Source of the DNA: an uncultured Ruminococcus sp.
GTDB lineage: Bacteria > Bacillota > Clostridia > Oscillospirales > Ruminococcaceae
NCBI GenBank assembly: GCA_946188175.1
Contig: CAMHUJ010000001.1
Span: forward strand, 1 to 29,156
DNA length: 29,156 bases
Direction of reading: 5' to 3'
Made by a program: the position numbers and the translations under genes
In this document: positions 1 through 29,156 of the stretch, one piece after another
Position numbering within the stretch: the stretch's first letter is position 1
Layout of the letters: each line of letters opens with the position of its first letter
The notes under the pieces: generated by a model
Told to the model about the DNA's origin: nothing
Database searches by the model: none
The model's input: only the letters and a program-made list of their open reading frames with translations

Positions 1-931
1 CATATTTGTTGATTGGATAAGATTCATCTTGTCCATAGACCAAATGGTCGGAAATAATTGTTTGATCAAAAACGATATGCTCAACCTTTACAGTATACGT
101 GCCAGAAGAAGCTGTTAATATCCAAACAGATTCGTCATCATTGACGTTCGTGCAAATGAGGAACGGAACATCATAATTTGGCAAGAAAAATCCACTCGAA
201 ACGTCATCGCCATAATATGTTATATTCCCAAGCACGGAAGTCCCCTTGAGCGTTCTCCCATTGTTTTGCAAAACAAACCACGGCTTATTCTGTAAAATGT
301 ATTGTGTGCCGTCTATCGTAATACGATAATATCCGTACCGATACAAAACATCTTGTTGATTCAGTAATTTGGCAAGCGGTTTTGGATACGAAGGATCTAT
401 TTCCGTTGTAACAGTCACGTCACAAACAGTTTCGTAACTCGTTCCGCTTACACCTGCCCCTTCAAATTTATTATTGATTTCGTTTAACGCCGTCTCCGCA
501 TCATCTGCCGCTGCTTCAGCACGTAAAACAAGCTGCTGCGCGACGTCAGTTGCCGGATCATCCGGAGAAATCGCGCCGTCAGGATTCTCGGCTTTTTCGA
601 CGAAGATCTGAAACGCTGCTGTCGTCAGTTTCTCGGTTCCTTCGTAAATCGTGACAGAGCAGATCAGATTCCCCGCTTTTTCCAGCATCCAATTCGTCAG
701 CGGAACCCGAACAGAACCGTCATCGCTAATCGATCCGACAAATGAATGATACGATCCATCTGACCGCTCCGCATTGATCACAACGTCGCCCTGCGTAACC
801 GGAACGACCCGTCGGCCGTCAAAAAACACGCAATTCAAGAATCGCGAATTACTGTCCTTCTGTTTCGCGAAAATGTCCTTTAGCACGTTCATTTTTGAAA
901 CATTTAGCTTCACATTTGATTCTGTAATCAT
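1..931 (-). CDS. bppU: BppU-like baseplate upper / tail fibre protein, 3' truncated by window edge (not in ORF track)
   Basis: ATG at 931 with RBS GGAGG; my translation MITESNVKLNVSKMNVLKDIFAKQKDSNSRFLNCVFFDG...INAERSDGS...VPLTNWMLEKAGNLICSVTIYEGTEKLTTAAFQIFVEKAENPDG stays open to base 1; N-terminus matches the BppU-N pattern. Confidence 0.75.
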   Translation of the reverse strand, partial: MITESNVKLNVSKMNVLKDIFAKQKDSNSRFLNCVFFDGRRVVPVTQGDVVINAERSDGSYHSFVGSISDDGSVRVPLTNWMLEKAGNLICSVTIYEGTEKLTTAAFQIFVEKAENPDGAISPDDPATDVAQQLVLRAEAAADDAETALNEINNKFEGAGVSGTSYETVCDVTVTTEIDPSYPKPLAKLLNQQDVLYRYGYYRITIDGTQYILQNKPWFVLQNNGRTLKGTSVLGNITYYGDDVSSGFFLPNYDVPFLICTNVNDDESVWILTASSGTYTVKVEHIVFDQTIISDHLVYGQDESYPINKY

Positions 932-941
932 AAAAACCTCC

Positions 942-3900
942 TTAATCAGTTAAATTCGTATCGGAGTATTCCGTGTAATGTCCAACCGGCATCGTCACAG
1001 CTCTGCTATCAGTATACTCCTCGGTCCCGCTTGCGTCAACGCTTTGCGGATTCTGATACGGATATGCCGTTTCGGTCGTCGGCGTTGTCAATGCATACAC
1101 CGTTGTCGTTCCATCAGTTACCATTGTGCTCCCGTCTGTTACGTCACCAGTCTGATATGCGCGAACACCGTACTTTCTCGTCACCGTGCCGTCAGATTCA
1201 TATGTGTCGCCATCATAATACAGCTTGTTATCTGCGTCGAGCTTCGGAATTCCATGCAACACAACAGTGCTGTCAAGCGGATACGCGGCTATCACGGCGT
1301 CCGAATCGTCGCGCATAACATGAGCTGATGCGTTAACCGACAGCAGTTCTCCAGCATTCCGAGCATAAAACGTCGATGGGAATAAGCTCTTAAACCACGC
1401 TACACCAGAGCCGGCATTCGCTTGCTCCAAATTGTAGATGTGATTTGCGATTGGAGAACCGAACATCTCGTCCAAATCAAATATCATCAAATCTTCAGAA
1501 ACAGCAGATGTTCCACTTGGAGTTGCGTTCGCAAGAAGGAATTTAAAGCTGCATCCATTTGTGGAAGGTGTGAAAACGCGGGATATATCAGTTCTGCCAG
1601 AGCCAGCCGTGATAATATACCTTTCATCCGCTGTCGAGCCAGAATAAAGACCGTATACAGCGTTATAAGTCTGAGATGGTGGAGTTATATAGCCAGTTAC
1701 CAGATATCTATGATTAGACTTCGATGTAAAATCACGAAGTGTAGCCGCTTTCTGGGCTGTCGTATTGGAATTCGACGTTATAGTCAAAGAATGACCAGTT
1801 ATTGATATTCCAACGCGCAAAGCGTCCCATGTATTTGTCGGCGTTATTTCGTTATAGTCGCAATATTGATTCCACGTCACAGTCCCGCCGACAAGCATAT
1901 CAATCTCGCGGTTTCCAATTGTCATCCCGCCAGCACTTGCACGCTTTATGTACGGATTCCGATCGGATATCACCGTCGCACCATTGACATTCAAAATTGC
2001 AGCATTTGACTCAACCTGTCCCTTGTTGTTCGACGCCACGCATTTGAATTTGAAATTGTTCATATTGGTCCCGATGTTCGTCAGTGAGTATTCCGGCGCC
2101 TTTGCTGCATCTCCGCTAATCGTCACCCAGTCAAACGCAAACTGATTTTTCATATACCACTGATACGCCGTCGCATTCACCGCAACAATCGCAAATGTCG
2201 CACCATCTCCAACGTCTACAATTTGGCTGACCGGCTGATCTGTAATCGAAACATCCGTGATCTTTCTCGCGGTGGCGATCCAACAGATGCCGAGCGTTCT
2301 GTTCGATTCGTAACCATTCGTCAAACGTGCAGAAAATCCGGTTTCTGTAATATTCCATATCGACGCTGTGCAAAGCTCCATACCGATCGTCTGTGGAGAC
2401 AGCATTGAGAACGTGACATACGGCTGCGTCATGAACGGAGTATCAAATGTCACAGAAACGGTTTTTGTTGTCCCAGGTTCGACCGCTGCTGCCTGGATAA
2501 AACCGGTCTGCAAAAACAACGGTGCTTCGATTTGCCCGTCAAACTGCGCATCCCAGTCGCACTCAAACCGGTCATCATACTGCACCGGACCTCCGAACCG
2601 AGCACACCGCCCATTCAAGCCAAACGAAACACCATTTACAGATGCGACATTGACCGTGTATGCTGCCGTTGATCCAAGCGCATCCGTCACAGTCAACCGG
2701 ATATCATACGTATATAGCAACGATATCGTCCCGAAGGTGTATCGTGTACCGCTTGCCGCAGAATTTTCTCCAGTCGTCCACGTCGATTCCGTATGTCGCT
2801 TGTATTCGATCTTCTTCACAGACGCAGAGTTATGACCAGCGCATGACGCGAAAGAATAATTTCCAACCGCTGTCACATACTGACCGCCGGACGGTGACGG
2901 ATTCCCTTCAGCCGTTGACCTGAATGCGGAAAACGCCAGTACAGCCGCCGGATAGTATTCATTCACCGTTCTCGTCAATGTTGCCGTCGCCGTTTTTCCA
3001 CGGCTGTCAGTGATCGTCGCCGTCCATGTCCGGCTCCCGGCGTTCTGTAGTAATTCCGACATGACGGTCGTTCCGATTCCGGTCTGTGATACACCATCAC
3101 CGGAGAAAACGATGCTCGAAATAGTTGCGCCGGATCCGGCAGTTACGGTCGCCGTCAGCGCAATCTTACTGAACCCCTGCACCAGAACGTCCCAGGAGGA
3201 GACCGTCTGATTGTCCGAAACATTTGCGCCGGTCAAGCTGATCGTCGGAACCACGCTGTCCGGAACCGTGACCGTGAACGATTTTGTGTCAGGCGTGCCG
3301 ACCTGCGATCCGTTGTTGTACGTCGTCAACGTTACCGTCGCAACAGCAGCCGTCGCCGTAGGGATCTGGTCAAGCCACGCTGCCGGAATGGTGAACGTTA
3401 AGCTCGTGCCGACATTCGTGTATTCAGCTGACCGAGTTCCAAGCGAGATCACGACCTTGTGCGTGAAATTCGAATTCGGTCTATTGATCTCAACAGTTCC
3501 TTGCGTCGAGCCATCTGCCGGAACAGAATCAGTCACGGACGTGATCGTTGACTTGACTATCGACCAGTACGGATACAGCGTCGCGCCAGCGTTCGCCGTG
3601 TATTTTCCACCAATATTATAAGCATAACCGGATCCGTCTGCACTCAACGACCAGCCGGTCTGCTGATACCCGCTCCGCGTGAAAATTCGACCTTTCAAAG
3701 TCAGATCAACGCCGCCAAGCTTCGTGTCGCTCGTGTCGGTCCCGGTCCCGTATGTGCCTGCGCGGTAAAAAATCACATACGACGATTGCTGCCAAACAGC
3801 ATACAGATTCATTGTGTACGACTGATCACTTCCGGTATTGTACGGAAACGTATGCGAAACGGTCGACCCTGGAGAGTACGTCGGAGTCGTCGCGCTTGCA

Positions 3901-4085
3901 TTCGTTGACCATCCGAGAAAATTATAACCGGAACGATTCGGAATTGTCGACGTGACCTCTTGCGTGATAGTGTACGGAAACGAGCGTGTATCAGCATACG
4001 GAATTTTTCTTGTCATGGACGCCGGTGCTCCGGTTCCTCCGTTTGCATTATATACTATCGTGAACGATAATTTGACATAAGCCAT
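942..4085 (-). CDS. Multidomain tail / host-recognition protein (two InlB B-repeat-like domains, DUF859-like core, H-lectin/gp53-like domain, Ig-like domain, C-terminal receptor-binding module)
   Basis: 1047 aa; YNANGGTGAP...PNRSGYNFLGWS and FTRSGYQQTGWS repeats; VSVTFDTPFMTQPYVTFS lectin-like segment; ITDQPVSQIVDVGDGATF...YQWY...KFKCVASN Ig motif; lies directly after Tal. Confidence 0.8.
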   Translation of the reverse strand: MAYVKLSFTIVYNANGGTGAPASMTRKIPYADTRSFPYTITQEVTSTIPNRSGYNFLGWSTNASATTPTYSPGSTVSHTFPYNTGSDQSYTMNLYAVWQQSSYVIFYRAGTYGTGTDTSDTKLGGVDLTLKGRIFTRSGYQQTGWSLSADGSGYAYNIGGKYTANAGATLYPYWSIVKSTITSVTDSVPADGSTQGTVEINRPNSNFTHKVVISLGTRSAEYTNVGTSLTFTIPAAWLDQIPTATAAVATVTLTTYNNGSQVGTPDTKSFTVTVPDSVVPTISLTGANVSDNQTVSSWDVLVQGFSKIALTATVTAGSGATISSIVFSGDGVSQTGIGTTVMSELLQNAGSRTWTATITDSRGKTATATLTRTVNEYYPAAVLAFSAFRSTAEGNPSPSGGQYVTAVGNYSFASCAGHNSASVKKIEYKRHTESTWTTGENSAASGTRYTFGTISLLYTYDIRLTVTDALGSTAAYTVNVASVNGVSFGLNGRCARFGGPVQYDDRFECDWDAQFDGQIEAPLFLQTGFIQAAAVEPGTTKTVSVTFDTPFMTQPYVTFSMLSPQTIGMELCTASIWNITETGFSARLTNGYESNRTLGICWIATARKITDVSITDQPVSQIVDVGDGATFAIVAVNATAYQWYMKNQFAFDWVTISGDAAKAPEYSLTNIGTNMNNFKFKCVASNNKGQVESNAAILNVNGATVISDRNPYIKRASAGGMTIGNREIDMLVGGTVTWNQYCDYNEITPTNTWDALRVGISITGHSLTITSNSNTTAQKAATLRDFTSKSNHRYLVTGYITPPSQTYNAVYGLYSGSTADERYIITAGSGRTDISRVFTPSTNGCSFKFLLANATPSGTSAVSEDLMIFDLDEMFGSPIANHIYNLEQANAGSGVAWFKSLFPSTFYARNAGELLSVNASAHVMRDDSDAVIAAYPLDSTVVLHGIPKLDADNKLYYDGDTYESDGTVTRKYGVRAYQTGDVTDGSTMVTDGTTTVYALTTPTTETAYPYQNPQSVDASGTEEYTDSRAVTMPVGHYTEYSDTNLTD

Positions 4086-5803
4086 TATTCAACCCTCCTC
4101 GGACTCAAAAACAAGCATTGAAGCGAACCGGATCCAACAACCGAAAAATACATCATCGCGCCAGGAATCCCGACAGACACGACACGAAGAACCGCCTCGT
4201 TGACGACCAGCTGTCCAGCTGCGAAATAGGCAATCGCGTTCTGCGTGCTGACCGTCGTTTCGTCTCCGGTGAAAAAATACAAGACGTCATTCTCAAGTTT
4301 CAGCTTGATCTCGCTCGTGCTTTCGCCGATCACGATGCCGCCCTGTTGCGTTGACGTCGTTGGCAGCAACCGAATGAACGAAAGAATGTTGTTGATCTCC
4401 GCATTATACCGACCGTCGATTTCCGTGATTGATTCTGACGTATAGCTGAAATTAAAATCAACTCGATCCGCAAGAATCTGCAGCTCGGACGCGATTCTTT
4501 GATAAAGCTGATCAAGAGACGTTGCGCTTTCGGACCGATACTCCTCCAAAGCCGCGAGAACGATCTCGTTTGCCTCTTGACGGATTGCGGTCATCTGCGT
4601 CAGCGTTTCCTCTCGAATCGCATCAAGATCCGGCTGAATGATGCTTTCGACATCGTCCTCGGTTGTATAATTTGATTCAATATATTCGATTCGATCAGCC
4701 GTGTCACTTTGAACCGATACCGCTGCACCGGTCACACTGGACCGAGAATCACCCATGCTGATCTCCAGTCGTAACGGAGCGTCGAGAGGTCGCGACAATC
4801 TCTTGATAACGAACGAACTGCTGCCGATCTCATCTGCTTCAACCTGCACAGAATCCAACCAGTGAAACGCCCGAAGATCCGCATTCAATCCGGAAAGATC
4901 GTGCGCAGTCAGGTCGATCTTTTGAATCAGCCGTGACGCCTTGTTTTGAATCCACGCTTGACCACGCGCCAGCAGAATCGACGGCTCATGCACATCTTCC
5001 CAAGTAGTTTCTTTGGTTGGTGCATAAATGGTACCATATATCGCAGCATTTGTGTCGTCTACCAGATAATCGACGCCGCTATTCACCGACGCGATCGTAA
5101 CATATTCCTTCGTCTGGTTGTCCTTCGCACCAAGCGGGACGCAAGCCGTATAGAATCCGTCATAGTTGTATTCGACTTTGTAACTTTTCAAATTTTCGCC
5201 AAAGCGAATATACTGTGTCGACGCGTTCCGCGCATTCATTGAGTAGTGCAGAATCGCACGCTCCTGGCCGTCATATGCAATCCAAATATAGCCGCCGATC
5301 ATCTTCAGCAGCTTTTCCTGAATCACAGTCCAGCAAGTATTGTATCCCTCCGACGAGCGCACTATGTTCCCAACATCGACGTCGCACACAACCGAATAAA
5401 TCTGCTGATTCGATCCGACCTGCGCGTTGTTTGCGTTCACCACCGATTGCAGAAGCTCCGCAACCGTTCCATAAAACTCAAACGGTCGATAGATTCCGTC
5501 GCACAATACGCCGAGAAAATCCTCGACGTAAATCTCTTTTTCTGCGTTGATATTTGGCGTGCTTTTCAGAATCCGGCCGGTCCAATATAGCGTGCTGTCC
5601 TCGTAAACCTTGATTCGCGGGATCAATTCGACGGACCGATCATAAGCCGGTGATCCCTTCTTGCATCGATATGTCAGCGAACAGAAATCGTCGGTCGTTT
5701 CATTCAGGACCGGATTCAAGATCAAACACTGCGGACGCCCATGCTCGTCAATAATGCTTCTGTTGTAAATGACGTACTCGTCTGCATAGACCGTAAAATT
5801 CAT
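4085..5803 (-). CDS. Tail-associated protein (Tal / tail spike, baseplate hub) with gp58-like C-terminus
   Basis: 572 aa following Dit; TACVPLGAKD, WEDVHEPSILLARG and LSGLNAD motifs; helical linker then LKLENDVLYF...IAYF. Confidence 0.75.
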   Translation of the reverse strand: MNFTVYADEYVIYNRSIIDEHGRPQCLILNPVLNETTDDFCSLTYRCKKGSPAYDRSVELIPRIKVYEDSTLYWTGRILKSTPNINAEKEIYVEDFLGVLCDGIYRPFEFYGTVAELLQSVVNANNAQVGSNQQIYSVVCDVDVGNIVRSSEGYNTCWTVIQEKLLKMIGGYIWIAYDGQERAILHYSMNARNASTQYIRFGENLKSYKVEYNYDGFYTACVPLGAKDNQTKEYVTIASVNSGVDYLVDDTNAAIYGTIYAPTKETTWEDVHEPSILLARGQAWIQNKASRLIQKIDLTAHDLSGLNADLRAFHWLDSVQVEADEIGSSSFVIKRLSRPLDAPLRLEISMGDSRSSVTGAAVSVQSDTADRIEYIESNYTTEDDVESIIQPDLDAIREETLTQMTAIRQEANEIVLAALEEYRSESATSLDQLYQRIASELQILADRVDFNFSYTSESITEIDGRYNAEINNILSFIRLLPTTSTQQGGIVIGESTSEIKLKLENDVLYFFTGDETTVSTQNAIAYFAAGQLVVNEAVLRVVSVGIPGAMMYFSVVGSGSLQCLFLSPRRVE

Positions 5804-6459
5804 TACAGAGATCCCTCCCTATATGAAAACGTGACCGAAGCGGACCCGGTGATCGTAACGACCAGCGACCCCTGCGTCAATCGCAACCCAGGAATGCGTA
5901 CCGTCGCCGGATACGAACTTGCAGACAACTGCTTCGAGTTCGTTCCCCAAGCAATCGTTACCGCACCACCGATTGTCACGTCCGGAACGACCGGCATTCT
6001 GCCATTCGTCAGCGTCACGGTCCCGCCTCCGGTTTTCGTCACCGTTGTCGCCGTTTTTTTGAATTTATACGGATAGACCAGAGCGCTCATCAGATGTGAA
6101 TGGTCCTTTGATTCGTATTCCGAGACCGTCAGTCGACCGGCCCAATAAAAATCCGGGTCGTTTGAAAACGAGATCTTCACGTCTTGCCCGTGATAGGCGT
6201 TCATGAATGATTGAAAATCCGATTGCCAAGAATCTGACGGATGTTTGCAGTCCAGCGCTAACGTACGAGGCTCATAAAACACCTCGCCAAATTCTTCTGT
6301 GCTGTCGAGCGATCCATTCATGCCAGGAATCTCGTCATAGATGACCTTCGGAGTCGGCGCCGACAGTTTCCGCCATTTCAAATACAGCCCGAACGTCGTG
6401 TCGACCGCAACAAAATCGTTGTCAGCCGGTCCTTTGATGTAAAGACGATCAATATTCAT
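5803..6459 (-). CDS. Distal tail protein (Dit)
   Basis: 218 aa directly after tape measure; EIPGMNGSLDSTE...YEPRTL and NDPDFYWAGRLTV motifs. Confidence 0.8.
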   Translation of the reverse strand: MNIDRLYIKGPADNDFVAVDTTFGLYLKWRKLSAPTPKVIYDEIPGMNGSLDSTEEFGEVFYEPRTLALDCKHPSDSWQSDFQSFMNAYHGQDVKISFSNDPDFYWAGRLTVSEYESKDHSHLMSALVYPYKFKKTATTVTKTGGGTVTLTNGRMPVVPDVTIGGAVTIAWGTNSKQLSASSYPATVRIPGLRLTQGSLVVTITGSASVTFSYREGSL

Positions 6460-8495
6460 CAGTTCTTACCTCCCCAACGCGCACGCAGCTTTTGAATGTC
6501 TCCGAGATCACGGTCCATTTTTGCGGACGTGGACCCGACCCACTTATCTCCATCAATGTACAGATTGATTACACCGCCGGATCCAAATTCGGAATCGACA
6601 CCAGCAAGCGCCGGAACACCGAATCCTCCGATGCTCGGAGGCGTGAACAGATTCCCGAAATCGAATGCGTCAGCAACAGTTTGAGACAGCTTTCGCTCGT
6701 TGTCTGTGATACCTTTCATAAAAAGGTTCATCATGTCCGGAGCGTAAGTATGGAAATCAGAAAGCGGACCATCTTCCGGTTCCGAGAATCCAATAAAGGA
6801 CCGGATTTTACCGGCAACGCTCGATATTTTCTGACCAAGCGCACCCATCTTTGACGATATACCGTTTATAAAGTTTTGAAGCAGGTCGGCGCCCCATTTT
6901 TTGGCATCTCCAATCACAGACGACACACCATTTTTGACTGCATCGACCATGTCCTTACCACTCCCGAATAGATCCCGGAGCGCCGAAACGATACCGGAAA
7001 CCAGCGCAACGATAATTTCCGGACCCATCATGATAATCTGCGGTAGGTTTTGAATGATCCCCTTAACAAGCGCAGCGATCAATTTACCGGCTCCCGCAAG
7101 AATCTTCGGAATGTTTCTAATCAGCGCCGCGACAAACTTTTCAATTATTTCAGGTGCTTTCTCAAGAAGAATCGGGATCGCCGCCATAATTCCATCAACC
7201 AAGCCCATGACCAATTCGATTGCCGCATCAATGAGCAGGTCAATGTTATCAAGAATTCCGGTCACAATCTCGATGATCATTGATATCGCTGCGGGGATAA
7301 GTTCAGGCAGCGCCTCGCCGATAGACGTCACAAGCTGCGCGACAATCGAAGCCGCAGCTTCAACCAACGCCGGAAGATAATCGAAAATTCCCTGGATTAC
7401 AGCCATCAGCAGCCTCATCCCTGTATCGATCAACGTCGGGGCATTAGTCATAATCAGATCGACCAACATCGGGAACAACTGTTCAAACGCATCGATAACA
7501 GAATTGACAAGAGACATCCCGATTTCGATTGCAATTGGAACGATTTCATTAATGATCCCAGGAAGTTCATCGGCGATTATTGGCGCGATATCACGAAAAG
7601 CCTTTCCGATCCCCTTCAGAGCTTGTGAAAAAACCGGAATAATATTCTTTGCGAACGATGTAACCGACTTGATGACATTATCCATTGCAACAGAAATATC
7701 ATCTCCAGAAGCGAACGCAACGAGTAGATCTTGCCACGCCGCCTTTGCAGATGCAGCGGAACCCGCGATCGTTTCCGACGCCTCGTTTGCAGCGTATCCG
7801 GCAAGCCCTTGCATTTCGATATAATCGACAAGCGCGGATTGCACGTCGGCGAGATTGTCTATTTCGTATGCAGTAGCACGACCATTTGCTTCATTCCATT
7901 CATTGACCTTATCAATGACCTCTTGCATACCTTCCTTTGTTGGCGTTATGCCGAGCTGCAAGTTGTCAAGCATGGTGAAATTGCCCTTCATGATGCCGTT
8001 AAAAGCATTCTGAACGGCTTCTTGAGTGTTACCAGTTGCCGCAACGACATCAGCTTCTGCGGTGACGATTTTCGCCGCCAACTCCGCCGCTGCTTGTTCG
8101 TTTCCGCCAAGTGCCGTTTTAAGACCAACAGCAAAGCCGTTGACCTGCTGCAGATATTCGTTTTGAGACATCTGCACGTCTTTGTATGCAGTTTTGGATT
8201 TGTTGGCTATATAATCATATGCATCGCCAAACAAAAGTTCAGCGCCACCTACAAGCTGCTCATAATTCGCGTATGCGTCTGTCGCTTGCTTCGCTAAATT
8301 AATAGCCGCCGCCATTCCGGCTGCAACTCCGGCTGCTGCGACCTTTGTGGCTGTTCCGATTGCACTCGCGGCTTTGCCAAGACCTCCACGCAATTTGTCA
8401 GCGAACGAAGATCCTTTGCCTTCTGCGTCTTTCAGCCCAGATTCATAACCACGCGTATCAAGCGTGATTTTTGCAGCAATATCAAATAGGTCCAT
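6459..8495 (-). CDS. Tape measure protein
   Basis: MDLFDIAAKITLDT start with GGAGG RBS 8 nt upstream (the ORF-track start at 8510 is probably too early); Ala-rich helical repeats; EPEDGPLSDFHTYAPDMM C-terminal motif. Confidence 0.9.
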   Translation of the reverse strand: MDLFDIAAKITLDTRGYESGLKDAEGKGSSFADKLRGGLGKAASAIGTATKVAAAGVAAGMAAAINLAKQATDAYANYEQLVGGAELLFGDAYDYIANKSKTAYKDVQMSQNEYLQQVNGFAVGLKTALGGNEQAAAELAAKIVTAEADVVAATGNTQEAVQNAFNGIMKGNFTMLDNLQLGITPTKEGMQEVIDKVNEWNEANGRATAYEIDNLADVQSALVDYIEMQGLAGYAANEASETIAGSAASAKAAWQDLLVAFASGDDISVAMDNVIKSVTSFAKNIIPVFSQALKGIGKAFRDIAPIIADELPGIINEIVPIAIEIGMSLVNSVIDAFEQLFPMLVDLIMTNAPTLIDTGMRLLMAVIQGIFDYLPALVEAAASIVAQLVTSIGEALPELIPAAISMIIEIVTGILDNIDLLIDAAIELVMGLVDGIMAAIPILLEKAPEIIEKFVAALIRNIPKILAGAGKLIAALVKGIIQNLPQIIMMGPEIIVALVSGIVSALRDLFGSGKDMVDAVKNGVSSVIGDAKKWGADLLQNFINGISSKMGALGQKISSVAGKIRSFIGFSEPEDGPLSDFHTYAPDMMNLFMKGITDNERKLSQTVADAFDFGNLFTPPSIGGFGVPALAGVDSEFGSGGVINLYIDGDKWVGSTSAKMDRDLGDIQKLRARWGGKN

Positions 8496-8792
8496 TGTCC
8501 GAACCTCCAATCTTATTTACGCCTTTTTTGATTCTTTCCATGATTTCCGTTTCGGATTCAACCGGCTTCGATTCACTCTTGACAATATCGTGAAACCACG
8601 GAACGTCCTTCGCTCCGGCTGCGATCTTCGCCATCGCCGCCATATAAAAACGGTACGCCTCGTCCTCGTTCTCTTGATCGAGACGTGATTTGACGTACCG
8701 TATGAATAACCGTGCGCTTACCGGTCCTCGGTATTCTCCGATAGCGGACCAGACGATTCTGCTGCCTCTGTCTGATCCGGCGACGTAAAAAG
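8482..8792 (-). CDS. Tail assembly chaperone extension (gpT-like), reached by probable -1 frameshift from the upstream chaperone
   Basis: Open -1 frame ...VWSAIGEYRGPVSARLFIRYVKSRLDQENEDEAYRFYM...ERIKKGVNKIGGSDNGPI*; no ATG/RBS ahead of the conserved part; CTTTTT at 8792-8787. Confidence 0.65.
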
Positions 8793-9068
8793 CGCAGACA
8801 GCTCCGGATCGTTGAATAGGTCAATCAGCTTCTTCGGAATCTCCAAGAGCGACGGCTCATAGGTTTCCGGATCTTCTCCGTCAAGCACCGCCAGCACATG
8901 CAGGACCTGCTTCGGATGATTCTTCAGAGCGATCGATGCGGCTGCCGCGATGTTTTTCGACCGTGCCGCCAGCTTGACCTTTTGATCGTTTAGAATTTCC
9001 GTTGCCGGTTCGATGATTTCCGCGATTGCTTCGATCGCCTTTTCACCTTTGATCTCGGACAGTTTCAT
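8718..9068 (-). CDS. Tail assembly chaperone (gpG-like)
   Basis: 116 aa between major tail protein and tape measure; RBS GGAGG. Confidence 0.8.
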   Translation of the reverse strand: MKLSEIKGEKAIEAIAEIIEPATEILNDQKVKLAARSKNIAAAASIALKNHPKQVLHVLAVLDGEDPETYEPSLLEIPKKLIDLFNDPELSALFTSPDQTEAAESSGPLSENTEDR

Positions 9069-9080
9069 GTGTGCCTCCTA

Positions 9081-9899
9081 TCAGGTTTCGTTTGCCGTTG
9101 CGATGATCTCGACAGCACCAGTGAGATTCGCCGCCGGAATAGTTACCTTATGATTCGACGCCGAATATCTCGACGCCGTCACATCGACGCCGCCGACCAT
9201 GACGATTGCGTTTGCGATCGTGTAGCCGGATTCAGCCGTCAGCGTGATCACCAGCTGCGCATTCGTCGGAGCAGACACGCCCTCGAAATCGGACGTCACA
9301 TGAATCAGCGTCTGATTGACGGACACCGCACCGGATCCGACGTCATCGGAGCTGTAAAACTCCATCGGAACGACCGTCTGCGCGGACAGCGATACATGAC
9401 CGGTGATCTCCAGCGATACCTGACCTTTTCCGTTCTTCGTCGTCTGCAACGAGAAACCGCCGGTCGACAGAGCGTTGATCAGTCGGATCGCAACGAAGCC
9501 GCCGTTTGCCTTATCTCCGACCCACCACAGATCGCGGAAATCGGACTGCGACAAATCGCGACGCGGAACAATCTTCGCGGAATTCGTGCCAGGAATATCG
9601 GCAGCACCCAGCGCCAGCTTAATAAGCGCCGGAGAAGTGCCAAGCGCGGTCGTGCTGATCTTGCATTCCCAGCCATCCAGATGCTTGAACTCCTTCAGAT
9701 TATTCGGAGCATTGTCGACATCTTCCGCAAAGTCCGAATAGGTCGGAACGCATGACGGATTGATGCCACCGGTCGTCGCGCAGATGATCGCGGAATCAGC
9801 GATCTGCGGATTTGCCGGATTGAAGCTCGAAAGCAGAACACCCGCGTCAAGCTGCAGTTCATCGAATGCGCTCTGCGGAATAACAGTAAATCTACCCAT
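9081..9899 (-). CDS. Major tail protein with C-terminal Ig-like extension
   Basis: 272 aa; LQLDAGVLL...CATTGGI...GGFSLQTTKNGKGQ core (~190 aa) plus an ~80-aa beta-rich tail. Confidence 0.85.
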   Translation of the reverse strand: MGRFTVIPQSAFDELQLDAGVLLSSFNPANPQIADSAIICATTGGINPSCVPTYSDFAEDVDNAPNNLKEFKHLDGWECKISTTALGTSPALIKLALGAADIPGTNSAKIVPRRDLSQSDFRDLWWVGDKANGGFVAIRLINALSTGGFSLQTTKNGKGQVSLEITGHVSLSAQTVVPMEFYSSDDVGSGAVSVNQTLIHVTSDFEGVSAPTNAQLVITLTAESGYTIANAIVMVGGVDVTASRYSASNHKVTIPAANLTGAVEIIATANET

Positions 9900-9919
9900 A
9901 GCAGATATTTCCTTTCGTG

Positions 9920-10294
9920 TTATTTGCTCGTGAAAAACTCAATCTCAAGATTGAGGTAGATCCGTCGAACAGCCGGATCCTCGTCAGACATGCGCTGTGC
10001 AAACGGCGTCCCTCGCTTGATCCACAGATAACCGCTATCTGTCTTGATCAGCTTTCCGCCAAGTCCGATATATTCGGCGATCTGTTGCATTTTCTCGACG
10101 ATCTCGCCCCAGCTCGTTGAACGCATCCACAACGACGCATTCTGCATGATCGGCTCGTCGAAGAATCCTTGCGGTGACGAATACGTGATATATTGCGACC
10201 GCGTTGCAAACGCATTATCCGGAACCGAATTCTCGTCAAACGCGTCCCAACCAAAACCGCGCCAGAAGCTTGTCAATGCCGCCTGTGCATTCAT
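9920..10294 (-). CDS. Tail terminator / tail completion protein
   Basis: 124 aa just upstream of the major tail protein; LWIKRGTPFAQRMSDEDPAVRRIYLN motif. Confidence 0.65.
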   Translation of the reverse strand: MNAQAALTSFWRGFGWDAFDENSVPDNAFATRSQYITYSSPQGFFDEPIMQNASLWMRSTSWGEIVEKMQQIAEYIGLGGKLIKTDSGYLWIKRGTPFAQRMSDEDPAVRRIYLNLEIEFFTSK

Positions 10295-10656
10295 AGCGTC
10301 GAAACCTCCCCGGGTATAGCGTATTCTTCAGCCGTGCAGACCCGCATGTTAATCGTCGCCGTGTCCGGAGTTTTTGCATCCCGCCCGTCAGACGTAACTC
10401 GGAACGTTTTTCCATCGCTCTTGCGCTCAAACATGTCAAACGGTTGCAACGTTTTCGATTTCCGTGTATGAACCGTGTACATGTTCTTCACGCCCTCCGA
10501 CATTCCGATCCGCGCCTGAACCGACGTGTCAAACGTTATCGCCGCTTCGAACGTCGCACCTCGCACGTAGGTCGTGATCTCGCCTCCGTAGCTGTCATTC
10601 ATGCTTATTTTATGAATCATCTGGCACGATTCCATTGCTGCATCGTAAAGGCTCAT
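10291..10656 (-). CDS. Head closure / head-tail adaptor protein
   Basis: 121 aa; DSYGGEITTYVRGATFEAAI...DGKTFRVTS pattern and position in the neck cluster. Confidence 0.65.
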   Translation of the reverse strand: MSLYDAAMESCQMIHKISMNDSYGGEITTYVRGATFEAAITFDTSVQARIGMSEGVKNMYTVHTRKSKTLQPFDMFERKSDGKTFRVTSDGRDAKTPDTATINMRVCTAEEYAIPGEVSTL

Positions 10657-10674
10657 TTTGACCTCCTCACGCGC

Positions 10675-11112
10675 TCACAGAGGCGATAATTTGCGGTAAG
10701 CGTTCAACTTATTCCGGAACTGATCCTTCCAAGTCCACGCCCCGCCGTATGCCGACGTCCCGCGGCTGTACGAATAGCCTCCGAACGATTCCGATTGATA
10801 CGGACCGGACAGACTTTCGGCATTCGCCGTTTGCCAGGCTTCGATTTCCTCACACAGCGCAAGGAAGTCCTTCGGAATGCGCATAGACCATACGCTCCCG
10901 AAGAACTCCTCGTCTGTAAGCTGCAGATCGTCAACTCCGCGCTGATACACGCCATCATTCAAGGCGCTGCCGACGATTCGATAATACTGCCCGACCCGCA
11001 CAAACGGAACCGGCGAAATCTCACCGTTCGCGATCGTGTAGTTTCCGGCATGCACATCGACGTCACGCTGGACAAAGTAATTTTTTACTTCGGCGCAGAT
11101 TTGTCCGATCAT
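10675..11112 (-). CDS. Head-tail connector protein
   Basis: 145 aa directly after the capsid gene; PYQSESFGGYSYS motif. Confidence 0.7.
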   Translation of the reverse strand: MIGQICAEVKNYFVQRDVDVHAGNYTIANGEISPVPFVRVGQYYRIVGSALNDGVYQRGVDDLQLTDEEFFGSVWSMRIPKDFLALCEEIEAWQTANAESLSGPYQSESFGGYSYSRGTSAYGGAWTWKDQFRNKLNAYRKLSPL

Positions 11113-11122
11113 ACAAGCCTCC

Positions 11123-12343
11123 TTATGCGTGGTTTACAACATCGACGCCGGTCGTTCTGGTATACAGCGTCTGACCGGAACCGTTCGTGATCGCCATGAC
11201 CATCTTGTGACCAGCGGTGAAGCCGGTGACATTGTCCGCAATGCCGGTCGACAGGACAGGGAAGATCTCCGTCCAGGAGTCATCAACCGCCGCCTTGTAT
11301 GCCGGAGTTGCCGGTGCGGTGCTCGCCTGCGCCTTAACGTAGAACTTCCAGTCGGACTTCAGCGTTGCCGGAGCAGTCACGGTGATCTTCGTACCGGCGG
11401 TCGTGCCAGCGCCACTGGTGAACGTTGCGGAACCAACGGAACCGGACGCTTCTACCTTGACAACCGCGATGCCGTCGATGTACTCCGCCCAGAGCTTCAT
11501 GCCCATGATCGCATAGGTTTCGCCGACCGCATGGCTGTAATAGTAGTCCATCTCGATCTCCGGGAAGTCTGTCAAACCGATCAGATTCGTTTCGCCGTCG
11601 GTCGTGTACTCAAGACCAAGCTGCGCGAATTCGCTGTCGCTCGGATCGATATAATACAGATCGATGTTCTCGATCGGGAGCGCGATCACGGTGCCGCTCG
11701 GAATATCGGTGTCGCCCATCAGGAACAGCGTGGAATAACCCATGAAGTCCTTGACATAGTTGATACCGAACTGCGTCTGCACAGAGATGCCCGCCGCGCC
11801 CAGATACGCATACGCATCGAGCAGATTTGCAAAGCCGACAACGTCGGTCGCCGTCTTGCGGATCTCCTGGAACTTGTTCAGCACAAGACCCTTCGCCATA
11901 GCAAGCGCCATCTGCCAGGTCGTCTGAATGTTGGTCAGCTCGCCGGTCTTGAGGAACGTATAGAACGACGTGAGAACTTCATTCTGCAGCTCGTTCCGGA
12001 ACGCCTCATCGGTTTTCTGCACTGCAACAGCGGCGCCATACTTCGCAACCGCCTCGATCGAAACAGCCTTCGCATACTTCTTGATCGTGACGTCATCGAA
12101 CACGACCGGAGTAACCTCCGCCTGCGAATACGGAATCTCATCTCCCTCAGAAACTGCGCCGCTCTGAAGCGTAACCTTCGCCTTGTTTGCGACCAGCTTC
12201 GTACCAGGTGCCTTGCGAATCGCTCTGGTAATGCCCAGGATCTGCTGGAGCGCCTGCCAGTTCTGCCCGAATACCGTGACAAAGTCCTGTTCACGGATCG
12301 AAGCACTGATATTAGCCTGTTTGGTCAGTCTATCTTTTGCCAT
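11123..12343 (-). CDS. Major capsid protein with C-terminal accessory domain
   Basis: 406 aa; GEIPYS...KKYAKAVSIEAV...ENIDLYYIDP...AEYIDGIAV core plus ~110-aa extension; strong codon bias. Confidence 0.9.
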   Translation of the reverse strand: MAKDRLTKQANISASIREQDFVTVFGQNWQALQQILGITRAIRKAPGTKLVANKAKVTLQSGAVSEGDEIPYSQAEVTPVVFDDVTIKKYAKAVSIEAVAKYGAAVAVQKTDEAFRNELQNEVLTSFYTFLKTGELTNIQTTWQMALAMAKGLVLNKFQEIRKTATDVVGFANLLDAYAYLGAAGISVQTQFGINYVKDFMGYSTLFLMGDTDIPSGTVIALPIENIDLYYIDPSDSEFAQLGLEYTTDGETNLIGLTDFPEIEMDYYYSHAVGETYAIMGMKLWAEYIDGIAVVKVEASGSVGSATFTSGAGTTAGTKITVTAPATLKSDWKFYVKAQASTAPATPAYKAAVDDSWTEIFPVLSTGIADNVTGFTAGHKMVMAITNGSGQTLYTRTTGVDVVNHA

Positions 12344-12376
12344 ATTATTTTCCTTTCTGCCTTTCGGCTCTTTATT

Positions 12377-12436
12377 TTATGGATCGTCTGCCAGTGCTTC
12401 GGCTGCGGTTCTTCGCTGATCCTTGTGTACGGTCAT
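12377..12436 (-). CDS. Possible 19-aa mini-ORF MTVHKDQRRTAAEALADDP
   Basis: AGGAG RBS 6 nt upstream of ATG at 12436; TAA at 12379-12377. Confidence 0.25.
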   Translation of the reverse strand: MTVHKDQRRTAAEALADDP

Positions 12437-12493
12437 TTCGTTCTCCTATGCTGCGATAATATCGCATACGGTCATACGCTCACCGTCATGGGG

Positions 12494-12892
12494 TTATTGA
12501 GCGTTAGATGCGGGATAACCGCTTGCTGATGTAGCGACATATGACCGCATAATGTTTTCATTGGGCTGTGGTTCTGCGAAAGTGACGATAAAATCTCCGT
12601 CTTCCTCAAAAACAGCGACTAAAATCCTGTAACCACCATCTCCGTCAGTTTGCCACACAAGAGGAGCAGAATCATGAATCTCTTGCCATGTCTTGTCGAG
12701 CGTGCCGTCCACCTCATGCACCACAAGCGCACCGCCGCCCGAACCGCCGCCGGAACCCTGCGCGATCTTATACAGATATTTTTCGATTCGCGTCTCCGGC
12801 TCGTCAAGCGTAATGCCTTCGACACCGGCAGCCGCCGCCAGGAATCGCTCAAGCCGTGTCTCCGGAGCGTCAAGCGTGATTTCGTCAGTCAT
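12494..12892 (-). CDS. Putative head decoration / head fibre protein
   Basis: 132 aa between scaffold and capsid; duplicated ITLD(A/E)PETR(L/I)E(R/K)(F/Y)L motif, Gly linker, TLDKTWQEI domain. Confidence 0.5.
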   Translation of the reverse strand: MTDEITLDAPETRLERFLAAAAGVEGITLDEPETRIEKYLYKIAQGSGGGSGGGALVVHEVDGTLDKTWQEIHDSAPLVWQTDGDGGYRILVAVFEEDGDFIVTFAEPQPNENIMRSYVATSASGYPASNAQ

Positions 12893-12895
12893 GGT

Positions 12896-13504
12896 TTATT
12901 CCTTTCCGGACGCTTCAATCTTCGCAAGCTCCTGCATTCGCTGAACAGCATCGAGCTTGTATCTGCCCTTATCGTCCTTAGCATAGATCTCTTCTCTCGT
13001 TTTCAGAACCGAGCCACCATTCGCCGGAGGATTGACCGGATCCGCGCCTTTTGTCGATTCGGACACAATCAGCCCCTTGTAATCACCGGCGATCAGCGCA
13101 TCAAGCGCCTTTGTATCCTTGATCTTGTCACCGTCCAGCTCCAGCGCAGAGATCTCGTCCTTCGCACCGCGCATAGCGATCTCAAGGTTCCCGCCCTTGA
13201 TGCCCTTCGCTTCGAAATAGGCACGACCGGCCTTTGTTTTGGCCGCTGCGATTTCCTTTTCGGTGACGTCCTTCTTGTACGCGTCAAACTCACCCTTGAG
13301 CTTGTCATACTCGGACTTGTAGTCCTTGCCGCCCTTCGATGCTTCAAGCTGTTTCTTGACCTCATCGTAATCGGCTGCCTTCTCCTCCGCGATCCGGATC
13401 TTTTCCTTCAGACCGTCCACGGTGTCCGTGTGCATTTCCACGATCGAATCGACCTGTTCGTCGGTCAAGCCCATCGCCTTCAGCGCTTTTCTTGTCAAAG
13501 CCAT
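12896..13504 (-). CDS. Capsid scaffolding protein
   Basis: 202 aa; MALTRKALKAMGLTDEQVDSIVEMH start, coiled coil, GADPVNPPANGG near the C-terminus. Confidence 0.85.
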   Translation of the reverse strand: MALTRKALKAMGLTDEQVDSIVEMHTDTVDGLKEKIRIAEEKAADYDEVKKQLEASKGGKDYKSEYDKLKGEFDAYKKDVTEKEIAAAKTKAGRAYFEAKGIKGGNLEIAMRGAKDEISALELDGDKIKDTKALDALIAGDYKGLIVSESTKGADPVNPPANGGSVLKTREEIYAKDDKGRYKLDAVQRMQELAKIEASGKE

Positions 13505-13555
13505 AACTATCTCCTTTTCTTCGGTCAGCTTGCTCGCTGATTAGATTTCAAATTC

Positions 13556-13584
13556 AGTATATTCGACCTTTCTGCATTTGTCAA
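13556..13584 (-). promoter_or_regulatory. SigA-type promoter for scaffold-capsid genes
   Basis: TTGACA (13584-13579), 17-nt spacer, TATACT (13561-13556). Confidence 0.75.
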
Positions 13585-13907
13585 GACTTCAATGCGTTTC
13601 TTGCAATCGTCTGATACTCAAATCCGTGATTTTCAGCCGCCGGTCTCAAATACGGTTGTGCTTTCTGCCGAGATGTGCCGAGCTCAACATAAGCAGCGTA
13701 CTCGACGTTGCTGCCGATGATAGCACATTGCTCTTTCATGTCGACCTCGTGCGTGATGCTGTTTCGCAACCGACCGGTGTCAACCGGACACAGTTGCTTT
13801 GCATACGTTTCAGCCGTCATGCCGATCGCGATCAGAGCCGCCTCGATCTGCTCCGGCAACGCATCGAGGAATATGTCCAGATTCGAATCGAACGTTACGT
13901 CAGCCAT
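13581..13907 (-). CDS. HK97 gp10-like tail-component protein
   Basis: 108 aa; CPVDTGRLRNSI...YAAYVELGTSRQKAQPYLRPA motif. Confidence 0.85.
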   Translation of the reverse strand: MADVTFDSNLDIFLDALPEQIEAALIAIGMTAETYAKQLCPVDTGRLRNSITHEVDMKEQCAIIGSNVEYAAYVELGTSRQKAQPYLRPAAENHGFEYQTIARNALKS

Positions 13908-13908
13908 T

Positions 13909-14877
13909 TTATCCGCCTCTTTTCAAAAGGATTTTACCGTCGCTCGTTACGACAGCACGATCGCGCTCCGGAGCATGGACCCTCAGGCTCGCAAACGAAA
14001 CGACCTTATAGCCAAGCGTGCACCGGCAGTTGTAGACCTCCTCCGGTTCTCCGTTCGGATCCCCAGGATATTCAAGCCCGTTCGAGAACTTCTCGTCCGG
14101 ATCAATCTGCTCGCCGTCAAGTTCGAGATGACTGTCACGCGTCCGATCGTCTTTTGTCGAGATCCAAATCTTCTGCGTGTGCACGCCTTTCTCCTCGGCT
14201 TCTTCGATCATATCCATCCGACCTTTGTTCTCTGCACTCGTGACCGTCGTCCTCGCATTCCGGATAGCGCTCGTTTTATTCATGCCGAGAACGTTCCAGA
14301 GGCGATTTGCAATGTTCGGCATACTGTCCCCTTGCAGAATCCCTTGCAAAACTTCGGAATTGACCTTCTGCGTGTTCCAGCGCACGTCCTTCACCCCGTC
14401 GATCACCTTGTACGGCAGCAGCGTTTTATCTGACAGCGCCAGGTTCCGGATTGTCGAAGCGTCGACCAACTCAAACGAATATCCTCTCAAGTTGCTGCTG
14501 ACCCGCGCTGCGACCGCATTATAATTCCGCGCATACACCTCCGGCAGTTTACCGTTGACATATGCAGCAGCCGTTTGATTGACGCGGTTGATCTCCTTTG
14601 CGAGGTCGTTCGTCAGCTCCTTATAATGCGAATCGGTGATCGTCAGCTCTTTCTTTGCTTTCGACAACCGGATCCCCGCACGCTTGATCGCCTCCTTGTC
14701 ACTGGACGCCTTTGCAGCATCATACGCCTTTTGAGCTTCCTCAACACGCTTTCCGACCGATGCCATATAATCACGCCACTTTTCGCCAACCTCTTTTTCT
14801 GCGCGACGATAAATCCGCTCAAGCTCTCGCTCCAGCTTCTCGATCTCTTTGTCCGTCCAAGCGTGCGCCGCGTCCAT
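13909..14877 (-). CDS. Minor capsid / head morphogenesis protein (MuF, SPP1 gp7-like)
   Basis: 322 aa after the portal; KIWISTKDDRTRDSH...YPGDP...EVYNCRC motif. Confidence 0.9.
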   Translation of the reverse strand: MDAAHAWTDKEIEKLERELERIYRRAEKEVGEKWRDYMASVGKRVEEAQKAYDAAKASSDKEAIKRAGIRLSKAKKELTITDSHYKELTNDLAKEINRVNQTAAAYVNGKLPEVYARNYNAVAARVSSNLRGYSFELVDASTIRNLALSDKTLLPYKVIDGVKDVRWNTQKVNSEVLQGILQGDSMPNIANRLWNVLGMNKTSAIRNARTTVTSAENKGRMDMIEEAEEKGVHTQKIWISTKDDRTRDSHLELDGEQIDPDEKFSNGLEYPGDPNGEPEEVYNCRCTLGYKVVSFASLRVHAPERDRAVVTSDGKILLKRGG

Positions 14878-16280
14878 TATTCAGCGACCTCCTCCGGCGC
14901 CGGTTCCGGCTCCTGTTCCGGCTCTGGTTCTTCTCTCGCATACCGCGACGCGTCCTCCTCCAGCCGGTCCCTCATGACGGCATCGACCGCGTCAACGTCG
15001 CCCATGATAGTCAGCAGCTTCTTCGTCGTGTATTTCTCCGACGTGTATTCCGCGGCCTGCAGCACGTTCTGTATTTCCTCGTTCTTATTGATGATCGTAT
15101 CGCGCTGATAAGACGGATCATCATCAACACCGAGCAGTTTCAGCAGCCCCTTTACAAAGGTTGTGACGCACGTCTCCAGCATTGACGCCTTAATATTCAT
15201 CGGCTCGTATGCCGCCTCGATCTGCGTCGCCGTTGCAGCACCGGACGCGATATTCTTGACATCCAATGCCATGAAATCGTCGAATAGCTGACTGCGCAAC
15301 CTCTCAAGCGACGTCTCCGACGCCTGGAATGGCACGTCGACCTGTTGCGGGGTGATCGACTGCCCGTCATCCGTGTGCGCGACGTGGATCGTTTTCAGAC
15401 GGTCAAGAAACGCCTGATCATCAGCCGCATTCATTCCGTCAGCGTTTTGAATAATCCAGTAAATCAAGGCGCCGTCGCTGACATTGTTGACGAGCTGCGA
15501 CAGCATCAGGTCATAAGCATCAAGCGTCGCTTTACGTCCGACCAGCTCACTCTGCCGGTTCACGTTGAAAAGCGGAACGATCGGCAGCGTCGCCCAGTTC
15601 TCACCGGACAGAATCTCCGGTCCGGACACCTCCGATTGACCGATGTTCAGCTTATACGGACGCTTCTCTTGCAGCACGGTCATCTCATCCGCCTTTCGTT
15701 TGATGTACTCCGTGAATCCGTCCGGCTCAAACAGCGTCGCACGCAGCGGTTTCGTGTTGTCAATCTGCCAATACCGGACACCCGCCATCAGCGCACCATT
15801 CTCCTCATCATACAGCGGAGCAAAGGAAACCTCGCCGTCAGTCCCGCAGATCGGAAGCACCTCGACGTGATCCACGTTCAAGAAACCGAATGCAGCTCCG
15901 GCGTTCAGCGCCTTAATCGCGATCATCTGCACAATATGGTCGAACTGAGCACCGCCCAGCTTGTCCTTTGTCGTGGAATCCTTGAAACTGATACCGTTTG
16001 CCAGCAGATACATGACCGTCTGCGATATGAAATAGTAATAATACCGACACGGAATCTTGTGATTCGCCGCGATCGGATCCAGCTGCGCACGCCCCAGCGC
16101 ATCATACATGATCTTCTCCGCGTTCATGATGGTCGGATTCAACCCACGGAAATACAGATTCGCGTCCTTTGCGATCCTAAATAGCTCGCTGCCCTCATGC
16201 TGCTGGATCACCTGTTGAATGAATGCCATCCGGTCAGCTTCGCGCTCACCAACCGCCAGCAGATCCTGATATGTTTTCAT
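14877..16280 (-). CDS. Portal protein (SPP1-like)
   Basis: 467 aa directly after TerL; typical size and motifs (IDAYD-like LDAYDLMLS, ATQIEAAY). Confidence 0.9.
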   Translation of the reverse strand: MKTYQDLLAVGEREADRMAFIQQVIQQHEGSELFRIAKDANLYFRGLNPTIMNAEKIMYDALGRAQLDPIAANHKIPCRYYYYFISQTVMYLLANGISFKDSTTKDKLGGAQFDHIVQMIAIKALNAGAAFGFLNVDHVEVLPICGTDGEVSFAPLYDEENGALMAGVRYWQIDNTKPLRATLFEPDGFTEYIKRKADEMTVLQEKRPYKLNIGQSEVSGPEILSGENWATLPIVPLFNVNRQSELVGRKATLDAYDLMLSQLVNNVSDGALIYWIIQNADGMNAADDQAFLDRLKTIHVAHTDDGQSITPQQVDVPFQASETSLERLRSQLFDDFMALDVKNIASGAATATQIEAAYEPMNIKASMLETCVTTFVKGLLKLLGVDDDPSYQRDTIINKNEEIQNVLQAAEYTSEKYTTKKLLTIMGDVDAVDAVMRDRLEEDASRYAREEPEPEQEPEPAPEEVAE

Positions 16281-17530
16281 CAGTACACACCTCCAAAGAC
16301 AGATTTGTAACCACCGGAATCGGTGTCTTTGTTCTTTTTCTTTCGAATCATGCTTGCCAAGCTGTCTGGAGCATCGTCATGGTCCGCGTTCTCGTTGAAA
16401 TCGCAGATCTGGTCAATGTACTCATCATCGGTTCCGTCCACAAACACCACGTTCTTCCACTCGCCCTTCAAGTGCGTCACGATCTTCATGTACTTATTCT
16501 CCGATTCGTGATAGCTGACAGCCCGAAGCCCCTTATTTTTCAGGTCTTTTGCCAAATATCCCTTGTCGGCGTTATCTTCACAATAGACTTTACCACACAA
16601 ATATCGCGAATACAAGTCTATAATTTGAGGTTCAACGGCATCAACCGCCTTTTGCCACATCTTCCCAAGCACATAATGCTTTCCTCCGGCGTTCCGCATG
16701 ATCGTCATCGCCGTGTAGTCCTCGCCACCATACGCCGCATCGATGTGCATCTCGCCCTGCTCGACCGGGTCGGTAAATATAACATCGTCGTCTGCAATGA
16801 TTTTCAGCTCATAGTTACAAGCAAACAAAGCCGCAGTCATCGAAGCCCGCAGCTTTTCTATCTTTTCGTCCGACAAAAGCCCTGTCTTTTTGTAATCGTA
16901 AACGTGGATATTGTCCATCAAAGTGAACACGTCGTCCTTGTGCCACTTTGTCCCAAGGTTTATAATCCGCCCTCCTGGATTCCGAATGTTCTGCAATTCC
17001 TGATACTGTAACTTCGTCTTTTCGCGTTCAGCGCGGCTTGTTCTGTCTGTCACGTTACAAATATCGTCAGTTATCACAATCGTAGCATGCTTGCCAGTAA
17101 TTGACGACTTCAAACCGATACCGAGCAACTGCGGAGAACCCATCGGCGAAGTCCATAAATTTGTGCTTATATTGTCCGCCGCGCTTTTTACAATCGACAA
17201 ATGACAGTTATGCGACAAAAAGCAGATGTCGTCCAAAACCGGAAGCGATAGTACCTTTTTAACCATGCCGATCATCTCGGTCACGTCATTGTCAGCTTTG
17301 CGCAGAAATATGATATTGTCGGTCGGTTGAAATACCATCAAAAGAGCGATAGCCACGGCAAGGCAAGAGGACTTGTAGCCGCCTCGGTGCGCCATCAAGG
17401 TATAATCTCCATCTCCGAAAACCATTTCCCTGATCCAATCACCGTGTACTGGTTTCAAGTCCTTAAATCCAACTGCAATCCCTATACATTCGGGACGCTC
17501 ATATATCAGCCGTGCAACATCTTCCGTCAT
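16280..17530 (-). CDS. terL: Terminase large subunit
   Basis: 416 aa; Walker A-like AHRGGYKSS, IITDDI Walker B, HIDAAYGG and HDDAPDS nuclease motifs. Confidence 0.92.
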   Translation of the reverse strand: MTEDVARLIYERPECIGIAVGFKDLKPVHGDWIREMVFGDGDYTLMAHRGGYKSSCLAVAIALLMVFQPTDNIIFLRKADNDVTEMIGMVKKVLSLPVLDDICFLSHNCHLSIVKSAADNISTNLWTSPMGSPQLLGIGLKSSITGKHATIVITDDICNVTDRTSRAEREKTKLQYQELQNIRNPGGRIINLGTKWHKDDVFTLMDNIHVYDYKKTGLLSDEKIEKLRASMTAALFACNYELKIIADDDVIFTDPVEQGEMHIDAAYGGEDYTAMTIMRNAGGKHYVLGKMWQKAVDAVEPQIIDLYSRYLCGKVYCEDNADKGYLAKDLKNKGLRAVSYHESENKYMKIVTHLKGEWKNVVFVDGTDDEYIDQICDFNENADHDDAPDSLASMIRKKKNKDTDSGGYKSVFGGVY

Positions 17531-17883
17531 TCTTTCTTGATGCTTTCAAACAAACTTCGCAAGCGAGCTGCCGATTCCTCCACGTTCATTTCCGCTTTCA
17601 TCTCCAACTTATCGACCGGCTTCTCTCCGATCGTGTCTCTGATCGTCTCGAACGCCCTTGCAACGCTTCCGGCATTATTCCCTTCCGTCGCTTCATTGAT
17701 CAACGCAGCGGCAACCGACCTCTGAACATCCTCGTTTTCGAGCATCAAAAGCAGCTCCTCTTTCAAGGTCTTGCGTCTGCGCTTCGCCTCTCCGGACGCG
17801 ATCCCTCCCTTTCGACCATTTTCCACGGCTTTTTCTCGGCTTTGATCGCTCGTAAATGGCTTCAAATTCTGCTCACTCGGCAT
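17527..17883 (-). CDS. terS: Terminase small subunit
   Basis: 118 aa; QNLKPF...NGRKGGIASGEAKRRRK motif; stop overlaps the TerL start. Confidence 0.8.
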   Translation of the reverse strand: MPSEQNLKPFTSDQSREKAVENGRKGGIASGEAKRRRKTLKEELLLMLENEDVQRSVAAALINEATEGNNAGSVARAFETIRDTIGEKPVDKLEMKAEMNVEESAARLRSLFESIKKE

Positions 17884-17950
17884 AATAACACCTCATTTCA
17901 TACGGCTTCAACGCCGTCACCGGCAAATACTCGATTTTCAGGTCAGTCAT
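17873..17950 (-). pseudogene. Remnant of a ParB-N / DNA methylase-type gene (25 aa)
   Basis: AAGGAGGT RBS; MTDLKIEYLPVTALKPYE then MRCYYAE* reading through the terS RBS. Confidence 0.5.
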
Positions 17951-18224
17951 TTGTTACCTCCTTAATAGCAAGGGCAGCATATCCTTCTTGCAGACCATAT
18001 CCGTGCAAAACATAAGTAATCTCATATTCACGATCCGCAACCGGATGCGATACTTTTTCGTCTCCATGCGGAAATTCAAGATAAGGTCCTCCAAGAACCG
18101 GAACAAACCGTATGCGATCTCCTTTCTGATAGCATCGATCATCTTTCCTGATCTCAAACGTCTTTTCTCCATTCAGCACGGCGTCGCAAAACTCTATCTT
18201 CAGTTTTATCCTATGGATCTTCAT
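17943..18224 (-). CDS. DUF3850 / ASCH-like domain protein
   Basis: 93 aa; IHRIKLKIEFCDAVLNGEKTFEIRKDDRCYQKGD...EITYVL...GLQEGYAAL. Confidence 0.85.
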   Translation of the reverse strand: MKIHRIKLKIEFCDAVLNGEKTFEIRKDDRCYQKGDRIRFVPVLGGPYLEFPHGDEKVSHPVADREYEITYVLHGYGLQEGYAALAIKEVTND

Positions 18225-18236
18225 ATTTCCACCTCC

Positions 18237-18265
18237 ACAATATCACATTTTTCTTGTCAAGTCAA
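18237..18265 (-). promoter_or_regulatory. SigA-type promoter for DUF3850-terminase genes, directly after the tRNA CCA end
   Basis: TTGACT (18265-18260), 17 nt, TG-n-TATTGT (18242-18237); an overlapping TTGACA lies 5 nt downstream. Confidence 0.55.
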
Positions 18266-18266
18266 A

Positions 18267-18343
18267 TGGTCGGGGATCCGCGATTCGAACGCGGGACCAC
18301 CGGTTTATAAGACCGGCACTCTAACCGGCTGAGTTAATCCCCG
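18267..18343 (-). tRNA. tRNA with anticodon UAU (tRNA-Ile, AUA-reading), 77 nt, encoded CCA
   Basis: CGGGGAT/ATCCCCG acceptor stem, ACTC/GAGT D-stem, CCGGT-CT TAT AA-ACCGG anticodon arm, CCGCG-TTCGAAT-CGCGG T-arm, discriminator A then CCA. Confidence 0.92.
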
Positions 18344-18350
18344 CCAATCC

Positions 18351-18524
18351 TCACATCTTCGGTCTGATCAGCACCGAGCCGTCAGCGCGAATGTCGATCT
18401 CATACTTGTCATTGTCCGGCTTCACCGGCTCCGGCTTCAGATCCGCGATCTTTTGTGCCGCTATGTCCGATCCGTCATGCAGCGCGATTTTGTACGCGTC
18501 TGCCTTTTTGATGTAGTCAGTCAT
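18351..18524 (-). CDS. Hypothetical protein (57 aa)
   Basis: MTDYIKKADAYKIAL start; ATG overlaps the end of the upstream ORF; AAAGGAG RBS. Confidence 0.6.
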   Translation of the reverse strand: MTDYIKKADAYKIALHDGSDIAAQKIADLKPEPVKPDNDKYEIDIRADGSVLIRPKM

Positions 18525-18845
18525 CGCTTCTCCTTTCTCCGTCAGCGCAGTACCAATCATCGGCTTGCACCTTGTTATGGTTCAACTCGCAAACATTGAA
18601 CCGCACGTTTTCTCCGTCAACATATCGATGTATGCACTCGCCGCACCGCACCACAGGCACAGCGTCAACGGTCGGCATAGCGTCAAGCGTCAGTTTCGCT
18701 TCGGCGAACACAGAAAAGCGGCACTTTTTTGACCATACATTTCCTCGTTATCCATTTCCCTTGCGGCGTTCATCAACTCCAAGCAAGCATCTTGCCGTGT
18801 TTTCATTTCAGCCGCATACGCATCCGCATCAATGTATCTGCTCAT
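18517..18845 (-). pseudogene. Frameshifted phage hypothetical gene (MSRYIDADA...MPTVDAVPVVRCGEC family)
   Basis: 5' half MSRYIDADAYAAEM...QKSAAFLCSPKRN* and 3' half SVFAEAKLTLDAMPTVDAVPVVRCGEC are in different frames, joined by a -1 shift in an A6 or T4 run near 18714-18730. Confidence 0.6.
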
Positions 18846-18850
18846 CGTGT

Positions 18851-19045
18851 TCACCTCTTAACATGGACTTTCGTGTCGATTCCTACCTTCTTTGCAATGT
18901 AGTTTGCGGCGTTCATATTGCCACAAGCATAGTAGTAATAATTTATTCTTCCGAATCCTTTCGGTGCGTTGTTTACATCGTCATACTCGTTTACGATATG
19001 CTCGATTGCCTTAACAACCTTTTTCTTGCTGATTAATCCGAACAT
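18851..19045 (-). CDS. Hypothetical protein (64 aa)
   Basis: ORF coupled to both neighbours; AGGAG RBS; lower GC. Confidence 0.6.
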   Translation of the reverse strand: MFGLISKKKVVKAIEHIVNEYDDVNNAPKGFGRINYYYYACGNMNAANYIAKKVGIDTKVHVKR

Positions 19046-19404
19046 TATTTATCTTCTCCTATCTTCATCTTTGCGCCGCAGTTCGGGCAGTAGTTCATGT
19101 TATTCTCGCTCGGTGTTCCTGCATTTAGCACCCACGGTTCTCCGCAAGCAGAACATACCCACGCATAACTGTTAAATCCCATTTCCGTTTCAATCCACTC
19201 GCCCTCTTTTGGCATCAGTTTCGCAATCCTCTTTTCATCCGCTTCAAGCGCGTAGGCGGCATCGCGCATCAGTTCTGCTTTGCATTCGTCCGTAATCATA
19301 TCTTCGTTCCACATTGGACATCTGTACGATTCATCAACGCACATTTCGTGCCGTTCGTCCTCGCTACCACACCACCGCAACGCCTTAATCAGTTCTGTGT
19401 TCAT
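19045..19404 (-). CDS. Hypothetical protein with C-terminal zinc ribbon
   Basis: 119 aa; EGEWIE...CSACG...NYCPNCGAKM. Confidence 0.75.
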   Translation of the reverse strand: MNTELIKALRWCGSEDERHEMCVDESYRCPMWNEDMITDECKAELMRDAAYALEADEKRIAKLMPKEGEWIETEMGFNSYAWVCSACGEPWVLNAGTPSENNMNYCPNCGAKMKIGEDK

Positions 19405-20321
19405 TCTGCGTCACCTCTCCTTTTGTATGCTTTTCGGTTCTCGTTTGAATAGTCCTCAAATCGCGTTGACCGATGCACGGCTTTATTGTTGCACCACCGC
19501 GCAAGCCGTTTCTGATCCTCGGTCGGCTCAATGTTGTTTGTGAAATCTCGGTACGGTTGTCCAAACGGTTGTACTCCGATCTCGTCCATCGCCATGATCC
19601 GCGCAATCGATTCCTCGACATCTTGAATCAGCGTGTAAACAAAGATTCGGTACGGCTTTACGCCGTTCTCTTCCAGGTACGAAACGCACCGTTTCAATAT
19701 CGGGATCATCGCGTATGTGTCGCATGCGAAGCGCAACGTGCCGTCAATCCACTTTTCCTTTGATAGAATCTTTGCGATCTCCGGCGTGACCAACCTTGCG
19801 TCCATAGCTTGATTGAAATCGATTCGGACATCCTTGCCGATCATGTCCTCGATCTGCGCGATTCCATGCTCCGACGCAAGCACGTTATTGTCGAGGAACA
19901 CGATGTCGCGCGAATCGGGACGCTTGATCTTGTCCCATGTGTTGACGGAGTGAATCCATCCCTCTTTCTTCGGTACGATGCACCACGGACATTTTCGGAT
20001 GCACCCTCGCGTCAAGAATCCGACCGCGAACGAATACTGCGGATAAAGCGAATAGTCGGGGAACGTATATTCGATCTCTGCCGGAAGATTTTCGTACAAT
20101 CCGTATCCTGTGCCACCCTTGACGATCTGCCTTGCGTTGATTGCCCATTGATAGTCCTCGGTGAATGTGAACACCTTGCTCATATACACCTTGTCATATT
20201 CGGGCATCAACGGTTCGTACCATTCCACCTCATCGCCTTGTGCTTTATGCCACGCGGACAGCTTCATCAGCGCAAGGTTCGGAAAGTTATGACCGTCAAC
20301 ATCGATCAATCCGATGTGCAT
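19401..20321 (-). CDS. Radical SAM protein
   Basis: CxxxCxxC motif (GCIRKCPWC); MHIGLIDVDGHNFPNLALMKLS start with GGAGG RBS; DNN and DFNQAMDARL motifs. Confidence 0.85.
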   Translation of the reverse strand: MHIGLIDVDGHNFPNLALMKLSAWHKAQGDEVEWYEPLMPEYDKVYMSKVFTFTEDYQWAINARQIVKGGTGYGLYENLPAEIEYTFPDYSLYPQYSFAVGFLTRGCIRKCPWCIVPKKEGWIHSVNTWDKIKRPDSRDIVFLDNNVLASEHGIAQIEDMIGKDVRIDFNQAMDARLVTPEIAKILSKEKWIDGTLRFACDTYAMIPILKRCVSYLEENGVKPYRIFVYTLIQDVEESIARIMAMDEIGVQPFGQPYRDFTNNIEPTEDQKRLARWCNNKAVHRSTRFEDYSNENRKAYKRRGDAE

Positions 20322-20368
20322 CCTTCCACCTCCGGCGCGTTCTCGCTGCACTTGATCCATTCACTCAT
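20306..20368 (-). pseudogene. Remnant of a DUF551-like gene (20 aa)
   Basis: GAGGAGG RBS; MSEWIKCSENAPEVEGCTSD*, overlapping the radical SAM start. Confidence 0.45.
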
Positions 20369-20380
20369 TGTGTCCTCCTC

Positions 20381-20584
20381 TCATTGCTGATCCTCCTTGC
20401 CCTTTCTAATCCACTCGACAAAATCCATCTTGCAATCGTCGCAAAGATCGAATTCGTAAAAGTCACTCAAAATAGATTCTTTAACCGCCGCATTTATAAT
20501 GATCTCTGGAAATTTCAAATTCATAAAAGACGGCTGCTTTTTTATCTCGGCGCCGCACCGATCACAAACGATTTTCTTTCCCAT
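20381..20584 (-). CDS. Small zinc-binding hypothetical protein
   Basis: 67 aa; CDRCG and DLCDDC pairs. Confidence 0.7.
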   Translation of the reverse strand: MGKKIVCDRCGAEIKKQPSFMNLKFPEIIINAAVKESILSDFYEFDLCDDCKMDFVEWIRKGKEDQQ

Positions 20585-20585
20585 T

Positions 20586-20834
20586 TCAACCCCTTCTTTT
20601 GAACTGACCGGCTACCGGACACGTCGACCAATGCGGAATGTATCCGGTCCCGGTTTCCTTTTCAGATCTCGGATCCAACTCGCAGCTGACAAGATCGCCC
20701 TGCCGCGTGACGATCTTCTGCTTTGCCTTTGGCGCTTCCCAGTACGGTACAAGCTCCGGATCGCACGGCATCGCCTTTCCTGATCGCGTCATGATCCAGA
20801 TGATCTCGCGACCGCACCCTTTGCACTTTCCCAT
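20586..20834 (-). CDS. Small Cys/His phage protein
   Basis: 82 aa; CKGCGREIIWI...GKAMPCD...PHWSTCP. Confidence 0.75.
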   Translation of the reverse strand: MGKCKGCGREIIWIMTRSGKAMPCDPELVPYWEAPKAKQKIVTRQGDLVSCELDPRSEKETGTGYIPHWSTCPVAGQFKRRG

Positions 20835-20837
20835 GAT

Positions 20838-21200
20838 TCACTCCTCCTTCAAAACATCTTTATTATCATCCTTGATCCCGAACGCTTTCAGAATCTTCTG
20901 CTTCGGAAAGAAAACGCTCTCCCATTCCGTTCCGTCATCCGTCTTGATCAGTTTCTTCATGTTCGTCAGCCGAAGTCCTCTCGGAGTGAAATCGTAGAAT
21001 GTCCATTGACCGAACAGAAGCGATTCTCCGTTGCCGCCTCGATACGATGAGAAATTGTCGCGCAGCCATTGGTCGAAGTTCTGCATATTGTGTCCGTGCC
21101 TGGATTCAAACGCTTTCACAGCTTCATACCACTTGACAATGTGTTCGATCAGCTCATCAAACGGATCTCGTTCTCCGAATAGATTCATTTGCTCGATCAT
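20838..21200 (-). CDS. Hypothetical protein (120 aa)
   Basis: AAGGAG RBS; coupled to neighbours. Confidence 0.7.
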   Translation of the reverse strand: MIEQMNLFGERDPFDELIEHIVKWYEAVKAFESRHGHNMQNFDQWLRDNFSSYRGGNGESLLFGQWTFYDFTPRGLRLTNMKKLIKTDDGTEWESVFFPKQKILKAFGIKDDNKDVLKEE

Positions 21201-21523
21201 CAGTATCTCCTTTTATACACGCCATAGGTCGAAGCGACCGCGATCAGATTGTTCAGCACCGACGTAGCCTCCGAAATATCGTGATGATGCACCGCCTGTT
21301 CAGCTGCACCGGCAAGCGACGCAAGGTCCGACCGGATCGAAATCAGCTGCGTGTGCTCATCATTCGCGTTCAGCGCCACACGAAGCGCATCAGCCAGGTC
21401 CTCATTGTTTCGATACTCGCGATCATACCGTGAGACACCACTCTCCTGATAGTTACGATATGCCGTGTCTGCCTTTTGCTGGTACCGATCAATCAGCTTT
21501 TTTAATGCCTTTGCGTCCATCAT
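21200..21523 (-). CDS. Hypothetical helical protein
   Basis: MMDAKALKK start overlaps the DUF3846 stop (ATGA); AAGGAG RBS. Confidence 0.7.
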   Translation of the reverse strand: MMDAKALKKLIDRYQQKADTAYRNYQESGVSRYDREYRNNEDLADALRVALNANDEHTQLISIRSDLASLAGAAEQAVHHHDISEATSVLNNLIAVASTYGVYKRRY

Positions 21524-21849
21524 TTCAGCATCTCCTTCCACGCCTTCAATGTGATTTCCTCCGGAAGATCCACGAAATCCTCCTCGCCCATACCAACTGC
21601 GATGATGTCCCCGACGAAGCTGACCGGATGCCGATGCGGTCCGAAATCTACCGTGCAGTTGTACGGCTTATCTTTCAACCGACCTTCTTCGTCACAGAGA
21701 ACCACAAACCTCCCAGCCGGATCCGTAACGCACTCGATATAACCACCGACCTGCGTCTGCAGATTCTTCAGCGTGTTGCTGATCCACGTCACATGACCAT
21801 ACTGTTCGTCCGCCCTTTTTACGATTGCCCTGATTTTTCCCATGATCAT
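21520..21849 (-). CDS. DUF3846 domain protein
   Basis: NTLKNLQTQVGGYIE...LCDEEGRLKDKPYN...FVGDII motif; start at ATGA overlap. Confidence 0.8.
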   Translation of the reverse strand: MIMGKIRAIVKRADEQYGHVTWISNTLKNLQTQVGGYIECVTDPAGRFVVLCDEEGRLKDKPYNCTVDFGPHRHPVSFVGDIIAVGMGEEDFVDLPEEITLKAWKEMLK

Positions 21850-22088
21850 TTCTCCTTTTCTTCTTCCTTGATCTTCAGATACGCAGCAACGACCGCGTTT
21901 TTTCTCCACTGCTCAACCATGCCAGGATTATTCTGCCGATACGCCCTCTGATAGTCTCTGATCTGCTGCCGATGATTTTCGCGATACCGCTTTTGAATAA
22001 CAGCAATCTTATCCTTGTTCTTCCGATAATACTCACGCCGCTTTTCGCGTTCTCGCTCTTGACGATCCTGAATCTCTTTTTCTGTCAT
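21846..22088 (-). CDS. Small basic helical protein
   Basis: 80 aa; REYYRKNKDKI...RYRENH...RAYRQNN repeats; AAAGGAGG RBS. Confidence 0.75.
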   Translation of the reverse strand: MTEKEIQDRQEREREKRREYYRKNKDKIAVIQKRYRENHRQQIRDYQRAYRQNNPGMVEQWRKNAVVAAYLKIKEEEKEK

Positions 22089-22111
22089 AGAAATCTCCTC
22101 CTTTCGTATAT

Positions 22112-22140
22112 ATCTTACACCATATATACATTACTGTCAA
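22112..22140 (-). promoter_or_regulatory. SigA-type promoter for the accessory gene cluster
   Basis: TTGACA (22140-22135), 17 nt, TAAGAT (22117-22112). Confidence 0.7.
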
Positions 22141-22399
22141 TATACTGTATAGAGATATTTTTTCAATTTACCATGATTTACCATAAAAATTATTAAACTG
22201 ATAAACTAAAAAATACCGATGAAATCAATGTTTTTTTGATGGGTTTAGCAGTTTATCATTTTTAACATCATTTTTTTGCTATATAGAAAATCAAATTCCT
22301 TTTCCACGACTTATCCACATTATCCACTTTTGGTTTCCCTTATATATACATAATACTTTTTTGGGATAAAACCGCTAAACCGATAAATCTGCATCCGGA
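22141..22399. other. AT-rich putative replication origin with DnaA-box-like and iteron-like repeats
   Basis: TTATCCACA at 22311-22319, TTATCCACT at 22320-22328, TTTTCCACG at 22300-22308; GATAAA..GCTAAAC motifs in both orientations; directly downstream of the helicase gene. Confidence 0.55.
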
Positions 22400-24217
22400 T
22401 CACCCTATCAGATCGCGCATTTCATCCTTGCAAATGCAGACGGTCGGCACAACCGTTCCGGCGATCAAAGCGTTCTTTGTTCGGCGTTCTTTGTCCGTTT
22501 TGAGGATCCCTTTTCTCTTCGCCCAGGACAGAAAAGACTTCGCATTGAACCCGGCATTTTGCATTTCACGGTCGAACACGGATTTTATCACAAAGATGTT
22601 ATTTGCCTCGACCTTTCCCCAAACTTCCGCCTTATACTCACCGAAATCATTCGGCTTGAAATGATTTGTGTTGACCGCAACCATTTCCATGACCCACTCG
22701 GCAGCGCGTACATTCGCGTCAATCTCTCCTCGCTTCGTCATCAGCCGGATCATTTCGTCAACCGTCAGTTGACATCCATCCTGGAAGAAAAGAGTGGACG
22801 CCACATAATCCGCAATCAAAATCGCCGATAAAGATGCAGCTTGTTTGTCCTCGCCTCCGGCCGCCTGCAGCTCGTGATAAATCTCTACACGCAGATCATT
22901 GATCATCTTCATGTTCTCCGGATCCCGAATGTACTCCACAAATTCACGGCCTGCAAAGCCGTAATTTTCGTTAATAATCGCGCAAAGACCGACCAGATCG
23001 GAATATATCTTATCCGCACATTCAATCTCGATCGCACGGACCGAAGCGCCGGACATAGAATTCGCATTGATGATCGGATATTCGCCGGTCGTCAGAATGC
23101 AATTCCTCCATGTGACGATCCTCCGGATGCCGCCGGTCTTTGTTCCACGAACACGGCCTTGCCCTTCGGTCAGCTTGTACAGAATCCGGTCATAGTCCTT
23201 AATACCGGACGCCGCCTGGATTTGCAGCTCGTCCATGCACATAGGCATACTGTTCAGGAACGCCGCAATCATCTCTTGACCGACATCGGTTGAATTGAAT
23301 GACATAACGTAATCGCCCAGCTTCGGTGACGCCCACACAGACGCAGCTATCATCAGCGACACGGTCTTGCCTGTGCCTTGACCGCCATATGCGTGAACGA
23401 AGAACGGCAGCAGTCCGCACGGCTCAATCAGCGCTGACGCGAAAGACGCCGCCAGGAAGATCCGACCGATGCTCTTTTCTGCACGGACCTTTTTCATTGC
23501 GTCAATCCATTTCTGACGATCTCCATCTGACCGGACAGAATTGAACATATGCCGGAAGTTCGCTTCTCCGTCAAAAATCAGCTTGTCAACATATGGAGAA
23601 AAGCCGTGATCGAGAACCCAACCAAGCCGACCGACAGAATGTTCCTCGCTTATCGTGTCATAATTCAACTGCTCCATAGTCAGCAGATACGATGACAGAA
23701 GCTTCGCGTTTTCACTCGTCACGACAACGCCATAAGCAGCCAGCTGCAGGATCTGATTCGATGACGCGACCACCGACTTTTCAATGATGATCGACCGCCA
23801 GGACCGCCCCTTCTTATATGCGATCTCCAGCCGCTCGTCTCCCTCATCAATATTGATCAACCTCCGCACCGGCATGATCGGATGGACGCAGATCGTGATT
23901 TCATAACCGAAACGATCGGACATCCGGACACCGTAATCGTCGCAAATATACTGACCTGAAAAAAGCTCAACCGGCTGCGCGTCAAACTTCGTCGCATTGT
24001 CAAGGCTCTGCCCCTGCTTCTTCATCGTACTCTCAAGATAGGCATTCCAAAGAGCCATGAATGTCCGAACACCGACTGCGCCGGCCTGCATCTTCATCCG
24101 CTGGATCTGCTGCTGCAACGCGAATTTATCATCCTTAAACTGCGCAAGCCAAGCATAAGGCTCCGATGTTGTCAAATACTGTTCAGCCGTAAACTCCGGC
24201 ATTATTGCCTGTTCCAT
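22400..24217 (-). CDS. DUF927-domain replicative helicase (Cch-like)
   Basis: 605 aa; Walker A GGQGTGKT, Walker B CMDELQ, TEGQGRVRG, ILTTGE. Confidence 0.85.
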   Translation of the reverse strand: MEQAIMPEFTAEQYLTTSEPYAWLAQFKDDKFALQQQIQRMKMQAGAVGVRTFMALWNAYLESTMKKQGQSLDNATKFDAQPVELFSGQYICDDYGVRMSDRFGYEITICVHPIMPVRRLINIDEGDERLEIAYKKGRSWRSIIIEKSVVASSNQILQLAAYGVVVTSENAKLLSSYLLTMEQLNYDTISEEHSVGRLGWVLDHGFSPYVDKLIFDGEANFRHMFNSVRSDGDRQKWIDAMKKVRAEKSIGRIFLAASFASALIEPCGLLPFFVHAYGGQGTGKTVSLMIAASVWASPKLGDYVMSFNSTDVGQEMIAAFLNSMPMCMDELQIQAASGIKDYDRILYKLTEGQGRVRGTKTGGIRRIVTWRNCILTTGEYPIINANSMSGASVRAIEIECADKIYSDLVGLCAIINENYGFAGREFVEYIRDPENMKMINDLRVEIYHELQAAGGEDKQAASLSAILIADYVASTLFFQDGCQLTVDEMIRLMTKRGEIDANVRAAEWVMEMVAVNTNHFKPNDFGEYKAEVWGKVEANNIFVIKSVFDREMQNAGFNAKSFLSWAKRKGILKTDKERRTKNALIAGTVVPTVCICKDEMRDLIG

Positions 24218-24236
24218 GACCGGCTCCTTTCCTGAT

Positions 24237-24277
24237 AAAAAACCTGGGATTCAAAGTGACGGCTTCAAATCCCAGGT
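24237..24277 (-). terminator. Intrinsic terminator-like hairpin in the helicase leader
   Basis: 14-bp stem ACCUGGGAUUUGAA/UUUGAAUCCCAGGU, 8-nt loop GCCGUCAC, followed by a U run. Confidence 0.7.
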
Positions 24278-24335
24278 AAAATAGTCTTGTGTTCTATTCA
24301 CCGTCTCCGGCGCCGTCACACCTTCGACTATTTTT
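24237..24335 (-). ncRNA. Candidate structured cis-regulatory leader RNA (two stems with complementary loops, GNRA hairpin)
   Basis: P1 AAAAUAGUC/GACUAUUUU; internal CGCCG-GAGA-CGGUG; GUGACGGC (24319-24312) complementary to the P2 loop GCCGUCAC. Confidence 0.55.
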
Positions 24336-24339
24336 CTTA

Positions 24340-24368
24340 ATTATACCGCAGAAAAATGAGAATGTCAA
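24340..24368 (-). promoter_or_regulatory. SigA consensus promoter for the helicase
   Basis: TTGACA (24368-24363), 17 nt, TATAAT (24345-24340). Confidence 0.85.
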
Positions 24369-24934
24369 CTCGCAAAGCGCTTTTTCTCAAATTCCGCAAG
24401 CGCCTCAAGCGCTTCATCAGCTCTTGCACGCGCCCGATCACGCCTTGACGCAGCAATCACAAAGCATTCGGACCATTCTTCGTCCGGATCCTTTGGCGCC
24501 GCTTCCGAATACGCAAGTTCTATCAGCCGCAGCGCATACAAAGCGTCGTTCCATTCGGTGACCAGTTTCGCGTACTGTTCTTCAAGCTCTCTCTCGCGCC
24601 GCCTGCGTTCCCATGCTTCGCGGTTTTGGGCGATTCGCTCTGCGTTCGACAGATTACCTTCTCGAATCAAACCAAGCCGAAAATCGTCGTTCAGGCGCTT
24701 ACACGCGTCGCCAACGGAGCAGTCGAACAGTTTCATGACCAGATCGATCACAGAACCGGACGCTCCGCAGCCGAAACAATGGAATCCGCGTTCGCCTTTG
24801 TATGCTTTGAACGATGCTGTTTTCTCGTTATGGAACGGACAGCGAGCAAAACCGTGATAATTCAGTTCGATGCCGTAATGACTGCACGCATCCTGACAGG
24901 AAACGCGCTTCTTAATTTCCGTGCTGATCCTCAT
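24365..24934 (-). CDS. CHC2 zinc-finger (DnaG primase zinc-binding domain) protein
   Basis: 189 aa; ARCPFHNEKTASF...FHCFGCGASGSVIDLV; no TOPRIM domain. Confidence 0.85.
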   Translation of the reverse strand: MRISTEIKKRVSCQDACSHYGIELNYHGFARCPFHNEKTASFKAYKGERGFHCFGCGASGSVIDLVMKLFDCSVGDACKRLNDDFRLGLIREGNLSNAERIAQNREAWERRRRERELEEQYAKLVTEWNDALYALRLIELAYSEAAPKDPDEEWSECFVIAASRRDRARARADEALEALAEFEKKRFAS

Positions 24935-25388
24935 GATACTCCCCTTTCAAAATTTCCATGATCGTCTTACCAGTGGACAGTTTGTCACAGAACAGGAACT
25001 TCACTCCATAAGCCATCCGGATCCGGAACATCTCCCGAACCAGCGCCGCGCCGGTGACCGGAGAATGCTTCGACCGCCAGCGCAGCACATCTTCCGTTCC
25101 TTTAATTCCGCGATGCTCGATCAGCACGATCAGCGTGATCCGCGCCGCATAAGCACGTCGAACCTCGCGCATGAATCGGGCGTGATCTTCGCGGTTCGTC
25201 AGATTCTTCGCCAGCTCGTCAAGGTTCTGTTTACGGTCAACGGAGATCGATCCGCCTTCCAGCATATAGTCCCCAACGTCCAGCGCCTGAACGCGGTATT
25301 CGATACCGTGCCGGTCAAAGTACGCTTTGAGATGCCGGTCCGCGTTTCCGGCCTGCGTCCACTTCTCGCGACTATCAACGATCAACAT
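24912..25388 (-). CDS. ERCC4-domain nuclease (putative resolvase)
   Basis: 158 aa; IVDSREK...LDVGDY...DRKQNLDEL motif. Confidence 0.85.
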   Translation of the reverse strand: MLIVDSREKWTQAGNADRHLKAYFDRHGIEYRVQALDVGDYMLEGGSISVDRKQNLDELAKNLTNREDHARFMREVRRAYAARITLIVLIEHRGIKGTEDVLRWRSKHSPVTGAALVREMFRIRMAYGVKFLFCDKLSTGKTIMEILKGEYHEDQHGN

Positions 25389-25536
25389 CTTCTTCGATGC
25401 GGTAGATCTTACCGTTGCATTCGAACCGTCCGCGTTCTACATATCGAGTGATGACTTTTCCGTTCACGATCGCCCAGAACATGAACCAAACGGCAAAACC
25501 CAACAGAAAACCGATGAGAATTCCGATCCAGATCAC
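25375..25536 (-). CDS. Small membrane protein (53 aa; not in ORF track)
   Basis: GTG start overlapping the upstream TGA; MIWIGILIGFLLGFAVWFMFWAIVNGKVITRYVERGRFECNGKIYRIEEDVDR; one hydrophobic helix. Confidence 0.65.
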   Translation of the reverse strand: MIWIGILIGFLLGFAVWFMFWAIVNGKVITRYVERGRFECNGKIYRIEEDVDR

Positions 25537-26432
25537 GCAGACGCCCCCTTGTTGATGCCGTTGACCGCGTTCGTCAAATCGGACGCCTGTTCTTCATTGC
25601 CGAACCAGGACGCGACCGTGCTGTCCTTGTCTTTGATCGAATTATAGATCCCGACATACTCGGCAAACTCCTCGCCGGTCATCGTATCGACCTTGTGCTT
25701 CAGGCGCTTTTCGATCTGATCCTGTTTGACACCGATTGACGAGAATGTCGCAACCATCATTCTGACGCGATCGATCAGCGGCATATTGTTCTTGCTGTCG
25801 CCCTTCGCGACCGTGTCCTTGCATTTCTGCACGGCAGCGTCAACCAACCAAGCCGGAAGAATCGCAAGGATCCTCGCACGGAGACGCCGAGCAGCCATGT
25901 TCGCATTGTTCTCATAGATGTCACGATCGGACGTCAGCGTGACCATCTTCTTTCCGGCTTCACGCTGATGCGGATTCGTGAAATTCTGCACCGACTGTGT
26001 GTTCGTCTCAAGATCCCACGCATACGCCTGAAGCTCCGATTTCCCCGCGTCACGGCTCAATTCCTTGATTCCGTAATCGACATTGCCCCAGCATCGCGCC
26101 AATTCCTCCGCAAACCGAATATTCGGTCCTGTGATCGTCTGACCGCTTCGCGGAAACGCATAAAACGCTTTTGACGCGAAACCATACCGGCTGCAGACCT
26201 CCATAACAGAAGCATAAGCAGCTGTCTCGTCACGCGGAAACGCCTTTGCAATATAAAGCTTGCCCTGCGCTTCTGCAACCGCCCTGGATGCTTCAATCGC
26301 GACCGTGCCCTGATTGATGTTCTGCAGCTGCATCGGAACAGCTGCCGGAGCAGCCGGAGCGACCGTCTGCGCCTGTTCTTCCGGTTCGTAGATCTCACCG
26401 GTCACCGGATCCATAAGATTCTTTTCTTCCAT
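25533..26432 (-). CDS. Conserved phage protein, putative single-strand annealing / recombination protein
   Basis: 299 aa near the exonuclease; AKAFPRDE...FYAFPRSG..ITGPNIRFAEELARCWGN...AWDLETN; function inferred from context. Confidence 0.5.
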   Translation of the reverse strand: MEEKNLMDPVTGEIYEPEEQAQTVAPAAPAAVPMQLQNINQGTVAIEASRAVAEAQGKLYIAKAFPRDETAAYASVMEVCSRYGFASKAFYAFPRSGQTITGPNIRFAEELARCWGNVDYGIKELSRDAGKSELQAYAWDLETNTQSVQNFTNPHQREAGKKMVTLTSDRDIYENNANMAARRLRARILAILPAWLVDAAVQKCKDTVAKGDSKNNMPLIDRVRMMVATFSSIGVKQDQIEKRLKHKVDTMTGEEFAEYVGIYNSIKDKDSTVASWFGNEEQASDLTNAVNGINKGASA

Positions 26433-26435
26433 GAT

Positions 26436-26711
26436 TCATTCCTCCAATTCATCAATGATTTCTTGTAATGATTTACCGCAAAAATCGTGTTCTGCATAAA
26501 TGTCATAGGGATCATGATCTCCGTCGTATTGATACCGCGCAATCTCCGCAGCAGATCGAGACGATATATACGATCCTGTGTTGCCGGAAACATAAGCGGA
26601 ACAATCTTCGGTGCAGTTTCTTCCAAATGTATGCCCTTTGCTTCTTCCGATTTTTTGCAATCGTCTGCAAGCTTTCAAATGGATACAATCATCCATGCAT
26701 TCAAAAGCCAT
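26436..26711 (-). CDS. Cys-rich hypothetical protein (91 aa)
   Basis: MAFECMDDCIHLKAC start at TAATG overlap with AAGGAG RBS (ORF-track start at 26807 is too early); lower GC. Confidence 0.7.
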   Translation of the reverse strand: MAFECMDDCIHLKACRRLQKIGRSKGHTFGRNCTEDCSAYVSGNTGSYISSRSAAEIARYQYDGDHDPYDIYAEHDFCGKSLQEIIDELEE

Positions 26712-27511
26712 TATTGCAACTCCTTCGCCAAGTATGCCGGAAGCCCAAGCACATTGATCTGATTCTGCGGTCCGAGATAACCATACCAGTTTCCGGACGT
26801 CTTGCAATCGTGATAGATGCCAAGCAGTTCGCGGAACGTATCATATCCGCGCTGCACAAGCAGCTGATCGGCTGCAAGCACATTTACCGCATACGGCGGA
26901 TCCTTCTCCTGCGCGATGAAGATGAACACCGCATCCCGATCCATGACACGCCGAACTGCCTCGGTGTACATAGCCGCCTGGAAGTCATAGCCGTAATTGA
27001 TCGCGGACCGGATGAACGATTCAGTCGACGCATCGCTCGTCGTTTTGTAGTCGATCACGACCGCACCGCTCGACAATGGCGTGAAGCAGTCCAACCGGAC
27101 CTTGCACTTTTCGCCGGTGAGCTCATCGGTCCAGAACAGTGGGATCTCATGCTTGCCGGACAGCAGCTTCATGACCATATCGTTTTGCATCAGCGCATTC
27201 CGCATTCCGACCGCTTTGTCATAGTCAGCGGATTTCACGATCATCTTTTCACCATTCATCTCCATGAACAGATCCCATGCTGCCTTGCCTTCCTTTGTCC
27301 GTCGGTCACAGTCCGGAGCGACCGCAAACTCATCGCCGAACGTCTCCGGCTCCAGGACAAGCTTGTGAGCCATCTGACCGAAGATCAAAGCCGGTGTCAG
27401 CTCTTCCGGGTGCTGCTCCTCATACATGAATTTCTCCGGCGATCCTTCATGAAGACGCCACAACTGCGACCGGCTGACACCTTCCGCTGCGCGGTATTCC
27501 TGTTCAGTCAT
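26711..27511 (-). CDS. PD-(D/E)XK exonuclease (DUF3799 / RecE-like)
   Basis: 266 aa; EYRAAEGVSRS, KVRLD, IDYKTT, YGYDFQAAMY motifs. Confidence 0.88.
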   Translation of the reverse strand: MTEQEYRAAEGVSRSQLWRLHEGSPEKFMYEEQHPEELTPALIFGQMAHKLVLEPETFGDEFAVAPDCDRRTKEGKAAWDLFMEMNGEKMIVKSADYDKAVGMRNALMQNDMVMKLLSGKHEIPLFWTDELTGEKCKVRLDCFTPLSSGAVVIDYKTTSDASTESFIRSAINYGYDFQAAMYTEAVRRVMDRDAVFIFIAQEKDPPYAVNVLAADQLLVQRGYDTFRELLGIYHDCKTSGNWYGYLGPQNQINVLGLPAYLAKELQ

Positions 27512-27650
27512 GCTGAACCTCCTTTTCTTCCAGCACGATCATCCGGATATAAGCGCTGACGGCCAGATGACGCGCAGCCGCTTTTTCCTTGATCTTCTCC
27601 AGTTCTTCCACAGAAACGCGGATGTAGATACGTTCGTTTTTGCCTTCCAT
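27504..27650 (-). CDS. Ribbon-helix-helix DNA-binding protein (48 aa; not in ORF track)
   Basis: AAGGAGGT RBS; MEGKNERIYIRVSVEELEKIKEKAAARHLAVSAYIRMIVLEEKEVQHD; beta-strand IYIRV then two helices with S-x-Y-I-R. Confidence 0.8.
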   Translation of the reverse strand: MEGKNERIYIRVSVEELEKIKEKAAARHLAVSAYIRMIVLEEKEVQHD

Positions 27651-27671
27651 AGTGACCTCCTTTTTTCTTTT

Positions 27672-27700
27672 ATTATATCACAAACGGCGTACAATGTCAA
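27672..27700 (-). promoter_or_regulatory. SigA consensus promoter with extended -10 for the RHH-recombination operon
   Basis: TTGACA (27700-27695), 17 nt, TG-n-TATAAT (27677-27672). Confidence 0.88.
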
Positions 27701-28143
27701 TCGTTTGTTTCCCTATACAGGACGTCTCCGGCTTCGCAGCCGTGATATTTGAGATAGTCAAATCCGTCGACCGGACGGACCTTTGCACGATCTTTCAGCG
27801 CTGCAAGCATCAGATCGTTAATCTCGGATTCCGTAAAAAACGACGCAAGGAAACTATTCAAGCAGCATTCCGATCCTTCCGATTCGCCGACCTTTGTGCA
27901 GAAATCCAAATCAAAGCGCTTTTTTTCGATGCATCCACTGCAAACCATGTGTTCGCAACCTTTGATTTCATCCTCCGGCACGATCTCCTCGCAAATCTCG
28001 CACCGATACGCCGGTTGCACATCTCCGCCGCAATAGCGGCACGTCATCGTATCGTCATATTCGCAGCAGACCTCGTTCGGATCAAGCTCTCTGCCGCAAC
28101 GGTCACAGATATAACCGTCCGGAATACTGTATTCATTGATCAT
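27697..28143 (-). CDS. Multi-CxxC zinc-finger protein
   Basis: CDRC, CRYC, CEIC and CSGC pairs; start at ATGA overlap (MINEYS). Confidence 0.75.
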   Translation of the reverse strand: MINEYSIPDGYICDRCGRELDPNEVCCEYDDTMTCRYCGGDVQPAYRCEICEEIVPEDEIKGCEHMVCSGCIEKKRFDLDFCTKVGESEGSECCLNSFLASFFTESEINDLMLAALKDRAKVRPVDGFDYLKYHGCEAGDVLYRETND

Positions 28144-28487
28144 TTTTCTGACCCCCATTTCGTCAATTGTTTTTTATCCTGTTCCAACTGCACAACCCGT
28201 GCCGTCAGCCGGGCAATCTCTGCCTGCGCTTTTTCCAGCGCAATCTTTCCGTCTTGCTTCGCCGCGAACAGATCAACCTTCAACCGTTTGATCTCCGCGT
28301 CCTTACGAACTATCAGAGTTTCCTTCGTTTCAACCGCGCCTTTCAACTGCCGAATCCGCGCCTTGCGCTTTTTCTCTGTGCGTCTGTCCAGCGTCAGGAT
28401 CAGAACCGCAATCAGCATGACCCCGCACAGGATCAAACCGATAATCGCCGGATTCGCGTTCGCCGCGTCAATGAATCGCTGCAGCAT
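28140..28487 (-). CDS. Membrane-anchored coiled-coil protein
   Basis: GGAGG RBS then MLQRFIDAA; hydrophobic IIGLILCGVMLIAVLIL segment then a heptad-rich helix. Confidence 0.7.
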   Translation of the reverse strand: MLQRFIDAANANPAIIGLILCGVMLIAVLILTLDRRTEKKRKARIRQLKGAVETKETLIVRKDAEIKRLKVDLFAAKQDGKIALEKAQAEIARLTARVVQLEQDKKQLTKWGSEK

Positions 28488-28644
28488 TTTGATCGCCTCC
28501 TTCGTCAACCCATTTCACAAAATACTTGCCCGTGATTTTTCCGTGTCCAGCCATCAGATCCCGCGCCAAATCGCACGTCATGCCAGCCGTAACGACCTCG
28601 TAACCGTCCTCGAACGTGAACCGATACCATGCGTCGCGTTTCAT
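28468..28644 (-). CDS. Hypothetical protein (58 aa)
   Basis: GGAGGTGG RBS; MKRDAWYRFTFEDGY start at ATGA overlap. Confidence 0.65.
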   Translation of the reverse strand: MKRDAWYRFTFEDGYEVVTAGMTCDLARDLMAGHGKITGKYFVKWVDEGGDQNAAAIH

Positions 28645-28742
28645 GCGTCCACCTCCTGTTCGTTGAACCGTTCGATCGCGTCCCACACGTCGCGCTCCTC
28701 TTGCGCTGTTTCCATCAACCATTCAAGATATGCTTCTGACAT
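28641..28742 (-). CDS. Small acidic protein (33 aa; not in ORF track)
   Basis: AAAGGGG RBS; MSEAYLEWLMETAQEERDVWDAIERFNEQEVDA; stop overlaps the next ATG. Confidence 0.5.
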   Translation of the reverse strand: MSEAYLEWLMETAQEERDVWDAIERFNEQEVDA

Positions 28743-28788
28743 GTTGTTCCCCTTTCTGCCCGTGTTGCCGATAGCGCAGCGAAGTTTG

Positions 28789-29156
28789 TTATTTCTCCGG
28801 ATCAGCAACGAAGCCGTTGTCGATCATGAATTCCGTATCTTCGTCATAACAGCCATTGCACCAATAAGACCGAGGATGTTGCATAAGCATTTCCGCATGA
28901 TAGAAATCCTTTTCAAAAATGGCGTCTTTGCGGAACCATGCGGTGACGGTCGCCTTCGGATTCTTGTACCTCGGATCGCCATAGCCCCGAACGCAACGCT
29001 CGACCTGATAGATCGTCGCGCCGTCGCGCTTCCAGGCGCTCGCTTTGACCGTGTCGCTGTTCACTCTCGCCACATCCGCGCCGAAGCGCTTTAAAATATC
29101 GACCACGGCGCGGTCGCCCTGTTTTGACGACAGGTTCAGCCCGGTCACCGCGACTT
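28789..29156 (-). CDS. ORF open to the window edge: AroA-like segment in frame with an unrelated, probably phage, C-terminus
   Basis: VAVTGLNLSSKQGDRAVVDILKRFGADV resembles the EPSP synthase S-x-QGD region; downstream WKRDGATIYQVERC... is not AroA-like. Confidence 0.55.
   Translation of the reverse strand, partial: VAVTGLNLSSKQGDRAVVDILKRFGADVARVNSDTVKASAWKRDGATIYQVERCVRGYGDPRYKNPKATVTAWFRKDAIFEKDFYHAEMLMQHPRSYWCNGCYDEDTEFMIDNGFVADPEK

Follow-up and report, generated by a model that had tools for sequence, protein, structure and literature searches.

Gene content of the window and structure of the tRNA gene

The window analysed here is a stretch of 29,156 bp that makes up the entire contig C1 of a metagenome-assembled genome (MAG) of 525 contigs, which is 75% complete and has a GC content of 53.4%, compared with 50.7% for the window. 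All recognisable genes in the window are phage genes and all lie on the minus strand. From the high end of the contig these comprise a PDDEXK exonuclease (26711-27511), an ERCC4-type nuclease (24912-25388), a primase zinc-finger protein (24365-24934), a DUF927 primase/helicase (22400-24217) and a 319-aa radical-SAM protein (19401-20360; phrog_9298, E 1e-100) with the motif CIRKCPWC and no Pfam match, the gene for which sits 1 kb upstream of the tRNA gene described below. Five small ORFs follow (18351-19404, running from 19045-19404 down to 18351-18560), the last of which encodes 69 aa, has no PHROG match and lies directly upstream of the tRNA. On the other side of the tRNA are a DUF3850 (PUA/ASCH-like) gene of 93 aa with a GC content of 0.43 (17943..18224; Pfam PF12961, 76 bits; phrog_986, annotated as 'RNA-binding') and a 118-aa ORF in the small-terminase position (17527..17883; phrog_2412), which by tblastn is conserved beside the large terminase gene in loci carrying TerL relatives. 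TerL itself (16280..17530; phrog_38, E 8e-66) opens a late structural module that extends to the low end of the contig and consists of the portal (14877-16280), a head morphogenesis protein (13909-14877), scaffold (12896-13504), major capsid (11123-12343), major tail (9081-9899), tape measure (6459-8510), Dit (5803-6459), a tail protein in the Tal position (4085-5803) and a large distal tail protein (942-4085). Judged by this gene content, the window is a siphovirus-like phage contig with the tRNA at the boundary between the replication module and the late, packaging module. Searches of approximately 35 larger ORFs against PHROGs or Pfam revealed no integrase, and the contig ends do not overlap, so that it is not circular; these features indicate a partial phage genome.

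ARAGORN predicted a single tRNA in the 29,156-bp window, a tRNA-Ile(tat) at 18267..18343 on the minus strand. Rfam RF00005 matched the same gene at 18343-18270 with 68.1 bits (E 4.7e-13, against a gathering score of 29), and the alignment covered the full model (1-71) with zero non-canonical pairs flagged, placing the gene within the tRNA family. The acceptor stem (CGGGGAU/AUCCCCG) contains C1-G72 and G4-C69; U8 and A14 are present, the D loop contains GG, and the D stem (ACUC/GAGU) contains A10-U25 and U12-A23. The anticodon stem (CCGGU/ACCGG) has five Watson-Crick pairs, including G29-C41, and closes a loop C-U-UAU-A-A with U34, A37 and A38. The variable loop is UGGUC, G15 and C48 are placed for the usual tertiary pair, and the T arm (CCGCG-UUCGAAU-CGCGG) is followed by the discriminator A73 and an encoded CCA. 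The anticodon UAU occupies 18307..18309 on the minus strand (U34 = 18309; ARAGORN, tRNA index 35), and the 7-nt loop CUUAUAA has U33, U34-A35-U36 and A37, as expected of a UAU tRNA-Ile. C34 is the substrate of lysidine synthesis by TilS; here position 34 is T (18309), so the gene is not a TilS-dependent tRNA-Ile2 (k2C-AU). It is a genuine, well-formed phage tRNA gene, and ARAGORN, Rfam and the letters themselves agree on the intact 77-nt cloverleaf, with TAT anticodon, A37/A38, U12-A23, A73 and CCA, that an earlier, sequence-only reading of this DNA had described.

The same reading had placed the start of the tRNA 7 nt past an upstream stop and had seen no separate promoter. Both observations held: the stop is the TGA (18353-18351) of the 69-aa ORF (18351..18560), the spacer to tRNA position 1 runs from 18344 to 18350 on the minus strand, and a simple consensus scan of 17400-20600 found no sigma-70-like site upstream of the tRNA on its strand. 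The tRNA occupies an operon-like position and, as it lacks a promoter-like site of its own, is most likely transcribed with the upstream genes. A promoter-like site on the minus strand (TTGACT-17-TATTGT with an extended -10 TG, 18237..18265; a consensus match only) begins 2 nt past the tRNA CCA and faces the DUF3850 and packaging genes, for which it could serve as a late or moron promoter; since the scan returned 3 sites compared with 3.7 expected in shuffled sequence, this site is only a hint.

A variable cassette, the candidate host and ATA codon use

The tRNA, the promoter-like site and the DUF3850 gene together form a variable cassette of 405 bp (17946..18350, minus strand), delimited by comparison with Logan contigs from other gut metagenomes. 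Contigs resembling the flanks were recovered from other ruminant and gut metagenomes at 85-99% identity, and three Logan joints bypass the tRNA. One runs from 17945 to 18351 with 52 other letters between, so that the DUF3850 gene, the promoter-like site, the tRNA and the 7-nt spacer are exactly removed; the others run from 17950 to 18476 (171 letters between) and from 17961 to 18529 (536 letters between). The tRNA region (18230-18399) is retained in another contig of the same run. A tRNA-Ile was absent from this place in all 14 of the loci with TerL relatives (IMG/VR and MAGs labelled Ructibacterium, Clostridia and Lachnospiraceae; 50-67% identity), three of which carry a tRNA-Gln, one of these together with a tRNA-Thr. 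The existence of relatives that lack the cassette indicates that the tRNA is dispensable and accessory, and the joints and the TerL relatives without tRNA-Ile together indicate that its gain or loss is recent. Phages related to this one thus occur both with and without the cassette in the same kind of sample and offer a natural comparison for the worth of the tRNA. We also considered DUF3850 and tRNA as a recurrent pair and rejected it, since tblastn found no DUF3850 beside other tat tRNAs in the fetched loci.

The window is the largest contig of a very fragmented MAG (G000) and has no sequence link to the other contigs. We found no CRISPR spacer or shared sequence between the window and the other 524 contigs of the bin, and a search of 44 genomes from the genus gave no TerL relative; the host is therefore unproven, and the codon comparison below carries that caveat. 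The place of the window in this bin may be a binning artefact. A TilS gene is present in the bin itself (171.5 bits; cut-off 93.6), as is one for an isoleucyl-tRNA synthetase (IleRS) whose C-terminus is DUF5915 and which lacks the zinc-binding domain, a type-2 architecture also seen in all five genomes of the genus that were checked. The Trp905/Arg865 rule that governs acceptance of UAU applies to type-1 IleRS (PMC3575796) and hence not to this enzyme. Organisms that use UAU naturally and have no tilS, Bifidobacterium among them, have a eukaryote-like (type-2) IleRS (PMC3575796), and IleRS2 of P. megaterium is more stringent on anticodon variants than IleRS1 (PMC13752280).

The ATA codon is used 7.3 times per 1000 codons in the 22 long ORFs of the window and 6.9 times per 1000 in all 41, compared with 7.6 per 1000 in the long ORFs of the rest of the MAG (binomial p 0.44, with the host assigned by binning only). 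Late genes average 8.0 per 1000 and early genes 4.8. The highest density in the window is that of the DUF3850 gene (3 ATA in 94 codons, 31.9 per 1000), followed by the ORF at 10291-10656 (24.8), TerL (21.6), the tail protein at 942-4085 (13.4), the tape measure (13.3) and the ORF at 2-931 (12.9); the major capsid, major tail, head-morphogenesis (13909-14877) and Dit genes contain no ATA at all. The suggestion that ATA codons cluster in AT-richer tail modules is accordingly only partly right: the large distal tail protein and the tape measure are ATA-rich, but so are TerL and DUF3850, the major tail gene has none, and ATA density rises generally as gene GC falls (Spearman rho -0.54, p 0.001). 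A high ATA content is thus a mark of low-GC genes, which have probably been exchanged between phages. In a model reportedly due to Bailly-Bechet et al. in 2007, a phage tRNA compensates for a codon that is more frequent in the phage than in its host. Phage ATA use equals that of the bin, so no codon-usage gap of this kind exists against it (6.9-7.3 compared with 7.6, again for a host taken from binning). The proposal that the tRNA supports ATA-rich phage modules is consequently not supported by this comparison, which showed neither a phage excess over the bin nor any ATA in the major capsid and major tail genes.

The UAU anticodon in phages and cellular relatives

We searched cellular genomes with a pattern combining the loop CUUAUAA with a canonical T loop, covering 150 genomes of the bin's family and all 44 other genomes of its genus. 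A reversed control pattern gave about as many matches as the real one, and a single match proved to be a tRNA, so that a real tRNA-Ile(UAU) was present in one of about 190 other genomes of the family (G187). Phages gave a different picture. The exact anticodon arm was found in 16 IMG/VR contigs, 11 of which carry an ARAGORN tRNA-Ile(tat), and the pattern CTTATAA...GGTTCGAATCC in at least 120 IMG/VR loci, with an ARAGORN tRNA-Ile(tat) in 100 of the 120 listed. In 24 of these 100 listed contigs it was the sole tRNA of the fetched locus. Two IMG/VR genes with the same anticodon arm (L026:3775-3861 and L027:10262-10352) are tRNA-Ile(tat) of 87-91 nt with a long extra arm.

Among published surveys, UAU accounts for one of ten prophage isoleucine tRNAs in Latilactobacillus curvatus (PMC10688831), and the main text of Morgado & Vicente 2019 contains no anticodon counts for phages. 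The statement in a review that the anticodons missing from phage tRNA sets are the same as those missing from bacterial sets (PMC8007984) is not borne out for UAU by our IMG/VR scan. The earlier view that UAU is rare thus stands for cellular bacteria, with one occurrence in about 190 family genomes, and falls for phages, with at least 100 IMG/VR contigs. Because UAU tRNAs are common in phages, the window tRNA is ordinary: it is one more member of a large, widespread and known class of phage-borne tRNA-Ile(UAU) and not an exceptional solution. Taken alone it matters little, and UAU should not be treated as rare in a phage setting.

Close copies of this particular gene were scarce. INPHARED phages contained no close match to the window tRNA, the best being approximately 80% identical and to tRNA-Lys and tRNA-Arg; BLAST found no match in 40 relatives; a 40-nt tRNA pattern with N at position 34 returned nothing from metagenome contigs, and a 23-nt pattern returned two CAU tRNAs only. 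Nearest to the window tRNA among 782 collected tRNAs were phage Ile(tat) genes and CAU tRNAs of the tRNA-Ile2 type. The nearest phage copies (L139, L202 and L146) share C1-G72, A10-U25, the UGGUC variable loop and A73 with it, and the metagenome CAU tRNAs L086 and L087 match it throughout the anticodon arm and variable loop apart from C34. Between positions 8 and 48 the window tRNA differs from these two Ile2-type tRNAs at five positions, two of which form the compensatory pair 10-25. With the anticodon arm masked, Ile(tat) genes made up 19 of the 40 nearest tRNAs compared with 15% of the whole set, a proportion biased by how the set was gathered. On these sequence comparisons, the body of the window tRNA is classed as that of a tRNA-Ile2 with U at position 34. 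Statistics of the 1-72 pair over phage tat tRNAs were discarded as too noisy, since ARAGORN gene ends vary.

The aminoacylation identity of the tRNA had been regarded as open on account of its departures from E. coli identity elements. MetRS needs C34, LysRS and AsnRS need U35, ArgRS needs C35 and ThrRS needs G35, and the window tRNA has neither G3-U70 nor a long variable arm. With A35-U36, A37, A38 and A73 present and the rules of the other synthetases pointing elsewhere, only IleRS would be left to charge it. The identity set of E. coli IleRS was reportedly established by Nureki et al. in 1994; of its elements the window tRNA keeps A37, A38, A73 and U12-A23, whereas C4-G69 and C29-G41 are replaced by G4-C69 and G29-C41, although these rules come from a type-1 IleRS and the enzyme of the candidate host is type 2. 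The departure from the E. coli pairs is therefore real, but its relevance is doubtful given that the IleRS of the candidate host genus is of type 2, and by the known identity rules isoleucine would be the sole plausible charging.

The single cellular UAU tRNA merits separate description. G187, a 99% complete genome of the bin's genus, carries a chromosomal tRNA-Ile(UAU) at C6:16494-16567 (L048:16494-16567, minus strand) in a cellular context, next to a gene for a dockerin/DUF4434 protein and a two-component system. This tRNA is an ortholog of the third CAU tRNA of the genus (84% identity over the full length, with the same acceptor stem; compare L065:205-278 and L053:150-223), and that CAU tRNA is missing from G187. 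G187 also has no TilS: the TilS family model gave only a paralog-level match there (72 bits), and the TilS protein of G004 likewise found only a paralog at 25% identity, whereas the same query gave 64% in the bin and 56% in G017. Four other species of the genus keep both tilS and the CAU tRNA, and they and G187 alike have a type-2 IleRS. From its gene content, G187 looks like a case of natural tilS loss with a C34-to-U34 switch in the type-2 IleRS clade of a ruminant-gut Firmicute genus. A genus that combines type-2 IleRS with a tilS-less UAU species is a possible system for studying the reorganisation of AUA decoding. The tRNA of G187 resembles the window tRNA in positions 27-38, which are identical (CCGGUCUUAUAA), and in G29-C41, U12-A23 and A73; it differs in being chromosomal, in encoding no CCA, in an overall identity of approximately 73% and in an acceptor stem (GGGCC.../...GGCCC) like that of the tRNA-Ile2 of the genus.

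Proposed role and closest known systems

The reading that we consider probable is that the gene is an accessory tRNA of a phage of ruminant-gut Firmicutes, co-transcribed with the upstream genes and acting as a TilS-independent decoder of AUA. The tRNA would be transcribed together with the upstream ORFs, probably being cut from the transcript of the 69-aa ORF, with RNase P cleaving at the 5′ end and 3′ trimming proceeding back to the encoded CCA. Position 37 would carry t6A, and host IleRS is predicted to charge the tRNA with isoleucine by way of A35, U36, A37, A38 and A73. As its U34 requires no lysidine, the charged tRNA would then decode AUA independently of TilS and of the species-specific tRNA recognition of that enzyme. 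The suggestion that the phage tRNA bypasses TilS is to this extent supported, in that a tRNA with U34 needs no TilS. On B. subtilis ribosomes, an isoleucine tRNA whose U34 is unmodified shows strong binding to AUA but weak binding to AUG, and a misincorporation rate of about 1 in 1000 can be tolerated (PMC3919564); misreading of AUG need therefore not be prohibitive for a phage. The benefit would probably be a modest amount of extra AUA decoding for low-GC, horizontally exchanged genes such as those for TerL, the tape measure, the distal tail and DUF3850, and freedom from host TilS recognition may plausibly account for the frequency of the class in phages.

The tRNA could instead be a near-neutral passenger, acquired together with the low-GC DUF3850 cassette from a phage of higher AT content, that is poorly charged or superfluous in the present host and on its way to being lost. 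Related phages lack the cassette or have other sequence in its place, the protein-coding gene of the cassette has a GC content of 0.43 and the top ATA density of the window, there is no ATA excess over the bin, and the tRNA is absent from the 14 TerL-relative loci, all of which would fit such an origin. Decay of the gene should have left defects, however, and this cloverleaf has no mismatch and keeps all of its tertiary-pair positions; moreover, the class is widespread in phages and is often the sole tRNA of its locus, which argues for selection. We therefore think a passenger origin unlikely. A broader idea, which we hold to be distinctly unlikely, is that UAU has been selected in phages for freeing the tRNA from TilS and its acceptor-stem rules, that it works best in type-2 IleRS clades, which may accept U34, and that phage UAU tRNAs could make tilS dispensable and seed its chromosomal loss as in G187.

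Phage tRNAs are known to rescue cleaved host tRNAs, as with T4 against PrrC and T5 against the PARIS and retron systems, and the window tRNA might in the same way replace a host tRNA-Ile2 that has been cleaved, depleted or left unmodified through an anticodon nuclease or loss of TilS activity. For this reading there is only that general precedent, together with the fact that a UAU loop would differ from the lysidine loop where a nuclease would read it. To our knowledge no nuclease acts on tRNA-Ile2, and none was described in the literature consulted; the genes identified beside the tRNA include none for defence or counter-defence, and a single tRNA in a variable cassette fits evasion no better than codon supply, so that we regard defence evasion as highly unlikely. 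It is very improbable that the true base at position 34 is C, giving an ordinary TilS-dependent tRNA-Ile2, or G. The window does come from a metagenome assembly in which one base decides the reading, and CAU tRNAs with the same anticodon arm do exist (L086 and L087), but at least 100 independent phage contigs have exactly this CUUAUAA loop, so nothing calls for an error; a low-depth Logan contig from another study that spans 18230-18399 with five differences, none at the anticodon among those listed, adds a weak argument in the same direction. Finally, although many temperate phages integrate into tRNA genes, an integration-site remnant (attP) or a chimeric junction to host sequence can be given next to no credence, as the tRNA is complete and flanked by phage genes in both directions, no integrase appeared among the approximately 35 larger ORFs scanned, and the bin contains no second copy of the tRNA.

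Read as an accessory, TilS-independent AUA decoder, the window tRNA has its closest counterparts in the tRNA-Ile(UAU) genes of IMG/VR phages (L139:1750-1825, L202:13407-13480 and L146:112-185) and of the L. curvatus prophage (PMC10688831), which share the loop CUUAUAA, A73, a class-I size and often an encoded CCA. These phage and prophage copies are at most approximately 80% identical to it and lie mostly in the tRNA arrays of large phages, whereas the window tRNA is the lone tRNA of a 405-bp cassette in a siphovirus-like phage represented by a partial contig of 29 kb.

Cellular systems with a U34 isoleucine tRNA are more distant. Like the window tRNA, the tRNA-Ile2(UAU) of Mycoplasma mobile (Taniguchi et al. 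2013, PMC3575796) is a genomic UAU gene, and it decodes AUA without TilS, as predicted here for the phage tRNA. The M. mobile tRNA is, however, cellular and essential in an organism that lacks tilS, and it has co-evolved with a type-1 IleRS (Arg865) and a ribosome that rejects AUG (PMC3575796), whereas the window tRNA is a phage gene whose candidate host keeps tilS and has a type-2 IleRS. The suppressor of a B. subtilis tilS deletion, tRNA-Ile1 G34U (Kohrer et al. 2014, PMC3919564), is likewise an isoleucine tRNA with U34 and supplies AUA decoding in a Firmicute; its U34 is unmodified and binds AUG weakly. That suppressor is a laboratory mutant of a GAU tRNA (PMC3919564), in contrast to the phage tRNA, whose nearest type is Ile2 (CAU). 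A redundant UAU tRNA exists beside tilS and tRNA-Ile2(CAU) in Lactobacillus casei and L. plantarum (PMC3575796; Tomikawa et al. 2018 as cited in PMC10688831), and the same state would arise if the phage infects the organism of the bin, with the difference that the lactobacillar genes are chromosomal and the gene in the window is phage-borne.

What the first reader, a model, noticed from the sequence alone, without database searches (positions are those of the whole stretch)
24218..24345. Kissing-loop leader RNA with terminator controlling the replicative helicase
Seen: a perfect promoter is followed by a ~115-nt leader. P1 (AAAAUAGUC 24334-24326 / GACUAUUUU 24286-24278) encloses GUGACGGC and a GAGA-tetraloop hairpin. 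P2 is a 14-bp stem whose entire 8-nt loop GCCGUCAC is the exact complement of GUGACGGC, and it ends in a U run 7 nt before the AAAGGAG RBS. Established: plasmid rep genes are controlled by leader pseudoknots (IncI/IncB) and attenuators (pT181). Inference: a riboswitch-like or antisense-regulated attenuator in which loop-loop pairing decides read-through into the helicase. I do not recognise it as a named motif; this is the best candidate here for an undescribed system.
Basis: partly seen in the sequence, partly recalled or inferred. Interest (0 to 1): 0.8.

Follow-up and report, generated by a model that had tools for sequence, protein, structure and literature searches.

The report
Kissing-loop terminator leader RNA family
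In front of this rumen phage's replication helicase gene lies a roughly 100-base leader RNA with its own strong promoter, whose transcription-stop hairpin pairs through its tip with the start of the RNA; about 50 related phage copies keep this pairing with different letters, so it is a real and uncatalogued RNA control element.

Summary

It is not chance. I found 52 distinct copies in related bovine-gut/rumen Clostridia phages.
- All lie on the coding strand.
- Each has its own near-consensus promoter ending 5-8 nt before the RNA.
- Each ends about 20 nt before a start codon.
- The loop-loop pairing is kept in 19 different core sequences. It was 100% paired on an unfitted alignment, and 85% on an alignment made by a model that cannot see it.

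New here: the 5' strand has two mutually exclusive partners, both supported by covariation, so the 5' domain is a switch.

No Rfam family matches. There are no conserved ligand-pocket bases and no antisense promoter.

The element is not helicase-specific. It heads replication-module genes: helicase, Zn-ribbon primase-like protein, homing endonuclease, methylase. Phages carry 1-3 copies with different loop sequences.

Best reading: a cis-acting transcription gate (attenuator). How it is set is inferred, not shown.

This scan has met the same architecture before in other phage groups. I found no paper describing it.

The parts
24340..24368 (-). Sigma-70-type promoter: TTGACA (24368-24363), 17-nt spacer, TATAAT (24345-24340). 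The -35 box overlaps the stop codon of the upstream Zn-ribbon gene. The predicted start is about 24334.
   Evidence: 12/12 match. All 50 distinct family copies have such a promoter, mean 10.3/12, with the -10 box ending mostly 5-8 nt before P1.
24326..24334 (-). Strand A: the 5' strand of P1 (AAAAUAGUC) and the 5' end of the RNA. Its last three bases, GUC, also belong to the alternative hairpin H1.
   Evidence: P1 is 94.8% paired with 11 of 11 pairs changed on both sides across 34 copies.
24312..24319 (-). PK5': GUGACGGC, the partner of the terminator loop.
   Evidence: It is invariant in all 11 close relatives while the flanking stems vary.
24303..24328 (-). Alternative early hairpin H1: GUC (24328-24326) with GAC (24305-24303), GGUGU (24322-24318) with GCGCC (24313-24309), loop GACG. 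It is mutually exclusive with P1, P1b and P1a.
   Evidence: The truncated-transcript fold gives -11.2 kcal/mol, z = -1.9 against shuffled partners. RNAalifold chooses it for the window's own subgroup, with CG to UA compensation. The family-wide equivalent is 96.4% paired with 8 of 11 pairs changed on both sides.
24299..24312 (-). P1a hairpin: CGCCG, GAGA loop, CGGUG. It is followed by the conserved A-rich joining motif AAUAG (24298-24294).
   Evidence: Relatives carry CACC/GGUG and CACCG/CGGUG variants. The AAUA-type motif recurs across the family.
24278..24286 (-). Strand A': the 3' strand of P1 (GACUAUUUU). It abuts P2 with no linker.
   Evidence: The linker is 0-1 nt in 29 of 42 distinct copies.
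24242..24277 (-). P2: a 14-15 bp intrinsic-terminator hairpin. Its loop GCCGUCAC (24263-24256) is PK3'.
   Evidence: P2 is 90.3% paired with 19 of 19 pairs changed on both sides. Seven pairs are compensated within the window's own subgroup.
24237..24241 (-). U-tract of the terminator: six U counting the last stem base.
   Evidence: In 32 of 48 distinct copies at least 5 of the 8 bases after the GC-rich stem are U; in five others the fold has drawn the U-run into the stem.
24215..24230 (-). RBS AAAGGAG (24230-24224) and the ATG (24217-24215) of the helicase gene.
   Evidence: The start codon lies about 20-23 nt after the end of the model match in nearly all copies.
22400..24217 (-). Downstream gene: a 605-aa DUF927 + HTH_56 (Cch-type) primase/helicase.
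   Evidence: PF06048 1.5e-38, PF18662 1.5e-16; phrog_8841 5e-137.
24365..24934 (-). Upstream gene: a 189-aa CHC2 zinc-ribbon (DnaG-type) protein, the last gene of the early operon.
   Evidence: (PF01807 1.2e-16).
24238..24329 (-). Match of the family covariance model R3.
   Evidence: 37.8 bits, E = 3e-6; it is the only match in the 2.6-Mb assembly.

Best explanation
The element is a cis-acting, promoter-proximal leader RNA (an attenuator, or 'gate') at the head of the phage's replication genes.

RNA polymerase starts at a strong constitutive promoter, and the transcript begins with strand A.
1. Strand A first pairs with the next complementary segment, forming hairpin H1. In most family members H1 displays the purine-rich PK5' sequence in its loop.
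2. About 25 nt later a second, better partner (A') is made. It can displace the first and form the longer helix P1.
3. Directly behind comes a canonical intrinsic terminator, P2. Its pyrimidine-rich apical loop is complementary to PK5'.

The RNA therefore has two roughly equal-energy states.
- 'Kissed': H1 is locked to the terminator loop and A' is single-stranded.
- 'P1': the long 5' helix is stacked under a free terminator.

I infer that the choice between the states sets how many polymerases stop after about 100 nt and how many read on into the helicase gene (or, in relatives, the primase-like gene). My leaning, which is weak, is that cis-kissing slows terminator closure and so favours read-through, while the P1 state favours termination.

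Shown: the parts, their conservation and covariation, the two exclusive helices, the promoter, and the fixed spacing to the start codon.

Inferred: that termination is conditional, the direction of the effect, and what sets the switch (folding kinetics, a phage or host factor, or the terminated leader itself acting in trans).
For: Anatomy.

Family:
- There are 52 distinct copies. All R2/R3 model matches lie on the gene-sense strand, and there are none in loci of more distant helicase clades.

Covariation:
- P1 94.8%, loop-loop pairing 85.1% and P2 90.3% paired, with 0 of 500 shuffles reaching the observed scores and slid controls at 35-50%.
- On a plain MAFFT alignment the loop-loop pairing is 100% paired, with 4 of 7 pairs changed on both sides.
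- Each of 25 distinct loops has at least 6 nt of perfect complement in its own 5' domain. The mean is 7.0 against 4.2 for other copies' domains, and shuffled loops reach 6 in 7% of trials.

Switch:
- The alternative helix A:mid is 96.4% paired with 8 of 11 pairs changed on both sides.
- It is more stable than shuffled controls, mean z = -2.2.
- It is also the RNAalifold consensus of the window's own subgroup.

RNA level, sense strand:
- The sense fold is more stable in 52 of 52 copies, and 13-26% of pairs are G-U.

Leader rather than free-standing gene:
- The promoter ends 5-8 nt before P1.
- The start codon lies about 20-23 nt after the element.
- The order is promoter then terminator, the reverse of an insulator.

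Terminator: a GC-rich stem followed by a U-tract in most copies.

State balance and geometry:
- dG(P1 domain) minus [dG(H1) + dG(loop-loop duplex)] is -0.04 +/- 3.3 kcal/mol.
- P2 arm length (12-26 nt) is uncoupled from the fixed PK5' position. This fits kissing with A' as a free linker.
Against: - There is no RNA evidence at all. No RNA run holds the sequence, and the one metatranscriptome-labelled run gave only contig pieces.
- The kissing covers only the loop and does not overlap the terminator stem, so no classical antiterminator is visible. How kissing would change termination is unknown.
- The energy balance uses a plain duplex energy for the kissing. The H1/kissing anticorrelation (r = -0.41) is partly built in, because the kissing bases were forced unpaired.
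- In the window's own subgroup H1 is weaker (z = -1.9) and buries half of PK5'.
- Sequences are related, so shuffle controls overstate significance.
Confidence: 0.55

Rival explanations
1. Self-addressed feedback in trans. The terminated leader of about 100 nt accumulates and pairs, loop to loop, with nascent leaders carrying the same sequence 'address'. As phage genomes multiply, expression of the replication genes is throttled. This would be a sense-encoded counterpart of plasmid countertranscript control and of the phage P4 CI RNA. It may coexist with the cis gate.
For: - A strong promoter followed by a terminator should make the short RNA abundant.
- One RNA carries both complementary sequences.
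- Copies within one phage always use different addresses: L005 has 3, L088 has 3, and L148, L181, L097 and L165 have 2 each.
- The element sits in the replication module.
- P2 length is uncoupled from the 5' domain.
Against: - Covariation cannot separate cis from trans pairing.
- With 19 addresses in use, different addresses within one genome are expected by chance.
- There is no expression data.
- The conserved H1/P1 switch is not needed by this model alone.
Confidence: 0.15
2. Target of a processive antiterminator or of RNA polymerase itself, in the manner of lambda Q at PR'-tR', lambda N at nut, or HK022 put RNA. The folded 5' domain would be bound by a phage protein or by polymerase, which then ignores P2 and later terminators. 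The kissing would only shape the binding surface.
For: - The position directly behind a strong promoter and before a terminator matches these systems.
- The shape is conserved while the sequence is free.
- put RNA is likewise two stems just behind early promoters (PMC9378689).
Against: - No antiterminator-like gene was found among the ten window ORFs between 19401 and 28158 that I scanned. The remaining ORFs, including several small early ones, were not scanned.
- In the put paper the search words 'pseudoknot' and 'kissing' never occur, and its terminators are described as lying further downstream.
- A protein site would be expected to keep some bases constant. None is invariant.
Confidence: 0.12
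3. A stand-alone small RNA, or a purely structural 5' cap. The compact knotted fold would protect the transcript from 5' exonucleases and mark a module boundary, or the short RNA would have an unrelated job. Read-through would be fixed and unregulated.
For: - The 5' end is base-paired from the first nucleotide.
- The element sits at module boundaries where homing endonucleases lodge and public assemblies branch.
- Promoter/stem-loop cassettes (PeSLs) are known at such boundaries in T4-like phages (PMC4122927).
Against: - Two mutually exclusive helices, both maintained by compensatory change, are hard to explain without a switch.
- The tight, constant spacing to the next start codon argues for a leader.
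- A stabiliser has no need for a terminator.
Confidence: 0.1
4. A small-molecule riboswitch whose ligand stabilises the loop-loop contact, as in guanidine-IV.
For: The layout is similar: a 5' hairpin loop contacting the loop of a terminator-associated hairpin.
Against: - No invariant bases. The contact sequences themselves vary in 19 versions.
- No Rfam match, even at E up to 10.
- There are up to three copies per phage, in front of unrelated genes.
Confidence: 0.03
5. A DNA-level feature (operator or iteron inverted repeats), or a chance palindrome.
For: The element lies over and just behind a promoter. Strands A, mid and A' look like one inverted and two direct repeats.
Against: - There is a strong strand asymmetry: G-U pairs are tolerated and the sense fold is better in 52 of 52 copies.
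- The kissing sequence always sits exactly in the apical loop of a hairpin.
- Shuffled and slid controls fail.
Confidence: 0.02

Closest known systems
Lambdoid late unit PR' - 6S RNA - tR' (Q-dependent antitermination)
   Same: A strong constitutive promoter, a short terminated leader RNA, and downstream genes expressed only by read-through.
   Different: No Q-like protein or Q-binding DNA element was identified. The lambda 6S leader has no covarying loop-loop contact and no three-strand switch (this rests on my own knowledge). The element here heads replication genes, not late genes.
Guanidine-IV (mepA) and cobalamin (L5-L13) riboswitches: kissing loops that control an expression platform
   Same: A loop-loop contact between a 5' hairpin and a hairpin of the terminator or expression platform, coupled to the transcription outcome.
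   Different: Those loops are conserved because they build or sense a ligand pocket (my own knowledge). Here the loops vary in 19 versions, no base is invariant, and no Rfam model matches.
Satellite phage P4 CI RNA (seqB with seqA/seqC) and P1/P7 c4 RNA (Rfam C4)
   Same: Leader-encoded RNA whose short sequences pair with complementary sites in the same operon's transcript and act through termination. The pairing sequences differ between related phages.
   Different: No match to the Rfam C4 model. No processing signal is known. Here the partner is the terminator's own loop. The architecture of H1/P1 switch plus P2 is different.
Countertranscript attenuators of plasmids (pT181, pIP501/pAMbeta1) and the IncI-alpha/IncB repZ leader pseudoknot
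   Same: Control of replication genes in a leader through loop-initiated RNA pairing, with a terminator or a pseudoknot.
   Different: No antisense promoter. No conserved leader peptide: the frame is not kept within the window's subgroup. The pseudoknot partner is the terminator loop, not a site beside the RBS.
HK022 put RNA
   Same: A two-domain folded RNA immediately behind early promoters, cis-acting, with little sequence conservation.
   Different: In the put paper the search words 'pseudoknot' and 'kissing' never occur, and its terminators are described as lying further downstream (PMC9378689). Its function through the beta' zinc-binding domain cannot be tested here.
PeSL promoter/stem-loop cassettes of T4-like phages
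   Same: A compact promoter plus stem-loop unit at boundaries of gene modules. It is associated with mosaicism and with mobile genes lodging next to it.
   Different: PeSLs are described as simple composite promoter-terminator motifs that mediate recombination (PMC4122927). No kissing contact or switch is described for them.
Kissing-loop terminator leaders noted earlier by this scan (Flavobacterium/Bacteroidota phages, AT-rich phages, a spirochaete element)
   Same: The same logic: promoter, 5' hairpin, terminator whose loop pairs with the 5' hairpin loop, variable 'addresses', several copies per phage, and replication-module boundaries.
   Different: Different hosts (here Clostridia of the bovine gut). 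No shared sequence was found by the look-up. The second partner A' (the H1/P1 switch) does not appear in the summaries of those notes that I saw. Whether the families are homologous or convergent is untested.

Membership tests
Any Rfam 15 family (4227 models) | Score at or above the family's gathering threshold | tested here: not met
   In the window only a tRNA passes. A permissive scan of 24100-24500 gave only two chance-level hits, E 1.8 and 2.4. Twenty related loci carrying the element gave 0 matches.
Intrinsic (Rho-independent) terminator | GC-rich hairpin immediately followed by a U-tract | tested here: met
   P2 at 24277-24242 has 15 pairs, 6 of them GC, followed by TTTTT. In 32 of 48 distinct copies at least 5 of the next 8 bases are U, and the mean hairpin energy is -23 kcal/mol. 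Termination itself was not measured.
Transcription attenuator with alternative RNA folds | Mutually exclusive helices, each maintained by selection | tested here: met
   A:A' (P1) is 94.8-96.5% paired. A:mid (H1) is 96.4% paired with 8 of 11 pairs changed on both sides. Both use the same bases of strand A.
Transcription attenuator with alternative RNA folds | One alternative fold overlaps, and so excludes, the terminator stem | tested here: not met
   Complementarity to P2 is confined to the 6-9 nt at its apex. A' abuts the P2 stem but does not overlap it.
Riboswitch (e.g. guanidine-IV, ZTP, cobalamin) | Highly conserved unpaired bases forming a ligand pocket | tested here: not met
   No invariant column and only 3 nearly invariant columns in 33 copies. 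The loop sequences vary.
C4 antisense RNA / P4 CI RNA | Match to the C4 covariance model; processed stable RNA with target sites flanking it | tested here: not met
   No Rfam match. Processing cannot be tested with these tools.
Countertranscript-driven attenuator (pT181 type) | Antisense promoter producing an RNA complementary to the leader | tested here: not met
   The best antisense promoter score averages 8.0/12, against 7.2 in control DNA and 10.3 for the sense promoters. The sense fold is favoured in 52 of 52 copies.
IncI-alpha/IncB repZ leader | Translated leader peptide, and a pseudoknot between a hairpin loop and a site next to the RBS | tested here: not met
   The reading frame is not conserved among the 11 closest copies: 2-3 nt indels fall in the candidate frame. 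The loop's partner lies 5' of the loop, not at the RBS.
HK022 put-type polymerase-modifying RNA | Binds the beta' zinc-binding domain and confers terminator resistance without protein factors | not testable with these tools
   Only position and two-domain shape can be compared.
This family itself (model R3) | Promoter, A / PK5' / mid / A', then P2 with a complementary loop, a U-tract, and a start codon about 20 nt on | tested here: met
   The window matches R3 at 37.8 bits, E = 3e-6. All parts are present.

The most novel reading that the evidence does not exclude
The leader is a sense-encoded, self-addressed dosage sensor. The short terminated RNA made from each copy pairs in trans, through its variable 'address' of about 4-8 nt, only with nascent leaders of the same address. 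It tips their H1/P1 switch towards termination. Each replication-module operon would then measure its own gene dosage without any antisense gene or protein. Kissing-loop terminator leaders of this kind would be a general, so far undescribed regulatory principle of phages in several bacterial phyla.
Probability: 0.15. Interest if true: 0.9.

Novelty: new variant of a known kind. Interest (0 to 1): 0.72.

Why it matters
Leader RNAs that decide between stopping and reading on are a classic form of gene control. The known ones sense a ligand, a ribosome, a tRNA, a protein or an antisense RNA.

This family has none of those hallmarks. It combines a terminator whose loop is held by the 5' end of the same RNA with a conserved two-partner switch and a freely evolving pairing 'address'. 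It sits in front of the genes that start phage DNA replication.

If the gate works as proposed, it would explain how these uncultured gut phages time or dose replication genes from constitutive promoters. It would also add a compact, orthogonal, sequence-programmable terminator switch to the parts list for synthetic biology.

The same architecture has turned up in this scan in unrelated phage groups. The principle may therefore be widespread yet undescribed.

Tried and rejected
- blastn of the element against 50,697 phage records: no match.
- Single-protein scan of IMG/VR: no pattern hit. An alignment query was needed.
- nhmmer with the element found only one relative (L027), so sequence search is too weak.
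- A loose structural descriptor was not specific: 395 hits against 424 in a reverse-not-complement control. Only a strict filter was usable.
- RNAalifold on a MAFFT alignment of all 33 copies gave no structure because the helices were out of register. This was solved by seeding a covariance model from one subgroup and iterating.
- Order-level genome search with R3 found 0 of 151 genomes. Under its stricter filters it also missed the window's own copy, so it is uninformative.
- Sequencing runs: no RNA holder. Laying four runs gave only contig pieces, with nothing about transcript ends or levels.
- Test for rigid intramolecular geometry: P2 arm length does not correlate with the position of PK5' (r = 0.16, not significant). 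I therefore dropped the idea that kissing happens with P1 formed and stacked.
- Energy-balance test: mean difference near 0, but the permutation support is weak (p = 0.09 for |ddG|, p = 0.013 for the spread of H1 + kissing) and partly built in. I treat it as suggestive only.
- Pairing of the terminator loop with the downstream RBS or start: seen in single cases by eye, not general, and not computed systematically.
- Leader peptide: a 22-codon frame opens at GUG inside PK5', but the SD spacing is 1-2 nt and indels break the frame in close relatives. Rejected.
- Literature searches found no description of such an element: DUF927 with RNA motif; kissing loop with terminator, phage and leader; put RNA; PeSL. 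The library is incomplete, so this is not proof of novelty.

Full report
**1. The observation**

- promoter TTGACA-17-TATAAT (24368-24340);
- P1 (24334-24326 with 24286-24278);
- GUGACGGC (24319-24312);
- a GAGA-loop hairpin;
- a 14-15 bp hairpin (24277-24242) whose 8-nt loop GCCGUCAC is the exact complement of the 5' 8-mer;
- a U-run, AAAGGAG, and the ATG at 24217.

The promoter is one of only two 12/12 matches in the 18000-29156 region I scanned, and P2 is the best terminator-like site there. The fold is far more stable than shuffles, -43.6 against -27.4 +/- 3.3 kcal/mol, z = -4.9. In a single sequence an 8-mer and its complement are not rare enough to prove anything: there are 4 occurrences against 1.3 expected. 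The question had to be settled by comparison.

**2. Context**

The window is an entire 29-kb contig of a 525-contig MAG. It reads as a phage with all the genes I annotated on the minus strand. Upstream of the element, in order, lie:
- an early operon behind the other perfect promoter (27700-27672);
- a DUF3799/RecE-like exonuclease;
- a phrog_3657 protein;
- an ERCC4 nuclease;
- a CHC2 zinc-ribbon protein.

The element follows, and then a 605-aa DUF927 + HTH_56 primase/helicase. DNA holders of the sequence are bovine-gut and other gut metagenomes.

**3. Relatives**

The helicase has thousands of homologues, many on 35-41 kb contigs. With an alignment of 20 of them I fetched about 200 loci from IMG/VR, GTDB genomes and metagenomes.

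Reading the upstream regions showed the same architecture with quite different letters. For example:
- GUGGUGG/CCACCAC (L002, L009);
- UGGGCAAG/CUUGCCCA (L003);
- GGUUGCAG/CUGCAACC (L007);
- GGUGGAGC/GCUCCACC (L088).

A strict structural scan and three rounds of covariance-model building (R1 to R3) brought the set to 52 distinct copies. All R2/R3 matches lie on the helicase-sense strand. The window's copy scores 37.8 bits, E = 3e-6. Loci of more distant helicase clades have none.

No Rfam family matches the window, the element at E up to 10, or 20 related loci.

**4. The pairing is real**

On the model-made alignment of 34 copies:
- P1 is 94.8% paired, with 11 of 11 pairs changed on both sides;
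- P2 is 90.3% paired, with 19 of 19 pairs changed on both sides;
- the loop-loop helix is 85.1% paired, with 4 of 7 pairs changed on both sides. The model cannot see this helix, so the alignment was not fitted to it.

No shuffle out of 500 reaches the observed values, and slid controls give 35-50%.

On a plain MAFFT alignment of eight copies the loop-loop helix is 100% paired, with 4 of 7 pairs changed on both sides.

Each of 25 distinct loops has at least 6 nt of perfect complement in its own 5' domain. The mean is 7.0, against 4.2 for other copies' domains, and shuffled loops reach 6 in only 7% of trials. There are 19 core versions. The outer pairs are nearly constant and the middle roughly 4 positions vary, like an address.

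Within the window's own subgroup of 11 sequences both 8-mers are invariant, while seven P2 pairs are compensated.

The structure belongs to the sense RNA. The sense fold beats the antisense in 52 of 52 copies, mean -47.8 against -35.8 kcal/mol, because 13-26% of pairs are G-U. This excludes a DNA palindrome or an antisense RNA as the selected object.

**5. What the element is attached to**

Every copy has its own strong promoter: mean 10.3 of 12 matches, usually a 17-nt spacer. The -10 box mostly ends 5-8 nt before P1, so the RNA starts at strand A. The next start codon lies about 20-23 nt behind the end of the model match in nearly all copies. In at least 32 of 48 distinct copies P2 is followed by a U-tract.

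The downstream gene is most often the DUF927 helicase. It can also be the CHC2 zinc-ribbon gene (where that gene abuts the helicase), a NUMOD3 homing endonuclease lodged between element and helicase, a C5 DNA methylase, a Mom-like protein, or small ORFs.

Four of five complete phage records matched the model, with one to three copies each, all near the helicase (the fifth, L003's record, was missed by that search although R2 matches its locus). Copies in one phage always differ in their address. The window and its whole assembly hold one copy.

The element is therefore a leader of replication-module transcription units, not a helicase-specific device. The order, promoter and then terminator, is the reverse of a simple insulator.

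**6.

When the transcript is folded only up to the point before the 3' strand of P1 is made, strand A pairs with the segment just behind PK5'. This gives a hairpin H1 of -10 to -17 kcal/mol that in most copies displays PK5' in its loop.
- The alternative helix is 96.4% paired with 8 of 11 pairs changed on both sides on the unfitted alignment, against 25-55% when slid.
- It is more stable than shuffled-partner controls: mean z = -2.2, with 28 of 48 below -2.
- It is rich in G-U pairs, 26%.
- In the window's subgroup it takes the form GUC/GAC plus GGUGU/GCGCC, is the RNAalifold consensus, and shows CG to UA compensation. It is weaker there (z = -1.9) and buries half of PK5'.

P1 and H1 use the same bases of strand A, so they exclude each other.

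**7. Geometry and energy**

PK5' sits 13 +/- 1.5 nt from the 5' end and the 5' domain is about 52 nt long. The P2 arm ranges from 12 to 26 nt with no correlation between the two (r = 0.16), and the P1-P2 linker is usually 0-1 nt. A rigid P1-on-P2 stack could not keep one kissing geometry over that range. Kissing between H1 and P2, with the roughly 25-30 nt J + A' segment as a free tether, could.

The P1 domain's energy equals H1 plus a loop-loop duplex to within -0.04 +/- 3.3 kcal/mol. This is suggestive of a balanced two-state system. The estimate is crude and partly built in.

**8. Mechanism**

I conclude that this is a cis-acting gate on transcription into the replication genes, with a 'kissed' state (H1 bound to the P2 loop, A' free) and a 'P1' state.

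That the states differ in termination efficiency is inference, as is my weak leaning that kissing favours read-through. What sets the switch is also inference. It could be folding kinetics, a factor, or the terminated leader itself.

The kissing does not overlap the terminator stem, so no textbook antiterminator exists. This is the main gap.

Rivals:
- trans feedback by the terminated leader, which is compatible with the gate and attractive because of the private addresses;
- a Q/N/put-like antitermination target;
- a structural cap or stand-alone sRNA;
- a riboswitch, made unlikely by the absence of conserved bases;
- a DNA-level feature, excluded by the strand asymmetry.

There is no conserved antisense promoter.

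**9. Known systems**

In function the element most resembles the lambdoid PR'-6S-tR' unit, the kissing-loop expression platforms of the guanidine-IV and cobalamin riboswitches, and the P4 CI and P1 c4 RNAs. It fails the testable defining features of each (see the membership table).

In the put RNA paper the search words 'pseudoknot' and 'kissing' never occur, and its terminators are described as lying further downstream. PeSL cassettes share the module-boundary position but are described as simple promoter-terminator motifs.

This scan has already noted leaders with the same logic in Flavobacterium/Bacteroidota phages, AT-rich phages and a spirochaete element. Those are unchecked AI notes. They agree with my reading but are not independent evidence, and no sequence link was found. 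I found no paper describing such an element.

**10. Verdict**

- Right: a structured, covarying, uncatalogued kissing-loop terminator leader.
- Wrong or unsupported: riboswitch, antisense control, helicase specificity.

It is a new family, and with the H1/P1 switch a new variant, of leader attenuator RNA. Its working remains to be shown at the bench.

Noticed in passing
L006:1843-2499; L005:2164-2500: A homing-endonuclease-type gene (NUMOD3 motif) is lodged between the leader element and the helicase gene in L006. In L005 an extra coding stretch occupies the same slot. The element seems to be a preferred landing site, and it lends its promoter to the insert.
   Followed up: partly
L005:1450-1548, 2164-2265, 5731-5830; L088:1392-1484, 2309-2399, 5142-5232: Single phages carry three copies of the leader around the replication module. 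Each has a different loop 'address': CCGUCA, CUACCAC and CUGGUAC in L005; GCCCCUAAC, GCUCCACC and CCGUCA in L088.
   Followed up: partly
window 27504-27700 (-): There is a second perfect promoter (TTGACA-17-TATAAT with a TG extension, 27700-27672). It is followed directly by an RBS and a 48-aa ORF whose sequence looks ribbon-helix-helix-like. It has no structured leader, so it is probably the start of the early operon that ends at the element's terminator.
   Followed up: no
window 24294-24298 and the equivalent joining strand in relatives: An A-rich unpaired motif (AAUA, often ACAA...AAUA) is kept just before the 3' strand of P1 across subgroups. It could dock in a helix groove or act as a pause-like signal. 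It remains unexplained.
   Followed up: no
all family copies (loop of P2 and PK5'): The terminator loop is always pyrimidine-rich and starts with C, and the 5' partner is always purine-rich and Shine-Dalgarno-like. The reverse arrangement never occurs. The reason for this polarity is unknown.
   Followed up: no
window 24214-24243, about 24347 and about 24412: Contigs of related strains in public gut metagenome assemblies break or diverge at the edges of the element. This fits its position at a mosaic module boundary.
   Followed up: no
window 18270-18343 (-): A tRNA gene scoring 68 bits. Its anticodon loop reads CUUAUAA, i.e. anticodon UAU (isoleucine AUA). It lies between the early/replication genes and the rest of the contig.
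   Followed up: no
If it is right, the gated operon ends at the origin. I did not check it.
   Followed up: no
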